Positions 1 through 64,000 of a DNA stretch of 64,000 bases are shown here, one piece after another; position 1 is the first letter of the stretch; the number at the start of each line of letters is the position of its first letter. This stretch comes from an uncultured Eubacteriales bacterium (GTDB lineage: Bacteria > Bacillota > Clostridia > Christensenellales > DTU072). The stretch lies in assembly GCA_949292905.1 (NCBI GenBank), contig CASFAV010000010.1:69920-133919 (forward strand), written 5' to 3'. Below the pieces are notes generated by a model. It was not told the DNA's origin, did not search any database, and was given only the letters and a program-made list of their open reading frames with translations. Both the position numbers and the translations under genes were made by a program.

Positions 1-48
1 GAAAGCTGAAGCTCCGCGAAGGCTTATTGCGCTTTACGTTCCGAGCGC

Positions 49-981
49 TCACCGCCAAGAGATATTCGCGCGGTATTTTTCCATATAGTGTACGAGCTCC
101 TTCTCGTTCAAGCGCCCTTTTATGCAACCTATCTCGCTCACGCACTTGCCGCCCGTAGCGTTGCCGGCAAGAAGTATCTCGCCCAGTCCGAGCCCGTAAG
201 CTATACCGTACACGAAGCCCGCAAGGAAATTGTCGCCCGCTCCCGTAGCGTCCACGCAACGGAATTCGTCGATCTCTTTCACGACTACGGTCCTGCCGTT
301 CTCCTTCCCCGCCGAGCCGCCCTTATCGAGTTTGACCACGGCGCGTTCGAACGTCGTCGACAGCTCGTCGAGCGCGGCGAAAGGATCCGCCTTCCCGGTG
401 AGCTTGCACGCCTCTTTCGTGTTGGGCGTGAAGTAGTCGGCAAGCTTGAGATATTCGCCGTACTTCTCGTAACCGAGTTCGTCGTCCCAGCCCGTGTCGA
501 GCACTATTACCGCTCCTTCGTCCTTCAAACGGCGATAGACCTCGGCGTGCTTCAAAGGCTCCGCGAGCACGAGCTCGCTCCCTTTGAGCGCGTTGTATAT
601 TTTCTCTTCCGTCTCCGCGTCGGATGCTTCGCCCGCGGTGTAAGTGGCTATTGTCCTTTCTCCCGGAGTGAGCATCACCGTGGAAAGATTGACTCCCACG
701 CCGTCGCCGCGGTAAACGTTCACGGGCTCGAGTCCGTAGGAGCGCATTTCGCTAAAGGCGAACTTACTGAAAACGTCCTTGCCGAGATATGTGCAAAGCT
801 TACATTCGAAGCCCAGTCCCGCAAGATGGATGAGAGTTGCGGGATACCCCCCGCCGAGCAACATCTCGAAGCCTTCCGAATACAGTTCCTCTCCCTCGCG
901 CATCCAGCGCGGCAAGCCCTTGTACACGAGGTCGACGTTGGTCATCGACACCGCGCCGATCCTGTTTATCAGTCTTCCCAT
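49..981 (-). CDS. PfkB-family carbohydrate kinase (310 aa)
   Basis: Tracked ORF 49..1380 trimmed to the ATG at 979-981, which is preceded by GGAGGAG. DATGAGDNFLAGFVYG motif near the C-terminus is typical of ribokinase/PfkB kinases. The 5' extension is Arg-rich junk overlapping the upstream gene. Confidence 0.8.
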   Translation of the reverse strand: MGRLINRIGAVSMTNVDLVYKGLPRWMREGEELYSEGFEMLLGGGYPATLIHLAGLGFECKLCTYLGKDVFSKFAFSEMRSYGLEPVNVYRGDGVGVNLSTVMLTPGERTIATYTAGEASDAETEEKIYNALKGSELVLAEPLKHAEVYRRLKDEGAVIVLDTGWDDELGYEKYGEYLKLADYFTPNTKEACKLTGKADPFAALDELSTTFERAVVKLDKGGSAGKENGRTVVVKEIDEFRCVDATGAGDNFLAGFVYGIAYGLGLGEILLAGNATGGKCVSEIGCIKGRLNEKELVHYMEKYRANISWR

Positions 982-2336
982 ACTCCTCCGAATTCCTTGT
1001 TGTATTCTATATACGTATTCGCTAATTTGCGTGCAATTGTATCTTGAGCTACCAAAGGATTGCATTTCAGCGCTTCGACCGCTTCCGCGCGGCTTCCCGT
1101 GAGTATGGCTCGCGCGGCGCGTCTCTCGTATTCCTTGACCGCCTTCAAGAGCCTCATGTTGACCTCGGGTATATCCTCGAAGCGGTGCGGTACGACGGCG
1201 TCTTTGGTAACGAGCGCGGTTATCTCCACCACGTCGCCGCCTTCGGCGAAGGGTACAGCGCCTTCCGCGGGCACGCACAATATCATGGTTCCGGGGTTGC
1301 CGCTCTCGACGATATCGATATACCTGAGCGCCACGCCCGCATAGCCGCCGTCGTCGCGGCTTTTGGGATCGAAGCTCCACGGTACCCCGCGCGATATGCC
1401 CGTCTCGTTCGCCATATACATCCTTTCTCTTTCGCCGTAGTACCTTCCGTATATCGCGAGCGCTTTGTCGAAATCCTTTTCTACGTTCACGCCCTTCAGC
1501 TCCTCCGTCATGGCTTTATTGACCCGCGCGATGAGCTCTCCGCGCGTTTCGCTCCCCGCTACGATATTGGCGTATGCGCGTTCCGGGTAATAGTAATAGT
1601 ACAGATATTCGTTCGGAAGGGCTTCAGCCTCGGCTACCGTAGCTTTGTCGAAATATCTGAGATCGGTCTTTGCGTAAGCTTCGTCGCTTACGGCGAGTTC
1701 TTTCATGACGTCCCGTCCGTCCACATAGACGTTACGGAAGAAGGAACAATGATTGAGTCCGTACATTTCGCCGCTTACTCTGTCGGGGGTAACGCCGTAC
1801 AGCTTACCGAATTCGCGCAGCATTCCGCTCGGCGCGTCGCATATGCCGAAAGTAAAGTCGTACCCGGCGTCCCTCAATGCCTGCGCCACGAGTCCGGCGG
1901 GATTGGTGAAGTTGAAGACCTTTGCGCCGTCTTTGGCGTATTTGCGCACCGCTTCGCAATATTTCGTCAGTTGCGGTACGGAGCGCATCGCGAACGAGAA
2001 TCCCGCGGCGCCGACGGTCTCCTGTCCGATAACGCCCTCGTCGAGTGCCGCACGCTCGTCCCTTACTCGCATCTCGTCGCCGCCTGCGCGTATCGTGGTT
2101 ATCACGTAATCCACGCCGCTCACGGCTTCTTCCGCGTCCGTAGTAAGCGTGAAGCGAAGATCGGGCGCGTTGAGCGCAGCCACTTTACGCGCCATTTTGC
2201 CGTATATACCCAATTTCTCAGGGTTGTTGTCCATGAAACGGAGTTCGTCTATACCGAATCGCGCCGCAGCCTGCGCAAGGCTTTTGGCAAGAAACATGGA
2301 TCTCACTCCGCCGCCGCCGATTACAGCGATTTTCAT
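969..2336 (-). CDS. Glycoside hydrolase family 4 (6-phospho-glucosidase-type, NAD-dependent)
   Basis: Trimmed to MKIAVIGGGGVRS (Rossmann N-terminus) with AGGAGG upstream. FNFTNPAG and GICDAPSG motifs are characteristic of GH4. Confidence 0.85.
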   Translation of the reverse strand: MKIAVIGGGGVRSMFLAKSLAQAAARFGIDELRFMDNNPEKLGIYGKMARKVAALNAPDLRFTLTTDAEEAVSGVDYVITTIRAGGDEMRVRDERAALDEGVIGQETVGAAGFSFAMRSVPQLTKYCEAVRKYAKDGAKVFNFTNPAGLVAQALRDAGYDFTFGICDAPSGMLREFGKLYGVTPDRVSGEMYGLNHCSFFRNVYVDGRDVMKELAVSDEAYAKTDLRYFDKATVAEAEALPNEYLYYYYYPERAYANIVAGSETRGELIARVNKAMTEELKGVNVEKDFDKALAIYGRYYGERERMYMANETGISRGVPWSFDPKSRDDGGYAGVALRYIDIVESGNPGTMILCVPAEGAVPFAEGGDVVEITALVTKDAVVPHRFEDIPEVNMRLLKAVKEYERRAARAILTGSRAEAVEALKCNPLVAQDTIARKLANTYIEYNKEFGGVWED

Positions 2337-2479
2337 ATCGTTGCTCCTCCTTTTACGTACCGTTATTTTACCATAAAAGAGCGCAGATTTGTATCGCATT
2401 TTCCATATTTTATAAAAAGGCTTCCCTTATCTGCAAAAATATTGTATAATTTTTATCAAAGATTTCCGTAGGAGGCATT

Positions 2480-3748
2480 ATGAAAGAACCTATCATCGTT
2501 TTTGACAGACAATTCGGCAACGCCGATAACTACCGCATCCCTTCGTTGGTCGTTACCGACGACGGTACCCTCGTTGCGTGCGCCGACGAAAGATTCTTTA
2601 CATGCGCCGACAATCCCAACCGCATCGACAAAGTCGTGAGGATCTCTACCGATAACGGCGAAACGTGGTCCGAGCAGATCACCGCCGTAAAAATGCAGGG
2701 AAAAGACAAACAACATTCCTCCGCGGCGATAGATCCCGCGCTTCTTTACGACGGCGAAACGGACACGATATTTATGCTTTATTCGATGACTCCCGCAGGG
2801 ATAGGCATACTTAACTGCGCAAAAGGAACGGGCTTCGAGGACGGCGGTATCATAGTGCGCGGCGGAGGCAAAAAATACATTATGCGCGACGGAGAGCTTT
2901 ACCGCAAGGGACAGCCCACAGGAATAAAAGTAGACAAAGACGGCAATTATGAGGGCGGAAACGTATTGACGCGCGAAGGCGGCTTGAGCGTGCACCGCAC
3001 GTCCTATCTTATGCTCATAAGCTCGAAAGATTACGGCAAGACCTGGTCCGAGCCCGTACATCTCAATCCTTCGCTGAAAGCGGACAACTACCATTTCATA
3101 GGATCGGGGCCCGCCAACGGCATACAGCTGAAATACGGCAAATATAAAGGCAGACTCGTATTCCCGATATATTACGGGCTTGCGAAACTTCCGATGAAAC
3201 TCACTTCTGCCGTAATATATTCCGACGATCACGGCAAGACCTGGACGCGCGGCGCGACTCCTCCGATCAAAGGTCGTTATCCCGCCGACAAGCCCATAAT
3301 AATGCCCATGCGCACATATCTTACGGAGAGCCAGGTCGTGGAACTTCCCTGCGGCGATCTTCTGTGCTTCATGCGCAACCATCATCCCAAACGCCGCATA
3401 TACGTATCGCGTTCGACCGACGGCGGCGCGACATGGACGGAACCCGAATTCTGCGAAGATCTGCCGCACTGCGTCTGCCAGATAACGGCTATCGCCTGCG
3501 AATACGAAGGGAAGTACGCAATACTTACGGTAAACGCCGCTTCCACCGAGAAACGCGAAAAAGGCGTTGCGAGACTCTCCCTCGACGAAGGCAAGACCTT
3601 CCCGAAGTCGCTCACGATAACGGAGGGCGAATTCGTATATTCCTCGGCGCAGATACTGAAAGACGGGACGGTCGGCGTCCTCTACGAAGACTGCACCAAA
3701 CACGAAAACATCAAATTCACGAAGTTCTCTCTGGACGAACTGAAATAG
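2480..3748 (+). CDS. Exo-alpha-sialidase, GH33
   Basis: YRIPSL (RIP motif) plus four Asp-boxes: STDNGETW, SKDYGKTW, SDDHGKTW, STDGGATW. GGAGG RBS. Confidence 0.9.
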   Translation: MKEPIIVFDRQFGNADNYRIPSLVVTDDGTLVACADERFFTCADNPNRIDKVVRISTDNGETWSEQITAVKMQGKDKQHSSAAIDPALLYDGETDTIFMLYSMTPAGIGILNCAKGTGFEDGGIIVRGGGKKYIMRDGELYRKGQPTGIKVDKDGNYEGGNVLTREGGLSVHRTSYLMLISSKDYGKTWSEPVHLNPSLKADNYHFIGSGPANGIQLKYGKYKGRLVFPIYYGLAKLPMKLTSAVIYSDDHGKTWTRGATPPIKGRYPADKPIIMPMRTYLTESQVVELPCGDLLCFMRNHHPKRRIYVSRSTDGGATWTEPEFCEDLPHCVCQITAIACEYEGKYAILTVNAASTEKREKGVARLSLDEGKTFPKSLTITEGEFVYSSAQILKDGTVGVLYEDCTKHENIKFTKFSLDELK

Positions 3749-3794
3749 CGTATCCGGCTCGGAATACGCTCGGGCAATAGTTTCCAAATACGGT

Positions 3795-3825
3795 AAACGG
3801 GACTTTTGACAAGTCCCGTTTTTTG
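3795..3825. terminator. Bidirectional rho-independent terminator between the convergent sialidase and ATPase genes
   Basis: AAACGGGACTT-TTGAC-AAGTCCCGTTTTTT hairpin. Confidence 0.6.
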
Positions 3826-3876
3826 ATAGCTGAGCATATTATTTCCACGCGCGCGGTGCGTAAGAGCTTGCGGAAA

Positions 3877-6270
3877 CTATTTTTCGATGGCGGATTCTAT
3901 CTTGCTACGAAATCTTTCGGGAAGTTTGACGTGCTTGAAAAGGTGTTGCATCCCGATGAAGATTATCACGCTGCCCGCTATGATAGGCATACCCAGTATG
4001 AACATATCCGCGTTATAGGTATCGCAGAGTCCGAAGAAGGCGCGCGTCACGGGAAGGAAGAAACTTACCACGAACAGAGCGAGCAACAGCACGAGTAACG
4101 TAAATCGTATCCAGGTGAAAGGAAGGCAGAGCTTGATAAGGAATATATATCCCACCGCTACCGTAACGATGACCGAAACCGTGGAGAGTTGCTCGGGCGA
4201 AATATTCATTAACGGCGAAACAAGGAATATGATCACCACCGAGATCACTATAGTGAAGGCAACGGGCATGGAATTCCGCAAAACGGTCGAGAGGAATTTG
4301 CCTTTGACTATCTCTTTGTTCGGTTCGAGCGCGAGCACGAAAGCGGGCGGCCCTATAGTGATGTAGCCTATGAGGGTGAGGTTCTTCGGAAGGAAGGGAA
4401 GATCCGCCGAAAGTATCATAAATACCAGCGCGAAAAGCGTGCTGTAAATGGTCTTGATAAGGAACAGGCTCGCGCTCCTCTGCAGGTTGTTGATACAGCG
4501 TCTGCCTTCCGCAACCACCTTGGGCAGACTCGCGAAATCGGAGTCGAGCAGAACGAGCTTGCTCACGTTCTTACTCGCGTCCGAGCCGGACGCCACGGCT
4601 ATCGAGCAGTCGGACTCCCTCAATGCCATAACGTCGTTGATACCGTCGCCGGTCATGCCCACTACGTGCTTACGCGCCTTGAGCGCTTTGACGAGCTGAA
4701 GCTTCTGATCGGGCGTCACTCTGCCGAATACGGTATACTTCTCTGCCGCCTCGTAAATGTCGTTTTCGGTCACCAAAGTCGTAGCGTCGATATACCGATC
4801 GGCGTTTTTAACGCCTGCGCGCTTTGCTACGCTCATTACCGTGACCGGATTATCGCCGGAAATTATCTTGATCGTAACGCCCTGTTCGTCGAAGTATTTC
4901 AACGTGGTCGGGGCGGATTCGCGTATCTTATCGGCGATCAAAACTATGGCTTCGAGCGACAGCCCTTTGGGAAGCTTTTCGTTCTCGATAGGCTGGTCCG
5001 ATTTAGCTATTACAAGCACTCTCAATCCGAGCGCCGAATAATCTTCTATCTCTTTCGCAAGCGATTTTTTGAGCTTCCCGAGTACGAATTCGGCGGCGCC
5101 CATCACGAGCGCGCCGTCATCGAAATTGGCTCCGCTCCACTTGCGCGCGCTCGAGAAAGGAATCACCTCCGATGCCTGCTCGTTACACTCGACGCCTTCC
5201 GCATACGCGGCTATCGCCTGCGAAGTGGGATTGTTGTCGCCGATATTGGCGGTGAGCTTTTTCATAAGTCGCATGGTCTCGTCCGCGTCGGCGCCCTTGG
5301 GGACTATGCCCGTTACTTCCATGCAGCCTTCCGTGATGGTGCCGGTCTTATCCAGGCACAACACGTCTACTCTCGCGAGAGCCTCGGTGCAATACAGATC
5401 CTGCGCGAGCGCGTGATGCTTCGCGAGCCTCAATACGCTGACGCAGAATACCGCGCTCGTGAGCGCCACCAGCCCGCTCGGTATCATTCCTATAAGCGTT
5501 CCGAGTACGGTGAGCACCGTGGAATTGAGCTCGTTCGCGCCATGCGCGAAATATTTTACGCAGAATAACGCTATCCCTATCGGAACTATTATTACCGACA
5601 TGAACTTGATCACCTTCATGAGGCTTCGGTATATCTCGCTGTTCTGCGCTTTCAGTTTTTTCGCGCTTTCCGTTATTTTCGCCGCGTAATTGTCTTTTCC
5701 TATATGTATTACGCGCACGTAAGCCGTTCCGCTTATCACGAAAGACCCGCTCTTGAGCTCCTCGCCCTCGCTTTTCGCCACGGGATCGGATTCGCCCGTT
5801 ATCAGCGCTTCGTTGACTTCGAGTTTACCGTCGATAACTACCGAGTCCGCGCATATCTGGTCGCCTGCGGACAGTTTGATAACGTCGTCGAGCACGATGT
5901 CTTTGAGCATTATCTCTTTCTCCGCGCCGTCGCGCATGGCGATCACTTTCGGCGCCGACAGCAACGACAGCTTGTCTATCGTGCGCTTCGCCATAAGCTC
6001 TTGCACGATACCTATAAGACAGTTGACTATAGCGACGAGCAGATATCCGTAATTGGCGAGTCCCGCCAGATCGTGTGTTATGAAAAACGCCATTATTACG
6101 CCGATTACGGCAAAAAGTATATTGAAAAAAGTGAAAATGTTGGTCCGCAAAATCTGCGCGACGCTCTTGGTCTTTACGTTGACGTCGCCGTTTACTTTTT
6201 TCTCTGCGATACGCGCGCCGACTTCTTCCGCCGTCAGACCCGCAATATTTGCGGCAAGATTATCGTCCAT
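3877..6270 (-). CDS. Cation-translocating P-type ATPase (HAD superfamily)
   Basis: DKTGTIT phosphorylation motif, TGDGINDV hinge motif, and multiple TM segments at both ends. Start placed at the ATG of MDDNLAAN; the tracked ORF begins 15 nt upstream at a TTG. Confidence 0.9.
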   Translation of the reverse strand: MDDNLAANIAGLTAEEVGARIAEKKVNGDVNVKTKSVAQILRTNIFTFFNILFAVIGVIMAFFITHDLAGLANYGYLLVAIVNCLIGIVQELMAKRTIDKLSLLSAPKVIAMRDGAEKEIMLKDIVLDDVIKLSAGDQICADSVVIDGKLEVNEALITGESDPVAKSEGEELKSGSFVISGTAYVRVIHIGKDNYAAKITESAKKLKAQNSEIYRSLMKVIKFMSVIIVPIGIALFCVKYFAHGANELNSTVLTVLGTLIGMIPSGLVALTSAVFCVSVLRLAKHHALAQDLYCTEALARVDVLCLDKTGTITEGCMEVTGIVPKGADADETMRLMKKLTANIGDNNPTSQAIAAYAEGVECNEQASEVIPFSSARKWSGANFDDGALVMGAAEFVLGKLKKSLAKEIEDYSALGLRVLVIAKSDQPIENEKLPKGLSLEAIVLIADKIRESAPTTLKYFDEQGVTIKIISGDNPVTVMSVAKRAGVKNADRYIDATTLVTENDIYEAAEKYTVFGRVTPDQKLQLVKALKARKHVVGMTGDGINDVMALRESDCSIAVASGSDASKNVSKLVLLDSDFASLPKVVAEGRRCINNLQRSASLFLIKTIYSTLFALVFMILSADLPFLPKNLTLIGYITIGPPAFVLALEPNKEIVKGKFLSTVLRNSMPVAFTIVISVVIIFLVSPLMNISPEQLSTVSVIVTVAVGYIFLIKLCLPFTWIRFTLLVLLLALFVVSFFLPVTRAFFGLCDTYNADMFILGMPIIAGSVIIFIGMQHLFKHVKLPERFRSKIESAIEK

Positions 6271-6504
6271 ATTTCCCTTCTGCAAATATAATTTATTATA
6301 TTATAATTTATCTATTAACGAATTTCAACAAAAAACGCATTATATATTGCTCTTAATTCCCGAATTTACTGTTCTGCCGATATGCGTTACTTCCTCCGCG
6401 CGCCCTATTCGCGTGCGCGTTTACTTTGATAGTGCCGGACCCTTGCGATAAATCGCGATTCATGCTAAAATATTATCGTATTTATGCTGACGAGGTAAAA
6501 TTAT

Positions 6505-7761
6505 ATGTTGTATAGACCTGACTCTCCCCCTATGGGTTGGAACAGTTTCGATTGTTTTGGCTGGTCGGTGGACGAAAGAGAATTCAAAGAAAATGCGGAC
6601 TACGTTGCTGAAAAACTGAAACCGTACGGATACGAATACTGCGTTGTGGATTTCTGCTGGGCATACCCCGGCAAAGGCAGAATAGCTCCGCCCGATCAGA
6701 CGCGGACCAACGGAGTGGCAGACGTTCCTCTACGCCTCGACGCCTTCGGCAGACCCATGCCCGCCACGGAGAAATTCCCTTCCTGCACGGACGGTTTCAA
6801 GCCGCTTGCCGACTACGTACATGCTAAAGGGTTGAAATTCGGCGTCCATCTTATGCGCGGGATACCTTGGGACGCGGTAGCAAAAAAGCTCCCGATACTC
6901 GGTAGCGAAGTCACCGCGGACAAAATAATTTCGGGAGAAAACTGCGACTGGCTCAACCACAATGCAGGCATCGATATGACAGCGCGCGGCGCGCAAGAAT
7001 ACGTCGATTCCATGGCGGCGCTTATGGAAGAATGGGAAGTGGATTTCGTCAAACTCGACGACGCCCTGCGTCCCTATCGCAAAGCGGAAATTGAAGCGTT
7101 TTCCCTGGCATTGGATCGCCTGGGGCGTAAAATAGTGCTTTCGCTTTCGCCGGGCGAAACTCCGCTAGAAGAAGCCGGACATCTGGAGCGTTACGCCACG
7201 ATGTGGCGAATTATGGACGATCTTTGGGACAGGAAAAGCGACCTTAAAAAAATCGTTCCTCTCGCTTTGAAATGGGCTTCGCGTCACGTAGACCGCGGCT
7301 ACCCGGATCTAGATATGCTTCCGATAGGCAGACTTTTGAAATGCGACGACGGCGTCGGGCGCGATTCGCGTTTCAACACGAACAACAAGCGTTATTTGAT
7401 GGCGCTGTGGGCTATAGCCAAATCCCCACTCATCATAGGCGGGCACCTTCCCGAAACTTCCGTCAAAGATATCGGATTGCTGACGCACCCCGATATAATA
7501 ACTTTAACGCTCAAGTCGGTAAACAATCGAATACTTTCCGATGATCCACGCTACCCCGTATGGGCGGCAGAAGCGGAAAACACTGAATATATCGCCTTCT
7601 TTAACGCGACGAACGCGATCAAGCCCTTCCGTTTCCCGCTGCGGCGCGAGTATGCAAGCGTAACGGAAGCCTTTACCGGCAAAACCAAGCCGTTGCCTAA
7701 GTCGCTTTACGGAGTTATCCCTCCGCTCGGAGTAAGACTTTTCCGCCTGAAACGCGTATAA
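6505..7761 (+). CDS. GH27-like alpha-galactosidase family protein
   Basis: N-terminal PPMGWNSFDCFG and VDFVKLDD resemble the GH27 MGWNSW and LK-D nucleophile regions. GAGG RBS. Confidence 0.65.
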   Translation: MLYRPDSPPMGWNSFDCFGWSVDEREFKENADYVAEKLKPYGYEYCVVDFCWAYPGKGRIAPPDQTRTNGVADVPLRLDAFGRPMPATEKFPSCTDGFKPLADYVHAKGLKFGVHLMRGIPWDAVAKKLPILGSEVTADKIISGENCDWLNHNAGIDMTARGAQEYVDSMAALMEEWEVDFVKLDDALRPYRKAEIEAFSLALDRLGRKIVLSLSPGETPLEEAGHLERYATMWRIMDDLWDRKSDLKKIVPLALKWASRHVDRGYPDLDMLPIGRLLKCDDGVGRDSRFNTNNKRYLMALWAIAKSPLIIGGHLPETSVKDIGLLTHPDIITLTLKSVNNRILSDDPRYPVWAAEAENTEYIAFFNATNAIKPFRFPLRREYASVTEAFTGKTKPLPKSLYGVIPPLGVRLFRLKRV

Positions 7762-7846
7762 CGCGCTTAGGTACGCTATTGCATTCGCGCACCGCGCGTG
7801 GTAAAATATTTATACGAAAATCGCGTATTCCGTGGAGGAGCGTATT

Positions 7847-9274
7847 ATGAAAAATCCCGCCGCAAAAAGAAGATTCAATGTTTTCGTAGCAGTTATTTTG
7901 ACCGTTGCCGCCTTGGCCGTTTTCGGTTGCGCCCTGTGGTACGGCATGCGGCAGAAACCGAAACGCGGTATAGTGATAGTCACCGCGCTCTTATCCGGAG
8001 GACTTGTCGAAGTCAAAGACGACGGTACGGAAACCGTCGTTTGGGATCCCGTACCTATGGACGAGTTTCCCATTCAGGAAGTTTTACTGCCTGACGGCTC
8101 ATTGAACATCTCCACGGAACTCGTTACGGAAATACTGAATTCATTTGAAAACGGTATATTCGACGCACTTGCTTTGGTGACCGGCGAGGACGGTTTTATT
8201 AACGCGCTTCAGGTCGACAGGAACACCGGTAAATCGGTGCGCAACATAAAGCCAGCCACGCCCGAAACCGACTCGCACGTAAAGTACGGCGTACTCAACG
8301 TATACAAGCAGACTTACGACAGCATGGTCGCGGAGTACGGCGACGAAGCGGAAGTGAGCGTATTCAACTACGACTGGCGGCTCGACAACGTAGAAAACGG
8401 CAGGCTTCTCGAAGAGTACATAAATTCCAAAGGCTACGACGAAGTGATACTCACTTCGCACAGCATGGGCGGCAACGTGGTTTCGTGCTATCTCGCGCGC
8501 AGTGAGGAAAACCGCTCGAAGGTCAAATTGTATTGCGCATACGCCCCCTCTTTGCTGGGCTCGGTAGACGCGCTCGCCTATATAGAAGATCCGATGCGGC
8601 TCGGAGATATGCTCGATATAGACGGCATCAAAAGCATGCTTCCGGATGTTGCGGCAGGCATGGTCGACAGCATAGTCGAAACGGTCTTGAACGACGTTAT
8701 GGCGGAATTCATACGCGGCTTCACATCGATGTATCAGCTTTTCCCCAGCCCCTATCTTATGGATTCCGCGCAGTATTCTCATACCGGTAGCGACTATATG
8801 ATAACGATAGACGGTAAGCCTATCGAAACGCGCGAGGAGCTTATAGAATTCTACGCTTCGCGCCCCTGGGCTTTCAACGAGGACGGCGAGCCTATATACG
8901 TATTCCAAAAGGAAGCCAACGGCAAGACCCGCCTCGAAAACTTCTTCGACTCCGCTTACGTCGCTACCGACGCCGGACTCGTACATTCCACTACCCTCGT
9001 CAATACGGTGTACTTCGTAGGGACGGGAATATCCGGAAGGGAGCGCGCGACGTATATAACCGACGCGGAAGGGAATATCGTACTTGACAAGACCTACAAT
9101 TCCTACGACGGCGACAATATGGTGCTCGTGTATTCGGCGACTGCGGCGCTCGGACCCGACGCCCCCGACGCATACGTCATCGACAACGGAAGCCACGGAC
9201 CGGTGGGCATAAGCTTCGACGCCCTTTTGAAGGAAAAGACTTTCGAGGAAATAAACAAGGTGTGGACGAAATAA
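7847..9274 (+). CDS. Alpha/beta-hydrolase, LCAT/lipase-like, N-terminally membrane-anchored
   Basis: Start moved to the ATG after GGAGGAG. One N-terminal TM segment. GxSxG nucleophile elbow SHSMGG. Confidence 0.6.
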   Translation: MKNPAAKRRFNVFVAVILTVAALAVFGCALWYGMRQKPKRGIVIVTALLSGGLVEVKDDGTETVVWDPVPMDEFPIQEVLLPDGSLNISTELVTEILNSFENGIFDALALVTGEDGFINALQVDRNTGKSVRNIKPATPETDSHVKYGVLNVYKQTYDSMVAEYGDEAEVSVFNYDWRLDNVENGRLLEEYINSKGYDEVILTSHSMGGNVVSCYLARSEENRSKVKLYCAYAPSLLGSVDALAYIEDPMRLGDMLDIDGIKSMLPDVAAGMVDSIVETVLNDVMAEFIRGFTSMYQLFPSPYLMDSAQYSHTGSDYMITIDGKPIETREELIEFYASRPWAFNEDGEPIYVFQKEANGKTRLENFFDSAYVATDAGLVHSTTLVNTVYFVGTGISGRERATYITDAEGNIVLDKTYNSYDGDNMVLVYSATAALGPDAPDAYVIDNGSHGPVGISFDALLKEKTFEEINKVWTK

Positions 9275-9322
9275 TTTCTCCCCTTTTCAATCTGATTTAC
9301 GTAAAAGTCAGGAGAAATTCAT

Positions 9323-9352
9323 TTGCAATACGCATATATAATGTAGTATAAT
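9323..9352 (+). promoter_or_regulatory. Candidate sigma-70 promoter of ssrA
   Basis: TTGCAA, 18 nt spacer, TATAAT, ending ~28 nt upstream of the mature tmRNA 5' end. Confidence 0.45.
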
Positions 9353-9379
9353 ATAGAACCCGAAGACGTAGATCGATAC

Positions 9380-9724
9380 GGGGGTGTTCCGGATTCGACT
9401 TGCGACGTTAAGGGGCAGTAAGCATACCGAAGGCTCGGCTTCGTAAAAACGGAAATTAAAAAATAACTGACGAACAAAGTTATCAATACGCTGCCGCGTA
9501 ATTAGCGCAGCCGTCGGCACTACAACCTGCGGGTAGTCAACCGGCGTGGTTTAGCAGGGAACCGCACGAAGTAACGTCTCGGACTTCGGACGGAAACAGA
9601 GACTCGGTCGAAGTAAAGTTTGCTTGTTGACTTTGCGGAGGCGACAACCGACAACACGCTAAGTATGTAGAAAGCTGTTCGGTAACCCGTAAGAACAGGG
9701 GTTCAAATCCCCTCACCTCCACCA
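9380..9724 (+). ncRNA. ssrA: tmRNA (transfer-messenger RNA)
   Basis: 5' GGGGGUG pairs with 3' CACCUCC, followed by A-CCA, with a G3:U wobble. GGAUUCGAC 5' motif. T-arm AGGGG-UUCAAAU-CCCCU. Internal tag reading frame ends ...DEQSYQYAAA-TAA (9469..9501). Confidence 0.92.
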
Positions 9725-9737
9725 CTGCGTCGAAGCA

Positions 9738-10140
9738 AGGCTTGTTTAGTCCGCCGCCGCCCTATGCGCGACGGCTTGACTTTAGAGCCTGCTTCTCCGC
9801 TTTCCCGAAAATATTTTGCTCCTCAAAATATTTCTCGGGAGATTTTTATTTGCAAGGAAAAATAATATTAATATAGGTCTTTTGCAAGGCTATCCGAGTC
9901 CGCCGCCGCACCATGCGCGACGGCTTGACTTTAGAGCCTCATACTCCGCTTTCCCGAAAATATTTTGCTCCTCAAAATATTTCTCGGGAGATTTTTTATT
10001 TACAAGGAAAAATAATATTATTATAGGTTTTTATGCAAGGCTGATTGAGTCCACCGTCGCCCTATGTGCGACGGCATGACATTACAGCCTGCTTCTCCGT
10101 CTTCCCGAAAATATTTTGCACACGAAATATTCTCCGTGAG
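9738..10140. repeat. Tandem repeat, ~150-bp unit x ~2.7, immediately 3' of ssrA
   Basis: Unit starts at 9738, 9887 and 10038. Each unit carries a CCG(C/T)CGC..GCGACGG hairpin and a long TCCCGAAAATATTTT-loop-AAAATATTTCTCGGGA hairpin followed by a T-run. The third copy is degenerate. Confidence 0.85.
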
Positions 10141-10219
10141 TTATAATAGTATTCGATGGCGGGTTTACATCAATATGCCGCCACGACAAATTTGATAAAC
10201 GCATATTAAGGAGGACATT

Positions 10220-10792
10220 ATGGCGAAAAACTTTTCTTTTCATATCGATTCTTTACAAAGCGGTTGGATATTGGGAAAAATATCTTTGGGCGGCGGTTCC
10301 ACAGATTTCCGTATGTCGTATGTACTGGGCGACGACTTTACTAATATTCTGTTGCTTCTTCTGACTTTCCACCCGGATCATGATACCGTGGGTAAATTTA
10401 TCAACTCATGCAATTACCATTTCGAAGATTTTCCCTGTGACAACATCTCGATAGACGAAGAAGGTACGACAGTCGATTGGAAAATTACGCGCGTCGATGA
10501 AAAGAGCGATCTTTTACATATTACCGTCACGGCGGAGCGTTATGACGAGAAAATGGACGAAAAACCAATAATACTCACAGACGACGTTCTTTACGAAGAT
10601 CTTGCTTACGAGATCGTTTCTGCCATCGACGAGTTACTGAAAAAATTCGGCCTAATGAAATTCTTACAAGAATTTTATAAACCTTTCCCCGTCACCGAAT
10701 TTATCGCTATAAAGTCGCTTTTACTTGAAAAGCCTCCTCTCGACTCTCTCTATGACGAATTGACGTTGCTGTCGGCTACGCTTCGCAAATAG
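10220..10792 (+). CDS. Hypothetical protein (190 aa), no recognisable motif
   Basis: AAGGAGG RBS and a clean ORF. AT-richer than its neighbours. Confidence 0.55.
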   Translation: MAKNFSFHIDSLQSGWILGKISLGGGSTDFRMSYVLGDDFTNILLLLLTFHPDHDTVGKFINSCNYHFEDFPCDNISIDEEGTTVDWKITRVDEKSDLLHITVTAERYDEKMDEKPIILTDDVLYEDLAYEIVSAIDELLKKFGLMKFLQEFYKPFPVTEFIAIKSLLLEKPPLDSLYDELTLLSATLRK

Positions 10793-10794
10793 GA

Positions 10795-11433
10795 TCAAGA
10801 CGGCTGTTTCGTTTTCCTTGCCGTGACGAGGAGGTCGCGGGTGCCGGTGGTGGGTTCGGAGTAGTTTTCGGTAAAGGTGAAGATCTCGAAGCCGTTATTT
10901 GTAAGAAGGTCGCAAACGCGGGCGGAGTCGAGCGCGCTGTAATAGAACGTTTCGCCGTACATCTCGCCCGTTATCTCCCCTTCTCTGTTGCCGTGAGTGA
11001 AAAGAAGATACCCGCCGCTCTTTATGAGAGAAGCGAGCTTCGGATATATGCTTTCCTGACGGGAATAAGCGATATACCACAGAGAATCGAAGGCTATGAC
11101 CGCGTCAAAGGCGATATCCGCTACATAATCCGTGAAATCTACGTTGATGAAACGGGCGTTAACGAGCTTCAGGGCGCGAGCCTTCTCGAGCATTTCCGTA
11201 GAAACGTCTATCCCCGTCACGCGGTGACCCTGATTTACAAGATACGCGGCTACGGGATATCCCGTGCCGCAACCGACGTCCAATATTTCCGAATGCGGCG
11301 GAAGCAATTTCTCAAAGTCCGCGATACATTTGTTTATCGCGCAGTCTTTACGGAACTTATGCCATTCGTCCGCGATAGCGTCGTACGCCCTCTTAACGCT
11401 GTCCGGAGTCGCTATCGTTTCGCTTTCCTTCAT
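10795..11433 (-). CDS. Class I SAM-dependent methyltransferase
   Basis: ILDVGCGTGY motif I. 4-nt overlap with the upstream gene. Confidence 0.8.
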   Translation of the reverse strand: MKESETIATPDSVKRAYDAIADEWHKFRKDCAINKCIADFEKLLPPHSEILDVGCGTGYPVAAYLVNQGHRVTGIDVSTEMLEKARALKLVNARFINVDFTDYVADIAFDAVIAFDSLWYIAYSRQESIYPKLASLIKSGGYLLFTHGNREGEITGEMYGETFYYSALDSARVCDLLTNNGFEIFTFTENYSEPTTGTRDLLVTARKTKQPS

Positions 11434-12353
11434 TTATCCCTTCCTTTAATTATGTCGAGCATGACCGGATGCTCGTACTCGCGCGTAAATATCTTGCGTA
11501 CGTTGGGCGTATGAAGCACGAGATAGCGCATCCCGTCGAGATCGTCGAATATCATTCCGTGTCCGCCGTCGCCGGCGTAAAGCGGTTCGCCCTTCTGCAA
11601 CCATTTACCGTTGATCCGTCCGTTGTCGCTGTACGCCGAAAGCTGAACGTACTTCCCGCTACGGGTGTGCGTGGACCACAGCATACAAAGTCTTTCGTTA
11701 TCTCGGAAAAGGAACGGTCCGTCGGTAACCTTATATCTGCCGAGATACGGTTCATATGTGTTTGCGGAGGCTTTGAAAAGAAGGATATCGGTATCGGCTT
11801 CTATCCCGCTCATGTCCTCGGTAAGCCTCACCGCGCGTATTTCGCCGTCTCCGCAGTCTATGTATTCGTAACAGTACACGCACCACACTCTGCCGTCCTC
11901 GACGTAGAGCGTGCCGTCCAAAGAGAATCTGTCGCAGGGCGTTATGCGGGCGCGCATAACGTATCCCTTACAGGAGCTCCTCGAAGTAAAGAGATACGTC
12001 CCCCTCTTGCCGCCCACAGGTTTCAGAGTCACGACAAGGCAATATAGATCTCCTATTTTGTGTATTTCGGGAGCCCAGAAATCGGAATACTCTTTATTGA
12101 GCTTTGCCTTCTCCACTATCATGTACGGTCCCGACCACATCAGTTTATCGCGCGACTTATACATTGCGACTCCGTAGGAATCGTTGTAATTCAAGCGGTA
12201 TATCGTTCCCGTCAGAGCGTATCCGTCGTCTGTTGCGAAAACAAACGGATCGCGCACGTAAATATCCTCGAGCGTGAGATCGGTGCGAAAAGGTATCGGC
12301 CATTCGAGTCTTCTACCTGTTATGTATTTCCTTAATTTTTTATAAAGCCCCAT
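11430..12353 (-). CDS. GH43-like glycoside hydrolase (five-bladed propeller family)
   Basis: DPFVF, FWAPEIHK and VTDGPFLF motifs resemble GH43 blades. GAGGAG RBS. Confidence 0.6.
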   Translation of the reverse strand: MGLYKKLRKYITGRRLEWPIPFRTDLTLEDIYVRDPFVFATDDGYALTGTIYRLNYNDSYGVAMYKSRDKLMWSGPYMIVEKAKLNKEYSDFWAPEIHKIGDLYCLVVTLKPVGGKRGTYLFTSRSSCKGYVMRARITPCDRFSLDGTLYVEDGRVWCVYCYEYIDCGDGEIRAVRLTEDMSGIEADTDILLFKASANTYEPYLGRYKVTDGPFLFRDNERLCMLWSTHTRSGKYVQLSAYSDNGRINGKWLQKGEPLYAGDGGHGMIFDDLDGMRYLVLHTPNVRKIFTREYEHPVMLDIIKGRDK

Positions 12354-12456
12354 ATACTGTCTCCTCGGATATTATACAGCACTCGCGACGTATTTACAAC
12401 AACGGGTATTGACGGCGAAAAAAATCGACGATAAGATATATACGGAGGTATGCGGT

Positions 12457-13254
12457 ATGGATATCGGAATTCCCGAACTTATCGAAATAAACGCTCTCGA
12501 AGAGCGCGCGGCACTTTGCGCGGAACTGGGGCTCTCCTTCGTGGAACTCAACATGAATATACCCTCGTCGCAAACGGGCACGCTGCGCGCACGCGACCTC
12601 CTCGCGCTGAAGAGGAAATACGGCATCTATTTCACCCTGCATCTCGACGAGAATCTCAATCCTTTCGACTTTAATCCTAAAGTATCGGAAGCGTATTCGG
12701 ACACGATGAAAGACGCCGTGAAACTTGCCGAAGAAGCGGAGATACCCCTTCTGAACATGCACCTTGCGCAGGGCGTTTATTTCACTATGCCGGAAGGGAA
12801 GATTTATCTTTACGACCGCTACGAAAAGGTATATCTCGACTCGGTGCGCGCTTTCCGCGACGATATAGACAAAACGGCAAAAGGTAAAAACGTTATCATC
12901 GCCATAGAGAATACGAACGGCTACCGCGCTTTCCAACGGAAAGCGATAGATATTCTTCTCGAAAGCGAAGTTTTCGCTCTGACCCTGGATATAGGTCACG
13001 GCGCATGTGCGGGCAGAGCGGGCAAAGCGGACGAAGAATTCGTCGTGAAACGCTACGATAAGCTCAGACACTTCCATATACACGACGCAGAAGGCGACAA
13101 ATGTCATCTTCCTCTGGACGAAGGCAAAACCGATTGGAGAAAATATCTTGCTATGGCGGGATATCGCGGTTGCCGCGCCGTGATAGAAACGAAGACCGTA
13201 GCGGGACTCGAAGCAAGCGTATACGTACTGCGGAAAGAAAATTTTATAAAGTAA
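12457..13254 (+). CDS. Sugar phosphate isomerase/epimerase (xylose-isomerase-like TIM barrel)
   Basis: Start moved to the ATG 8 nt after GGAGG. HFHIHD and IENT motifs are typical of the AP-endonuclease-2/xylose isomerase-like fold. Confidence 0.7.
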   Translation: MDIGIPELIEINALEERAALCAELGLSFVELNMNIPSSQTGTLRARDLLALKRKYGIYFTLHLDENLNPFDFNPKVSEAYSDTMKDAVKLAEEAEIPLLNMHLAQGVYFTMPEGKIYLYDRYEKVYLDSVRAFRDDIDKTAKGKNVIIAIENTNGYRAFQRKAIDILLESEVFALTLDIGHGACAGRAGKADEEFVVKRYDKLRHFHIHDAEGDKCHLPLDEGKTDWRKYLAMAGYRGCRAVIETKTVAGLEASVYVLRKENFIK

Positions 13255-13323
13255 ATACTTTAGTATTGACTGTATTCCGTTTCGTACGTATAATTTATAT
13301 ATACCACCGCAGGAGGATTTTTC

Positions 13324-13686
13324 ATGAAAACTTTAGGCAATATTCTTTGGTTCATTTTTACCGGATTGTGGGTAGGACTCTCCTATATAATATTGGGACT
13401 GTTTTGGTGCATAACCATTATAGGCATACCTTTCGGCAAGCAGTGCTTCAAGATAGCCGGTTTCGTATTTTGGCCGTTCGGCAAAAAAGCGGATACGAAC
13501 TTCTCCAAACACGCCGTACTCAACATAATATGGATAATATTCGGCGGATTGGAAATATTCTTGGGATTCATATTGTTCGGTGTTCTCTGGTGCATAACCA
13601 TTGTGGGAATACCTTTCGGCAAGCAGTGCTTCAAGTTCGCCGTACTCTCTTTGATGCCTTTCGGCGCAGAGATCAAGAAAGCCTGA
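13324..13686 (+). CDS. yccF: YccF-domain inner membrane protein
   Basis: Two internal repeats, each WCIT(I/V)(I/V)GIPFGKQCFK..PFG. AGGAGG RBS. Confidence 0.75.
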   Translation: MKTLGNILWFIFTGLWVGLSYIILGLFWCITIIGIPFGKQCFKIAGFVFWPFGKKADTNFSKHAVLNIIWIIFGGLEIFLGFILFGVLWCITIVGIPFGKQCFKFAVLSLMPFGAEIKKA

Positions 13687-13704
13687 TACCGGCAAAAAAA
13701 ACGT

Positions 13705-13731
13705 AAAGCCGCCTCTTCCGAGGCGGCTTTT
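13705..13731. terminator. Bidirectional terminator (yccF / GNAT gene)
   Basis: A-run, then AAAGCCGCCTC-TTCC-GAGGCGGCTTTT. Confidence 0.7.
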
Positions 13732-13746
13732 CTATGTGGTCACCCG

Positions 13747-14361
13747 TTATTTCGCGGCTTCGGAAGCTATGCCGCGTGCGGTGAGCTCCGCGCATTTCGC
13801 TCCGACGTCTATGGCGTACTGGCGGGAGCCGGGAAGCTCTCTTACCGCGGTGAAGCCGTATTTCTCGTAAAACGAAACCCCTTTAACGTTCGACGCGCCC
13901 ACGACGAGATAGACCTTGGGCACGCCGAGTTCTTTCAGACGGAACATAAGCGCGTTCATGAGCCTGTGTCCCACCCCCTGCCGTTGCGCTTCGGGCAATA
14001 TGTCTATATGCAGATGCGCGGGCATACCGCGCGCGAGTTTTCTCTCGAATACGAGTTCCAGACCCTTGGTCAATGCGCGCGTGAATTTACGTTTACGTAA
14101 AACGGGCAGAAAACGTTTGCGGTAATTCTTCTCGTATTCGCGGTAATCTGGCGCGCAGAAAACGTATCCCACCGCTCTGTCGTTGCAGTCTGCGGCGACG
14201 AAAGAAGTATCGCAAGCGTACTCTACGTAGTAGTCGCAATAGAGGTCGCACAGTATCGCGCGCTTCGACGGAGTATCCGTAGCGGAAGCGGAAGCCGTTT
14301 CTATACATATGCGTCTTACGTCCTCTTTGTCGGACGCTCTCAGGTTACGTATAGAATACAT
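13747..14361 (-). CDS. GNAT family N-acetyltransferase
   Basis: QRQGVGHRLMNAL acetyl-CoA-binding motif (Q/R-x-x-G-x-G/A). Confidence 0.8.
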   Translation of the reverse strand: MYSIRNLRASDKEDVRRICIETASASATDTPSKRAILCDLYCDYYVEYACDTSFVAADCNDRAVGYVFCAPDYREYEKNYRKRFLPVLRKRKFTRALTKGLELVFERKLARGMPAHLHIDILPEAQRQGVGHRLMNALMFRLKELGVPKVYLVVGASNVKGVSFYEKYGFTAVRELPGSRQYAIDVGAKCAELTARGIASEAAK

Positions 14362-14373
14362 ATTTACCTCGTA

Positions 14374-16827
14374 TTATTTTTGACCGCGGGACGTTTTCTC
14401 ACGCTCTTTGCGAGCGCAAAGCTTGAGCACCCGCCGCGCGGAGCGTAAGAGCTCGTAACGGGTGATACCGCCCTCTTTGTCAAGCCTTCTTACCGCACTG
14501 TGATCGAAAGGCACTCTGCGGATATTGCCGGGCATAAGCACGTCGACGCCCGCGCGGACGCGGTAGGCGTTGTCTCTGACTCCCGGAAATTCCGGACTTT
14601 CCGCCCTTCTCATCCACCAGTCCGTGATCACCACGCCGTCGAAGCCCCATTCGTTGCGGAGCACGCTCTCCGCGAGGTCGTAATTGTAATGGCTCCAGAC
14701 GCCGTTTATTTTGTTATAGCTCGTCATTATGTTGTCGGGCGCGCTTTCGCGTACGCATATCTCGAAACCTTTGAGATATATTTCGCGTAGCGCGCGCTCC
14801 GATACTCTGCTGTCGTTATGGTTACGGTTGACTTCCTGATTGTTACAGGCAAAGTGCTTGGGACAAGCCGAAGCGCCGCCCGATTGCAACCCTTCCACGC
14901 AAGCCGCGGCGGTCTTACCGCTCAGTAAGGGGTCTTCCGAGAAGTATTCGAAATTCCTGCCGCAGAGAGGATTTCTGTGGATATTCATACCCGGTCCGAG
15001 CATTATATCAGAGCCTATGGCTCTCGCCTCCCTGCCCTCGGCTTCGTAAAGGGCGCGCACGAGCGCGGTATTCCAGGTAGCCGCTATAGCCGTGCCGCAG
15101 GGAAGCAGTGAAGCGGTAAGTCTTATGCGCACGCCCGCAGGTCCGTCGCAGGTTATGAGCGCGGGCACTCCCCTTGCGCGTAACGCTTCGGTAACGCCGC
15201 CGTACGCGCCCGCGTTGCCGATGACTCCGTAACGGCTGTTCATTTTTCCTTCGCCGCGCGTAAGAGATTCGAGTTCCCTGTCCGAGAGGGTATCCGCGAA
15301 TTCCTCTACCGTGCGGCGCCCCGCCACGACTTCCGAAAAATCGAAACGTTCTGCCGACCTTTCCTTCGCTACGAATATATTTCCGCAAATACGCGCTTTA
15401 AGATCTCTTTCGTTGACGCATACCTTACGGTAAGCGGGGCGAAGTCCCCCGTCCGCGATCTCCGGATACAATACGTCGAAAGCGTTGGCTTTATCGACGC
15501 ACAAAACTTTTTCGAGTTTAACGATAGATTTACATTCTCCGAGAGTAAACGAGCCCGCTTTCGTCACGTCGCGCACGCTCGAACCAATATAAAATTCGTA
15601 TTCTCCTTTCTCGAGAACGTACGCGGAAGCGTAGCCCGCGAGCCCTCCGTCGTCGAAGGACGCAAAAGCGTATTCGTCGAACGTAAATTCGCATACTTCC
15701 GTTTCGTCGGGCGAAATCTCCGCCGTTTTTGTAAAGGCTACGAGATTCATAAGGGGTTTGCCGAGCCTGCCTTGCAGAGGGCGGCAATAGATCTGAACGA
15801 CCTCTTTGCCCGCGACTTTACCCGTATTCGCGACGCGCGCTTTAACGGAGATTTTACCGTCCTTATATTCAAAGCCGCACGGTTCGATCGTGAAAGAAGT
15901 ATAACTCAAACCGAAGCCGAAAGGATAAAGGACTTTCTCCGGCGCAAAGGTCTCGAAATAACGGTAGCCGACGTAAATATCTTCGGAATAATTATTGAAT
16001 TCCCTGTTGCCGAAGTTGGCGGAAGAAGGATAATCGGCATAATTTCTCGCAACGGTCATCGGAAGTTTTCCGGAAGGCGAACGCACGCCGTAGAGAATAT
16101 CCGCGACGGCGGCGCCCGACCTTTCGCCGAGCTGCCAGACGTACATTATCGCGGAAAGCTTGTCACCGTATTTTTCCGTCCAGGACATGTCTATCATATT
16201 GCCGCAGTTCATGAGCACAACGGTATGCTCGAAAGCAGACGTCACGGCATCGAGCATGTCTCTTTCCGCTTGCGTAAGATAATAACTGCCTTCTTTCAGG
16301 ACGTTCTCGCGGTCTTCGCCCGCAGCCCTTCCTATAACTATCACCGCCGTATCGGCGGCTTTACCCGCTTCCGCCACGAGTTCGGGCGCAAGCGGCATTT
16401 CATCGAAATTATACGGCCAATTCCCCCAGTAACCGTGATCGGCTTCGTTCTGAGGAAGGGCGAGCCAGTCCGTGTATGCTTTCCTTAACGGCTCGTAAAC
16501 TTTGACGCCGAGCGCGGCAAGAGCTTTGTCGAGATTTATTTTCTCGGGCGCAATGACGTCGCCTCCGCTCCCGTACCCTATATAAAACCAATCGAACTGG
16601 CATCTGCCGAAATACGCGACCGTTTCGTCGGCTTTGAGCGGCAACGTGCCGTCGTTACGGAGAAGCACGATGCCTTCCGCGCCGGCTTCGGTGAGAAGCT
16701 CCGTGAATTTTTCGCGCGCTCCCGCCGCCACGCCCGCCATACGGTTCTCGTCCTGCGAAAGGGTATTGGTAAATCTGTTGACAATCTTGCCTACGATTTT
16801 TTTTACTTTTTTGGAAATATCGCTCAT
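14374..16827 (-). CDS. GH3 beta-glucosidase-type enzyme with permuted domain order
   Basis: GFDGVVITDW nucleophile motif and KHFACNNQE lie at the C-terminus. The alpha/beta-sandwich motifs (EGIVLLRNDGTLPL, FGFGLSYTSF) and an Fn3-like segment lie N-terminal to them. Confidence 0.9.
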   Translation of the reverse strand: MSDISKKVKKIVGKIVNRFTNTLSQDENRMAGVAAGAREKFTELLTEAGAEGIVLLRNDGTLPLKADETVAYFGRCQFDWFYIGYGSGGDVIAPEKINLDKALAALGVKVYEPLRKAYTDWLALPQNEADHGYWGNWPYNFDEMPLAPELVAEAGKAADTAVIVIGRAAGEDRENVLKEGSYYLTQAERDMLDAVTSAFEHTVVLMNCGNMIDMSWTEKYGDKLSAIMYVWQLGERSGAAVADILYGVRSPSGKLPMTVARNYADYPSSANFGNREFNNYSEDIYVGYRYFETFAPEKVLYPFGFGLSYTSFTIEPCGFEYKDGKISVKARVANTGKVAGKEVVQIYCRPLQGRLGKPLMNLVAFTKTAEISPDETEVCEFTFDEYAFASFDDGGLAGYASAYVLEKGEYEFYIGSSVRDVTKAGSFTLGECKSIVKLEKVLCVDKANAFDVLYPEIADGGLRPAYRKVCVNERDLKARICGNIFVAKERSAERFDFSEVVAGRRTVEEFADTLSDRELESLTRGEGKMNSRYGVIGNAGAYGGVTEALRARGVPALITCDGPAGVRIRLTASLLPCGTAIAATWNTALVRALYEAEGREARAIGSDIMLGPGMNIHRNPLCGRNFEYFSEDPLLSGKTAAACVEGLQSGGASACPKHFACNNQEVNRNHNDSRVSERALREIYLKGFEICVRESAPDNIMTSYNKINGVWSHYNYDLAESVLRNEWGFDGVVITDWWMRRAESPEFPGVRDNAYRVRAGVDVLMPGNIRRVPFDHSAVRRLDKEGGITRYELLRSARRVLKLCARKEREKTSRGQK

Positions 16828-16881
16828 ATCGTTACTCCGCTTCGGCGTTCGATCCGACGCCGTACTCCTTTTATATTTTAT

Positions 16882-18984
16882 TTATTCCAGCGCCGCCGCG
16901 AGCTCGTAACCCGCGCGTGTCGCGTCGGCTATCCTGCCTACGCGCTCCGCGTCGCCTATGGTATAAACTTTTTCGCAAACGCCTTTGAGCTCCTTCGCGA
17001 GCGCGTTAACGGGACGCGCGCCCAAAGACAGCACCACGGCGTCGCAATCCAGGCGCGAAGTTTCTCCCGTAACTTTGAAACCCTTACCTCTTTTCACCAC
17101 TTTAACGAGCTCAACTCCCTTCTCGTCTATGGCGACAAGCTTGGTGTTCAGAATGAAACGCGTGCCGCATTTCTCGAGTTTGGGTATACAATCGTCGCGG
17201 TGTTGGAACCAAGTCGTGGGGGCAACGGAATCCGCCATCTCCACTATCGTGAGTTCGTTCTCGGGCGCTATGAGCTCCGCCGTTTCGAGTCCCGTCATGC
17301 CGGAACCGATGAGTGCTACCTTCTTTCCTTTGAAACTTACCACTCCGGTAAGGATCTCCGTGGTGGTATAAACGTTCTTGCCGTTCACTCCGGGTATCGA
17401 GCGCGGCCTCGACGCCACTGCTCCCGTCGCCACTATGACCGCATAGGGGGAATAAGACTTGACGGTTTCCGCCGTCGCTTCGGCTCCGTAAATTATTTCG
17501 GCGCCGTTGGATACGGCGAAGCGCTCGAGATCTTCCGAGCACCAACCTATGCGCTCTTTGTGCGGCGGCATAGCAGCGAGATTGAGTTGCCCGCCCGCCT
17601 TATCTTCTTTTTCGAGCACGGTCACGTCGAATCCCCTCTCCGCGAGGATACCCGCGGCGGTAAGTCCCGCGCAGCCCGCGCCCGCTATCACTATTTTTCT
17701 GCCGTTACCGTTCTTTTCAAGACCTTCGGTATAATATTCGCGCTCTTTGCCCACTGTGGGATTGACCGAACAATAGCCGTGCCCGCCCGTAAACGCGTTC
17801 TCCTGCATGCTTTCTATGCAGTAAAGGCAACATATACAGCGCCTGATGTCTTCCGCTCTGCCGTTCATGGCTTTATTAGCCCAGTGCGGGTCTGCGATAT
17901 GCGGCCTTCCCAAAGAAACGAAATCCTGTACTCCTTCCTCGAGGAGTTGTTCCGCAAAATCGGGCGTTCTTATTATGTCCGCGGCGAGAACGGGTATTTT
18001 TACTTCCTTTTTGACCGCCGCCGCCATATATTTCCGCCAACCGCTCTCGAAAGAGGTGGGTTCGAGCCAGTAATTGAACGTATCGTAGGAAGCGGAGCTT
18101 ACGTCCAATGCGTCCACGCCCATTTTTTCTATGGCTTTGGCGTACGCCACTCCCGTTTCGAGCCCATAGCCCTTGCCTTCCTTACCTATGCGGTCGTAAC
18201 ATTCGTCCACGGTGAGGCGCACTATTATCGGATAATCGCCGCACTCCCTGCGGATACCTTCCACTATTTCGCGCAAAAATCTCAATCTGTTCTCGAAACT
18301 GCCGCCGTATTCGTCGGTGCGCTTGTTCGTATTCGGTGAAAGGAACTGTTGGATAAGGTAACCGTGCGTGCCGTGCAGCTCCACGCCGTCCACGCCCGCT
18401 TTCTTGCATCTTACCGCCGCTGCTATGAATTGCTCTATAAGTTTTTTGATTTCACTCTTCCTCAACGCGCGCACCCTGCCGGCGGCAAAGTACGCGGGCT
18501 CCGCCTTGCTGGGCGCGACGGAGCAAGGCACTCTGTCCTTCTCGAGTAAAACTTTACGTAGAACGGGTACCGCTTTGTAGAGCATTTTCCTGTAGCCCTT
18601 CCAAACGCGCTCGGTAGCCACCGATATAGGCACCGTTCCGACCATTAGTCCCACGTTCTGTCTGCCGGGGTGGTGCAGTTGCACGAAAAGCTTGGCGCCG
18701 TGACGGTGTATGCGTTCGGCAAACTCGCGCATGGGCTCGATATGATAATCGTGAGACATCGCAAGCTGACCGAACGAGGAAGCGCCCGTCATATCGTTGA
18801 CGCGGGTTATCTCGGTAATGATAAGTCCCGTACCACCTTTGGCTCTCTCCTCGTAATAGTCCATCAGTTGTTCGGTAGGTCTGCCGTCGATCTGACCGAA
18901 GCCCATAAGCATGGGCGACATAACGATACGGTTCTTGATTTCACAACCGCCGATCTTCACGGGAGAAAAAAGTTTGGGATACAT
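16882..18984 (-). CDS. OYE-type FMN / FAD-dependent oxidoreductase (2-enoate / 2,4-dienoyl-CoA reductase-like), 700 aa
   Basis: Tracked ORF trimmed to MYPKLFSPVKIGG, preceded by GGAGGAG. NADH:flavin oxidoreductase N-terminal half, Cys cluster RRCICCLYC, and C-terminal GAGCAG and IGSGMTG dinucleotide-binding motifs. Confidence 0.85.
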   Translation of the reverse strand: MYPKLFSPVKIGGCEIKNRIVMSPMLMGFGQIDGRPTEQLMDYYEERAKGGTGLIITEITRVNDMTGASSFGQLAMSHDYHIEPMREFAERIHRHGAKLFVQLHHPGRQNVGLMVGTVPISVATERVWKGYRKMLYKAVPVLRKVLLEKDRVPCSVAPSKAEPAYFAAGRVRALRKSEIKKLIEQFIAAAVRCKKAGVDGVELHGTHGYLIQQFLSPNTNKRTDEYGGSFENRLRFLREIVEGIRRECGDYPIIVRLTVDECYDRIGKEGKGYGLETGVAYAKAIEKMGVDALDVSSASYDTFNYWLEPTSFESGWRKYMAAAVKKEVKIPVLAADIIRTPDFAEQLLEEGVQDFVSLGRPHIADPHWANKAMNGRAEDIRRCICCLYCIESMQENAFTGGHGYCSVNPTVGKEREYYTEGLEKNGNGRKIVIAGAGCAGLTAAGILAERGFDVTVLEKEDKAGGQLNLAAMPPHKERIGWCSEDLERFAVSNGAEIIYGAEATAETVKSYSPYAVIVATGAVASRPRSIPGVNGKNVYTTTEILTGVVSFKGKKVALIGSGMTGLETAELIAPENELTIVEMADSVAPTTWFQHRDDCIPKLEKCGTRFILNTKLVAIDEKGVELVKVVKRGKGFKVTGETSRLDCDAVVLSLGARPVNALAKELKGVCEKVYTIGDAERVGRIADATRAGYELAAALE

Positions 18985-19129
18985 AGAACTCCTCCGATAA
19001 ACATTGCTTACGAAAAGCGCGCTTTTCGCGCGCCCGTGTACGGGCGCACCTATTGAATATTTTACCACAGAAAACGCCTCCGCGCAATACGGAAACGCGC
19101 CGTATTCGGCGCGCCCTAAAGAAAAAAAC

Positions 19130-19648
19130 TCAATCCCCGTCGTCAAGCGTCTCGAGCGCTTCCTCGGCGCCCTCGTACCCTTCCGCCGCCGCTTTTTCGT
19201 ACCACATACGCGCAAGCGCGCGGTTTTTACGCACGCCGTAACCGTATTCGTAATCGACGCCCGCACGGTACATTGCCAGAACGTCGCCGTTTTCCGCCGC
19301 GGCAAGATAGAGTTTATGCGCTTTACGCATATTTTCCGCTACGCCGCAGCCGCTCTCGTAACGCAAGGCGAGTTCGGTTTCGGCAGGGAAATAATCTTCC
19401 CTCGCCGCAACTCTCAACCAATACACCGCTTTGCGCTCGTCTTTTCCTGCGACAATCCCTTCGTTATAACAGGTATACAGATCGAACGCCGCTTCCGGAT
19501 ATATGCGCGCGAACGCTTCGATATAGGCGAAATCCTTTTCGGTAGGTTCGTCGCAAAGCACCCCTAACGGGCTAAAGTATTCCTCGTCCTCCGCGGGCAC
19601 GTAACGCAAAAGTTTATTTTTTCTTCCCTTTGATCTTACTTCATTCAT
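19130..19648 (-). CDS. Sel1-repeat (TPR-like) protein
   Basis: Repeated A..WY.KAA..G...A segments (KAVYWLRVAA, AHKLYLAAAENGDVLAMYRAG, ARMWYEKAAAEGYEGA). Confidence 0.7.
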   Translation of the reverse strand: MNEVRSKGRKNKLLRYVPAEDEEYFSPLGVLCDEPTEKDFAYIEAFARIYPEAAFDLYTCYNEGIVAGKDERKAVYWLRVAAREDYFPAETELALRYESGCGVAENMRKAHKLYLAAAENGDVLAMYRAGVDYEYGYGVRKNRALARMWYEKAAAEGYEGAEEALETLDDGD

Positions 19649-19767
19649 AATTTATTCTCCCTGTAAAAAAATCAATAAATATTAAAATCGGACGCGCGAA
19701 AAATCCCCGCTGTCAGCGGCACCCAATGCGACAAACGTTTCGTATGGTATCGTAAATTGCTTCGGTC

Positions 19768-20565
19768 TTAATCTATATTTTCGCGCTTACAATAACGTCT
19801 GAATTTGGCTTTCTCTATAGCCCAATACACGCTTCGCGCGACGGGCAGGAATTTGAAAAGCTGCATCGCGAACGAGAAAAGGCGGGACGGATTGCAATAT
19901 TTTTTGCCTTTTGAAACGGCGACGTACATGCGACGGGCGACGTGGGCGGGCTTCTGTACCGGGAAAGGTCTGTCCTCGTCGCGGCTCCTTCCTTCGGAGC
20001 CGTATGCGAAAAAGTTGGTCGCGGTGGCGATGGGATAGAGCACGGTGAGCTTCACGTTGCCGTTGTCCTCGAGCCTCAAGCCTTCCTGGAAGCCCTGCAC
20101 GCAGAACTTCGAAGCGCTGTAGAGGGTGTACCCGGGCATCGCCATCTTGCCTATCGCGGAAGCCGTCACGCAGAAACGCCCCTCTCTGCCGTTAAGATAA
20201 TTAAGGTATCTGCCGTAGGAATAGAAAGGCGAATAGCAATTCGTGCGCATGATACGATCTATTCTGTCCCAGTCGGCGTAATTGAATTTTTCGTAGTAAG
20301 CGAATCCCGCGTTGGCGTAAAATATGTCGATGAACGGAAAGATTTTTTCCGCTTCGGCAAAAACGGCGTCGACGCCCTCTTTAGTCGAAACGTCGCATTT
20401 CATCACGGTAATTCCCGTATACGTTTTTCGGAGTTCGTCGAGCCTTGAGGTATTTACGTCCACGCATAAAACCTTGTTGTCCGCCGCTATCAGCTTAAGA
20501 AACTCGTAGCCTATGCCGCTGTCGCAACCGGTCAGAACGATGTTTTTACCGCATATTTTCCGCAT
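19768..20565 (-). CDS. Short-chain dehydrogenase/reductase (SDR)
   Basis: TGCDSGIG cofactor motif and YSASK catalytic motif. GGAGG RBS. Confidence 0.8.
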   Translation of the reverse strand: MRKICGKNIVLTGCDSGIGYEFLKLIAADNKVLCVDVNTSRLDELRKTYTGITVMKCDVSTKEGVDAVFAEAEKIFPFIDIFYANAGFAYYEKFNYADWDRIDRIMRTNCYSPFYSYGRYLNYLNGREGRFCVTASAIGKMAMPGYTLYSASKFCVQGFQEGLRLEDNGNVKLTVLYPIATATNFFAYGSEGRSRDEDRPFPVQKPAHVARRMYVAVSKGKKYCNPSRLFSFAMQLFKFLPVARSVYWAIEKAKFRRYCKRENID

Positions 20566-20595
20566 TGTACCGCCTCCGCCCGTAAACTTTATTTT

Positions 20596-21405
20596 TTATA
20601 TGGGTATCTTGTGCGCCTCGCCCTTCTTGTAGACCGTCCATTCGGTAAAACCTATCTCTTTCGCAAGCGCCGCCACTTCGTCGTAACGCTTACAGATATC
20701 CTCCGCGACGTGGGCGTCCGAAGAAAAAGTCACGTTCCTGCCGCCCAAAGCGTAATACCTTTCGAGCAAAGGTCTTTCGGGAAGATAACTCATCAGCGGA
20801 TGACGGATGTGGGTATTGATCTCGACGGTCTTGTCGCGTGCGATTATCTCACCGAAAAGCTCGTCTATCTTGTCGAGATACTGCGGCTCCCAGAGGCTTA
20901 CGTCTGGATAGCCGGCATAGCGCGTGATGTATCCGACGTGCCCCACCACGTCGTAGCGGTAAGGGACTTTGACGGAATCGATGAGCAAACCGAGATATTC
21001 GAGATAAACGTCGTCTTTGTCGCGCCCCTTGAAGAATTTGCCGAAATACGCGTCGCCGCCGTGTATCGTATGTATGGAATTAACTATTACGTCGAAATCG
21101 TACTTCGGAAGATTCTCCTCGTACCACTTCACCGTCTCCGCGCAGTAGCCCGCTTCCACGCCGAAAGCGACGTAAGGCGTTCCGTCCGCATATTTTTCGC
21201 GCAGTTTTTCTATCGCGCGGGCGTACCTGCGAAGATTGAGTTGCTTGAGAAAGCGCTCCTTCCTGCAATACTTATAGTCGCGGTCGAGGTGCTCGGTCAC
21301 GGCGTAATATGCAAGCCCTTTTCTTTTCGCCTCCGCGACGAGCTCCTCTATCGGCTGTCTGCCGTCGTGAGAAAAGGCGGAATGCGAATGACTGTCCACT
21401 CGCAT
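20596..21405 (-). CDS. HisJ-family PHP-domain (histidinol-phosphatase-like) phosphatase
   Basis: MRVDSHSHS.FSHDG N-terminus, TEH and later His/Asp metal ligands of the PHP fold. Confidence 0.75.
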   Translation of the reverse strand: MRVDSHSHSAFSHDGRQPIEELVAEAKRKGLAYYAVTEHLDRDYKYCRKERFLKQLNLRRYARAIEKLREKYADGTPYVAFGVEAGYCAETVKWYEENLPKYDFDVIVNSIHTIHGGDAYFGKFFKGRDKDDVYLEYLGLLIDSVKVPYRYDVVGHVGYITRYAGYPDVSLWEPQYLDKIDELFGEIIARDKTVEINTHIRHPLMSYLPERPLLERYYALGGRNVTFSSDAHVAEDICKRYDEVAALAKEIGFTEWTVYKKGEAHKIPI

Positions 21406-21407
21406 TT

Positions 21408-23126
<1,719 letters not shown>

Positions 23127-23127
23127 A

Positions 23128-24216
23128 TTATTTCCTCGTACAATGTCCGTTTTTCACTTCGAAATAGGTCGCGCCCTCGAAGGGAGCGGGCTCCGTGCAG
23201 GTGATTATCGTCTGTATACCGTCGATGGCGTTGAAAAGAGCGTTGCGCCTTTTCTCGTCGAGCTCGCTCAAAACGTCGTCCAGAAGAAGCACCGGCGTTT
23301 CCCCCGTTCTCGAACGGAACGAGGCTATCTCCGCGAGTTTAAGCGAAAGCACCGCCGAACGTTGCTGCCCCTGCGAGCCGAATTTCCTGAGATCGACGCC
23401 GCTCACGCTCAATTTAAGGTCGTCGCGGTGCGGTCCCACCGTGGTGTATTCGAGCCGGAGATCGTCCGCGCGGGACGAAGCCGCAAGCCTTCTAAGACCT
23501 TCTTCGGGATTATCGGGATCCACAGCTTCCGTCTCGTAAGAAACGGAGAATTCTTCCGCGCCGTCGGTAAGTTTATAATGTTCGTTCACGGCGTAAGGCT
23601 TGAGTTTCGAGATGAATTTAGCGCGTTCCTTGATTATGAACGCCGCCGTCCTTATCATCTCAGAGTCCACCACTTCGAGCATCGAGTCGAGCGAAGCGCG
23701 CCCTTTATACGTTTTGAGAAGCTTGTTGCGTTGCTGTAAAAGGGCGTTGTATCTCTGCAAAGTGTAGAAATAGGTCTTGCTCTGCTGACAAAGCCCCATA
23801 TCCATGAACCGTCTTCTGTCGGCGGGCGCTTCGCGCACGAGACCTATCACCTGCGGCGAAAAGAATACAACGTTCACAACGCCCATAAGTTCGCCGATAC
23901 GCTGAACGGGAAGCTTGTCCACGGTGACGCGCTTCTTCCCCTGCTCGTCCGCGGTTATCGCGACGGTATGAGTGGAAAAACGCTTCTCGACTTTAAGTTC
24001 CACGCCGAAACCCGCCGCCGGCGAAATCCAGTTGATCAGTTCTTTGTCGCGCGGGTGGCGCGAAGATCTGCCGAGAGAACAAAGGTATATCGAATCGATA
24101 AGGTTGGTCTTACCGGCGGCATTGGCGCCGTAAACGATATTCAACCCTTTCGCGAAAGTCACTCTTTCGCTTCCGTAGCTCAAAAAATTTCTGAGTGATA
24201 CGTCGGTTACTATCAT
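23128..24216 (-). CDS. recF: DNA replication and repair protein RecF
   Basis: N-terminal LRNF.SY...F..G.N..YG.NAAGKTNL Walker A, and C-terminal LLLDDV.SELD signature/Walker B. Confidence 0.9.
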   Translation of the reverse strand: MIVTDVSLRNFLSYGSERVTFAKGLNIVYGANAAGKTNLIDSIYLCSLGRSSRHPRDKELINWISPAAGFGVELKVEKRFSTHTVAITADEQGKKRVTVDKLPVQRIGELMGVVNVVFFSPQVIGLVREAPADRRRFMDMGLCQQSKTYFYTLQRYNALLQQRNKLLKTYKGRASLDSMLEVVDSEMIRTAAFIIKERAKFISKLKPYAVNEHYKLTDGAEEFSVSYETEAVDPDNPEEGLRRLAASSRADDLRLEYTTVGPHRDDLKLSVSGVDLRKFGSQGQQRSAVLSLKLAEIASFRSRTGETPVLLLDDVLSELDEKRRNALFNAIDGIQTIITCTEPAPFEGATYFEVKNGHCTRK

Positions 24217-25124
24217 CAGTCCTCCAGATTATAGGGCGTGACCTGATAAACGTAATGGTTGAGCCAGTTGTAAAAAAGGAGATTCCCCGTGCTGTTCCAG
24301 CTCATATTGATGCGGTTCACGTCGCCGTCGATGAAATAATTGGCCGGAGGATCGATCCTGAGCCCCTTCTCCTTGTCGCGCATATACTCCAGTTTGAGCG
24401 TTTCGCGGTCGTATTCGGAATGTCCGAAGAAGAAGAATTTACGGTCGTCCTTGCTTTTCACGATACTGAGTCCGCAGTCGTCGCCTTCGGCTATCACGCG
24501 CAGTTTTTTGTTGGCGCGAACGGCGTCCTCGTCGATACGGGTGTGGCGGGAATGAGGTATGGAGAAGCGGTCGTTGAGCCCTTTGAGCAAGGGCTCGAAA
24601 GCCGAAGTGGCGCGGTTTTTGAAGATACCGAACAATTTTTTCTCAAGCGGTATCTTCCCTATACCGTAATAATGGTACATCGCCGCCTGCGCTCCCCAGC
24701 AGATATATATCGTCGAGGTGACCATACTGTCGGCGTAATCGAATATCTCCTCGAGTTCCTTCCAGTAAGCGACGTCCGTGAAATCCATGGTTTCCACGGG
24801 CGCGCCCGTGATTATCATTCCGTCGAAGCGCGTGCCGCGCACCTCGTCGAAAGTCTTATAGAATCTCTCCATGTGCCCGCCCGACACGTTGGTCGATTTA
24901 TAGGTGGCGGTCTTGATGAGCGTGAGATTGACCTGCAAAGGCGTATTCGCGAGAAGCCTTAACAACTGCGTTTCCGTCTCTATCTTCGTGGGCATCAGGT
25001 TGACTATCGCTATCTCTATCGGACGGATATCCTGCGACTCCGCGCGCTTCTTCGGCATAACGAAGATGTTTTCCTTCTTGAGTACGGAAAACGCCGGTAT
25101 GTCTTTGGGTATAACTATCGGCAT
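24216..25124 (-). CDS. metA: Homoserine O-acyltransferase (MetA family)
   Basis: MPI.IP...PA...L..ENIFVM N-terminus and the ICWGAQAA active-site Cys region. GGAGG RBS. Confidence 0.9.
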   Translation of the reverse strand: MPIVIPKDIPAFSVLKKENIFVMPKKRAESQDIRPIEIAIVNLMPTKIETETQLLRLLANTPLQVNLTLIKTATYKSTNVSGGHMERFYKTFDEVRGTRFDGMIITGAPVETMDFTDVAYWKELEEIFDYADSMVTSTIYICWGAQAAMYHYYGIGKIPLEKKLFGIFKNRATSAFEPLLKGLNDRFSIPHSRHTRIDEDAVRANKKLRVIAEGDDCGLSIVKSKDDRKFFFFGHSEYDRETLKLEYMRDKEKGLRIDPPANYFIDGDVNRINMSWNSTGNLLFYNWLNHYVYQVTPYNLED

Positions 25125-25137
25125 AATACCTCCTCAA

Positions 25138-26415
25138 TCAAAGCGTCGCGTCGAGCGCGCCTATAACGTCCGAAAGTATGTCTTCGATACCCTCGATACC
25201 TACCGAAAGCCTTATGAGATTGGCGGGTACGCCCGCCGCCTCGAGATCTGCGTCGGAAAGCTGTCTGTGCGTGGTGGACGCGGGATGAAGCACGCAGCTC
25301 CTTGCGTCCGCGATATGCGTGACGATACGGAAAAGCTTCAGCGCTTTCTGGAATTCGGACGCCGCTTTTCTGCCTCCGCGGATACCGAAACTCACCATTC
25401 CGGCGGCTCTGCCGCCGTCAAGATACTTGAGCGCGCGCTCGTGATCCTCGTCGCCCTCGAGTCCCGCGTACTTCACCCATTCGACGGCGGGGTGAGACTT
25501 CATCGCTTGGGCAAGCGCGAGCGCGTTGTCGCTGTGGCGGGGCATCCGCAAATGCAGAGTTTCCGCTCCGAGCATGGTGAGGAAGGCGTTGAACGGCGCC
25601 ATCTGCGCGCCGAAGTCGCGCATACCGATGACTCTGGCGCGCAGTATATACGCGCCCGCGCCGCAATCCGCGAACACCATTCCGTGATAAGAGTCGTCCG
25701 GCACGTTGAAGCCGGGATAACGGGGATTGTCTTTGAAGACGAAATTGCCGCCGTCCACTATTATTCCGCCCACGCTCGTGGCGTGACCGTCGATATACTT
25801 GGTGGAAGCGTGCACCACGACGTTAACGCCGAATTCGAAAGGTCTCGAGAGGCAGGGCGTGGCTATCGTGTTGTCGCATACGAGCAGAATGCCGTACTTA
25901 CGCGCTATCGCCGCGAATTTATCGAAATCCGCTACCGTTCCTGCGGGATTCGCGATGGTTTCGAGGAATATAGCCCTCGTTTTTCCGTCTATCAAAGCCT
26001 CTATTTCCTCGGCGGGGGTGTGGTTGTTGACGAACCTGCAGTCGATACCGAGCTTACGGAGAGTTACGTTGAAAAGGTTGTAAGTCCCGCCGTAAATGGT
26101 CGAAAGCGAAATGAAATTGTCGCCCGCCGAACACACGTTCAATATCGCGAGCGTCGTCGCGCTCATTCCCGAAGCCGTGGCAAGGGCGCCTACGCCGCCT
26201 TCGAGCGCGGAAATTTTTTCTTCGAGCCCGCCCAGAGTGGGGTTACCGAGCCTCGTATAAAAATAGCCCGCTTTCTTGAGATCGAAAAGATCTCCCATTT
26301 CCTCGGGCGTGTCGTACGCAAAAGTGGTGCTTTGTATAATGGGTTGTACGCGCGGCTCGCCGTTTTTCGGCTCGTATCCGCATTGTACGCATCTGGTATC
26401 TATAGATTTATACAT
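25138..26415 (-). CDS. metY: O-acetylhomoserine aminocarboxypropyltransferase / sulfhydrylase
   Basis: Cys/Met-metabolism PLP enzyme. HASTKYIDGH PLP-lysine motif. Confidence 0.9.
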   Translation of the reverse strand: MYKSIDTRCVQCGYEPKNGEPRVQPIIQSTTFAYDTPEEMGDLFDLKKAGYFYTRLGNPTLGGLEEKISALEGGVGALATASGMSATTLAILNVCSAGDNFISLSTIYGGTYNLFNVTLRKLGIDCRFVNNHTPAEEIEALIDGKTRAIFLETIANPAGTVADFDKFAAIARKYGILLVCDNTIATPCLSRPFEFGVNVVVHASTKYIDGHATSVGGIIVDGGNFVFKDNPRYPGFNVPDDSYHGMVFADCGAGAYILRARVIGMRDFGAQMAPFNAFLTMLGAETLHLRMPRHSDNALALAQAMKSHPAVEWVKYAGLEGDEDHERALKYLDGGRAAGMVSFGIRGGRKAASEFQKALKLFRIVTHIADARSCVLHPASTTHRQLSDADLEAAGVPANLIRLSVGIEGIEDILSDVIGALDATL

Positions 26416-26472
26416 GGTGAGATTCCTCCGTCGTTTCGTCTTTATTTCCTTGAAAGCCGTCCTAAAACGCGC

Positions 26473-26928
26473 TTATCTGTAATTGCTCTCCTTGACCGCC
26501 CTTTCCGCCATGCGCTTTTCGTCGCGTTCGCGGATCGCGTTCCTCTTGTCGTGCCCCTCCTTGCCCTTGGCAAGACCCAGCTCCACTTTCACCAGTCCGT
26601 CCTTGAAATACATCTTCGTCACCACGAGCGTGTATCCCTTCTCCGCCACCTTCTGCTTGAGCTTCAGGATCTCCTTCTTGTGCAGGAGGAGCCTGCGCAT
26701 TCGTTTGGCGTCGGGATTGAAATAGCTGCCCTTTTCGTACGGAGCGATATGCGCGCCCACAAGCAGGATCTCGCCGTTTTTCACGACGGCGTAACTGTCC
26801 TTGAGATTCACGTTACCGAGTCTGACGCTTTTCACCTCGCTTCCCTGAAGGGCGATACCCGCTTCGAGCGTCGATTCGATGTAATAATCGTGATAGGCTT
26901 TTTTGTTCGTAGCCGCTACTTTGATCAT
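26473..26928 (-). CDS. smpB: SsrA-binding protein
   Basis: NKKAYHDY...E.GI.L.G.EVKS and a Lys/Arg-rich C-terminal tail. Confidence 0.95.
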   Translation of the reverse strand: MIKVAATNKKAYHDYYIESTLEAGIALQGSEVKSVRLGNVNLKDSYAVVKNGEILLVGAHIAPYEKGSYFNPDAKRMRRLLLHKKEILKLKQKVAEKGYTLVVTKMYFKDGLVKVELGLAKGKEGHDKRNAIRERDEKRMAERAVKESNYR

Positions 26929-26963
26929 ATCTTCCTTCGATTTTTCAATTATACCATAAGATT

Positions 26964-26992
26964 AAAAAAATGGCTATAATAATATAGCCATT
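26964..26992 (-). terminator. Rho-independent terminator after secG
   Basis: On the minus strand: AAATGGCTATA-TTAT-TATAGCCATTTTTTT. Confidence 0.6.
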
Positions 26993-27026
26993 TCCTTAAC
27001 GTTTTAACGTTTTCGCGACGCTCGCT

Positions 27027-27296
27027 TTACAGCCTGTTGTTCAACATGTGGAATACGAAAAACAATATCGAACACACCAGCATCGCCGCGGCTATACCTA
27101 CCGTCCACCTTTTGAACTTGGCGTCCATGGTTTTCGCTTTGTTCTTGCCGAAAAATGTCTCCGCGGCACCCGTAATGGCGCCGAGATTGCCCTGATTGCC
27201 GCTCTGCATCATTACGATGACTATCATAGCGATGGCGAGCAAAGCCATTATTACCATAAGCGCGATCATAAGACCGGAATATACGTCGTGAAGCAT
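27027..27296 (-). CDS. secG: Preprotein translocase subunit SecG
   Basis: 89 aa, two TM segments flanking the QSG...LG...G loop. AAGGAG RBS. Confidence 0.85.
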   Translation of the reverse strand: MLHDVYSGLMIALMVIMALLAIAMIVIVMMQSGNQGNLGAITGAAETFFGKNKAKTMDAKFKRWTVGIAAAMLVCSILFFVFHMLNNRL

Positions 27297-27494
27297 ATTT
27301 TCTCCTTAACTTCCGTATTCTGGCGTGCAAAATAAGGCGCACGTCACGGAACGCTTGCTTATTATACCATAGGTATTTACGGTTATCAAGCGAATTACTC
27401 AACTTTTCCGATTAAATTAGCGCGGGCAAATATTGACTTATACGCGTTCGTGGGGTATCATAAATTATAAACAAAAGAACGGAGGAACTCTTTT

Positions 27495-28226
27495 ATGCCC
27501 GAAAGTTTCGTATCGGTATACGTGCTCGGCGCGATAATAGCCGCGATCATCATAGCGATGTCGGTGGTTTTTCTGATAAAAGCGGCGCGCAGAGCCAAAG
27601 CTATCGGAATGGACAAGAAAATCGTCACCGAAACAATTAAAAACAGCGCTTTATTCTCGATAATCCCTTCTATCCCTATAGTTATCGGTATAGGGATCAT
27701 GATGCAGTTCCTGGGACTCGCGATACCGTGGATAAGGCTTTCGGTCATAGGCGCGCTCCAGTACGAGATACTCGCGATGGATCAGGCGGGAGTCACGGCG
27801 GCGACGGACAATACCGCGATAGCCACCGCCTGCGTAGTCATGACGATAAGCATCATAACGGGACCTTTGTTCAACGCGATATTCTATAAAAAATATCAAA
27901 ACAAGCTCCTCGAACTGCAGGAAAAGAACGAACGCAAGATGAACGCGATAACGGGAGCGCTCCTGGGCGGAATGCTCGCGGGCATAATGTCCGCGATAAT
28001 AATGGGCGGCTTCTTCGGCATCAATTCTCCCGTGACCGACGCGAGCGGAATAACCACTTACGGCGAGATAACGCTCATCACGCTCGCCGCGAGCGTGATA
28101 CTCATGGGGCTGTGCGGAGTGGTATTGCTCGTATTCAAACAGAAATGGATAGAATCCTACGCTTTGCCGATAAGTATCCTCGGCTCTCTGGCGATAGCTT
28201 TCGCATTCATACCGGTATTCGCGTAA
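27495..28226 (+). CDS. Polytopic membrane protein of unknown function (243 aa)
   Basis: About 6 hydrophobic segments. GGAGG RBS. First gene of a three-gene string ending in cysK. Confidence 0.7.
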   Translation: MPESFVSVYVLGAIIAAIIIAMSVVFLIKAARRAKAIGMDKKIVTETIKNSALFSIIPSIPIVIGIGIMMQFLGLAIPWIRLSVIGALQYEILAMDQAGVTAATDNTAIATACVVMTISIITGPLFNAIFYKKYQNKLLELQEKNERKMNAITGALLGGMLAGIMSAIIMGGFFGINSPVTDASGITTYGEITLITLAASVILMGLCGVVLLVFKQKWIESYALPISILGSLAIAFAFIPVFA

Positions 28227-28239
28227 GGAGGACGTAAAG

Positions 28240-28938
28240 ATGAAAAAATCGGATTTTTTCGGCGTAGCCTCAACAAGAGAAGAACATAACAACCAGATGC
28301 ACAATCTGGGAAGAATATTCACCTGGATAGCCTTGGGGTTCATATGCGCGTTGCCCATAGTGTATTGCATTTCCGCAGGCGTCACTCCGAACTGGTCCCA
28401 ACTCGGCGTATGCGTACCGTTTATGGCGGGTTACTGGGCGATAGGACTCATCGAAGCGCTGAGTTACGCGCCGCTTCTCGGAACGGGCGGACAATACCTT
28501 TCGTTCATCACGGGCAACATCTCCAACCTCAAGCTCCCCTGCTCGCTCAACTCGCAGACCATTGCGAAAACGAAACAGGGCTCCGAGGAACAGGAAATCG
28601 TTTCGACGATATCCATTGCTGTGGGAAGCATCGTGACGACGGTCATCATAATAATAGGACTTATCCCGCTTGCGATATTCCAGAACGAAATAGTCAACGT
28701 CCTGAAGCCCGTGTCGCCCTACGTTATCCCCGCGATATTCGGCGGGCTCACGATGGTACTCATGGCGAAGTACTTCAAGATAGCCGTGATACCTTTCGCG
28801 GTATGTCTTCTGATATGCCTTGTGGGCAACCTTATCGGCTACGGCGAAACGGTGAACAGCCAGTCCACCATGGTCATAGTGGGAATGGTAGTCAGTATAA
28901 TTTCCACGCTTGTACTGTACAAATTCAACAAAATCTGA
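28240..28938 (+). CDS. Polytopic membrane protein of unknown function (232 aa)
   Basis: About 6 hydrophobic segments. AAGGAGG RBS. 13-nt gap from the upstream gene and 20-nt gap to cysK. Confidence 0.7.
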   Translation: MKKSDFFGVASTREEHNNQMHNLGRIFTWIALGFICALPIVYCISAGVTPNWSQLGVCVPFMAGYWAIGLIEALSYAPLLGTGGQYLSFITGNISNLKLPCSLNSQTIAKTKQGSEEQEIVSTISIAVGSIVTTVIIIIGLIPLAIFQNEIVNVLKPVSPYVIPAIFGGLTMVLMAKYFKIAVIPFAVCLLICLVGNLIGYGETVNSQSTMVIVGMVVSIISTLVLYKFNKI

Positions 28939-28958
28939 CGTTATCCGAAAGGTCAAAA

Positions 28959-29849
28959 ATGCTTGCCGAAAACATCACCGAACTTATAGGAAACACGCCG
29001 TTGCTTCGCTTGGGTAACGGCAACATCTACGCCAAACTCGAATACTTCAATCCTTTACATTCCGTCAAGGACAGAGCGGCGCTGTATATGATAGAAGGCG
29101 CGGAAAAGCGCGGCGAACTCAAAGCGGGCGGTACCGTCGTGGAAGCCACGAGCGGCAACACCGGCATAGGACTTACCTATATCGCGTTGCAAAAAGGATA
29201 TAACGCGGTGCTCGTTATGCCCGAAAACATGAGCGACGAGCGCAAGAAACTTCTTCGTCACCTCGGCGCGGAAGTGATATTGACTCCGAAAGAAAAAGGT
29301 ATGGCGGGCGCGCACGCGAAAGCGGACGAAATAGCCCGCGAAAGAGGGGCCTTCGTTCCCGATCAGTTCTCCAATCCCGACAACGCCCGCGCTCACGAGG
29401 AGACCACCGCGCAAGAGATAATCAAAGACCTCGGCGACACAGCGCCCGATTATCTCGTACTTACTTTCGGCTCAGGCGGCACGCTCTCGGGGCTCGGCAG
29501 AGCGCTGAAAAAGGTTTATCCCGCGTTGAAAGTCGTAGCGGTGGAGCCCGAAGAAAGTCCCCTCCTCTCACGCGGCTACGCCGGCGCGCACGGCATACAG
29601 GGAATAGGCGCGAACTTCCTTCCCGCGCTTCTCGACAAAGACGTCATCGACGAAACCGTGTGCGTAAAAAGCGCGGACGCGATAGCCGCCGCCACCCGCG
29701 CCGCCAAAGAATACGGTACCCTCATAGGTATCTCCTCGGGCGCCGCGCTTGTGGCTTCCGAGCTTATTGCGACAAGGGATCCCGCGGCAGTCGTGGTCAC
29801 CCTGTTCCCCGATACCGGAGAAAGATATCTGAGCGTTTGGGATTCCTGA
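28959..29849 (+). CDS. cysK: Cysteine synthase A (O-acetylserine sulfhydrylase)
   Basis: Tracked ORF 28344..29849 trimmed to MLAENITELIGNTPLL. SVKDR PLP-lysine motif and GSGGT loop. Confidence 0.9.
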   Translation: MLAENITELIGNTPLLRLGNGNIYAKLEYFNPLHSVKDRAALYMIEGAEKRGELKAGGTVVEATSGNTGIGLTYIALQKGYNAVLVMPENMSDERKKLLRHLGAEVILTPKEKGMAGAHAKADEIARERGAFVPDQFSNPDNARAHEETTAQEIIKDLGDTAPDYLVLTFGSGGTLSGLGRALKKVYPALKVVAVEPEESPLLSRGYAGAHGIQGIGANFLPALLDKDVIDETVCVKSADAIAAATRAAKEYGTLIGISSGAALVASELIATRDPAAVVVTLFPDTGERYLSVWDS

Positions 29850-29901
29850 TCGCGCGTTATGATAGCCGTAACTCATAAACAGCGATAATTCAAGCACAAA
29901 C

Positions 29902-29931
29902 AAACCGCCCTCGTTCCGGGGCGGTTTATTT
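29902..29931. terminator. Terminator after cysK
   Basis: AAACCGCCC-TCGTTCC-GGGGCGGTTTATTT. Confidence 0.7.
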
Positions 29932-29962
29932 ACGTTATATAAGGTATTTCAGTTCCGATCCG

Positions 29963-30334
29963 TCAGATGAGGAAGCAGGCGGCTACGATAAGCAGTACAA
30001 CGCTTATCACCACGAATACCGCCCCTACCGCGCGCTTACATTTGATATACGATTTGCGCACGGCTCTGCCGCCGTATGCGGGAGTGACTATAGCGTCCCC
30101 TTCCGGGGCGCGGGTGTGCTCGTAAAGCTTTTCCACGCCGAATTTCCTGCCCGGATAAGCGTACTCGTCGTAGGGCACGGGCGGGCTGTAGTGAGGCGGA
30201 ACGAAACCTATGTTGGGTTGAACGCGCGAAGCGGCGCGGCTGACGCTGCCGCCGTTACCGTAAACGGCAAAGGGAACGGGTTTGACGTCTGAGTTATAAT
30301 CTTTACCTACCACCATCAATCTTTCGGACGGCAT
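29963..30334 (-). CDS. Hypothetical protein with C-terminal TM anchor (123 aa)
   Basis: Start moved to the ATG 7 nt after GAGGAG. Pro/Tyr-rich N-terminal part. C-terminal AVGAVFVVISVVLLIVAACFLI. Confidence 0.5.
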   Translation of the reverse strand: MPSERLMVVGKDYNSDVKPVPFAVYGNGGSVSRAASRVQPNIGFVPPHYSPPVPYDEYAYPGRKFGVEKLYEHTRAPEGDAIVTPAYGGRAVRKSYIKCKRAVGAVFVVISVVLLIVAACFLI

Positions 30335-30438
30335 AATATCTCTCCTCACTTTTTATAAAATAATAATACAACAACGAAATTCAAAAGTCAATACACGGTT
30401 TCGTACGAAATATCGACTTTCGGCGGCGTATGTCATAA

Positions 30439-30812
30439 TATTTAATTAAGTTCAGACTCGGAATAATAGAAGAAAGCATATCGGACGAAGCGATCGCGGA
30501 AGCGCTCGCGGAATATTTCTTATCCGAACGCACGGAAAGCGTCGAAGGCGACGAATATCCATTGTGGCATATCAAAGAATACCGCGTTCCCGACGAAAAA
30601 ATGAGGGAAACGGCTGAGCCCTTACCGCAGTCGTCAAAAAAACGTGGTACGCACACGGATTCAACGAAAAGGAGCTTTACGTCATACTTTGCGGAAAATA
30701 CTTCGTGCTTCCGCCGAAACGCAATTTCAAATGGCGCGAAATGATACGTTACGGCGTAAAATACGCCGACGTGGACAAAAAATATCTTAAGCATATAAAG
30801 CTCTATATTTAA
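30439..30812 (+). pseudogene. Frameshifted, start-less gene remnant
   Basis: Two protein-like frames (..EYPLWHIKEYRVPDEK.. and ..TWYAHGFNEKELYVILCGKYFVLPPKRNFKW..) join if one A is added to the A7 run at 30636-30642. No ATG or RBS at the 5' end. Confidence 0.35.
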
Positions 30813-31790
30813 TTACAGTGTAATCGGATTTGGTTTTACAGATACTACTCCTGTTAGTGTTAAAACTAGCATCACTAACGACAAGGCAATTAAACTAATT
30901 CCCACTATTACGAAAATATGAGGCAACAGCCTTTCCCTGTTTGAATAAGATTTAATACCGTTTTTAGTGTTGTATCTATATTCACAATCAAACATATTTG
31001 CAGGCAAAATTTTTTCAATTGCGTTAATAACCGCAAATTTACCGGCATTATTCATTTCGTATGCACGCAAGCACGCTTTCCAATTCAATGCAAGGCTAGT
31101 AAAGACCAGCCCCGCCAATAGCATAATAACAAATGTTGCCGTGAGATTACCAAAAGCGAATGCAGCCCCTATAAAAGCTAATAAGGCCGCACAAATCGAT
31201 GTATATAGATTACTTATGTTTTGTCTTCTTTCCATTAGTTTTTCTGATGTATCCACCATAATTTGGTATTCGCTTATTAACAATTGATAATATTCGAATT
31301 CATTTATATCTTTTTGCAAATCTATATTAATTAAAGACTTTTCTACCGTCCACTGAGATTCTTCTAATAAAATATCGGTAATTTCGTTTGTATCGCATAC
31401 CCTGTATCTGCTTAAGTTTAATAACTCTCCCGAATAATCTAAACCGAATATTTCTTGTGCTATAGAATTAGATTGGCACTTGGCTTGCGGCAATTCTTCA
31501 TCTAACCTTATTATAAATGTTTTTTTATTAAACTTATTGGCAACGCCCAATTCCCATTTCACATTTTTAAGCCTATTTGCAATTAACTTCTTATTTAAAT
31601 CGCAAAAATAACATACCAAATTGCATTTTTTTAATTTGTCTACGGCTGTTTTATGCCAAAATTGATTTTCATTAAAAGGAGAAAACATAAAAAAATGTAA
31701 TGCGCCTTCTTTATCTTTGGATTTGATATCTTTTAAAACAGCATCTACCTTGGTTTTATCTTCAAAACTATAAATTACATAAATATCCAT
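30813..31790 (-). CDS. TIR-like (ThsB/DUF1863-type) N-terminal domain fused to a three-TM C-terminal module (325 aa)
   Basis: Strikingly AT-rich single gene between GC-rich neighbours. N-terminus MDIYVIYSFED ... NLVCYFCD ... VKWELGVANKFNKKTFIIRL. C-terminal part SEKLMERRQN followed by three hydrophobic segments. Confidence 0.6.
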   Translation of the reverse strand: MDIYVIYSFEDKTKVDAVLKDIKSKDKEGALHFFMFSPFNENQFWHKTAVDKLKKCNLVCYFCDLNKKLIANRLKNVKWELGVANKFNKKTFIIRLDEELPQAKCQSNSIAQEIFGLDYSGELLNLSRYRVCDTNEITDILLEESQWTVEKSLINIDLQKDINEFEYYQLLISEYQIMVDTSEKLMERRQNISNLYTSICAALLAFIGAAFAFGNLTATFVIMLLAGLVFTSLALNWKACLRAYEMNNAGKFAVINAIEKILPANMFDCEYRYNTKNGIKSYSNRERLLPHIFVIVGISLIALSLVMLVLTLTGVVSVKPNPITL

Positions 31791-31910
31791 AAATTTAATC
31801 TAAGCTCCTTAATTATTTATTTTTAGTCTCCGTCAAATATCGCATTTCCTATTTACTGAATTAACCGCAACTTTTATAGGCTTACATAGTTATGACTTAT
31901 TGATTTGGCA

Positions 31911-33302
31911 TCAGCCTAAACGCGCGGCGATAGCCTGAGCCGCGGTATTCGTGAGCGAAAGCTCCGGATCGAATGAATCCGTACCGAAATGCCATATCAT
32001 TATCCCGCCAAGCCCCGCGTCTATCGCATACGCCGTCTTATCGTATATCATCTGCCTGCCGTTATAGTAATTGCGGAGTTCGGGATGACTCACGCCGTTA
32101 ATGTCGGTATAGGCTTCGACGTAACTGTTTTCGAAGGGCGAAAGCTTGTCCGCAACGTCGTAATAGTTCCCCCAATAAGGATCGGCGTTCACCGGACGCG
32201 AATAATAAGGCACGCCGAGATTGAATTTTTTGAGATCGAGCCCTTTATCGATAAGTTTATCCACCACTTCGTATGCGGACGTATAGAACGCGGCGTGATT
32301 TCCGCGTTCGTCGAACATGTCGTAAGACATTATCTCTATGCTGTCGAAGTTTGCGAGATCTTTTTTAGTGAGTTTCCCTACGCCGATATTCCATATCGCC
32401 AGCGCCGCAGTCAGCAACTTGCCCGCAGGAAGCGCCGATTTCAGTTCCTTCACGAATTTCTTGTAAATCGTGTAATCTTTCAGCGATTCGGGATATTCGT
32501 AATCGAACGACACGCCGTCCAATCCGTATTCTTCGACAAACGCGATAAGGTTGGCTTTCAGCCTGTCGGAATTGCTCCCCATCGCCGAATTGTGTCTCTC
32601 GGTCACCGTCATTCCGTCGCCGAAATCCTTGTTGCCGAGCACCATGACGACCACCGTGGCGGAAGGATTGAGCGACTTTATTGCGGTAACGGCGGTTTTG
32701 AGCAGTCCGCGAGCGTTTATTTTGCCGCCGTCCGTTTCGAGCTCGTTGAATACGAGATTACCGTCTTTGTCGAAATACACCACGTTGAACAAATTGAAAT
32801 CGGTGACTTTCTTGGCGACCTCCGCTTTTTCGCCCGCGAGCGCCGCCGCTTCGTCTACGCTTATATACGCCATTATCTCGAAATCGTCTGCCGTACCGCT
32901 CACCATATAGGCTTCGGGCTTACGAAGCTTCCATTCTCCGTCCGAGGACAGCACTTCTACCCTTATACTCCTTGCCGTCACCCTTTCGAAAGCGCAATAC
33001 CTCAAACCCTCGATATAATCGTTTCCGTAAAACGCGACGTCGGAGTCGTCCGCGTAAATGCGAAACGAAGTAATGTTTTCCCCTTTTTCTTTCAGCACCA
33101 GAGTATTGAACGTAACCGTTTTGCCGAAATCGTAAACGGCGGACTCGCCGGCGTTTCCCGAATCGCTCAGGAATTTCCCGTCCTCGGCAAGATCCTCGAA
33201 AGCCTCGGTTATCGCTTTGGGAGTCTTGCCCGTACATGCCGAAAGCGCAAATACGCTTGCGACGACGCAGATCAGCATCATTATCGGAAGTATTTTTTTC
33301 AT
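31911..33302 (-). CDS. GH18 (chitinase/endo-beta-N-acetylglucosaminidase-like) lipoprotein
   Basis: Lipobox LSAC after the signal peptide. GLDGVSFDYEYP matches the GH18 DGxDxDxE catalytic region. GAGGAG RBS. Confidence 0.8.
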   Translation of the reverse strand: MKKILPIMMLICVVASVFALSACTGKTPKAITEAFEDLAEDGKFLSDSGNAGESAVYDFGKTVTFNTLVLKEKGENITSFRIYADDSDVAFYGNDYIEGLRYCAFERVTARSIRVEVLSSDGEWKLRKPEAYMVSGTADDFEIMAYISVDEAAALAGEKAEVAKKVTDFNLFNVVYFDKDGNLVFNELETDGGKINARGLLKTAVTAIKSLNPSATVVVMVLGNKDFGDGMTVTERHNSAMGSNSDRLKANLIAFVEEYGLDGVSFDYEYPESLKDYTIYKKFVKELKSALPAGKLLTAALAIWNIGVGKLTKKDLANFDSIEIMSYDMFDERGNHAAFYTSAYEVVDKLIDKGLDLKKFNLGVPYYSRPVNADPYWGNYYDVADKLSPFENSYVEAYTDINGVSHPELRNYYNGRQMIYDKTAYAIDAGLGGIMIWHFGTDSFDPELSLTNTAAQAIAARLG

Positions 33303-33428
33303 TATCCGCTCCTCGGAATAAGCTCGTTATATCCATTATGCAATAAAAACGCAACGAAATCAATCAGTAAATCGAGATATATAGCGAAAGGGACGGGATT
33401 GACTGCCGCGGCGAGGAGTTCTATAATA

Positions 33429-34286
33429 ATGACGGAGAGTGTTATGACGGAAAAGGAAATATACGAGAAACTGGGATTGGAAACGGAGCTTCTTTGCGAA
33501 GCGCTCGAATGGCGGGAAGAGCACCCCGCCGAATGCGCGCGTTATTCGACCGCGCTTATGAACGGAAAGCCGAAAAAACTCCGCAAAGCGAACGCCGTAG
33601 CGAAGCTCGCCGCGGTACTCGCGGCGCTTCCCTCGACCTATGCCGATTACGCTGAACGCGGTATTCCCGACGAAATATTCTTCGACACCTTCCGCGACAT
33701 ATCGGTATGGTGCGAAAACGGCTATAAGCAATACGGCGAAAAAGGGCTTCATAACGTTAAGTGGCTCACCCGTCACCTGACGATGCGGCTTTTCAGGCTC
33801 GGCAGATTGCAGTTCGAGTTTTCACGTTTCGTCGTGATACCCAACGCGGGGCTCGGAAACATTCTCAAATGCCCCTACCGCCTCGGCGAAAAATGTATTG
33901 CCGTTCATATCCCGCAGGGCGAAAAGCTCGACTACGCACGGGTGCTCGACTCCTTCAAACAAGCGGACGAGTTCTTTACTGAATTTTACCCCGAATACCG
34001 CTATCGCGTGTATAATACGGTGACCTGGCTTCTGAATCCCGAATTCACGGAAGTTCTGGGCAGCGACAGCAATATCGCGCGCTTCGGCAAGCTGTTTACT
34101 CTGCTCGGCAGAGCGCCCGACTGCGATATGAACGAAAGAAGGGTATTCGGCTACGAAAAGGACAGAGCGCATTACGCACCCCGCAACGCCCTCCAGCTTT
34201 ATACGCTTAACCGCATCGAAGCGGGACTTCCTCTGTGGTCGTACAACGGATACCGCCCGCGCGAAACAGAAGCAAACCACAAATAG
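33429..34286 (+). CDS. Conserved hypothetical protein (acyltransferase-like family, RLGRLQFE motif)
   Basis: Only the 3' 858 nt of tracked ORF 31989..34286 is credible; the upstream part is antisense to the GH18 gene. GAGGAG lies 10 nt before the ATG. Confidence 0.55.
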   Translation: MTESVMTEKEIYEKLGLETELLCEALEWREEHPAECARYSTALMNGKPKKLRKANAVAKLAAVLAALPSTYADYAERGIPDEIFFDTFRDISVWCENGYKQYGEKGLHNVKWLTRHLTMRLFRLGRLQFEFSRFVVIPNAGLGNILKCPYRLGEKCIAVHIPQGEKLDYARVLDSFKQADEFFTEFYPEYRYRVYNTVTWLLNPEFTEVLGSDSNIARFGKLFTLLGRAPDCDMNERRVFGYEKDRAHYAPRNALQLYTLNRIEAGLPLWSYNGYRPRETEANHK

Positions 34287-34379
34287 TATACTTATTCGGT
34301 AGCTATAGCTACATAAATCGGGACGTTACTGATAACGCAACGCAAACCTCTCACGCGCTACGCGCGCATCGGAGAAGCT

Positions 34380-35345
34380 ATGAAAAAGAAAACTTTACTC
34401 ACGATATCCCTTACCGTCATAGCGGCGCTTCTCATAGTAGGTATAACCGCGGGCGTTCTTCTTACCCGCGGCGAGCGCGGGGGCGACGACGGAAACGGTG
34501 CGAACGTGGATCAATCCGGAAGCGTTGGCGACGTCGGAGACGGTAAGGAAGAAGACGGCGATAACAAAGAGGACGGCAACGTCGTGCCAGAGCCCGTCGA
34601 AAGCGTATTCGCCGTATGGTGGTGGGATAACCGCTTGGACGAGAGCTACCTCGATTTTGCCGTAGCGCAGGGAGTGAACGAGATATACTATTACGCTTCG
34701 TCGTTCCCCGCAAGGATCTCCGACTTTATCCGCTCGGCTTCCGCAAAAGGTATTAAGGTCTACTGGCTCGCCGGCAAATACGAATGGATAGAGGACTACG
34801 CTTCGCTTAAAGAAAAACTGCGTTCGTTCCTTGAATTTCAAACCTCCTCCGAATATAAATTCGAAGGCGTCCACTTCGACATAGAGCCGCACCAGCACCC
34901 CGAATTCGACGCGCGCCGCGCGGAGCTTATTACCGAATTCGTAGGACTCACCTTCGCCATGAAACGCGATTATCCCGATATCCGTTTTGCCTACGACATT
35001 CCCTGTTGGCTCGACGACGAAATAACCTTGAACGGCGTTACGCGCCCCGCATACGAATTCATTATCGACAACGCGGACCGCGTGACTCTGATGAGCTACC
35101 GCGACTCTTGCGAAGGCGTGCTGAAGTTTGCCGAGGACGAAATAAATTACGCCTTTTCGGCAGGTAAAGTTCTCAACCTCGGAGTGGAGACGGGCGAGGA
35201 AGAGGATATCGTCACCTTCTACGAGGAAGGCGCGGAATATATGAACGGACAACTCGACCTTCTCCGCGAAACGATGCCGGCGGGCTTCGGTATTGCGGTA
35301 CACCATATCCGTTCCTGGCGCGAGCTTACGGAAAGAACGGGCTGA
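34380..35345 (+). CDS. Membrane-anchored exported protein of unknown function (possible glycosidase-like TIM barrel)
   Basis: N-terminal TM/signal anchor, a Gly/Asp-rich linker, then a globular domain (FEGVHFDIEPHQ). GGAGAAG RBS. Confidence 0.55.
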   Translation: MKKKTLLTISLTVIAALLIVGITAGVLLTRGERGGDDGNGANVDQSGSVGDVGDGKEEDGDNKEDGNVVPEPVESVFAVWWWDNRLDESYLDFAVAQGVNEIYYYASSFPARISDFIRSASAKGIKVYWLAGKYEWIEDYASLKEKLRSFLEFQTSSEYKFEGVHFDIEPHQHPEFDARRAELITEFVGLTFAMKRDYPDIRFAYDIPCWLDDEITLNGVTRPAYEFIIDNADRVTLMSYRDSCEGVLKFAEDEINYAFSAGKVLNLGVETGEEEDIVTFYEEGAEYMNGQLDLLRETMPAGFGIAVHHIRSWRELTERTG

Positions 35346-35486
35346 AATAACTGCGCCCGAAACGACGCTCCTCCTACGGCACGCCGAGCGTGCCGCTTTT
35401 TTTACCATAAATTGTGCGTTGCGTAAGCGTATAAAAGCCTTTACAATGTATTTCGAGGCAAGCCCCTTATGTAAAAGGAACGGAAA

Positions 35487-36124
35487 ATGAAAACAATGAC
35501 GATAATAACGGCGGTCATCGCGATATTTCTCGCTATAGTCGCGCCGATAGCTTACCTTCAAAGCAACGAAAACGCAGACGCCCCGTTCGACGACGCCGTT
35601 ACGAACGCGGACGGCTGGTACGAGACCGTCTATAAAGAACGCACGGCGTATTATCCGCGAACGACAACTATACCTCTCTTTACTATATGGACAATGGCTC
35701 CGAACGCGCGGAAAGCGTCATCGGGGTAGCCAAAACTCTGCTCGGCTACCCATACGTATGGGGAAGTCAACGCTATCACCGGGGAAACGGCATACTCAAT
35801 ACGAATTTCGTGGCGGGCGAATTCGACTGCTCGGCGCTCACGCAGTACGCCTATTACAAAGGCGCGGGTGTGCTTCTCGACGTCACCACCCGCACGCAGG
35901 TGAAGCAGGGAACGCCTGTCGGGTTCGACGACCTTGAACGCGGCGACCTCATGTTCTTTACCAACTCCTCGCGTTACCGTCTTACCGGCACGGAGCGCGT
36001 GGGGCACGTCGCTATCTACCTGGGCGACAATTACATACTCCACACCGCCTCCGACCACGCGGTCATAGAGCCGATATCCCCCTCCCGCCGCGCCTACTTC
36101 ATCGAAGGAAGGCGTGTGTTGTAA
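35487..36124 (+). pseudogene. NlpC/P60 cell-wall peptidase split by an apparent frameshift
   Basis: 35487..35729 encodes the signal anchor. 35687..36124 in another frame encodes the catalytic domain (FDCSALTQYAY, GHVAIYLG, H-T-A). The second frame is open only from 35636. Confidence 0.5.
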
Positions 36125-36150
36125 ATGTTCTAATTAACTTTATATGTGCG

Positions 36151-36176
36151 AAAAGGAAGCTTCTGGCTTCCTTTTT
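36151..36176. terminator. Bidirectional terminator
   Basis: AAAAGGAAGC-TTCT-GGCTTCCTTTTT between convergent genes. Confidence 0.55.
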
Positions 36177-36191
36177 ATTATATACGGAGAT

Positions 36192-36881
36192 CTATTTATT
36201 CCTTTTCAAACTTCTGAGGTAAGCCTTGCGCTCGTCGGATATGCGGTAGCTCTCGACAGCTTTCCGTATCGATTTGTTGTGTACCCAAGGGTTCACTATA
36301 GCGCGGGTACGGAACAATCCGATCACGTCGTCGTAGTGCTTTACAAGCGCGACCGAGAAATACCAGGCTATCGCCATATTGATATAATAGCTGTCGGTGT
36401 CGTAGCGCGCGAGTAATGCGGGGATATCTTTACGGAAATCGTCGTCGAGATAGTATCCGAGCAGTATTACCACCGCGAATCTCACGGTATATTCCCTTTC
36501 GGACTTGAGCCATTCGAGGCACTTTAAGTAAAACGCGTCGCGGTTCTTTTTCACAGCCTTTAGCCCGCTTGCCGTGCAGTCCGTAACCATCCAGTTATCC
36601 GCTTGCGGCAGGAATTTTTCTATCTCCCCGATAAGCGCCTCCGTCGTGAGCTTCGCATATCCGAGTATCAAGCCGTGTAACAGAGTTTCTTCGAGATAAT
36701 AATGCTTTTCCTCCAAAAATCCGCGATAATCGCCGCTATTCGCTATTTCCTTTGCGAGCTTCCTTAACTCGGACACCTTAACGCCGAGTATTCTTTCCCG
36801 CTCCGTCCCGGGTAAAAGTTTCGCGCTGAAATCTTTTAATTTTTCGCTCGATCTTTCTTTCAACAATGTCGATACGTCCAA
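36192..36881 (-). CDS. DNA alkylation repair (HEAT-repeat, AlkD-like) protein
   Basis: TTG start after AGAGGTGG. Helical-repeat protein resembling the DNA alkylation repair enzyme family (..LPGTERERILGVKVSELRKLAKEI..). Confidence 0.65.
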   Translation of the reverse strand: MDVSTLLKERSSEKLKDFSAKLLPGTERERILGVKVSELRKLAKEIANSGDYRGFLEEKHYYLEETLLHGLILGYAKLTTEALIGEIEKFLPQADNWMVTDCTASGLKAVKKNRDAFYLKCLEWLKSEREYTVRFAVVILLGYYLDDDFRKDIPALLARYDTDSYYINMAIAWYFSVALVKHYDDVIGLFRTRAIVNPWVHNKSIRKAVESYRISDERKAYLRSLKRNK

Positions 36882-37192
36882 AATTCCACCTCTTATATTG
36901 TTGTTGTTACAATGATAGCACGCGTAATTTAAACAAGCAACCGTAAATATTCCTACCTTGCGCGGGGCTCGTAATTGACGTCGAATACACTTGACAAACC
37001 GTCGGTTATGTGATAAATTATTAACAGTGGATTTGCTTTTTGAAATTTTACAAAACTAATAATTCTCAAATATTTATACTTCTTACTTACGAAACGCCTC
37101 ACATTTAATAAGCGTTACGCTTCTCGAAAACATTACTATTCTCAAAACATTACGCTTTTCAAAAAAATAATTTTATAAAGGGGGAAACCGAA

Positions 37193-38389
37193 ATGAAAAA
37201 GACAATTATTTGTTTTATCGTACTTTCCGTAGTTTTGTTATGCTTCACGGCTTGCGAAGGAAACGGCGAAAAAAAGACGGAAATTCACTTGGATTACGGC
37301 GCTCAATCTGGACTAAACAAAGTAGTCACAGTCTCTGCTGCTGAGTTCGCCGCATATAAAAATTCCGTCGTGGACGATTGCGCCGTCATAGACTGGGTGG
37401 ATGCCGAAGGGAACAGCGTTGATTTCTCGGATATCAATGACGGGGATACCGTTTATGCCAAATGGGGAGTCCGAGTCGTATTTATGACGGAAACGGAAGA
37501 AGTGCTCGCCACTCTGTACGGGGTGCCTGGCGAAGCGCTGAACGCTCCCACTTCGATGCTGAAAAAGGGATACAGCTTCGACGGCTGGCTCGAAACGAAT
37601 ACTCTTACCCGCTCCGACGCGCTCGTGTTCCCCGAAAAGAATTCCTCTTATATGCCCATTTTCCGTCTCGTAAATTATTCCATAAAATACAATCTTAACG
37701 GCGGTAAATGTTCGGAACAGTTAAAGACCTCATATAACATTCTCGACGAGATAGCGTTGCCGGTCGCAACTAAAGCCGGCTACGTATTCTGCGGTTGGGT
37801 GACTCCCGCAAACGAAACCGTAACGAGGATATCCGACAGAGCCGAAGACCTGTATCTCACCGCGACGTTTACGCCCACGGAATTCAATGCCTTCCTGCGT
37901 TCCGACACCGCGACAATCACCGACAGCGGCAGAGTGAATCAGAAATACGACTACATAGATCTTAATAAATACGTCAGTCTGTCCGCGCTTGCGGCTAACG
38001 GATATACTTCGGTGGACATCACGGTCACTCTCGACGTAAAAGAGGTGGACGACGGATACCAATACTGCTTCCTGTATGCGGACGGCAACGTGGGTAGCAA
38101 CGCCTACTCCTCATCTTTGGCAGGCTTCTTCGACAGATACATACTGGGGCAGGAAGCTACCCGCGACGATCCTTCTTTCCTTGCGGGCTATCAGTTCGAA
38201 CACGGACCCGGCAAGAAAAACACCTCCTGGGCAACGTACAACCTCAAATTCACCGTGAGTACCGCAGATCTCGTCTCGCTGGGACACGGCAACCTTTACA
38301 TACGTTACGGCGCGAGCGGAAAATTCGACGATAACTGGCAAAACCGCAACGTGAAATTAACGTTCACCGCATATCAGACATTCAATTAA
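37193..38389 (+). CDS. Lipoprotein with Listeria/Bacteroides-type (InlB B-repeat-like) repeats
   Basis: Lipobox FTAC. Repeated G(Y/F)xFxGW motifs (GYSFDGWL, GYVFCGWV). Confidence 0.65.
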   Translation: MKKTIICFIVLSVVLLCFTACEGNGEKKTEIHLDYGAQSGLNKVVTVSAAEFAAYKNSVVDDCAVIDWVDAEGNSVDFSDINDGDTVYAKWGVRVVFMTETEEVLATLYGVPGEALNAPTSMLKKGYSFDGWLETNTLTRSDALVFPEKNSSYMPIFRLVNYSIKYNLNGGKCSEQLKTSYNILDEIALPVATKAGYVFCGWVTPANETVTRISDRAEDLYLTATFTPTEFNAFLRSDTATITDSGRVNQKYDYIDLNKYVSLSALAANGYTSVDITVTLDVKEVDDGYQYCFLYADGNVGSNAYSSSLAGFFDRYILGQEATRDDPSFLAGYQFEHGPGKKNTSWATYNLKFTVSTADLVSLGHGNLYIRYGASGKFDDNWQNRNVKLTFTAYQTFN

Positions 38390-38453
38390 GCGCAAACGAG
38401 CTTAACGCAAAAGATTCGCTCTAAGGGTAGGTAAGATTGCACCCGCCTTGCAA

Positions 38454-38611
38454 ACCGGCGCAATTTCATGCTCGTAAAGTTTGCGCCGTAGAGGGCGCAA
38501 ACTTGCGCACCCCGCTTGCTATCGCAAGAAGGGTTCGCTATCCCTCGCCGCCCTTGTGCGAACTTTGAAAGTCAGATAAAGGAGCAGTCTTTTTAGACTG
38601 CCTTTCTGTTT
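38454..38611. repeat. Structured repeat, copy A (left part + right part, no hairpin insert)
   Basis: Shares ACCGGCGC..GTTTGCGCCGTAGAGGGCGCAAACTTGCGCACCCCGCTTGCTATCGCAAGAAGGG..GCTATCCCTCGCCGCC with copies B and C, and ..CGAACTTTGAAAGTCAGATAAAGGAGCAG..CTGTTT with copy C. Confidence 0.8.
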
Positions 38612-38669
38612 ATAATTTGAACTTATTTCGTTCTTTAACCTCTCATTTCTCAAAATTGATTTTTTTTGC

Positions 38670-38699
38670 TTGACGCTTTACTCTTTTTTTCTGTATAAT
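38670..38699 (+). promoter_or_regulatory. Candidate sigma-70 promoter of the AbrB-ABC cassette
   Basis: TTGACG, 18 nt spacer, TATAAT, ~40 nt upstream of the AbrB-like gene. Confidence 0.5.
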
Positions 38700-38740
38700 A
38701 AGTAAGAATAGTAATACTTGTTATACCAAAGGAGCGTATT

Positions 38741-38968
38741 ATGGAGAATTTCCCCGAAGGTAAGTTTTTGGCAACGGTAAAAATCGGTCCCAAAGGGCAG
38801 ATCGTCATTCCGAAAGAGGTGCGGGATATGTTTTCGCTGAAAACAGGCGACTCGTTGGTTTTGATGGCTGACAAAGGGCAAGGTATTGCCTTGCAACCGT
38901 TTTCTTATATGGAGACGCTTTGGAATGCCGTTAACAATGTTAAAAACGTAGATAAGGATAAAAAATGA
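38741..38968 (+). CDS. AbrB/MazE/SpoVT-family DNA-binding protein
   Basis: KIGPKGQIVIPKEVRDMF..GD.L is the swapped-hairpin SpoVT-AbrB motif. AAAGGAG RBS. Confidence 0.8.
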   Translation: MENFPEGKFLATVKIGPKGQIVIPKEVRDMFSLKTGDSLVLMADKGQGIALQPFSYMETLWNAVNNVKNVDKDKK

Positions 38969-39825
38969 ACGCGCTCGAAGTGAGAGAATTGACGAAAGCC
39001 TATCCCGAATTCACATTGGATAAGGTATGTTTTTGCGTGGAGCAAGGACATATTTCGGGACTCATCGGAAGAAACGGCGCAGGTAAAAGCACGACGATCA
39101 AAGGTATTTTGCGCCTTATCGATGCAGAAGGAAGCGTATCGGTATTCGGAAAGGATTTTATCAAAGAAGAAATGACTGTCAAACAGACGATCGGTTATGT
39201 GGGCGGTGGCTTCCGATATTATCCCATGAATACGCTTGCCGCAATACGAAAGACATACTCGCCATTTTATCCGACTTGGGATCAAAACAAATATGAACGG
39301 TTCCTTGCTCAATTTGAACTTATCGAAAGTAAAAAAGTTAAGGAGCTTTCCGAAGGTATGAAAGTAAAGTTTGCGCTCGCGCTCGCCCTCTCGCACGGTG
39401 CAAAATTGCTCATTATGGACGAGCCTACAAGCGGACTCGACCCTCTTTCCCGCGAGGAGTTTTGCGACATTATTTTACAGCTTGTGCGCGAAGAAGGCGT
39501 ATCGGTTCTTTTCTCTACGCACATAACCTCCGACCTGATGCGGATTGCGGACGATATCGTTTATATCTCGCAAGGGAAAATTCTTGAGGCGTGTCCGTTG
39601 AAAGAATTGCTATGCAAATATAAGTTGGCTCGTTTTTCTTCTCTTGCCGACGCATCCGCCGTCAACGCTATCGGCGTAAAGGCGGTCAAAGAAGGTTACG
39701 AAGGTTTGTTGACCCGTGATATGCAAACATCGGAAAGCATAGCCGTGACAGACGCAACGATAGATAATATCATCGTACATTTGGAAAAAGCAAACGAGGA
39801 AAAGAAAAATGTTAAATTTGATTAA
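38965..39825 (+). CDS. ABC transporter ATP-binding protein
   Basis: Walker A GRNGAGKST, signature LSEGMK, Walker B LLIMDEPTSGLD. ATGA overlap with the upstream gene. Confidence 0.9.
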   Translation: MNALEVRELTKAYPEFTLDKVCFCVEQGHISGLIGRNGAGKSTTIKGILRLIDAEGSVSVFGKDFIKEEMTVKQTIGYVGGGFRYYPMNTLAAIRKTYSPFYPTWDQNKYERFLAQFELIESKKVKELSEGMKVKFALALALSHGAKLLIMDEPTSGLDPLSREEFCDIILQLVREEGVSVLFSTHITSDLMRIADDIVYISQGKILEACPLKELLCKYKLARFSSLADASAVNAIGVKAVKEGYEGLLTRDMQTSESIAVTDATIDNIIVHLEKANEEKKNVKFD

Positions 39826-40465
39826 AAAGGAAATACGTCTTTGTCTGCATCCTACGGCTTTTATTTTTTTATCTTTTGCCGGGTTAGTGTTCGTGCCGAG
39901 TTATCCGTATGAGGTTATTTTCTTTTTTTCGTGTCTTTCCGTATTCTTCGGCTGTATGATGGCAAGAGAAAACGGTGACATTTCCTTTGCATGCACCCTA
40001 CCGGTAAAAAAAGAACATATACCCCTTGCTAAAATGTCGGTGATATTCGGTCTGCAATGTATTATTCTGTTTTTGGTGGGTATCATGGGAGCAATCAAAG
40101 GAGCAATTTTCCCAATAGAACAATATTTTAATTATTCGGGAATATCGGCAAATCTTGTTTTGGTCGGAAACGGAGCGATCCTGCTCGGTATTTTCAATCT
40201 GATATTCTTCCCTCGCTATTTCAAAAATCCCTCTAAAATCGGCGTACCGTTTGTGATCGGTGCTTTTGTGATCTTCTTCTTAATAGGCGTTTTTATCGTT
40301 TTGCGTTGGGTAACTCCGCTCTATTCCACAACCCTGAACGGACTCAATTCCGAAAATACGGGCACCAAATTAGCGGCTCTTGCGATAGGAATTGTCATTT
40401 ATGCCGTTTTATCTGCCGCGAGCTGTAAACTGTCAATGAAGAATTTCCAAAGAGTAGATCTGTAA
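39809..40465 (+). CDS. ABC-2-type permease-like membrane protein
   Basis: Six hydrophobic segments. Overlaps the ATPase gene by 17 nt. Confidence 0.7.
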   Translation: MLNLIKKEIRLCLHPTAFIFLSFAGLVFVPSYPYEVIFFFSCLSVFFGCMMARENGDISFACTLPVKKEHIPLAKMSVIFGLQCIILFLVGIMGAIKGAIFPIEQYFNYSGISANLVLVGNGAILLGIFNLIFFPRYFKNPSKIGVPFVIGAFVIFFLIGVFIVLRWVTPLYSTTLNGLNSENTGTKLAALAIGIVIYAVLSAASCKLSMKNFQRVDL

Positions 40466-40543
40466 GTTATTGTTGCGGCTACCTTAACGGATAGCCGCAC
40501 CCTCGCTTACACTCTCAAAAGCATCTTTTCGCACGCCTCGCGG

Positions 40544-40657
40544 ACCGGCGCGACAAGCACGCTCGTCAGGGTTGCGCCGTAGAGGGCGCAAACTTGCGCA
40601 CCCCGCTTGCTGAAGCAAGAAGGGCGCGCTATCTCTCGCCGCCAATTCAAAAAGAGT
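40544..40657. repeat. Structured repeat, copy B (left part + half of the hairpin insert)
   Basis: Aligns with copy A 38454-38552, then continues AATTCAAAAAGAG as in copy C. Confidence 0.8.
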
Positions 40658-40785
40658 CCGTTATGGGCTCCGATCGGCTTTATGTATTTTATTTGCTTTT
40701 CGCGGAGGGTTCACTCGCCCACATCTGTGCTTGTATGAGCGGTTTCGTTTGTTTAAAAGTGCAGAGATTATATTTTCTTTACGTT

Positions 40786-40988
40786 CAGCTCGTCAGGTTT
40801 GCGCCGTAGAACTGCGCAAACTTGCGCACCCCGCTTGCTATCGCAAGAAACGTGCGCTATCCCTCCGCTTCCGCCAATTCAAAAAGAGCCTGTAACTGGC
40901 TCTTTTTGAATTGGCGGCGAGTTATCGCCTTTGTACGAACTTTGAAAGTCAGATAAAGGAGCAGCCTCTTTGGACTGCTTTTCTGTTT
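40786..40988. repeat. Structured repeat, copy C (left part + 20-bp-stem hairpin + right part)
   Basis: Perfect hairpin CCGCCAATTCAAAAAGAGCC-TGTAACT-GGCTCTTTTTGAATTGGCGG (40871-40917) is inserted between the parts that are contiguous in copy A. Overlaps the recombinase 3' end. Confidence 0.8.
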
Positions 40989-42435
40989 CCTTTACCGATT
41001 CGATTGAGTTGTTGTGTTTTTTGAGCGGATCGGAGAAGTAGTAGTTGATGATAATTTTATCGTTGTACAGAATAATGTCGCGGATAAGATATTTCACGAG
41101 AGCTTTTCTTACGCCTATATCCTGTACGTCGCCGCATATCGCCTTGTTCAGGAATTGAATGACTTTTGCGGGAGTGAGTTCTGCGAAGGTGCGTTGCTTT
41201 TCCTGTTCTATATCGAAGTCAAGCTGGGATATCTGGGTTTCGAGTTCTTTCAGGCGCTCTTTGGTTTGTTCGGTGATGATGCCTTGTTCTATGGCGGCAA
41301 TCAGGTTGCGCGACGCTTTCAGAGCGGCTGTTCGTTTTGTTTCAAGCGATTTGATATTGGCGTTGTTTCTTGACTTCTCGTTTATGCGTTTGCATAACAC
41401 CTCTGCTAAGGTTGTCAACGAGCCGTTGTCCGAAAGAAGTTGCCACGTCGTATTGATGACGATATCTTCGAGTTCTTTCTTGCAAGCGGTTTTCAACGTA
41501 CACGGTTTTTTGTCCCTTGAATGTGTCAGGCAAGTATAGTAATAATGCTTTGCGCCGGTTTTGCTTGTTCCGCTTATTCCGACCATCAGACGCTTGCAAT
41601 CTCCGCAGACCAGTTTCCCGGAAAGGATAAAATCAAAGATTTCTTTCTTCCTGCCGGGAGCGTGTTTATTGCTGTCGTGAATGTCTTGTACTTTCTGCCA
41701 TACAACGTCATCAACGATTTTCGGATAGATATTGTCATAAACGGTATCACCGTGTTTTATCTTGCCGTTGTATTTGGTATTCTGGAGCATCTTGTAGATT
41801 GCTTTTTCGGTGAGGTATTTTCCTCTCTTGGTGCGGATTCCTCGCTTGCGCATTTCCTCTGCGATATAAGCTGCCGTGTAGTTCTGTGCATACATTCCGA
41901 AGATTTCCTGTACGATTGCTCCTTCTATGGGATTGACGACGTTTTTCTTGTCTACGACGTCATATCCGAATAAGACCGGTCCGCCTGTATAATTGCCTTT
42001 CAGATAACTTTCTCTCAAGCCTCGCAAGACTTTCTGGGAAAGTTCCGCCGAATAGTATTGGTTCATACCTTCGAGCAGCGATTCAAGGATTATACCTTCG
42101 GGAGAGTCCGGAATGTTCTCCATAGCGGATACAAGTTTCACTCCGTTTTCTTTCAATGTGTGCTTATGGATAGTCATTTCGTACTTGTCCCGCGAAAAGC
42201 GGTCAAGTTTATAAACGATGACGTATTCCCATTGCCGTTTGCTGCTTGCTTTGATCATGCGCTGAAAATCGGGACGCATATCGTTCGTGCCGGTCATTGC
42301 ACGGTCAACGTATGTATCGACGACGAGAAGTTGGTTATTCTTTGCATAGTTCTGACAGACGCGGAGCTGTCCTTCGATGGACTGTTCTGTTTGCGTGTCA
42401 CTGGAATAACGTGCGTAAATCACTGCTTTTTTCAT
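40879..42435 (-). CDS. Large serine recombinase (518 aa)
   Basis: N-terminal resolvase domain MKKAVIYARYSSDTQ (catalytic Ser), recombinase domain, Cys-rich zinc ribbon CGDCKRLM..YYYTC, and a coiled-coil. AAGGAGG RBS. Confidence 0.9.
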   Translation of the reverse strand: MKKAVIYARYSSDTQTEQSIEGQLRVCQNYAKNNQLLVVDTYVDRAMTGTNDMRPDFQRMIKASSKRQWEYVIVYKLDRFSRDKYEMTIHKHTLKENGVKLVSAMENIPDSPEGIILESLLEGMNQYYSAELSQKVLRGLRESYLKGNYTGGPVLFGYDVVDKKNVVNPIEGAIVQEIFGMYAQNYTAAYIAEEMRKRGIRTKRGKYLTEKAIYKMLQNTKYNGKIKHGDTVYDNIYPKIVDDVVWQKVQDIHDSNKHAPGRKKEIFDFILSGKLVCGDCKRLMVGISGTSKTGAKHYYYTCLTHSRDKKPCTLKTACKKELEDIVINTTWQLLSDNGSLTTLAEVLCKRINEKSRNNANIKSLETKRTAALKASRNLIAAIEQGIITEQTKERLKELETQISQLDFDIEQEKQRTFAELTPAKVIQFLNKAICGDVQDIGVRKALVKYLIRDIILYNDKIIINYYFSDPLKKHNNSIESVKETEKQSKEAAPLSDFQSSYKGDNSPPIQKEPVTGSF

Positions 42436-42475
42436 AAATGTTGAGCCTCCTTAATCTTTTTGCTGAATTGTAAAT

Positions 42476-42510
42476 GTTGAACTCGCAGACTATTTGCGAC
42501 TTTGAAGAAA
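42476..42510 (-). promoter_or_regulatory. Palindromic cis element 40 nt upstream of the recombinase start (partner at 56533..56566)
   Basis: Minus-strand reading AAGTCGCAAA-tagtc-TGCGAGTTCAAC followed 3 nt later by TACAAT. Identical outside the 5-nt spacer to the 56.5-kb copy. Confidence 0.6.
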
Positions 42511-42813
42511 CTTTTTGCTCTTTCAACTTTTAACCTCCTTTTGTTTTTTGTCTTTCGACGAAAAGGAGAAATCAGGAAAAGACGAAGGAGTCAAGGAAAC
42601 AGGAAAAAATATTGCATTGAAGTCTTTATTCTTTGAATTTTAAGCGATAATTTTTCCCCTTGATGCCGAAGTCTTTTTCTGATATGTGGAAAAGGCGAAA
42701 GGCAAAAAATCGGTCGAGTTTACCTTTATGTGATAAAAACATTACCTTTTACTGCGGTAAACGTGCGGATAAGGTACTCACACTTTGTTGGCTAATTGAT
42801 TTATCATTTAGCT

Positions 42814-42990
42814 ATGAGAAAAAGAAAACCGACAAATTATCAAACAGAGGTTAACGGTGAACCCTCAATCACCCAAATACCAAAGCATACTCTGGAATCT
42901 TTGGTATTTTCTCTTGAACTTGTCATATATGATATGCTGGAACAAGAAAAATCGGAAAATCAAAGAAAGGAAGAAGAAAAGAGGTCGTGA
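42814..42990 (+). CDS. Possible small protein (58 aa), charged C-terminus
   Basis: ATG ORF ending inside a good terminator hairpin (42978..43006), but no convincing RBS. Confidence 0.25.
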   Translation: MRKRKPTNYQTEVNGEPSITQIPKHTLESLVFSLELVIYDMLEQEKSENQRKEEEKRS

Positions 42991-43103
42991 TAATACGGCC
43001 TCTTTTGTTATGTTTATGAGTGTCATTAAAAACTGACTTTGAAATCTTTACTTTACTTAAAAATTATGATACAATAATTATGTATATTGTTTAGGAGCGT
43101 GTA

Positions 43104-44105
43104 ATGGGAAAAGAAGCCTTCTCTAAAATCAAACTTCTGAAGATATGGGAAATTCTCAAGCAGGACAGCGACGAGAATAATCCGTTGACTACAAATCAGA
43201 TTATAGATAGACTTGGCGCGAGCGGAATTGTTTGCGACCGCAGAACTTTGTATCAGGATATTGCCGCTCTTAACTCTTACGGATATGAAGTGGTCTGTAA
43301 AAAAGGTCAGCATAGCAACTGCTATTATGTGTTGGACAGAAACTTTGATGTGCCCGAACTTCGCATTCTTATAGACGCGGTGCAGGCAGCAAGTTTCATA
43401 TCCCCTAAAAAGACGGAAGAATTGACGGATAAAATAGCTGCTCTCGGCGGCAGTTACCGTGCGGACATTCTCAAAAAGAACATTGTAGAGTTTAATACGA
43501 CCAAGCACAGTAACGAACATATTTACTATACCGTAAATACGATAGAAGACGCTATTCTCGCCGAAAAGAAGATAGCCTTTCAGTATTTTGATCTGAACGA
43601 ACGTCACGAGCGTGTCTTTAGAAAGAACGGCGAGAAGTATAAGACAAATCCCGTTGCGATGGTCTTTTCAAATGACAATTATTATCTGATCTGCTATCAC
43701 GATAATCACGACAACATTACAACTTATCGTATAGACAGAATGTTGAATGCCGAGATGCTTTCCGATGAAATCAATACAAAAGTCAGACCGAAGGCGCTAA
43801 GTATATCGAAGCATCGCAAGCAAGCGTTTTCTATGTTTGGCGGAGAGATACAAACGGTGCGTTTTGAGGCGGATCGAGATATGTTGGACGTTATCTTCGA
43901 TAAGTTTGGCGAGGATATGAGCATAACTTCACTCGGTACGGATAGAATTTCGTTTTCTGCCGAAGTTCAGATAAGCCCGATGTTTTTCGGTTGGTGCTGT
44001 GCATTCGGTGAGAGGTTGAAAGTGGTTTCACCTGAAAAAACATTAGTTGCTTTAAAAGACTACATTCGAAATTTATCTCACGTCTATTGTATTCAGGGGG
44101 TATAG
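43104..44105 (+). CDS. WYL-domain transcriptional regulator (HTH-WYL-C-terminal extension; BrxR/CapW-like architecture)
   Basis: N-terminal wHTH (LTTNQIIDRLG..CDRRTLYQDI), WYL core YYLICYHDNHDNITTYRIDRM, and a C-terminal ~90-aa extension. AGGAG RBS. Confidence 0.85.
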   Translation: MGKEAFSKIKLLKIWEILKQDSDENNPLTTNQIIDRLGASGIVCDRRTLYQDIAALNSYGYEVVCKKGQHSNCYYVLDRNFDVPELRILIDAVQAASFISPKKTEELTDKIAALGGSYRADILKKNIVEFNTTKHSNEHIYYTVNTIEDAILAEKKIAFQYFDLNERHERVFRKNGEKYKTNPVAMVFSNDNYYLICYHDNHDNITTYRIDRMLNAEMLSDEINTKVRPKALSISKHRKQAFSMFGGEIQTVRFEADRDMLDVIFDKFGEDMSITSLGTDRISFSAEVQISPMFFGWCCAFGERLKVVSPEKTLVALKDYIRNLSHVYCIQGV

Positions 44106-44108
44106 GCT

Positions 44109-45884
44109 ATGTTACCAACAGATGTCATTGAAAATGATGCAGTTTATGAAGTAAACAAAGCTTTAAATAGCACAGGATACTTATCTCCCAATATACCCAC
44201 AAAAAATACTGAACCATCATGGGATGGTGAAGTTATATTATACTCTGATGCATTTGACCATAAAAAAGAGAATATAGTGGGTAAAATCAGAATTCAAGTT
44301 AAAGGCACTATGGACGAAGAGTTCCCCAATGGGAAGATAAGGTTTCCTGTCAGTGTAGTTGATCTTAATAATTATTATAAGACAGGCGGGGTAATTTATT
44401 TTGTCGTTCATGTCAATCAAGATCACTCAACTAAAATATACTATGAGACTTTTACGAAAGTGAAATTGACTAGCATATTGTCAAATTGTAAAGAGCAAAA
44501 AACAAAAACTATTGAATTTTTGCCATTACCCAATGATCCACTTACCGTTGCAAGGATTTTTTTTCAATTCAATATTGATAGTGAGAAACAATATAGCTAT
44601 ACCGAAGATAATATGCTTACATTTGAGAATAATAATGATAATATATCTAAAATATCATTTACTATATCCTGTTTAGGATGCAATGGTAATATTGGGAAAG
44701 CATTATTTTCAAATGAAGAAGTATATTTATATGGTTCTACTAATGAAAACGAAAATATTCAAATACCATTTAAAATGATTCCCAAAGATATTATAATCGG
44801 GAAAACGGTTAATTATAGAATTTATGCCAATGGGAAATTATTTTATGAATCTTATTCAATTCAAGAGAGCAAACATGAGAGAATTATATGTATCGGAAAT
44901 AGTCTTAAATTACATATAAATTCATTGGTCGAAAGTGTCAATGTAAAAATTAATCTGATTAATACCTTAAATGAAAGAATTCAGGACTTGGATTTTTTAA
45001 TTAATGTTGCGTACGGCAAAGGATTTACAATTAATAATTCAATGTTTGATATGGATATTAAGGACAAATTAGATTTACTCAAATTACGAAAACAATTAAA
45101 ATTTCTTAAAAATATTAAGAAATTATTTGGAATTTTACATATAAGTAATAATATCGATATTACAAAGCTAACTAAAGATGACGTAAATAAGTTAGGTGAA
45201 TTGGTAACAGCTTTTATTGACAAGAAAAGATTAACATTTATTCATGATATTCCTGAAATAATAAAGTATGTTATCGCGGATATGCAAATTTTAATTTTTG
45301 CAAAAAAATACGATAAAGTTGAAAACTCTTATAAGTTAAAAGACTTATTTAATTCTAATCTAGATTTTGCTTATTCTACACCAAAAGGGTTCGAACAAGT
45401 AACGGTATATTCTGTGTTAAAAGCTGATGATTATAATACTTTTTCCAATATTGATTATTGTAATATAGTCGACAAGTATAAAAAGTTTTATACCAAAAAC
45501 AAAAATTTGCCTCAATATGCGAACTATAATGTGTTAGAATTATTATCGGCTTATGATAAATCAAGTAATACAACCCAGTTAGAGGTAGCAGATAAATTAA
45601 CAGATTGGATTATTGAAGTGGATCCAGAAGGATATTCTGTATATTTATTAAACAAATTTCAAATAACCAAACGAAAAAGAAAACTTAATGACGAAGAAAA
45701 TGAAAAATTATATGAATTGATTGAGACTCCTAATAGCGCTGAAGAAATAAAATTGGGTGCTTACATATTACTGGATAATAGCATAATGGCAAAAAAATAT
45801 TTCGAGAAATTGAGTGAAAGTCAAAAAGAAGAATTTATAAAGTATCCAATATATAAACGCTTTGGAGAAAAGTTGTTGAAATAA
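44109..45884 (+). CDS. Unassigned 591-aa protein, N-terminal PD-(D/E)xK-like (DUF4365/Mrr-like) region
   Basis: Starts 3 nt after the WYL gene stop, with its own AGGGGG RBS. PSWDGEVILYSD...GKIRIQVKGT near the N-terminus. The rest is K/N/I-rich without a recognisable motif. Most AT-rich gene of the island. Confidence 0.55.
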   Translation: MLPTDVIENDAVYEVNKALNSTGYLSPNIPTKNTEPSWDGEVILYSDAFDHKKENIVGKIRIQVKGTMDEEFPNGKIRFPVSVVDLNNYYKTGGVIYFVVHVNQDHSTKIYYETFTKVKLTSILSNCKEQKTKTIEFLPLPNDPLTVARIFFQFNIDSEKQYSYTEDNMLTFENNNDNISKISFTISCLGCNGNIGKALFSNEEVYLYGSTNENENIQIPFKMIPKDIIIGKTVNYRIYANGKLFYESYSIQESKHERIICIGNSLKLHINSLVESVNVKINLINTLNERIQDLDFLINVAYGKGFTINNSMFDMDIKDKLDLLKLRKQLKFLKNIKKLFGILHISNNIDITKLTKDDVNKLGELVTAFIDKKRLTFIHDIPEIIKYVIADMQILIFAKKYDKVENSYKLKDLFNSNLDFAYSTPKGFEQVTVYSVLKADDYNTFSNIDYCNIVDKYKKFYTKNKNLPQYANYNVLELLSAYDKSSNTTQLEVADKLTDWIIEVDPEGYSVYLLNKFQITKRKRKLNDEENEKLYELIETPNSAEEIKLGAYILLDNSIMAKKYFEKLSESQKEEFIKYPIYKRFGEKLLK

Positions 45885-45906
45885 ATGCTGATGTGAGGAA
45901 ATACAA

Positions 45907-48900
45907 ATGAATAATTGTATTTATGGAAAATTTAATGAGGCTACTCGTGTGCAAATGCCGGCGATGATACATTTGTCCCGCCTTGGTTATCAATATTTCG
46001 GAAAAGTTACAGAGGATATGGCAGGAACCGTTTTCGATCCTGACACTAATATCTTGACTCAAATATTCGTCGAGCAATTCAAAAAGTTAAATCCTTTGCA
46101 TGAAGGCGAGGCTTTGCAAATGCTTAAAACCATACGCCAGGAGTTGGACAACGACGATTTAGGACGTAGCTTTTATAATCGGCTTAAAACGGTTTCGCCT
46201 GTCAAACTCATTGATTTTGAAAACATACAAAACAACGTATTTCATTACACGGCAGAGTTTACATGCAGACGGGATCAGGACGAGTTTCGCCCCGATATAA
46301 CGCTTTTCGTTAACGGACTTCCGCTTGTTTTCATTGAGGTTAAAAAACCCAATAATCACGGAGGAATTGTAGCGGAAAGCGAGAGAATGAATAGCCAGCG
46401 TTTTCCTAATAAAAAATTCCGCCGTTTTATTAACATAACGCAGTTGATGATTTTCTCCAACAATATGGAATATGACGCCGCAGGCGGAATCGTTCCTATT
46501 CAAGGGGCTTTTTATTGTACTGCTGCCAGAGAAAGCGCTCCGTTTAATTGCTTTAGAGAAGAAAATAAAAACAATCTTTCTGTCGCTCCGTATAATCAAA
46601 ATTACCCTTATAAAGATGTTGATACGGAACTTGAAAAGAAAATTCTTACGGATTTTAACTGTCAGGTCATCAGACATACGCCTGAATATCAGACAAACTT
46701 AAATATCAATAGTCCTACCAATCGTGTTATCACTTCGATGTGCTCACCCGAACGGCTGTTGTTTTTGTTGAAATACGGTATTGCGTATGTAAAAATGGAG
46801 CGCGAAGTTGACGGCAAAATTGAGTCCGTCGATCAAAAGCACATTATGCGTTATCAGCAATTTTTTGCGGCGCTTGCGGTCAGGGAAAAATTAAGACAAG
46901 GCGCAAAATCGGGAGTAATTTGGCATACGCAAGGTAGCGGAAAAACGGCGTTGTCGTACTATCTTACTTATGTACTTTCCGATTTCTATGCCGGGCAAAA
47001 CAAAGTTGCTAAATTCTACTTCATCGTTGACAGACTCGACTTGCTAGAGCAGGCTTCGCAAGAATTCGAAGCGCGCGGGTTAGAAGTTAAAACGGCAAAT
47101 ACGCGTGCAGAGTTAATGGCACAATTCCGTACAAATCAAGCGTTAGAAGGTTATTCGGGAAAGCCTGAAATTACGGTCGTTAATATTCAGCGGTTTGCGG
47201 AAGATACGGAAAAGGTGGATTTGCCCGATTACGCTACAAATTTGCAAAGGATCTTTATTATCGACGAGGCACACCGCGGCTATAATCCGAAGGGGTGTTT
47301 CCTTGCAAACCTTTTTGATGCCGATGTCAATTCGATAAAGATTGCTTTAACCGGAACTCCTCTTTTGAAAGAGGAGCGTGCTTCGTGGAGAGTTTTCGGC
47401 GAATACTTCCACACTTACTATTACGACAAATCCATACAGGACGGGTATACTCTCAAAATCATACGAGAAGATATAGAAACTTCTTATCGTGAGCGTTTAT
47501 CCCAAATATATGAACGACTGGAAACGCTTGTTCAAAAGAAAGATTTAAGAAAGTCGCAAATTATTGAACATGAAAGTTATGTGCACGATTTACTGTCGTA
47601 TATCATTAACGACCTAAAACGCTTCCGTAAAATTCAAGCCGATGACACCTTAGGCGGAATGATTATTTGCGAAACAAGCGAACAGGCACGCAAAATGTAT
47701 GCGTTATTCGATGAGGTTCAATTAGAGTTGAACCGTGACGATAAGTACAAGAGTAATTTCAAAGTCGGGCTGATATTGCACGATAGCGACGATAAAGAAA
47801 TAAGGAAACAGATCGTAAAAGATTTTAAAAAGAATATGACCGTTGACGTTCTTATCGTCTTCAATATGTTGTTGACCGGGTTTGACGCTCCGAGATTGAA
47901 AAGGCTGTATCTCGGTAGAAAACTTAAAGACCATAATTTGCTTCAGGCAATTACGCGAGTCAACCGGCCTTATAAACAAAACCGTTACGGATACATAATT
48001 GACTTTGCCGATATAAAGCAAAATTTTGAACAGACCAATGCGGCATATCTCCATGAGCTAAACAGGTTCAACGATCCCGATGAAACGGGGCTCGGTTGTC
48101 AGGAACTCGATACTTTCAGCCAGGTCATTGAGGATAAAGAAGCATTGATCGCACAGATGCAGGAAGTGCGTCAAATACTGTTTAATTACAGCACCGATAA
48201 TGTCGAAGAATTTAGTTCCGAAATATCCACTATTGAGGATAAAGAGGAATTGCTTCGTTTGAAAAAGGTGCTGACTTCCGCCCGCGACTGTTATAATATA
48301 GTGCGTACATTCGGAGACGACGAGCTGAAAGCGGCTTTCGCCAAACTACAAATCGAAAAACTGCCCGCCATGATTTCCGAAGTGCAGCATCACATTGACA
48401 ATATCAATCAAAAAGAAGCTTTTGCCGAAGAAGATGCGATCAAGCATGCTGTAAATGAGGCGATGCTTGACATTACCTTTAATTTCAGCAAAATAGGACA
48501 AGAAGAATTAAAATTGGCATCAGGCGGAGAAAAGTTCCATGAAAAATGGCAACGTACAATTCATGCGTTTATGGATAATATCGATCCTGATGATCCCGAA
48601 TATATAACTTTGCACGAAGCATTTGTTTTGCGGTTCAAAGAAAAAGGCTTTGTCCCTGAGACAATAGAAGAATTCAAAGAACATTCCCGTGCGCTGGATG
48701 AAATTCTTAAAAAGCTTTCGGAACTACAAAAACGCAATGCCGTTTTGCTCAAAAAGTATAACGGCGACGCCAAATTCGCCAGAGTGCATAAACGTATTCG
48801 GGAAGAAAACGCAATTCGTCGCACAAGAGGTCAAAAACCCATCATTTCCGATTTTGACGAAGCGGTCATGGAAGTTTTAAGTACGATTAAAACGGATGTG

Positions 48901-49092
48901 GATCAGAAAGTATATGACCGAAACGATATACTCAAAAAAGACGCCTATTTCGAGCAAACCGTCATGTCAGAAATTACGAAAGGTTTGAAAAAACTGGGGC
49001 TTGACAGCAGTCGTGACGACAGAATATTTATTCAGTCGCGCATTGCGGGACAGTATCTTAGCCAGTACAACGCCACATATCCGGCAGCATAA
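45907..49092 (+). CDS. hsdR: Type I restriction enzyme, R subunit
   Basis: HsdR N-terminal nuclease region (VQMPAMIHLSRLGY.., FIEVKKP), helicase motifs HTQGSGKT (motif I) and IIDEAHRG (DEAH), later QAITRVNR. Confidence 0.9.
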   Translation: MNNCIYGKFNEATRVQMPAMIHLSRLGYQYFGKVTEDMAGTVFDPDTNILTQIFVEQFKKLNPLHEGEALQMLKTIRQELDNDDLGRSFYNRLKTVSPVKLIDFENIQNNVFHYTAEFTCRRDQDEFRPDITLFVNGLPLVFIEVKKPNNHGGIVAESERMNSQRFPNKKFRRFINITQLMIFSNNMEYDAAGGIVPIQGAFYCTAARESAPFNCFREENKNNLSVAPYNQNYPYKDVDTELEKKILTDFNCQVIRHTPEYQTNLNINSPTNRVITSMCSPERLLFLLKYGIAYVKMEREVDGKIESVDQKHIMRYQQFFAALAVREKLRQGAKSGVIWHTQGSGKTALSYYLTYVLSDFYAGQNKVAKFYFIVDRLDLLEQASQEFEARGLEVKTANTRAELMAQFRTNQALEGYSGKPEITVVNIQRFAEDTEKVDLPDYATNLQRIFIIDEAHRGYNPKGCFLANLFDADVNSIKIALTGTPLLKEERASWRVFGEYFHTYYYDKSIQDGYTLKIIREDIETSYRERLSQIYERLETLVQKKDLRKSQIIEHESYVHDLLSYIINDLKRFRKIQADDTLGGMIICETSEQARKMYALFDEVQLELNRDDKYKSNFKVGLILHDSDDKEIRKQIVKDFKKNMTVDVLIVFNMLLTGFDAPRLKRLYLGRKLKDHNLLQAITRVNRPYKQNRYGYIIDFADIKQNFEQTNAAYLHELNRFNDPDETGLGCQELDTFSQVIEDKEALIAQMQEVRQILFNYSTDNVEEFSSEISTIEDKEELLRLKKVLTSARDCYNIVRTFGDDELKAAFAKLQIEKLPAMISEVQHHIDNINQKEAFAEEDAIKHAVNEAMLDITFNFSKIGQEELKLASGGEKFHEKWQRTIHAFMDNIDPDDPEYITLHEAFVLRFKEKGFVPETIEEFKEHSRALDEILKKLSELQKRNAVLLKKYNGDAKFARVHKRIREENAIRRTRGQKPIISDFDEAVMEVLSTIKTDVDQKVYDRNDILKKDAYFEQTVMSEITKGLKKLGLDSSRDDRIFIQSRIAGQYLSQYNATYPAA

Positions 49093-49106
49093 TTTAGGAG
49101 TAACAA

Positions 49107-50738
49107 ATGACGATTAAAGAAAAAACGATAGCATTGATCGATGCGCTGAAAGCTACTTGCCAGACATACGGCATGGGCAATGACGGTAACGAATACAAGA
49201 TAATAACGCAAGTGTTTTTGTATAAGTTTATCAACGATAAATTCGGTTATGAAGTCAAGCGAATCAGCCCGAAACTCGCAACCGCCGATAAATGGGAAGA
49301 AACATATTGCCAAATGTCTGAAGAAGAAAGACTCGAGCTTTTCGACGAGCTTGTCGATATTCCTCATCTTTGGCCCGAACACTTAATTTCCACTCTTTGG
49401 AATCAACAGTCAAAGGGCGATTTCGATCTGATATTCGATAGCACAATGACGGACATTGCCGATAAAAACATAGATATTTGGTCAACGCAAACGACGTTGA
49501 ATACCAAAATTCCGCTTTTCGAAAAGCTGACGATATTTGTTACGGATGAGGCCCAGCGCGCTCCTTTTGCAAGGGCTTTGGTAGATAAGCTTGTCAATTT
49601 CTCTTTTGAAGATGCTTTCGCCGAGCATTACGACTTTTTTGCCGCGATTTTCGAATATTTGATCAAAGACTACAATACAGCCGGCGGCGGTAAATACGCA
49701 GAATATTACACCCCGCACGCTATCGCAACGATTATGGCTCGCTTGTTAGTCGGAGAACAGCCCAATCTTCATAATATCGAATGTTACGACCCTTCTGCCG
49801 GAACTGGTACATTACTTATTGCTTTGGCTCATCAAATTGGTGAAGAAAAATGTACTATTTTTGCGCAAGATATATCTCAAAAAAGTAATAAGATGTTGAA
49901 ATTAAATTTAATACTCAATGGTTTAATTTCTTCTCTTGACCATGCAATACAGGGAGATACTTTAACAGATCCGTATCACAAAAGCAATGACAAACAGTAT
50001 TTGCGTCAATTTGATTTTATAGTATCAAATCCTCCTTTTAAGTTGGATTTCCCGGACACACATAAAAAAATAGCGGTGCAAACAGCTCGATTTTGGGCAG
50101 GTGTACCGAAGGTGCCCAAAAAAATTGACCCTAAAAAGCCTAAAATGGCGATTTACACTTGTTTCCTTCAGCATGTTATTAACTCATTAAAACCCGATAT
50201 AGGCAAAGGCGCAATCGTTGTACCTACAGGTTTCTTGACTGCAAAAAATGGTGTTGAATGCAAAATATTAGAAAAAATAGTGGATGAGCACATCGTTTAC
50301 GGTTGTATCAGTATGCCGTCAAATGTTTTTGCCACGACAGGCACCAACGTTTCCGTTTTGTTTTTTGACAATTCGCGCCCCACGGACAAAGTTGTTTTGA
50401 TAGACGCCTCGAAACTCGGTGAAGAGTACAAAGACGGGAACAACCAAAAACGACGTTTGCGTGACGATGAGATAGACAAAATTGTCAACACTTTCTTGAA
50501 CAAAGAAGTTGTTGATGACTTCTCCGTTGCCGTTACTTATGATGAAATAAAGGAGAAAAAATATTCTCTTGCCGCAGGACAATATTTTGACGTTAAAATC
50601 GAATATGTACCTCTCACGCAGGAAGAATTCATTGCCAAAATGAATAAATATACCGAGGATCTTGAAAAGCTTTTTGCCGAAGGCGACAAATTGCAAAAAG
50701 CGATTTTTGAGCAGCTTAAGAAGGTAAAATATGAGTGA
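49107..50738 (+). CDS. hsdM: Type I R-M N6-adenine DNA methyltransferase, M subunit
   Basis: EYYTP, DPSAGTGT (SAM motif I), and VSNPPF (motif IV). Confidence 0.9.
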   Translation: MTIKEKTIALIDALKATCQTYGMGNDGNEYKIITQVFLYKFINDKFGYEVKRISPKLATADKWEETYCQMSEEERLELFDELVDIPHLWPEHLISTLWNQQSKGDFDLIFDSTMTDIADKNIDIWSTQTTLNTKIPLFEKLTIFVTDEAQRAPFARALVDKLVNFSFEDAFAEHYDFFAAIFEYLIKDYNTAGGGKYAEYYTPHAIATIMARLLVGEQPNLHNIECYDPSAGTGTLLIALAHQIGEEKCTIFAQDISQKSNKMLKLNLILNGLISSLDHAIQGDTLTDPYHKSNDKQYLRQFDFIVSNPPFKLDFPDTHKKIAVQTARFWAGVPKVPKKIDPKKPKMAIYTCFLQHVINSLKPDIGKGAIVVPTGFLTAKNGVECKILEKIVDEHIVYGCISMPSNVFATTGTNVSVLFFDNSRPTDKVVLIDASKLGEEYKDGNNQKRRLRDDEIDKIVNTFLNKEVVDDFSVAVTYDEIKEKKYSLAAGQYFDVKIEYVPLTQEEFIAKMNKYTEDLEKLFAEGDKLQKAIFEQLKKVKYE

Positions 50739-51867
50739 CATTATTCTTAATCAAAGTAAATACAACTCGGATTGGGAACCTAAAAAATTATTTGAGTTAG
50801 GAACTTTTTCGAGAGGGATTTCTAAACACAGACCTCGAAACGATAATATTTTATTTGTTGGAGGAGGATACCCTTTTATCCAAACAGGTGATATTCGTAA
50901 GGCGAACTTATTCATTACACATCATGAAGAAGAATATGGAGAGTTAGGACTAAAACAAAGTAAGCTTTGGCCTAAAGGGACATTATGCATCACTATTGCC
51001 GCTAATATTGCAGAAACGGCAATTTTGGCATATCCAATGTGTTTTCCTGATAGCGTTGTTGGTTTTATTGCTAACACTGAATATTCGTCTGAATTATTTA
51101 TGTATTACATTTTTGAATATATAAAATATACAATTAAGACCGCTGCCTCAGGAAGTGCTCAGGATAATATAAATATTGAGTATCTTTCCTCTATAAAGTT
51201 TAGAATTCCGAATAAAACTTATCAAGATAGAATTGTTTCGGTTTTATCTTTTTTGGATAAAAAAATATCGCTAAATAATTTAATAAACGATAATTTAATG
51301 CAAATGGCATCAACTGTGTATATGCACTATTTTTTCAAGCGTACACAAAATGGAAAGCTGGGCAGTGTCTTAGTAGAACATAAAAAGTCAACTATTCAAG
51401 TAGGTGAAGCACAAGAGGCAAGTGGCAATGTGCCTTTTTTCACGAGCGGGGATTCGATTTTGAAATGGGATAACGCTCTTGTTGATGGGAGGTGTTGTTA
51501 TTTAAACACCGGAGGCAATGCCGATGTCAAATTCTATGTTGGCAAAGCAGCTTATTCAACTGATACATGGTGTATATCAGGAAAGGATCAGCTTTCAGAT
51601 TATCTTTTTCTCTTGTTGAATGCTATTAAGCCTGAAATAGACAAAAAATTCTTTCAAGGAACTGGATTAAAACATCTTCAAAAGCCTTTACTGAAAGATC
51701 GGCCAATATATATTCCAACAATAGACGAACTGAGTGCATTTAATGCGCAAATAATGCCTATGATGACGAAAATCTCAGAGAATACAATAGAAAATCAGCA
51801 GTTAATACAATTGCGTGATTGGCTGCTTCCTATGCTTATGAATGGTCAAGCAACTGTTGCGGATTAA
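50731..51867 (+). CDS. hsdS: Type I R-M specificity subunit
   Basis: Two target-recognition halves separated by a conserved helical spacer (..VSVLSFLDKKISLNNLINDNLMQMA.. and ..IENQQLIQLRDWLLPMLMNGQ). 8-nt overlap with hsdM. Confidence 0.85.
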   Translation: MSDIILNQSKYNSDWEPKKLFELGTFSRGISKHRPRNDNILFVGGGYPFIQTGDIRKANLFITHHEEEYGELGLKQSKLWPKGTLCITIAANIAETAILAYPMCFPDSVVGFIANTEYSSELFMYYIFEYIKYTIKTAASGSAQDNINIEYLSSIKFRIPNKTYQDRIVSVLSFLDKKISLNNLINDNLMQMASTVYMHYFFKRTQNGKLGSVLVEHKKSTIQVGEAQEASGNVPFFTSGDSILKWDNALVDGRCCYLNTGGNADVKFYVGKAAYSTDTWCISGKDQLSDYLFLLLNAIKPEIDKKFFQGTGLKHLQKPLLKDRPIYIPTIDELSAFNAQIMPMMTKISENTIENQQLIQLRDWLLPMLMNGQATVAD

Positions 51868-51941
51868 GGTAAGAATATTTATAATAAAAGCATCAGCAAA
51901 ACAATTTATTATATATAAGTGATTAAACTTGTGGAGTGGAA

Positions 51942-53075
51942 ATGGATAATTCTGGTATAATTTCTCAATATGGATTTGAATATCAAAAATTAGCATTTTT
52001 ATATTGTGCTATTCAAATAAATAACACAGATATTATTACATATGAAGGACAAGATGATGTAGACATTGAAGAAGAAAAAACACTTTGGAAATTTCAAACA
52101 CTTAAATCGCTATGCCAAGTAAAAAGTGGAGACGTAACACTCCCCATTTTTAAGAAAATAATATTAAATTGGCTTCTTAAAATGGAGCAAGCTGAACGTT
52201 TTATTTGCATATCAGAAAACATAGTTTTGTTACCTGATGAGTCTTTTATAGAAACTTTCTCTAAAGAAATTATTGAAAGTAACAAGAAAAAAGATGCTTT
52301 AATTAGCAGGGTAAAAGTTAAATATTCGACGCAAAAAAGTACTGATGATTTAAAAGCTGATATAGGAAGATTATTATCAAAAGCAGAGTTTTTGTGTCTG
52401 AATGTTGACACATTAGTAGAAGAATCAATAAAAAAATTTGCTGATGTGTATTGCGCTGATTCTAAATCCGAAGTGATATTCAGGGAACGTTATTTAATGC
52501 TGTATGATAATATTCATAAAAATATTACTCAATCTATATTAAGAAAGGAAAAATATGTTTTACAGTACAGAGATCTTGTTAGAGAGATCTATGCCACTTT
52601 GGAAGCGATAAGCGATTCAAAATATGAGAAATCCTTCACTGAATTCAAGAAGAGATCTTTTTCTACAATGGCAAAAATTTTACACTCTCAATCAGATGCA
52701 GTTAAGCAATTAAAACTTGTATTCCCTCAAGACGAAAAATCAGTCTTACTGGGCTTAACTGAGCAGATGTTTTATGAGGATTTAAGACAACATTTTATCA
52801 GTATAAATATGCAAACAGAAATTAGAGAACTAGAAAATTTGGCAAAGTATAATTATGATAGAACATTGCAAGAGTTTGTAGGATATGGTACTACTCGTAC
52901 TCCATTTGCAACATATCAGAACACTATTGATAAGCCTTTATCAAAACCTTTACCTCCAGAAAATTCGCCAAACTTTCCTTATTATAGGCATGGTTGTTAT
53001 ATACATTTAACAGATACAGATATAGATGAGAATTTGAAAATTAAATGGGGAGAGATAGAAGATGAAACAAATTAA
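51942..53075 (+). CDS. lmuA: Lamassu effector LmuA, Cap4/DUF4297-type nuclease N-terminal domain
   Basis: N-terminal GFEYQ motif, then YEGQDDVDIEEE...CQVKSG (D..E/Q-x-K nuclease layout). Start moved to the ATG 5 nt after GGAG. Confidence 0.7.
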   Translation: MDNSGIISQYGFEYQKLAFLYCAIQINNTDIITYEGQDDVDIEEEKTLWKFQTLKSLCQVKSGDVTLPIFKKIILNWLLKMEQAERFICISENIVLLPDESFIETFSKEIIESNKKKDALISRVKVKYSTQKSTDDLKADIGRLLSKAEFLCLNVDTLVEESIKKFADVYCADSKSEVIFRERYLMLYDNIHKNITQSILRKEKYVLQYRDLVREIYATLEAISDSKYEKSFTEFKKRSFSTMAKILHSQSDAVKQLKLVFPQDEKSVLLGLTEQMFYEDLRQHFISINMQTEIRELENLAKYNYDRTLQEFVGYGTTRTPFATYQNTIDKPLSKPLPPENSPNFPYYRHGCYIHLTDTDIDENLKIKWGEIEDETN

Positions 53076-53484
53076 TTATTTAGATTATGCGCAATACAAT
53101 GAAATAATTTGTCGGCTGATTTATGAGTTCAATATATCTTCCCAAATAAAAGTTATTTTTATTGCTTTTTCCATTAAAAATAACTACCATAATTTAAAAT
53201 CTACAAACCAAAAATATGGTGCATTGGAAATAATCCTAGAGGGAATAAAATTGGGACTTAGGCAAGGCGTTTCTGATTTTACAATTATTTTTGATTGTTT
53301 AGACCTCTTAAAAAAGGGGGGATTTATTTGCGTAAAAAACGGTGTAATAGAACAATTGAAGCCAGCACCTAAGTATAGTAAAGAGCTTGATAGTTTGAAT
53401 GCGCAAATAATACAGAGAGCAATTAATGAAACGGAAAAGCTCAGTGATGATTCAATAATAAGAGGAGTTATAGAATATGTTTAA
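53062..53484 (+). CDS. lmuC: Lamassu middle component LmuC-like (140 aa)
   Basis: Small protein overlapping both neighbours (14 nt and 8 nt). Assignment rests on position between lmuA and lmuB. Confidence 0.5.
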   Translation: MKQINYLDYAQYNEIICRLIYEFNISSQIKVIFIAFSIKNNYHNLKSTNQKYGALEIILEGIKLGLRQGVSDFTIIFDCLDLLKKGGFICVKNGVIEQLKPAPKYSKELDSLNAQIIQRAINETEKLSDDSIIRGVIEYV

Positions 53485-55201
53485 AATTGATTATTTAAAA
53501 GTAAATTATGAGGATAAAACCATAGAACCATCTGTTTATGAGTTTGGAGATTCTGTATATATTTTTGGTCAAAATAACGTAGGAAAAACCATAATGCTGC
53601 AGGCAATAGATTATGTTCTTGGCAAAAGTGGCTTTGTTTTAGAGGATAGAGATGGGCTTGAGAATATTATTTCTCTTGAACTAAAACTTGTTAACGATGG
53701 TCGCACTCTGTTTATATGCAGATCAAAATATAATGATTTTGGATATAAATATTCAGAAGGCGATGCTGCATATTTAACCGTTGATGCTAATATGTATAAG
53801 CAAGAAATAACTTCATTTATCTTGGGAAAAAATTCCAATTATTTTGAAAATTTTAAAATCTATTTAGATGAAGACTTGTCGTTTCGTGCATTTGCTTTTA
53901 TTAACTTTTTGGATGAAAAGGGATTAGGAAATTTAACAAATATTTTCCCTCGCATTTCAACTTATTATAACCAAAAAAGAGCACGTAAACTTATGACATT
54001 TGTTTTTAATTATAAGAATGTCACCAAGCTTATTGAATTAATGAAAGAACAAACTGAACTAATTAAAACGTTGCAAACTCTTAGCGAGCAAAAGGCGACG
54101 TATAATTATTCATTAGCAGTAATTAGAAGAGAATTTAATGAGTTGCAGATACCTTTCAAAACAGAGGATTCGTTGCGAATCTTAAAAGAAGCTTTCGATT
54201 CATACAATAAGGATTTTTACAGAGATACAATCAAAAAAAGACATGCATCGAATGATTTAGGGGTGTTATTAAGGATTTCTTGTTCTTTATCAGAAGAGTT
54301 AAAATTTCAAGAAAATCTGTGGCAACAAACCAAGCTTTTGGACAGCCGAAACGTAAAATCTGATAAATTATTGACCGCTTTTAGAGAGTTGGCCTTGTTG
54401 GATGAGGATTATTCTGTGTATGTAGATGATATTGAAGCTTTAATTAAAAAACAGAAACTATCTCATGATATACTTTCTATAAAAGATTTTGAAAAAACTA
54501 TACGCGAAATTAAAGCCAAAAAAGCAGATATTGATCGGCAAATTGCTGCATGTCAAAAAGGATTAAACAAAGATTCATACGAAAACATACTTAAAGCAAT
54601 TGGAAGAATTGAACAGGCTTTTACCAATATCTCAAGTATACCCGATTTAAATGAGATTATGGTAATAGAAGAGCGTTTAAAACAAATTGAGGGAGAAATA
54701 AATAAGCTACGCAAAGATTTTGATAATACGCTAAAAACAGAATTTGACGAAACCATGCTAATGTTTTACAAAGAACTCGCTAAAGTTAAATTTGTATCAG
54801 AAGATCTTAATCAGAAGAATTTTAAGATTTTGTTTGATCCAATAAAGATTTCTGTTTGTGGCGAAAGATTAAAACCTAATTCGGAAAATATAATCGTGTC
54901 ATATATGCCGGGAAGTATGGCGCGTGAAACGACATGGCAAATTATTGCTTATCTAACAATGTTTAAACTTTTCAAAGAAAAATTTACTGAATTGCCATTA
55001 ATGCCTGTACTCTTTATTGACGGATTGGACCAGCCTTATGATGAGGAAAAAAATAGCTATCCTAATGTTTATAGTTTTATTCGAAATAAAGCGTTAGAAA
55101 TAGGAGTACAGTTATTTGTTGTTTCAACTCGTGATGGAAAGCCTATTGGAATTAAAGATCAATTGCATATTACAGGTTTTAATAAAACCTATAAGAGATA
55201 G
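53477..55201 (+). CDS. lmuB: Lamassu SMC/ABC-like ATPase LmuB (DUF3732-type)
   Basis: N-terminal Walker A GQNNVGKT followed by AIDYVLGKS, a long central coiled-coil-like region, and C-terminal Walker-B-like VLFIDGLDQPYD. Confidence 0.75.
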   Translation: MFKIDYLKVNYEDKTIEPSVYEFGDSVYIFGQNNVGKTIMLQAIDYVLGKSGFVLEDRDGLENIISLELKLVNDGRTLFICRSKYNDFGYKYSEGDAAYLTVDANMYKQEITSFILGKNSNYFENFKIYLDEDLSFRAFAFINFLDEKGLGNLTNIFPRISTYYNQKRARKLMTFVFNYKNVTKLIELMKEQTELIKTLQTLSEQKATYNYSLAVIRREFNELQIPFKTEDSLRILKEAFDSYNKDFYRDTIKKRHASNDLGVLLRISCSLSEELKFQENLWQQTKLLDSRNVKSDKLLTAFRELALLDEDYSVYVDDIEALIKKQKLSHDILSIKDFEKTIREIKAKKADIDRQIAACQKGLNKDSYENILKAIGRIEQAFTNISSIPDLNEIMVIEERLKQIEGEINKLRKDFDNTLKTEFDETMLMFYKELAKVKFVSEDLNQKNFKILFDPIKISVCGERLKPNSENIIVSYMPGSMARETTWQIIAYLTMFKLFKEKFTELPLMPVLFIDGLDQPYDEEKNSYPNVYSFIRNKALEIGVQLFVVSTRDGKPIGIKDQLHITGFNKTYKR

Positions 55202-55331
55202 AATAAAAAGATAAATATATGCTCAATTAATACATAATGGAAAAAAGGTAAGCGTCAAAAATCATGTGCTTATTATAGTTGAGTCCATATAATTATATTT
55301 TTCACTGTCTGTAAACTTGCACAGTCAGCCC

Positions 55332-55361
55332 TTGACTTCGGGGGCTGGCTTTTGCTATAAT
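55332..55361 (+). promoter_or_regulatory. Candidate sigma-70 promoter of the LexA-like repressor gene
   Basis: TTGACT, 18 nt spacer, TATAAT. The -35 is embedded in the terminator-like hairpin that follows lmuB. Confidence 0.5.
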
Positions 55362-55372
55362 ACGAATATGAT

Positions 55373-55393
55373 AACGAAACGCAATGTTTTGTT
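55373..55393 (+). promoter_or_regulatory. Candidate operator just downstream of the -10
   Basis: Imperfect palindrome AACGAAAC-GCAAT-GTTTTGTT (7 of 8 positions complementary). Confidence 0.3.
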
Positions 55394-55413
55394 TATGTGC
55401 CAGAGGTGATAAA

Positions 55414-56010
55414 ATGAGAGTGTTGAACTCGGATACGCTTGAAAAAGTGGCTCAGTATAATATTAATTATCAAAGGGAACACGGGAGAACACCGAGTTTC
55501 AGAGAAATCATGCACGCTCTTAACCTTGGCTCTCTTGCAACCGTTCAAAGATATGTGAGAGCGCTGCAAAAATCAGACCGTTTGGAGCTGACAAGCGCAG
55601 GGAATATTTCCCCCCTACCGCAACTTGACGGTGGAGCGAGGACGGTCGTACCGCTGATTGGTGAAATTGCTTGTGGCGAACCCATTTTTGCCGTTGAGAA
55701 TATCGAGGAAAGCTATGCTTTTCCGAAAGCGTTGTTCGGTGACGGGGAACTGTTTATGCTTCGGGCAAAAGGCAACAGCATGATAGATGCAGGGATAAAT
55801 AAAGGCGATCTGGTGGTATTACGCAGACAAACTACTGCCGATGACGGCGAAATAGTTGCTGCCCTGATAGACGGTGAAGCAACTCTTAAAAGGTTGTTCC
55901 ATCGTGACGGTAAAATTGTTCTCCACCCTGAAAATAAGCGGATGAAAGATATTGTTCTTGATAGTTGCGACGTTCAGGGTGTGTTGGTAAGCTGTATAAA
56001 AATGTATTGA
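55414..56010 (+). CDS. LexA-like S24-peptidase repressor (198 aa)
   Basis: N-terminal wHTH. VPLIGEIACGEP aligns with LexA LPLVGRVAAGEP. Catalytic Ser in KGNSM and Lys in ATLKRL. Start moved to the ATG after AGAGGTG. Confidence 0.85.
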   Translation: MRVLNSDTLEKVAQYNINYQREHGRTPSFREIMHALNLGSLATVQRYVRALQKSDRLELTSAGNISPLPQLDGGARTVVPLIGEIACGEPIFAVENIEESYAFPKALFGDGELFMLRAKGNSMIDAGINKGDLVVLRRQTTADDGEIVAALIDGEATLKRLFHRDGKIVLHPENKRMKDIVLDSCDVQGVLVSCIKMY

Positions 56011-56135
56011 AGGCGGAATCGCTTTGAATATGATTTGCAGAGATAAGTTTCTTCGGTGCCGGAGTTCTCGACCGCACATACGCAGAGCTTAAGTCCACTC
56101 CTCTGCAAGTTACGAGAAAGGAGGGTTTATGGGTT

Positions 56136-56330
56136 ATGCAAAACACATGGAAGCCGACGAAACGTCTGTGTACAAACTGCGGGCAAGCGATTATCGGGTA
56201 CAGGAACGATAAAGGATTGGTTAAGTTACAGTGTCCGAAATGCGGGCTTGTAATGGTAAGCAAAAGAATGAGCCGACGGCACGAGCGGATAGATATTACT
56301 CCTCCGCCGGGCGAATACATTGATAATTAA
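56136..56330 (+). CDS. Small four-Cys zinc-ribbon protein (64 aa)
   Basis: CTNCG...CPKCG pairs. AAGGAGGG RBS 10 nt upstream. Confidence 0.6.
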   Translation: MQNTWKPTKRLCTNCGQAIIGYRNDKGLVKLQCPKCGLVMVSKRMSRRHERIDITPPPGEYIDN

Positions 56331-56443
56331 ATACGGAATAACGACGTTTCAGGTCTGACGGTTGAAAAAGCACCGTGTAAATGTAAATCCTGTTACAGGT
56401 CATATTCTTAGAATAGTCGAAGGTTAGTCCGAGCGATCGAGAG

Positions 56444-56496
56444 GCCCCGACAGATAGATTTCCTTATAGCGGAAGTCTGTTTGTCGGGGCTTTTTT
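56444..56496 (+). terminator. Rho-independent terminator
   Basis: GCCCCGACA...TGTCGGGGC followed by TTTTTT. Confidence 0.6.
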
Positions 56497-56532
56497 ATTT
56501 GCTCAAAAAACTTTGAAAAAAAGTTAAAAAAA

Positions 56533-56566
56533 TTTTTTGAAGTCGCAAAAACCTTGCGAGTTCAAC
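56533..56566 (+). promoter_or_regulatory. Palindromic cis element 41 nt upstream of the HTH gene (partner at 42476..42510)
   Basis: AAGTCGCAAA-aacct-TGCGAGTTCAAC followed 3 nt later by TAAACT. Arms GAAGTCGCA / TGCGAGTTC are inverted repeats. Confidence 0.6.
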
Positions 56567-56607
56567 TTCTAAACTACAGGCAAGAAAGGCAAAGGAGGTG
56601 AAAATCG

Positions 56608-56949
56608 GTGAATGTCAACGAGAGGCGCAAAGCGATATTGGAAGTTCTTTGCGCTCGCCGGCACGAAACAAGAGAGAATCTTGCGTTCGAGTTCGGTGTA
56701 AGCAAACGCACAATTGAATATGACGTGCTGAGCCTCTCGTTGGAGTACCCGGTTTACACTTCGCAAGGAAACGGAGGCGGTATACACGTCGTGGACGGTT
56801 TCAAGCTCGATATGAAGTATCTGTCGGATAAGCAATGTGCTTTGCTTGAAAAATTGGCGGCAAATCTTTCGGGCGAAGACGCCGAGGTCATGGCTTCCAT
56901 CATCAAAACATTCGCTTTGCCGAAAAAACAGGAGGAAAAACCGATATGA
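56608..56949 (+). CDS. HTH-domain transcriptional regulator (113 aa)
   Basis: GTG start 7 nt after AAAGGAGGTG. RRKAILEVL....ETRENLAFEFGVSKRTIEYDV is a winged-helix/HTH_11-like N-terminus. Confidence 0.65.
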   Translation: MNVNERRKAILEVLCARRHETRENLAFEFGVSKRTIEYDVLSLSLEYPVYTSQGNGGGIHVVDGFKLDMKYLSDKQCALLEKLAANLSGEDAEVMASIIKTFALPKKQEEKPI

Positions 56950-57275
56950 CAATGAAGCAAATCCAGATAGACCTTCAAGAGATCCGTTACTACTATGCGC
57001 GTAAGGATATGTTCGACAAAGCGTGTGATTCCGTTGTAAAAAACACCATCGTCGAAAAGGTCGGTAAGTATAACGAGGTAATGCACGATGCCCCTCCGCG
57101 ATTGTACGCATTATACGTTGCTCTTTATACCGAAAACAACACGCAGATCGTCGTTGCGGATGACTGGGGAGTATCGGAAGGATACATTAAAAATCTGAAC
57201 AGAAAACTGCGGGATTACTTACTTGCGGTATTCAACAAAAATCATAAGGAGAGTGATAGCAATGACAACGTGTAA
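56946..57275 (+). CDS. Small sigma-70 region-4-like HTH protein (109 aa)
   Basis: ATGA overlap with the upstream gene. C-terminal ..VADDWGVSEGYIKNLNRKLRDYL.. resembles a region-4 HTH. Confidence 0.5.
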   Translation: MTMKQIQIDLQEIRYYYARKDMFDKACDSVVKNTIVEKVGKYNEVMHDAPPRLYALYVALYTENNTQIVVADDWGVSEGYIKNLNRKLRDYLLAVFNKNHKESDSNDNV

Positions 57276-57510
57276 ACAGAGTTTTGCAAAGGGCGCAACC
57301 AATGTCTACAGGACGGAGAACTATATCGTCAAGCAGGTTTTCGGGATTCAACTCGACAACAAACTCGGCAACGTGACGATGAGTTACGACACCTATTATC
57401 TTCGTACTCCGGAATTGGATGCAATCTACGAGTATATGTTTTCCGACAGAAAAAACATTGACGGAAAGCGACTCCATACCACGATGTATGTTCGTACCTA
57501 CATCGAATGA
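57262..57510 (+). CDS. Hypothetical protein (82 aa)
   Basis: ATG 9 nt after AAGGAG. Overlaps the upstream gene by 14 nt. Confidence 0.45.
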   Translation: MTTCKQSFAKGATNVYRTENYIVKQVFGIQLDNKLGNVTMSYDTYYLRTPELDAIYEYMFSDRKNIDGKRLHTTMYVRTYIE

Positions 57511-57703
57511 ACCGGAGTAACCGAACGCAGTGAAATTGAGGCGAAATCTATGCGGTACTTCGAAGGATAAGAGTGGCCACTCACCGCAAGAAAATCGCAT
57601 AGGACAGCGGTCCAAGTGTAAGCGTTCGTTACCATATACAACTTAATAGCTGTGCTAACGGCAGGACGGGCAAAAAAATTACAAATTACAGGAGGATTTT
57701 ACT

Positions 57704-57967
57704 GTGGCAGAAAAAAGCAGTAAGTACAACAAACGTCGTTGGTCCGTGCCCTCGAAAAGAGCAAAGGGATATGCGGCAGACAGAAAAGCAAAGGTACATA
57801 CCTACGGACCTAAGGAAGGCAAGGAACTGACCGACTACGAAGCCGGTATGCGTTCGGGTTATTTGCAGTGCCAGACCGACCACGCAGGTATCTACAAGTA
57901 CAAGAAAGCAATTTCCGAAGGAAAGAGCAAGGCAGAAGCGAAAGCCATTTCGCAGAAAAAAGGATAA
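57704..57967 (+). CDS. Small Lys-rich basic protein (87 aa)
   Basis: GTG start after AGGAGG. K/R-rich throughout. Confidence 0.5.
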   Translation: MAEKSSKYNKRRWSVPSKRAKGYAADRKAKVHTYGPKEGKELTDYEAGMRSGYLQCQTDHAGIYKYKKAISEGKSKAEAKAISQKKG

Positions 57968-57985
57968 ACAGGAGGATTTCAGATA

Positions 57986-58342
57986 ATGGCAAAGAACAAC
58001 CAAAACAATCAGATTTTCGTCGAAAGAGAGACGTTTGAGAAGAACGGCAGAACTTTCTTCTCGTACTTTATCAAAGGCAATATCCGCGGCAAGGACGTCA
58101 AGGTAGCCGTCGTTCCGCCCGACAAAGGCGGCTATACCGTACTCGACATCGTGTTCGGCGATCAGATGGCAGCCGAGCTCGTCGCAAAGCCTTTCGAGAT
58201 CAAGGACGAAGCGACCGGTAAAATCATTGCCGGCAACACCTATTCCGTGCAGACCGTGGACGAGGACGGCGAAATCTACGAATGTGCCGTCAAGCCTTAC
58301 AGAAGCTCGGATAAATCGCTTCTCAACATGCTTTTGAGGTAA
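57986..58342 (+). CDS. Hypothetical 118-aa soluble protein (beta-rich; possible OB-like DNA-binding protein)
   Basis: AGGAGG RBS. No motif recognised; the functional guess is weak. Confidence 0.55.
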   Translation: MAKNNQNNQIFVERETFEKNGRTFFSYFIKGNIRGKDVKVAVVPPDKGGYTVLDIVFGDQMAAELVAKPFEIKDEATGKIIAGNTYSVQTVDEDGEIYECAVKPYRSSDKSLLNMLLR

Positions 58343-58413
58343 AGAAGCAATTTGTTTCAGCTGCGGCTTGTTGGTTATAGCCGCAGTTGAAAACTACAAT
58401 TCAGGAGGTAAAA

Positions 58414-59469
58414 ATGTATAACGAACTTAATAAACACAAAAAATCAGATTCTATCAAATGGGTAACCGTATTCGTCGCTATAGTTCTCCTTTTCGCGGGA
58501 GTTGTTGCGGCGCTTGTTCCTGTTTACGGACAGAAAACCGATAAAGAAACAGATACTACCGAAGCCTTGGCGGCAGAAGATTTCAGTATAGAAATGATTT
58601 CTTCGGAAGGCATAAGGCTTGCAAGCGGACCTATGATGGCGAGTGCCGGAGGGCAGAGCGTAAGTAAAACCTTAACGGCGTCCGTTACTCCTTCGTCTGC
58701 CCAGAACAAAGCGGTTGACTGGAGCGTGAAGTGGGCTGAATCCGGCAAGAGCGAAGCTGTCAGCGAATACGTGACCGTAACGCCTCAGTCCGACGGAGCG
58801 CTTACCGCAACGGTGACCTGTTATAAGGCGTTTGAGGGAGAGATACTCGTAACCGTCACAACCCGTGAAGGCGGACTTAAAGCGGAATGTATAGTTACTT
58901 TCATAGGCATACCGTCCTCACTTTCTATAAACGGCAGTAACGCTCAAAGCAATGCTAATATCGGCAGTTATTACAAAATCGGAGCAGGAAACGATTACTC
59001 TTTCAATATTGTGCCTTCCAACGTATTCGGTCAGGTAGGAGCGGAATGTAATTACAAGGTAACGGTTAAAGGGGTAGGTGAGATAGCCACGCAGATGTGG
59101 TCGGTCACATATAATTCCTGGAACGGTTCTCTTATCGACGACTCCGACGAAGTTATTGTCGATATAAGTACGATTACGCAGATAAACAGCGAAACGCCCG
59201 GGTTTTTCTTCGATTGCAGCATAAGCGGAAGCACGCTTACCATTCACGGCAATTCTTCTCTTGAAAGCTATTACGGCGGCACGCATGTGGGAAGCGATCC
59301 TCGTTCGGGAACTTTTCAGGATAATAAATTCAAGCATTACGTCGATGATAACTGGTACTTCGAGGTGAAAGTTACCGAAACGAACAGCGGAATATCGAAT
59401 ACTATCAAAGTACGTCCCTATCTTACCGTAAATAATGTATCCTTGAGCGCCAACAATATCTCTTTTTAA
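58414..59469 (+). CDS. N-terminally membrane-anchored protein with Ig-like (Big_2-type) ectodomain
   Basis: Start moved to the ATG after AGGAGG. TM segment WVTVFVAIVLLFAGVVAALV. The segment TLTASVTPSSAQNKAVDWSV...ECIVTF is Big_2-like. Confidence 0.6.
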   Translation: MYNELNKHKKSDSIKWVTVFVAIVLLFAGVVAALVPVYGQKTDKETDTTEALAAEDFSIEMISSEGIRLASGPMMASAGGQSVSKTLTASVTPSSAQNKAVDWSVKWAESGKSEAVSEYVTVTPQSDGALTATVTCYKAFEGEILVTVTTREGGLKAECIVTFIGIPSSLSINGSNAQSNANIGSYYKIGAGNDYSFNIVPSNVFGQVGAECNYKVTVKGVGEIATQMWSVTYNSWNGSLIDDSDEVIVDISTITQINSETPGFFFDCSISGSTLTIHGNSSLESYYGGTHVGSDPRSGTFQDNKFKHYVDDNWYFEVKVTETNSGISNTIKVRPYLTVNNVSLSANNISF

Positions 59470-59493
59470 CAGAAGAGTTAAAGGAGGTGCGAT

Positions 59494-60093
59494 ATGAGCT
59501 TAAATCAGAAAAAGACAACGATATATAAGATAATATCCGTAATATTGATATTGCTCGCAGTCGCAGGCGCGGCAGGATTCATCGCTATGTTCACCAACGG
59601 TTTTACCGAGGAATTCAAGTCTTTTTACATAGAAACGAACGGTGAAAAATTATTGCAGACCGAAACGAATCGAGTATTCGCTTGCGGAGAGGAACAGCGG
59701 TTTGACGTCAAATACACTTTTTCGGATTTAACCAAAGACAAACCCTCGGGATATACCGTGAAAGTTGTTCCTAACGAAGAAACCGATTTCGATTTTACCG
59801 TGGACGGAGAAGTGTATTCTTATGCGGCGGTAACGGATTTAACGGCGGCGTTCGATATTGTGAAATATGACGAATATTTTACGCTGACCTTATCCGACGG
59901 AATGAGCATACAATCGGTTCTCGGTAGCTTGTATCCGGATAAGAACGTTCAGGTGACAACCGATGTGAAAGACGAATATCCGTACACTCTTTTGATTTCA
60001 TCCTACAACGGGAAGGTAACGTACCGAATCAATTTTAATAACTATCATTATGCTGAAGGAATTACTCTCGATAAGGGGGTGATGGTGTTTTGA
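59494..60093 (+). CDS. N-terminally membrane-anchored protein (199 aa)
   Basis: AAGGAGG RBS. TM segment IISVILILLAVAGAAGFIAMF. Beta-rich ectodomain ending ..GITLDKGVMVF, similar to the end of the upstream protein. Confidence 0.6.
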   Translation: MSLNQKKTTIYKIISVILILLAVAGAAGFIAMFTNGFTEEFKSFYIETNGEKLLQTETNRVFACGEEQRFDVKYTFSDLTKDKPSGYTVKVVPNEETDFDFTVDGEVYSYAAVTDLTAAFDIVKYDEYFTLTLSDGMSIQSVLGSLYPDKNVQVTTDVKDEYPYTLLISSYNGKVTYRINFNNYHYAEGITLDKGVMVF

Positions 60094-62105
60094 GAACGGC
60101 GGTTAAGGTAAAAGCTTTGTCTTTGCTTATCGCCATAGTAATTATGTTCGGCGTCGTCACTACGGCGGCGCCGAATATCGCTTATGCGGAGGAAGCGTTG
60201 AACTTTGATACCACCAATGTTCTGGACGATCTGAAATCTTCGTCCGACGGCGGTGAGGCATTCGATCTCAACGACTATCCTTTCGACGAAAGCAAAGACA
60301 TTCAGGTCATCAATTTCGTGGAGTATTGCTATTCGTACAAAGCGAATATGCGCGGAAACTACGGGTTGTACGTGTACGTTTACAATCCGAAAGGTCTGAA
60401 CCTTTCCACGAGCAGCAAGAGCAATAAGATACAAATGGCGTCCTCTTATGACGCAGACGGTAACCCAAACGACTATGTGAAGTTTGACTTGCAGTTTTTG
60501 AGTAAGTCCGAGGACAGCAACTATAAAAACCTGTTTTACAAGTTCAAGGTGGTTGATAAAGAGGTAAACGGAACGACCTTTGCAGACCGTGTGAACAGTA
60601 ACGAAAGAAGGTACGACGTTTCCGGAATCGAGCTTATGACTTACGGCGCCAACAACGCAACCGAGTATGCGGTCAACGGAACATTTAAGTTTACGGGCTA
60701 TTCGCAAGGCTACGGCCCCGACGCTTCGGCTAAGAGTACGCTCATAAGTACCGTGGAATACCTCGAAACGATAACGCTGGACGTCAAGCACACGTTTTAC
60801 CGTACAAAGACTTCCATTAAGGGCGCGGGTTATCAAAACCAGCTCGACACGGTATATTTTGCCGTTCCGCAAAGGTTCTTCGATACATACGGCAGACTGC
60901 AACGCATCAAGGCTGAATGGTACGAGTACAAGACCAATGATATCGTCGTGACGAGCAATCAGGATTTTTACAATCAAGCGTCCTCTTATGTCGGCAAGCA
61001 CGTCGGATACGATTATTACGATTCCGTGCTTTCTCTCGGACAACAGGCAGGTGACGGCGGTGGCGGAGTTATGGTCGCAAAATGGGGTTGGAACCTCGGC
61101 ACGAATTATCTGCACGTCCCCTGCGAAACGCTGTATTACCTTTTCAAGGTAAACAATATCGAGGAGTACGATCCCTATGCGGATATCGTGTCTATCGGCG
61201 GCGTGGAAAGCAATGCTTTGTACGAATATATCAAAAATTACAACAAGACATTCGACAAAGGCACGTTGCCGATAAAAGACGGAACGATCAGCGCGGATTT
61301 GTTCGCCGACGATATTGACGATTACCGCAAAATGGATACGGAATTCGGCAAAATACAGAAAGGCTATTCGTATTACGACTTTGACGCGGACGTCGATTTG
61401 CAAAAGCTGACGAGCTGGCAGGAAGGTAATCCGTCGTTCTGGGATAATTGGCTAAACTGGGGGCTGTGGGATACTATATTCGGTAAGATTCCTGAAGAAG
61501 AAAGCCGCACGATTTCGCCTATTTATACCCTGAAAGCGAGCGATCTGAACGGAAGCGACGAAGAAATTGCCGAACGCCTGCTCATCAACGCGGCAGACGT
61601 ACCCGCTCTGAAAAGCTATTACAACGACGCCGTAACGGTAAGCGGCAAGGACGATGAAGAAAAGGTTGTCGTATTGTTCCGATTTGCCACGAGCGATTAT
61701 TATTCCGCGGCAGTAGACATAATGGAACTGAGAACCATTCTGCCCGACAAACACACGAGCGGACAGGCGTATCGTGCTTGGGAAAGCGTGTTTATGGACT
61801 TTGACATTATCCAGCTTACGTTCAACCGTGACGGGGTGTACAAAGTCATACCCGTTGTTTCAAGTCCTATGGATATCGTCAATTCGATTACTCCGCCCGT
61901 GCAGATGCCGGACGATGGCGAGTGGTGGAAAATCCTGCTGGCGGTTTTGCTGATTATCCTTTTGATAATCATACTGTTCCCCGTATTGCCGTGGATCATC
62001 AAAGGACTGTTCTGGATTATCTCGTTGCCGTTCAAGGCGATTGCCGCGCTGTTCAAGAGTATCGACAAGGCAAAGAAAAAGCGAAGTGAGAAAAAGGAGG
62101 AATGA
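60090..62105 (+). CDS. Secreted 671-aa protein with cleavable signal peptide and C-terminal double TM anchor
   Basis: TTG start overlapping the upstream stop. Signal peptide ending AYA-EE. C-terminal WWKILLAVLLIILLIIILFPVLPWIIKGLFWIISLPF followed by a Lys-rich tail. Confidence 0.7.
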   Translation: MRTAVKVKALSLLIAIVIMFGVVTTAAPNIAYAEEALNFDTTNVLDDLKSSSDGGEAFDLNDYPFDESKDIQVINFVEYCYSYKANMRGNYGLYVYVYNPKGLNLSTSSKSNKIQMASSYDADGNPNDYVKFDLQFLSKSEDSNYKNLFYKFKVVDKEVNGTTFADRVNSNERRYDVSGIELMTYGANNATEYAVNGTFKFTGYSQGYGPDASAKSTLISTVEYLETITLDVKHTFYRTKTSIKGAGYQNQLDTVYFAVPQRFFDTYGRLQRIKAEWYEYKTNDIVVTSNQDFYNQASSYVGKHVGYDYYDSVLSLGQQAGDGGGGVMVAKWGWNLGTNYLHVPCETLYYLFKVNNIEEYDPYADIVSIGGVESNALYEYIKNYNKTFDKGTLPIKDGTISADLFADDIDDYRKMDTEFGKIQKGYSYYDFDADVDLQKLTSWQEGNPSFWDNWLNWGLWDTIFGKIPEEESRTISPIYTLKASDLNGSDEEIAERLLINAADVPALKSYYNDAVTVSGKDDEEKVVVLFRFATSDYYSAAVDIMELRTILPDKHTSGQAYRAWESVFMDFDIIQLTFNRDGVYKVIPVVSSPMDIVNSITPPVQMPDDGEWWKILLAVLLIILLIIILFPVLPWIIKGLFWIISLPFKAIAALFKSIDKAKKKRSEKKEE

Positions 62106-62108
62106 CAA

Positions 62109-62243
62109 ATGAAAACGGTTAAGAGAATACTTGCCGTATGCCTCTTAATCGTTGCCGTTCTGGTCGTCGGCTATCTCGTCTATACGGGTAGCCGATTGAC
62201 CGACGGTCAAGCGATTATCTCTCAGGTAGGAGGTGTATTATGA
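62109..62243 (+). CDS. 44-aa single-TM protein (below the ORF-track cutoff)
   Basis: MKTVKRILAVCLLIVAVLVVGYLVY... Its TGA overlaps the next ATG (ATGA), and GGAGG for the next gene lies inside it. Confidence 0.45.
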   Translation: MKTVKRILAVCLLIVAVLVVGYLVYTGSRLTDGQAIISQVGGVL

Positions 62244-64000
62244 ACAGACGAAATGCAGTCAATATCGTATTTTCGGCAATCGTGTCGGTAGGCTTTGTCC
62301 TTCTCGGCATATTCGTCTTTTCGCCCTCTTATCTCAGAGCGTTCGAGGCAGGCGGCAACCTGATAGATTCGATCAAGTTTTATTTCTGCGAACTTTTCGG
62401 CACTGCGCACAATACCGCTCCCGCCGTAAATGCTTGGTCGGAAGTTATGAAGTGGGATATCTTGCTCCCTTCGGACTTTGATACGTTCAAGGTTTCGGCG
62501 ACAAGGTTTTTTGAACTCCTTGTAGACAAGGAAAATTTCATCGGCTATTGGTCGGTGGTCGGAGATAAATCGGCGGTTGCGGCAAAGGTGATTGCGATTG
62601 CTCTCCCTTGCGTGCTCGTATTCGTCTTTGCGTTGAAACGGCTCTATGCAAGCGGGAACACAAAGCACAACAAAGATACGCTACCGCTCAAAGCGTTCAA
62701 ATCGGTATCCTGTGCTACATATCAGCCCGTAAAACGGTTCGTGCTCGGCTATATCGATTTTCTGAAACACACGAATTGGCTGTGGATATGCTGGCTTGTA
62801 CTGTGGGCGTTCCATCTCAATCTCGTAAGTATCGTATTGGGCTTCTTTGCCTATTACTTTTACTTTTCGGTGTCCTTCGACGTCGCGTCTATTTATACGC
62901 AGGTATGCAAGCTGTTTATCGACTTGCAGGTCATCTTCCGACACTTCCCGTGGTGGAGTATTGCCATAATTGCGTGGCTCATCTTCAACCGATGGAGAAA
63001 GTCAATCGCCTTGAATAGACTGCGGCATTTCGAAGCCCGTAATTGCGGGTTTATCAACGAAGTACCCATCGTGTCTATCTCTTGCGGAAGTATGGGAAAG
63101 AAAAAGACGACGCTCATTACGGATATGACTCTCTCGCAGGAAGTTATGTTCCGGCAAAAGGCATACGACATTCTGAAAAACAACGATATGAAATTCCCCA
63201 TGTTCCCGTGGATCGCCTTCGAGGACGAGTTAAGGCTCTGTATGGAACACGGCACCGTGTACAATCTTGCAACGGTCAAGGAATGGGTGTCTTTGAAACG
63301 GCGAAGGTTCGAGCGTCACGGCAGAACGGACCTGCAATTATACGGCTACGATATTTGCCGTTACGGTCAGACCTTTAACGACGGGCTGAAAGTCAGTACG
63401 CTGTTCGAAGTGTTGGAAACGTATGCTCAGGCGTATTTCATCTACATTATCGAAAGCAGCCTTATCGTGTCGAACTATTCTATCCGCGAGGACAACGAAC
63501 TTGTAAGCGAAGGCAATTTTCCCATCTGGGCGTCCGATTTCTTCCCCGAAGGGGTCACCGAAGGCAGACACGCGCATATCCTCGATTTCGACGTGTTGAG
63601 GCTCGGCAAAAAGGTCATAGAGAATAACCCGAAGGCGGGCAGCTTTGAATTCGGCGTTGTGGCGATTTCGGAGATAGGAAAAGAGCGCGGCAATAATCTG
63701 GAACTTAAAGAAGTCAAGAAAGGTACGGAAGAAACCAACCAGAAGAACGACTTGTTCAATGCGTGGCTCAAAATGTGCAGGCACTCGGCAACGGTGGATA
63801 ATTTCCCGTTTATAAAAGTCTTTACGGACGAACAGCGGCCCGAAAGCTGGGGTGCCGACGCAAGAGATCTGTGCGACATAATCCATATTGTGCAATCGGG
63901 AGAGCAACGACTTGCGCTTCCGTTCTACACGATAGAAGAAATGATAAGCGAATGGACGTTCAACCGGTTCATTGCCATGTATTACGATTTCCGTTTCCGC
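62240..64000 (+). CDS. Polytopic membrane protein with C-terminal P-loop-like NTPase region; 3'-truncated by the window end
   Basis: Hand translation gives 587 codons with no stop in frame to 64000, which is why it is absent from the ORF track. About 5 hydrophobic segments in the first ~260 aa, then CGSMGKKKTT (deviant Walker A) and IKVFTDEQ (hhhhDE Walker-B-like). Confidence 0.7.
   Translation, partial: MNRRNAVNIVFSAIVSVGFVLLGIFVFSPSYLRAFEAGGNLIDSIKFYFCELFGTAHNTAPAVNAWSEVMKWDILLPSDFDTFKVSATRFFELLVDKENFIGYWSVVGDKSAVAAKVIAIALPCVLVFVFALKRLYASGNTKHNKDTLPLKAFKSVSCATYQPVKRFVLGYIDFLKHTNWLWICWLVLWAFHLNLVSIVLGFFAYYFYFSVSFDVASIYTQVCKLFIDLQVIFRHFPWWSIAIIAWLIFNRWRKSIALNRLRHFEARNCGFINEVPIVSISCGSMGKKKTTLITDMTLSQEVMFRQKAYDILKNNDMKFPMFPWIAFEDELRLCMEHGTVYNLATVKEWVSLKRRRFERHGRTDLQLYGYDICRYGQTFNDGLKVSTLFEVLETYAQAYFIYIIESSLIVSNYSIREDNELVSEGNFPIWASDFFPEGVTEGRHAHILDFDVLRLGKKVIENNPKAGSFEFGVVAISEIGKERGNNLELKEVKKGTEETNQKNDLFNAWLKMCRHSATVDNFPFIKVFTDEQRPESWGADARDLCDIIHIVQSGEQRLALPFYTIEEMISEWTFNRFIAMYYDFRFR

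Follow-up and report, generated by a model that had tools for sequence, protein, structure and literature searches.

What is encoded by the gene that lies between a WYL-type regulator and hsdR, the first gene of a type I restriction-modification (R-M) system, in a 64,000-nucleotide stretch of DNA (the window) from an uncultured Eubacteriales bacterium? The original prediction took its product for an unassigned PD-(D/E)xK-like protein and proposed either a WYL-controlled single-effector defence gene or an accessory of the adjacent type I R-M system. We examined the locus, its sister elements and the family to which the protein belongs; the features on which the argument rests are collected in Table 1.

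Table 1. Features of the locus, with window coordinates and the basis of each assignment
Feature	Coordinates	Strand	Basis
Large serine recombinase, integrase of the carrying element	40879..42435	-	Pfam Resolvase, Recombinase, Zn_ribbon_recom
Terminator-like hairpin	42977..43006	+	13-bp stem then T-run; kept in L001/L002
Two overlapping sigma-70-like promoter candidates	43039..43075	+	Lie 29-65 nt before the start codon of WYL
HTH-WYL-WCX-type regulator, BrxR/CapW class	43104..44105	+	Pfam, PADLOC, homology to L035
N-terminal DUF4365/DREN-type PD-(D/E)xK domain, residues 1-164	44109..44600	+	Pfam, invariant residues, Foldseek
C-terminal region, proposed sensor/regulatory part	44601..45884	+	Predicted model and profile search
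Type I R-M genes hsdR, hsdM, hsdS	45907..51867	+	Pfam and PADLOC matches
Lamassu/ABC-3C-like cassette, 379 + 140 + 574 aa	51936..55201	+	PADLOC LmuB 6e-11 (574-aa)
Terminator-like hairpin	55323..55350	+	12-bp stem, 7 GC pairs; strongest in 42.3-56.2 kb
LexA/CI-like S24 peptidase repressor	55384..56010	+	Pfam Peptidase_S24 1e-32; PHROG repressor and UmuD-like

The gene pair and its mobile element

Both open reading frames were confirmed (43104..44105, plus strand, 333 aa; 44109..45884, plus strand, 591 aa), as was their tight spacing, the TAG stop of the WYL gene (44103-44105) being followed by a 3-nt gap and the ATG at 44109, and hsdR starting at 45907, 22 nt past the stop of the 591-aa gene. 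The latter is a real gene, since it has full-length homologues at 23-99% identity and a dN/dS of 0.14-0.17 relative to its two closest orthologues (with dS near saturation), and the homologue alignment and dN/dS place purifying selection over its whole length. At 27.3% GC it is indeed the most AT-rich gene of the island (WYL gene, 41.5%; hsdR, 40.9%; the three Lamassu-like genes, 29-30%), and a 27% GC gene between 41% GC flanks points to a foreign origin. Its product is rich in K, N and I (30.6% together), as had been remarked, but is not the richest, being exceeded by the 140-aa ORF at 32.1%.

The upstream product carries the predicted HTH and WYL domains (Pfam WYL, E=2e-12; HTH_11, E=7e-5, with 23.1 bits against the 25-bit Pfam cut-off, and hence below it; PADLOC WYL, 7e-24), and its gene has a dN/dS of 0.05-0.08. 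It gave no direct WCX match, and its L077 orthologue only a weak one (0.011), but it is 47% identical end to end, including the WCX region, to the WYL protein of locus L035, which matches Pfam WCX (2e-6) and heads a restriction operon. The claimed coupling of regulator and effector holds for the lineage of the window's element, where the WYL gene is the adjacent upstream gene, but is not a property of the family: among 61 species-level loci, a WYL gene lies within 8 kb in two only (L026 and L035) and is adjacent in neither.

Upstream of the WYL gene, the promoter candidates are consensus matches only (TTGAAA-17-AATTAT, and TTTACT-17-TACAAT with an extended -10 TG), and the block 43028-43058 is identical in the related elements L001 and L002; the hairpin preceding them is predicted to insulate the WYL promoter from upstream transcription. 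Promoter alignment and inverted-repeat scans for a conserved WYL operator revealed nothing convincing, the short AT-rich inverted repeats at 43062-43090 not being conserved in the orthologous promoters of relatives. A terminator scan found no convincing hairpin between the WYL and 591-aa genes, nor at the 45884/45907 junction. The two genes are thus probably co-transcribed, judging from these signals, and the transcript may possibly extend to the downstream hsdRMS and Lamassu-like cargo.

The product of 40879..42435 matches PHROG 95 (integrase, E=5e-106), and the recombinase holds the same position in the related elements L001-L004, L077 and L080, the layout of the lineage being serine recombinase, WYL-DUF4365 pair, variable defence cargo and S24 repressor. 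The hsdRMS genes are present in L080 and L081 but absent or replaced in L001-L004 and L077; in L001-L004 they are deleted down to a 50-aa stub, with the 591-aa-type gene intact. These genes are therefore cargo in the same direction block with no fixed tie to the 591-aa gene, and the proposed role of the latter as accessory to the type I system next to it is weakened, both because sister elements lack hsdRMS or carry different cargo and because relatives occur in type III-like, MmeI, BREX or type I operons, or alone. The Lamassu-like cassette is also variable cargo, its slot being occupied by an ABC-3C system (CTD6, weak Mrr_cat) in L081 and by GmrSD_N plus HEPN in L080. The S24 repressor, 87% conserved in L001, marks the right border of the variable hotspot; the hairpin at the end of the defence block overlaps its promoter-like site (55332-55361, 11 of 12 positions matching), and homology with the sister elements picks up again at 55245-55301. 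The 591-aa gene is the constant first effector of this hotspot in a serine-recombinase integrative element.

The nuclease domain and the C-terminal region

Profile search, residue conservation and a predicted structure together identify the N-terminal 160 residues as a DUF4365/DREN-type PD-(D/E)xK nuclease domain, in line with the DUF4365/Mrr-type fold suspected at the outset. Pfam PF14280 matches residues 10-138 (E=5.9e-6) with 26.8 bits against a gathering cut-off of 24.3 bits, a small margin that makes the match marginal, and several homologues likewise pass the cut-off. Residues 31-72 read TKNTEPSWDGEVILYSDAFDHKKENIVGKIRIQVKGTMDEEF. Invariant across 43 homologues are E8, W38, D39, G40, Q63, K65 and D85, from which E8 (on helix 1), D39, Q63 and K65 are predicted to be catalytic, so that the E...D...QxK set is intact. 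The published family motif is DxGxD...QxK, but its second Asp is not kept among the 43 homologues, position 41 being variable. The Pfam scan revealed no Mrr_cat, Mrr_N, DUF262 or DUF1524, and HMM searches of PDB sequences with full-length and N-terminal profiles returned chance matches only and did not reach SPARDA.

The AlphaFold model of the 591-aa protein is confident (pLDDT 92), and its top PDB match in Foldseek is the SPARDA DREN-APAZ chain 9qcc_Q (E=3.9e-4, probability 1.0), with TM-scores (0.19/0.27, over 494 alignment columns) that are low because a single domain matches. On the viral side (BFVD), the top match is a DUF4365 protein of Leptospira phage LE1 (Q6NE05, E=2.4e-3, target TM 0.49). 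A relationship to APAZ or Argonaute was rejected given these TM-scores and the separate model of residues 165-591, which misses SPARDA; the similarity thus extends no further than the nuclease domain.

For the remaining ~430 aa, in which no motif could originally be named, there is indeed no match among the Pfam, NCBIfam and PADLOC models, DNA-binding families included. Modelled separately (pLDDT 90), residues 165-591 are predicted to form three domains, one beta-rich, one alpha/beta and one of TPR-like helical repeats. Foldseek of this region against the PDB gave no match below E=0.03, the best one being unrelated, and no SRA, EVE/PUA, YTH or winged-helix reader fold; the TPR-like matches are weak and confined to the last ~150 aa. 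Neither Pfam nor the homologue alignment revealed a P-loop family or Walker motif in the 591-aa protein.

Family size and genomic context

The C-terminal profile alone retrieved 2,466 clusters at 50% identity (E<=1e-3; 1,248 at E<=1e-30), almost all of ~590-610 aa with the C-terminal region beginning near residue 165, and the architecture is thus fixed across >2,000 sequence clusters. Effector-swapped relatives would have supported a modular sensor, and their absence among the top 150 matches of this profile, where the architecture is fixed, counts against one; the single outlier there (P0184, 793 aa), which starts with a DUF1016_N fragment, is probably a fused gene call. The family spans Bacillota, Bacteroidota, Verrucomicrobiota, Planctomycetota and other phyla, as well as plasmids and prophages. 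Calling it unassigned was correct in that it has no functional name, but it is already recorded as PHROG 9827, of unknown function (E=9e-71), and in RefSeq as 'DUF4365 domain-containing protein'. That it matches no named system agrees with PADLOC-DB v2.0.0, which includes 145 'embedded' PDC candidates and gave no match for two family members (0 families at E<=0.01 for the 591-aa protein; 0 at E<=0.001 for homologue L031:6195-8036), a result consistent with the novelty of the family. We found no paper on this ~600-aa family in the literature on DUF4365, DUF4391 and embedded genes.

A genome scan with a 15-sequence alignment as query located homologues within defence islands and within operons for restriction or BREX (species-level loci). 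Labelled restriction or BREX genes lie within 4 genes in 25 of the 51 species-level genomes with a full-length gene, and in 22 (43%, a raw count) the gene directly abuts them on the same strand, often overlapping. Sixteen of the 51 carry it in SNF2-(DUF4391)-Mod-Res operons, immediately before Mod, and others lie next to genes of type I, MmeI or BREX systems; further neighbours include RhuM, GmrSD, AAA_15/21, Schlafen, HD, BrxL/PglZ, AbiJ, SIR2 and relaxases. Members also occur on plasmids and phage-plasmids without a restriction-system partner. The possibility that the family is an integral subunit of the type III-like operon was rejected, because the 16 embedded members (mutually 27-87% identical) are interleaved in the identity tree with members from different settings, and because slots in the same operons are also filled by further guest genes (YhcG/DUF1016, unnamed ORFs). 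The gene is, rather, a mobile 'guest' of restriction and BREX operons, defence islands, prophages, plasmids and conjugative elements. Nested and co-oriented in multi-gene defence systems, family members show the arrangement used as an embedding criterion by Payne et al. (2024), where 7 of 9 genes so picked were validated as active.

Proposed function and relation to known systems

Taking sequence and predicted models together, we consider it somewhat probable that 44109..45884 encodes one of a large, uncatalogued group of stand-alone sensor-nucleases, most likely serving in anti-phage or anti-plasmid defence, an activity that we infer. Activity as a DNase or toxin has been proven for DUF4365 domains in SPARDA (PMC10810196; 10.1101/2025.04.08.647717), in EAT16 (PMC11297309) and in Divona, a defence gene of integrons (10.1101/2024.07.02.601686). 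In SPARDA, isolated DREN is an inactive monomer and the induced tetramer a non-specific DNase that resembles the homing endonuclease I-Ssp6803I (10.1101/2025.04.08.647717). By analogy, the C-terminal region would keep the nuclease inactive until an infection cue is bound, activation would bring nuclease domains together as in SPARDA, and the outcome could be degradation of invader and/or host DNA, with the WYL protein presumably holding expression low until the signal arrives. Autonomy of the gene is favoured by the fact that it stays intact, under purifying selection, in elements that have lost hsdRMS, and by its occurrence on plasmids and phage-plasmids that lack a restriction-system partner.

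The Mrr/DUF4365-type fold with its D...QxK motif would also suit a type IV (modification-dependent) endonuclease, in which modified phage DNA would be recognised by the C-terminal domains and cut by the Mrr-like N-terminal one, thereby complementing methylation systems as do Mrr and McrBC beside hsd in E. coli, or BrxU and GmrSD in BREX. In loci of the same kinds, GmrSD-type enzymes are embedded in comparable places, and the 591-aa protein, like enzymes of the MspJI or PvuRts1I class, is a single polypeptide without an NTPase. We nonetheless think such an activity unlikely, as no reader fold turned up when residues 165-591 were searched with Foldseek, where TPR-like structure, usually a binder of proteins or peptides, is all that can be recognised, and no DNA-binding family matches; moreover, the enzyme would have to be tolerated by a low-GC host that has type I methylation of its own, which is possible. 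Binding of a protein ligand, to which a TPR-like C-terminus is suited, would fit a guard or back-up effector coupled in function to methylation-based systems and akin to PrrC or PARIS, silent while the restriction or BREX system beside it works and firing its nuclease on a phage anti-restriction protein such as a DNA mimic of the Ocr/ArdA type. Precedents are PrrC, found embedded almost only in type I systems, and PARIS and Gabija, both triggered by Ocr; the abutting restriction and BREX genes in 43% of species-level loci, of four classes, co-oriented and often overlapping, and the recurrence of the slot between DUF4391 and Mod in diverged operons, point the same way. However, these partners belong to unrelated enzyme classes and offer no evident interaction surface in common, the gene is retained in the absence of a restriction system on plasmids, on phage-plasmids and in L001-L004 after the hsd deletion, and the other guests in the same slots fit an insertion hotspot better than a functional partnership, making a guard role quite unlikely. 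Similarly doubtful, in our view, is that the family is a widespread, unrecognised 'second-layer' immune nuclease recruited to type I, type III-like, MmeI and BREX systems, whose structurally novel, 430-residue C-terminal module would sense counter-defence (anti-restriction proteins or failure of the host system) and trigger DREN-type oligomerisation and DNA destruction; if true, the sensor would have a new fold and restriction systems a general guard mechanism.

A non-immune gene, either a selfish free-standing homing-type endonuclease spreading into operons or a nuclease for element maintenance or exclusion, would account for the patchy, horizontally scattered distribution over phyla and mobile elements, the GC content foreign to its surroundings, the insertion at gene junctions inside operons and the likeness of the DREN tetramer to I-Ssp6803I. 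We consider this very improbable: the flanks are overwhelmingly defence genes, not conserved housekeeping targets, and purifying selection acts over the whole length of a protein of 590-610 aa with a large conserved non-nuclease region, a design for which we know of no parallel among free-standing homing endonucleases.

If the favoured sensor-nuclease is active, a large family (>2,000 clusters at 50% identity) would be added to the anti-phage repertoire, in which a SPARDA-type DREN nuclease works without Argonaute, coupled to a sensor region lacking a solved fold relative. The 'embedded gene' discovery rule would extend to the type III-like SNF2-DUF4391-Mod-Res operons, and the compact prophage-type hotspot (recombinase, WYL gene plus nuclease, swappable cargo, repressor) could be mined for further systems, besides being a natural setting in which to study WYL control of stacked defences.

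With SPARDA, its best structural match, the protein shares the N-terminal DUF4365/DREN PD-(D/E)xK domain, but residues 165-591 show no APAZ-like region and their model retrieves no SPARDA or Argonaute structure. Nor does an Argonaute-sized co-oriented partner recur beside family members: no Piwi family occurs among the first 25 of 124 neighbour families, and the neighbours in the window are the WYL gene and hsdR. Divona, from Vibrio chromosomal integrons, likewise acts in defence as a stand-alone protein in which an N-terminal DUF4365 nuclease is joined to a second domain (10.1101/2024.07.02.601686), but this partner domain, compared here by description, is crr6 (PF08847), for which the 591-aa protein has no match. 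Mrr and type IV enzymes have in common with it the Mrr/DUF4365-class catalytic fold, the D...QxK motif and a site beside methylation-based systems, and differ in that the 591-aa protein has no recognisable modified-DNA reader and a non-catalytic region that is much larger and unrelated. Avs-type (STAND) sensor-nucleases join an N-terminal Mrr-like nuclease to a C-terminal helical-repeat sensor in one polypeptide, the same logic of effector plus sensor as proposed here, but the 591-aa protein has no detected NTPase and is about a third of their size.

The upstream WYL gene resembles BrxR/CapW in its HTH-WYL-C-terminal (WCX-type) architecture and in heading a defence block, although a conserved operator repeat was not found there and sequence searches from the 43104..44105 product reached no WYL protein of the PDB. 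As for embedded genes, the 591-aa family matches no PADLOC-DB v2 model, PDC set included, and its commonest host operon here, SNF2-DUF4391-Mod-Res, lay outside the survey of Payne et al.; like HEC and PDC of Payne et al. (2024), PrrC and BrxU, however, which nest in Hma, BREX, DISARM and type I operons, it consists of single co-oriented genes lodged within the operons of other defence systems.

The DUF4365 gene, its protein family and its predicted structure

Both ORFs lie where the original prediction had placed them, encoding proteins of 333 and 591 aa, with the WYL gene ending in TAG at 44103-44105, a 3-nt spacing to the ATG of the 591-aa gene as proposed, and hsdR starting 22 nt past the stop of the latter. 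The WYL domain assigned to the 333-aa protein was recovered (Pfam, 2e-12; PADLOC WYL models, E=7e-24), but the accompanying HTH only as a sub-threshold HTH_11 match. The 591-aa gene is indeed the most AT-rich of the island, with 27.3% GC compared to 41.5% for the WYL gene and 40.9% for hsdR (46.9% for the whole window), and it is consistently more AT-rich than the WYL gene across sister elements. Its product contains the motif PSWDGEVILY...GKIRIQVKGT, from which a DUF4365 fold had rightly been guessed: PF14280 matched residues 10-138 with 26.8 bits (cut-off 24.3 bits), and the other ~430 residues, in which no motif had been named, gave no match in Pfam, NCBIfam or PADLOC.

A word-indexed search retrieved 160 homologues, nearly all of 580-625 aa and aligning end to end at 26-99% identity, whose sole name in any source is 'DUF4365 domain-containing protein'; the PHROGs entry for the family, phrog_9827 (E=9e-71, full length), is labelled 'unknown function'. 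Residues E8, W38, D39, G40, Q63, K65 and D85, invariant in a 43-sequence alignment, give the predicted signature of Mrr/DUF4365-type PD-(D/E)xK nucleases, with a Glu on helix 1, an Asp on strand 2 and QxK on strand 3. A profile of residues 165-591 only, used in an exhaustive HMM search, matched 2,466 clusters at 50% identity (1,248 of them with E<=1e-30). Among the 150 matches listed of these 2,466, the C-terminal region almost always begins near residue 165 of a ~590-610-aa protein, so the family architecture is fixed; shorter matches are probably truncated gene calls. A single listed match, the 793-aa protein P0184, carries a DUF1016_N fragment ahead of the DUF4365 domain, probably because a truncated YhcG-type gene next to it was merged into the gene call; this recalls how often YhcG adjoins family members. 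That the gene matches no named system was upheld against PADLOC-DB v2: two family members had no match in it, although its models include 145 'PDC' candidates taken from a survey of embedded genes (Payne et al., 2024). The family may carry a name in newer DefenseFinder or PADLOC releases.

The AlphaFold2 model built with the family alignment (pLDDT 92, pTM 0.74) had as its top PDB match the DREN-APAZ chain of activated XauSPARDA (9qcc_Q, E=3.9e-4), in which the DUF4365-type nuclease domain DREN is followed by APAZ; TM-scores were low, as expected if one domain alone matches. Its top viral match was the DUF4365 protein of Leptospira phage LE1. Residues 165-591 were modelled apart (pLDDT 90) as a test for an APAZ-like remainder; SPARDA was not retrieved and no PDB match was better than E=0.03. 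TPR-type helical-repeat likeness was confined to the last ~150 residues, HMM searches of PDB sequences with the family found nothing, and no NTPase was detected. Together, the Foldseek matches, the separate C-terminal model and the PDB HMM nulls lead to a modelled organization of a DREN-type nuclease with three further domains, one beta-rich, one alpha/beta and one of helical repeats.

Coordinates of the features discussed (window positions unless a locus is named)
Feature	Position	Strand	Detail
Candidate promoter	about 43040-43075		
WYL gene	43104..44105	+	333 aa
591-aa gene	44109..45884	+	DUF4365
Variable segment	~45.94-46.06 kb to ~55.25-55.30 kb		bounds by DNA comparison
hsdS comparison, window	50731..51867		
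hsdS comparison, L080	9885..11141		
Lamassu/ABC-3C-like cassette	51936..55201	+	379, 140, 574 aa
Terminator-like hairpin	55323		strongest of scanned stretch
HTH ORF	56608..56949	+	113 aa
Low-GC gene	30813..31790	-	325 aa
SNF2-DUF4391 operon	L015, L016, L019, L022, L026, L031, L033, L035, L038, L040, L051, L053		at ~6-17 kb of each locus
Fic genes	L007 6970..9809; L016 5142..6077; L017; L031; L061		iterated HMM

The window's element lineage and its cargo

The closest relatives (56-99% identical) are all carried by integrative elements of one type, ordered as serine recombinase (- strand), WYL gene, DUF4365 gene, variable cargo, S24/LexA-like repressor and conserved element genes. The nuclease gene is intact in the window and in its sister elements L080, L081, L077 and L001-L004, with dN/dS of 0.14-0.17 against its two closest orthologues (dS near saturation).

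The stretch from the DUF4365 gene to the S24 repressor is a defence-cargo hotspot, with cargo swapped among elements otherwise 75-96% identical: hsdRMS plus a Lamassu-like trio in the window, hsdRMS plus GmrSD_N and HEPN in L080, hsdRMS plus an ABC-3C system (CTD6, weak Mrr_cat) in L081, Ymh plus a 206-aa ORF in L077 and, in L001-L004, nothing but a deletion scar, a stub of 50 codons that shares 86% identity with the hsdR start. Whereas hsdR and hsdM are ~96% identical between the window and L080, identity ends at the hsdS start (window 50735) and is back only for ~100 nt at the hsdS end; this loss inside hsdS indicates an apparent exchange of specificity (target-recognition) domains between near-identical elements. 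In the window's cassette of overlapping genes, the 574-aa protein matched PADLOC LmuB (6e-11), and the 379-aa putative effector had no Pfam, NCBIfam or PADLOC match; by eye, its N-terminus (GFEYQK...DDVDIEE...CQVKSG) reads like a PD-(D/E)xK/Cap4-type motif. Downstream of the S24 repressor, the 113-aa ORF matches the N-terminal (HTH) part of phrog_13105 (2.5e-6), which is also the PHROG of the WYL regulator, suggesting a second, truncated HTH paralogue. Elsewhere, an isolated low-GC gene (31-32 kb bin, 33% GC versus ~50% in the flanks) encodes a putative membrane effector, seemingly gained by horizontal transfer, its C-terminal half matching the 8xMP octameric membrane-protein domain (PF24838, 1.6e-17) and its N-terminal ~170 aa, outside that match, having no family assignment.

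Genomic context across the wider family

Scanning one genome per species yielded 61 loci from Clostridia, Bacilli, Bacteroidota, Akkermansia, Thermoguttaceae, Elusimicrobiaceae and Desulfovibrionaceae, in which neighbouring ORFs were called and labelled by iterated HMMs that started from examples verified with Pfam and PADLOC. Restriction or BREX genes lay at most four genes away in 25 of 51 full-length loci and directly adjoined on the same strand, often overlapping, in 22, both being raw counts; the two BREX cases (L037, L046) were assigned from gene sizes and pooled PglZ and BrxL matches. At 16 loci the gene sits in an operon of the order SNF2 helicase, DUF4391, family gene, type III Mod, variable slot and type III Res. 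Because these sixteen proteins are diverged (27-87% identity to each other, median 39%) and interleaved in the identity tree with proteins whose loci are of type I, MmeI, BREX or other kinds, the association is recurrent and not one inherited event. Further same-strand neighbours include RhuM, GmrSD, AAA_15/21, Schlafen, HD, AbiJ, SIR2 and relaxases. Members without a partner occur on C. botulinum phage-plasmids, a conjugative-type Brevibacillus plasmid and other plasmids, and members were also found in an ICE-like region and 10 IMG/VR contigs. On the proposed check of co-occurrence with defence islands, the family was seen embedded in these and in methylation-based immune operons.

The recurrent operon comprises an SNF2 helicase (~1080 aa, PADLOC 'HKD+Snf2' C3a139), DUF4391 (~200 aa) and type III Mod and Res, with two 'guest' slots, after DUF4391 and between Mod and Res, holding the DUF4365 gene, YhcG/DUF1016 (PDC-S02) or unnamed ORFs. 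Judged by title, none of the literature found to mention DUF4391 deals with this operon. Fic-domain genes lie near family members or head such operons at five loci; in L007 and L017 no other upstream gene of 60 aa or more lies closer.

Coupling to a WYL regulator, proposed from the window's gene pair, did not extend to the family: WYL adjoins the gene only in the window's lineage, outside which it came within 8 kb in two loci among the 61. At L035, a WYL protein 47% identical to the window's, with a Pfam WCX domain, heads an entire operon (WYL-YhcG-SNF2-DUF4391-family gene-Mod-YhcG-Res). The window's WYL gene is like the BrxR/CapW class in architecture and position, and its product would repress the candidate promoter, which may read through into the cargo too, as the strongest terminator-like hairpin lies only beyond it.

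Proposed function and relation to known systems

The DUF4365/DREN domain of SPARDA is a non-specific DNase, inactive as an isolated monomer and active as a tetramer built through filament assembly (PMC10810196; 10.1101/2025.04.08.647717). A DUF4365 domain is the toxic part of EAT16 (PMC11297309), and Divona, a defence gene of integrons, also contains one (10.1101/2024.07.02.601686). When genes lying within Hma, BREX, DISARM or type I operons were tested, 7 of 9 proved to be defences, and the commonest auxiliary effectors of BREX loci are PD-(D/E)xK nucleases. For the 591-aa gene, our analyses show that the predicted catalytic set of the DREN type is intact, that its two-part architecture is fixed, that it moves horizontally and evolves under purifying selection, and that it is systematically embedded both in defence islands and in immune operons based on methylation. 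We lean towards an autonomous sensor-nuclease defence gene, whose C-terminal region would sense an infection cue and thereby release or assemble the nuclease domains. Of the rival readings, a type IV modification-dependent enzyme (Mrr-type residues, C-terminal region without a Pfam match) is unlikely, a guard coupled to restriction systems (adjoining them at many loci, partnerless on plasmids) is slightly less probable still, and a selfish or non-immune nuclease (mobile, under purifying selection) is very unlikely, with a small share of the probability assigned to no reading.

Among known systems, Divona is ruled out as the identity of the 591-aa protein by the lack of a crr6 domain, Mrr and GmrSD by that of a reader, Mrr_cat or DUF262 domain, and Avs by that of an NTPase. 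The protein also differs from SPARDA, having no APAZ-like match in its C-terminal model and no Argonaute among the neighbour families listed, but the DREN effector is its closest working likeness. Likewise, the family is not among the HEC/PDC models, but its genomic behaviour matches that 'embedded' class. The finding is thus a credible, but unproven, single-polypeptide sensor-nuclease defence candidate of a widespread family, which joins a known effector fold to a putative sensor of no known relationship.

Follow-up and report, generated by a model that had tools for sequence, protein, structure and literature searches.

A widespread membrane-protein module in integrative elements of gut Christensenellales and its possible part in a non-tailed virus-like particle

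Among the known systems closest to the element analysed here are the Tubulavirales (Inoviridae/Plectroviridae), including the Gram-positive gut inoviruses of Enterocloster (PMC10061712; Roux et al. 2019, PMC6813254). They share with it a Rep of the gII/ORF2 family (PF23343), a small integrative genome, variable integrases and a non-lytic gene set, and the gene order is alike too: Rep, small soluble proteins, a large protein with a signal peptide and a C-terminal anchor, a tiny transmembrane (TM) protein and a membrane NTPase. Both also have long hairpins in the non-coding stretch next to Rep, SOS-linked control, and several copies within one host genome. The gene order of Ff phages (gII, gV, coat, gIII, gVI, gI) parallels that of the module described below.

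A similar parallel is offered by HRPV-1 (Pleolipoviridae), in which a membrane protein, a spike with a signal peptide and a C-terminal TM, a tiny ORF, an ATPase and Rep follow one another. Pleolipoviridae and Plasmaviridae resemble the element as small circular or integrated replicons with no capsid gene and with non-lytic release, the latter proposed for the element; alphapleolipoviruses also have a rolling-circle (RCR) Rep, and the Acholeplasma phage L2 (Plasmaviridae) has 12 kb, is integrative and encodes a 738-aa envelope protein. For the spike, NTPase and envelope proteins the likeness to these families is one of gene order alone, and most hosts of the present element are walled Clostridia. 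Vesicle-borne plasmids such as pR1SE are a further comparable system. Actinomycete integrative and conjugative elements (AICEs), at ~10-25 kb, have, like the element, an integrase, an RCR-type Rep and a repressor, together with small membrane proteins and one ASCE ATPase anchored in the membrane. The FtsK-HerA packaging ATPases of membrane-containing viruses (STIV2 B204, PRD1 P9 class) are membrane-associated proteins that translocate DNA.

The window, which is the whole 64,000-nucleotide stretch of DNA analysed, ends in a row of genes for membrane-anchored and secreted proteins singled out in a preliminary description. Judged by their sequences, these genes form the conserved core of a putative mobile element of gut Christensenellales, very common and hitherto undescribed; no description of it was found in the literature. 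Its genes run in the order integrase, WYL regulator, LexA-like repressor, small regulators, K87, s118, Ig-like membrane proteins, sp671, TM peptide (~32-65 aa), ATPase, Rep and hairpins (Table 1). The integrase is of the serine type in this copy and of the tyrosine type in other elements. The basal element measures ~12 kb, and this copy ~25 kb because type I R-M and Lamassu-like systems have been inserted. Most copies are chromosomal: among 167 loci checked for circularity one was circular, a relative on a 13.0-kb contig.

Table 1. Features of the element within the window
Feature	Position	Strand	Evidence or remark
Left-end (att-type) region	40561..40902		Two copies of ~110-bp unit
Large serine recombinase (integrase)	40879..42435	-	Pfam Resolvase + Recombinase + Zn_ribbon_recom; PHROG integrase 5e-106
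WYL-domain regulator, left arm	43104..44105	+	Pfam WYL 2e-12, HTH_11
Inserted low-GC cargo	44109..55201	+	GC 0.28-0.41 vs 0.45-0.48 in core; PADLOC + Pfam matches
DUF4365 protein	inside cargo 44109..55201	+	PADLOC/Pfam
Type I R-M	hsdR 45907-49092, hsdM 49107-50738, hsdS 50731-51867	+	PADLOC/Pfam
Lamassu-like trio	51936-53075, 53062-53484, 53477-55201 (LmuB-like SMC ATPase)	+	PADLOC/Pfam
LexA-like S24 autoprotease repressor	55384..56010	+	Peptidase_S24 1.2e-32
Zn-ribbon protein	56136..56330	+	Kept in relatives
HTH_11 protein, small regulator	56608-56949	+	
109-aa small regulator	56946-57275	+	Faint sigma-r4 likeness
o95, conserved 82-95-aa protein	57223..57510	+	72 loci, median identity 49%
K87, 87-aa basic soluble protein	57704..57967	+	pI 9.9, 22 K+R
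s118, 118-aa soluble protein, apparently beta-rich	57986..58342	+	Median identity 67%
N-terminally anchored surface protein, Big_2-like Ig stretch	58414..59469	+	TM residues 26-44 of 360-aa ORF
Second N-terminally anchored ectodomain protein, 199 aa	59494..60093	+	TM 13-31
sp671, 671-aa secreted + anchored protein	60090..62105	+	Signal peptide, beta-sandwich-rich ectodomain, C-terminal TM + basic tail
tm44, single-TM micro-protein	62109..62243	+	Core MKTxKR + TM + YTG; 4-nt overlap with ATPase start
Polytopic P-loop ATPase	62240..64000 (window end)	+	587 of 708 aa inside window

At the left border, the host ABC-transporter genes stop at 40465, and GACAAGCACGCTC (40552-40564), similar to the hairpin arm at the right end of related elements, precedes the first of the two ~110-bp units (40561-40670 and 40788-40902). 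The same region contains a palindrome with 23-nt arms (40871-40917). The arrangement of serine recombinase (-), WYL gene (+) and LexA-like gene (+) is found again in L095, L098 and L100. On the right, the element terminates ~215 bp 3' of Rep, and this stretch carries two long conserved hairpins.

The regulatory genes upstream of the module had been called lysogeny-like. Among them the LexA-like repressor (TIGR00498 lexA, 154.9 bits vs a cut-off of 110.95), the Zn-ribbon protein and the HTH protein were recognised; the sigma-r4 likeness is faint, with no significant match for the window copy and just a faint or weak one from a homologous locus. A strong promoter-like site (55332-55361; 11/12 positions match) lies at the LexA-like gene, and a terminator-like hairpin with a 20-bp stem (56444-56490) 3' of the Zn-ribbon gene. 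Beyond the genes listed in the preliminary description, o95 is an extra conserved ORF of the set. All the ORFs listed there are present on the forward strand, GGAGG-type ribosome-binding sites precede most of them, and the reported overlapping ends correspond to 4-nt overlaps at three junctions: between the genes for the HTH_11 and sigma-like proteins, between those for the 199-aa protein and sp671, and between tm44 and the ATPase gene.

Apart from two small soluble proteins, every product of the module is a membrane protein. K87 is the module's best conserved member, with a median identity of 78%; its PDB sequence search, with the single protein and with the family profile, gave no match, and it is proposed to bind or condense DNA. 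For s118, nothing was found in Pfam or in a PDB sequence search that included the family profile. It occupies the position of the gV-type ssDNA-binding protein of Tubulavirales, shows no similarity to M13 gVp (hhalign probability 0.5%), and is no more than a candidate ssDNA-binding or chaperone protein.

The first Ig-like ORF has two possible starts, at 58387 and 58414, of which the ATG at 58414 (351 aa), with its GGAGG site, is the most likely. Two Ig-like ectodomains with similar C-terminal ends had been described. The Ig assignment stands, weakly, for the first protein (Big_2-like; PHROG 7e-4, Pfam 0.21) and lapses for the second, which has no recognisable Ig stretch, and the C-terminal similarity found no support in a BLASTP comparison (E = 5). 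The first protein has one to three paralogues in relatives and evolves fast (median identity 35%); the 199-aa protein has homologues in L076 and L081 and belongs to the minimal module common to a second sub-family.

The proposed adsorption or spike protein, sp671, is conserved at its ends and variable in its middle. The predicted N-terminal anchors, signal peptide, C-terminal TM and tm44 TM of the preliminary description were recovered, and its double anchor of sp671 is doubtful: the second C-terminal hydrophobic helix is weakly hydrophobic (1.76) and, instead of crossing the membrane again, may be amphipathic. The AF2 model of sp671 (pLDDT 82.6, pTM 0.79) found no PDB neighbour with E < 0.06 in Foldseek; the weak ones are generic tandem beta-sandwiches (arrestin, SdrG, Fabs; probability <= 0.1), and no HRPV spike structure is among them. 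A small hydrophobic ORF, mostly of 32-65 aa, stands at the position of tm44 in 106 of 109 loci, and the gene overlap suggests that its translation is coupled to that of the ATPase. The basic end of tm44 is N-terminal, the reverse of known inovirus coat proteins, and tm44 has no homology to known coat proteins. Compared with Tubulavirales, the element has a tiny TM peptide of reversed charge polarity, no recognisable gV-like or gVIII-like homologue, extra Ig-like anchored proteins and a genome of 12-25 kb.

The full length of the ATPase, 708 aa, was taken from contig L001, which is 100% identical over 5,890 bp. Its ~274-aa N-terminal helical membrane domain is polytopic, as had been noted, with about four TM segments by hydropathy in place of the ~5 given before, and is followed by a cytoplasmic ASCE-type NTPase domain; the Tubulavirales enzyme has one TM, after the ATPase. 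The P-loop is borne out by 76 diverse homologues, in which K289 of the Walker A motif (consensus GxMGxGKTT), E478 and R533 are invariant and T290 and D530 nearly so; FtsK-HerA ATPases are marked by an ASCE fold with Walker A, a Walker B with a catalytic Glu, and an Arg finger. Median identity across loci is 68%, and the family comprises 988 clusters at 50% identity, whose members are all named 'hypothetical'. The window protein has no Pfam or PHROG match at E <= 1, nor do five diverse members in Pfam (E <= 0.1) or 16 members in PHROGs (E <= 1), and there is no PDB sequence match with the single protein or the family profile. The one exception in the PDB sequence searches for the ATPase, s118 and K87, a match to ATPTB1 (E = 0.0076), covered a short helical stretch and was judged to be due to chance.

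The AF2 model of the ATPase is of high quality (pLDDT 92, pTM 0.88), and Foldseek matched it to nothing in the PDB at E < 0.1. The best neighbours, STIV2 B204 and HerA (E 0.19-0.5), are not significant, the comparison with the FtsK-HerA ATPases reaching E = 0.19 with a TM-score of 0.33, and FtsK was not found among the PDB matches. In BFVD the model matched one unnamed viral protein (A0A894JLK1, E = 1.5e-4), with no Zot or pI name among the 50 neighbours listed. The ATPase, having neither the Zot/pI domain (PF05707) nor a fold match to it, is not Zot-like.

The module runs past the window, as had been anticipated: the ATPase is completed, and a 349-aa rolling-circle Rep (contig L001) and then the end of the element follow. 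No classical capsid, tail or T4SS genes lie downstream. The Rep belongs to PF23343, the inovirus gII/plectrovirus ORF2 type (43.9 bits vs a cut-off of 27.8), shows the HUH (HFHGIFH) and Tyr (YIMKYI) motifs, and in 121 of 127 loci comes after the ATPase. The hairpin pair 3' of Rep (DNA MFE -67.8 kcal/mol, z = -9.0) is found in most of 121 distinct loci; one hairpin stem is invariant and its base carries compensatory changes.

A search of other genomes found the same gene order in more than 100 public loci, and K87, s118, sp671 and the ATPase stand in this order in all 81 loci that have the four, a synteny far beyond chance. Integrases, serine or tyrosine, are exchanged between elements, and so is Rep in the second sub-family. 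The basic protein (78% identity) and the ATPase (68%) are set apart from the exposed proteins (35-48%), a rate-of-change pattern that looks virion-like. Clustering at 90% identity gives at least 2,984 clusters for the ATPase and 2,417 for the basic protein, every one of the latter unnamed. The element comes from gut assemblies of human, ruminant, rabbit, chicken and mouse and from several families, with up to three diverged copies per genome and one copy in Anaeroplasmataceae. The family abounds in gut metagenomes and yet hardly occurs in viral collections: tblastn gave one unverified, unannotated INPHARED record of 57 kb in a phage collection and no match in a plasmid collection, and IMG/VR gave 0 matches with the single protein and 2 contigs, both long, with the profile. 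One variant locus, L069, carries a surface-repeat (Flg_new) protein and a GDSL hydrolase.

The reported absence of a tailed-phage or T4SS signature was upheld. Scans of all seven module products against Pfam, PHROGs and NCBIfam gave no informative match and no capsid, terminase, portal, tail, relaxase, VirB4, VirD4, Zot or FtsK domain; for Caudoviricetes structural genes, the weak Ig-domain match was the sole one in PHROGs and Pfam. No VirB4, VirD4, TcpA coupling protein or MOB relaxase was found in the window module or related loci, and no capsid, terminase, tail, T4SS, relaxase, Zot, FtsK or lysis genes in any element copy examined.

The best reading is still the virus-like one of the preliminary description; none of the proteins is homologous to known virion or morphogenesis proteins. 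With slightly less than even confidence, we regard the element as temperate, non-lytic and membrane-assembled, of a filamentous or pleomorphic type; at a similar level of caution, it would be an integrated, SOS-controlled, rolling-circle-replicating element that leaves the cell as a non-tailed particle. After DNA damage the LexA-like repressor would cleave itself, the rightward operon would be turned on by the small HTH and sigma-like regulators, and the serine recombinase would produce an excised circle. Rep would nick the conserved hairpin region just 3' of its gene to give single strands, which K87 and s118 would bind, and the membrane-embedded ATPase, with the coupled tm44, would drive the DNA across or into the membrane. 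During this passage the membrane-anchored proteins (tm44, Ig-like, sp671) would be taken up as coat or spike, and a non-tailed filamentous or pleomorphic particle would be released without lysis.

This reading is suggested by the PF23343 Rep, the hairpins, the strict synteny, the absent systems, the protein make-up, the rates and the lengths, since the occurrence of both 12-kb and ~25-kb elements fits filamentous or pleomorphic packaging rather than an icosahedral capsid. The HRPV-1-like and Ff-like gene order, the circular relative and the several copies per genome point the same way. Against it stand the lack of sequence or fold similarity to virion or morphogenesis proteins of inoviruses, plasmavirus L2 and HRPV-1 (hhalign against HRPV-1 VP4, ORF7 and VP8 and L2 ORF1 and ORF13 gave probabilities <= 1.2% and nothing beyond the P-loop), the rarity in viral collections, the single circular locus, the non-Zot ATPase, the reversed polarity of tm44, and mostly walled hosts with no wall hydrolase encoded in this copy. 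A bolder form, somewhat less likely than not, is that these elements make up a viral lineage of high rank, so far unrecognised, temperate, capsid-less and infecting Gram-positive gut bacteria, in which a new polytopic ATPase unrelated to Zot/pI assembles filamentous or vesicle-like virions, with the 10-kDa basic nucleoprotein and the ~32-65-aa TM peptide as structural components. Such a lineage would be invisible to virus-detection tools because its hallmark genes are in no marker set.

As the main rival, in line with the unfamiliar transfer apparatus of the preliminary description, though this seems unlikely, the locus could be a minimal AICE-like, conjugation-type integrative element that is excised, copied by RCR and pumped by the ATPase into a touching cell, with the Ig-like proteins and sp671 proposed as adhesins or mating-pair/exclusion factors. 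The gene classes match (integrase, RCR Rep, repressor, one polytopic P-loop ATPase, several small membrane proteins), the weak best neighbours of the ATPase belong to the FtsK-HerA pump superfamily, the adhesin SdrG and MG-domain proteins are among those of sp671, and the L069 surface-repeat protein and hydrolase and the rarity in viral collections would also fit. However, AICEs use a TraB/FtsK-like pump, and the element lacks FtsK_SpoIIIE (Pfam, NCBIfam), TraB, VirD4, VirB4 and relaxase domains, with FtsK missing from the Foldseek matches too. Its phylum is another, its Rep comes from an ssDNA-phage family, and it has a large secreted/anchored protein and a conserved basic protein, both missing in AICEs. 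The AICE-like model gives no role to that basic protein or to the tiny TM peptide, and sp671 evolves fast in a receptor-binding-like pattern, as is more typical of viruses.

It is rather improbable that the element is an integrative rolling-circle plasmid-like one that is not self-mobile, its module serving the host cell (surface decoration, exclusion or export of non-DNA material) or exploiting a helper phage or ICE in a satellite-like manner. The mostly chromosomal copies, the host benefit of the defence cargo and the absence of recognisable transfer or virion machinery would agree with this, but no part of the element is more conserved or more strictly syntenic than the module, which is combined with different Reps and integrases; this marks it as an essential function of the element itself. 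Its commonness, multiple copies and presence in several families point to efficient horizontal spread, and the flanks hold no consistent helper genes. An icosahedral membrane-containing virus of the PM2 or sphaerolipovirus type, considered because of the B204 match, was rejected: lengths vary two-fold, which argues against an icosahedral shell, and there is no jelly-roll capsid candidate because the beta-rich proteins are N-terminally anchored, one is Big_2-like and their paralogue number varies.

Christensenellales rank among the gut taxa with the strongest heritability and association with health, and to our knowledge no phage of this order has been isolated. If particles are formed, a new assembly machine would join the few known architectures of non-tailed viruses, and virome annotation would be shown to have a blind spot; if the DNA is pumped between cells, no AICE-like system would precede the element outside Actinomycetes. 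On either reading, the families of the 708-aa ATPase and sp671 are large and fold well, and neither has a Pfam model or a structural neighbour.

The element also carries anti-phage defence cargo, which is missing in relatives where the WYL gene directly adjoins the LexA-like gene, as it does in L003 and L007. The earlier suggestion that the module itself is surface-protein cargo is disfavoured, as the module is the conserved core and the true cargo, R-M and Lamassu-like, is located apart from it.

The module at the right-hand edge of the window continues into a replication gene. An exact-product look-up retrieved L001, a 7,409-bp contig that is 100% identical to window positions 58111-64000 and 1,519 bp longer; as the preliminary description had anticipated, the module thus runs on, and the complete P-loop protein (hereafter ATPase) has 708 aa. 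Next after it lies the gene of a 349-aa HUH rolling-circle replication protein (Rep), which matches PF23343 (REP_ORF2-G2P; 43.9 bits, cut-off 27.8) and, weakly, a PHROG described as 'rolling circle DNA replication initiation'. Rep is the sole element protein assigned to a known family in the membership tests, and the seven module products gave no informative match to Pfam, PHROGs or NCBIfam.

In the 167 loci retrieved from genomes and metagenomes, the genes follow a strict order: integrase (minus strand) / [WYL] / LexA-like / Zn-ribbon / HTH_11 / small regulator / o95 / K87 / s118 / Ig-like / sp671 / tiny TM ORF / ATPase / Rep. The anchored Ig-like proteins, one to three per element, lie between s118 and sp671. 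K87, s118, sp671 and ATPase keep this relative order in all 81 loci having all four; Rep is found downstream of the ATPase in 121/127 loci, and the tiny TM ORF between sp671 and the ATPase in 106/109. The features of the present copy are listed in the table.

Features of the element copy, in window coordinates unless a locus is named
Feature	Position	Strand	Remarks
Serine recombinase	40879-42435	-	left arm of element
WYL gene	43104-44105		left arm of element
Low-GC cargo	44109-55201		~11 kb, GC 0.28-0.41; between WYL gene and LexA-like gene (55384); DUF4365 protein, complete type I R-M (hsdR/M/S), Lamassu-like trio ending in LmuB-type SMC ATPase
o95	57223-57510		conserved extra ORF of the set
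K87, basic protein	57704-57967	+	87 aa
s118	57986-58342	+	118 aa
First Ig-like protein, ORF	58387-59469	+	preferred start ATG 58414, 351 aa
Second Ig-like protein	59494-60093	+	199 aa
sp671, secreted/anchored protein	60090-62105	+	671 aa
Tiny TM peptide	62109-62243	+	44 aa
ATPase, ORF	from 62240	+	open at window end, 587 aa inside window
Hairpin pair	L005:13205-13440 (related locus)		directly after Rep; ~1.5-1.7 kb beyond window end

ORF listing and translation agree with the co-directional set of the preliminary description and place it on the plus strand. GGAGG-type sites precede nearly all module ORFs, and several ends show a 4-nt overlap. The start of the first Ig-like product was chosen because the GGAGG site serves that ATG, and an independent gene call on L001 likewise gives 351 aa. 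Hydropathy backs the N-terminal anchors of the two Ig-like proteins and the single TM segment of the 44-aa peptide. It also recovers the signal peptide and C-terminal anchoring of sp671, here with a TM segment and a basic tail, and it places about four TM segments ahead of the P-loop domain of the ATPase. The similar C-terminal ends ascribed to the two Ig-like proteins found no support on comparison.

The AF2 model of the ATPase is confident (pLDDT 92, pTM 0.88) and predicts a membrane domain made of helices (residues 1-274) alongside a P-loop domain. Family-wide, the Walker A consensus is GxMGxGKTT with an invariant K289; the invariant E478, which follows a beta-strand, looks like a Walker B residue, and the conserved DxQR motif (530-533) may serve as a sensor or Arg finger. 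A Foldseek search of the PDB with this model returned nothing below E = 0.19, the best matches being the STIV2 packaging ATPase B204 and HerA, and BFVD yielded one unnamed 269-aa viral protein (A0A894JLK1; E = 1.5e-4, target TM-score 0.54). The sp671 model (pLDDT 82.6, pTM 0.79) is rich in beta structure, followed by a TM helix and a long helix at the C-terminus, and met only tandem beta-sandwiches in the PDB, all non-significant; the protein varies in its middle and is conserved in its N- and C-terminal parts. K87, soluble and with a pI of 9.9, is the most conserved product (median identity 78%), the likewise soluble s118 has a median identity of 67%, and the exposed proteins are the least conserved (35-48%). 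The tiny TM peptide, whose conserved core reads MKTxKR-TM-YTG, shows translational coupling to the ATPase.

Among close relatives in different genomic contexts, similarity between elements ends ~215 bp past the Rep stop. Folded as ssDNA, the non-coding tail forms two long hairpins (MFE -67.8 kcal/mol, z = -9.0), the first 71 bp of the region being covered by L001:7339-7409. Folding took in 121 distinct post-Rep sequences (median MFE -62.8), and most of the 70 loci whose folds were listed have the two-hairpin architecture. The second hairpin contains a 13-bp stem, GCGTGTGCTTGTC/GACAAGCACACGC, that is invariant in 27 diverse loci and holds across loci with proteins only ~60% identical, and the four base pairs under it show compensatory double changes in 6-14 sequences. 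The exact 3' arm occurs 150-238 bp past the Rep stop in 76/126 loci. In appearance the hairpins would suit an RCR origin, a signal for single-strand packaging or priming, or both; the second is a candidate origin, nick site or packaging signal.

At the other end, the last host ABC-transporter gene stops at 40465, and as the right end lies beyond the window, this copy spans ~40.5 kb to ~1.7 kb past the window, roughly 25 kb. The relatives L031 and L037, from different genomes, have exactly 12.2 kb in common and a tyrosine integrase, which is replaced by serine recombinases in other relatives. In L095, L098 and L100 the serine recombinase, WYL and LexA-like genes are adjacent, so the spot occupied here by the cargo looks like an accessory-gene hotspot. 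The left end (40552-40917) carries a ~110-bp unit twice (40561-40670 and 40788-40902, 84-96% identical), the second copy running into the recombinase gene at its 3' end. Ahead of the first copy lies GACAAGCACGCTC, which has two mismatches to the invariant right-end hairpin arm of relatives, and the duplication may be a relic attP-type junction of an older or tandem copy. The predicted attP junction of the element would link the hairpins beside Rep to the 3' end of the recombinase. A palindrome with 23-nt arms (40871-40917) has the look of a bidirectional terminator. In the regulatory arm, a near-consensus promoter (11/12 positions, extended -10 TG) within 55323-55361, overlapping a 12-bp hairpin immediately ahead of the LexA-like gene, and a terminator-like hairpin with a 20-bp stem at 56444-56490, between the Zn-ribbon and HTH_11 genes, suggest two transcription units.

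The ATPase family comprises at least 2,984 clusters at 90% identity and 988 at 50%, with mostly 700-800 aa among 150 listed; K87 has 2,417 clusters and sp671 1,438, and every named family member is a 'hypothetical protein'. Host MAGs are labelled Christensenellaceae/Christensenella, Candidatus Borkfalkia, Candidatus Scatosoma, Pumilibacteraceae, Candidatus Coproplasma and, once, Anaeroplasmataceae, and were recovered from the guts of humans, ruminants, rabbits, chickens and mice; three diverged copies occur in one MAG. A search of a plasmid collection gave no match. The Anaeroplasmataceae copy (L080:6446-14300) directly adjoins the S10 ribosomal-protein operon, has the s118-like/K87-like gene order reversed, and encodes a 447-aa sp protein without the variable middle. 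A second sub-family is represented by L076 (13,154 bp), a distant relative in the form of a circular 13.0-kb contig with a 141-bp terminal overlap and a 45% identical ATPase, and by L069:111-13794. Both share the Ig/sp/ATPase module, but have other integrases and a CRESS-like Rep (Rep_OBD + SF3 helicase), which sits upstream of the module; L069 additionally encodes a GDSL/SGNH hydrolase and a Flg_new-repeat surface protein. An anchored ectodomain protein, sp671 and the ATPase, usually with the tiny TM ORF between the last two, therefore make up the minimal mobile module, which recombines with modules for replication and integration in the manner of viruses and plasmids.

The evidence for a virus-like nature is circumstantial, and we favour tentatively the reading that the element is temperate, SOS-inducible and non-lytic, and is released as a virus-like particle that is non-tailed and either filamentous or pleomorphic. 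Its genome would replicate in rolling-circle mode and be exported by a dedicated membrane machine, and membrane-anchored proteins would leave along with it; such export and uptake would give a particle of this kind. Arguing for it are the Rep family and the hairpins, the all-membrane gene set together with a basic, DNA-binding-type protein (K87), a conservation pattern resembling that of virions, the two-fold length change tolerated by the element, the lack of genes for lysis, a capsid or a T4SS, and a gene order parallel to those of Ff phage and HRPV-1. Against it count the lack of homology to any virion protein, an ATPase that is not Zot-like, and near-invisibility in viral collections (one unverified, unannotated 57-kb record in INPHARED and two contigs in IMG/VR). 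Such scarcity would also be expected of an element whose hallmark genes are missing from every marker set, given that ssDNA is sampled too little.

As the main rival stands an AICE-like element, pumping DNA straight into a neighbouring cell; the gene classes fit, but the FtsK domain of AICEs is absent, and K87, s118 and the tiny TM peptide are left without explanation. The reading of an element that is non-autonomous or serves the host is the least likely, given that this module forms the conserved core.

By analogy, a virus-like element of the favoured kind would be closest in its way of working to Tubulavirales and to pleolipovirus/plasmavirus-type elements; however, it lacks the Zot/pI domain that defines the former and homologues of VP4/VP8 of pleolipoviruses, and, unlike T4SS-type elements, has no T4SS. 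With the downstream sequence included, HK97, terminase, portal and T4SS genes are all absent, which upholds what had been noted within the window. Known Gram-positive gut inoviruses have Zot-like genes (PMC10061712). A literature search found no description of the element, which is classed among small RCR elements that integrate and carry an export module based in the membrane; the chance that it represents a new virus lineage of high rank is substantial.

The host flank at 30813-38389 encodes a member of the 8xMP octameric membrane-protein family, a large GNAT-type acyltransferase, an NlpC/P60 hydrolase and a Flg_new-repeat surface protein, and GC falls to 0.39 at 30-32 kb. A tmRNA gene (9380-9724, tag peptide DEQSYQYAAA) lies far from the element and has no relation to the site at which the element integrated.
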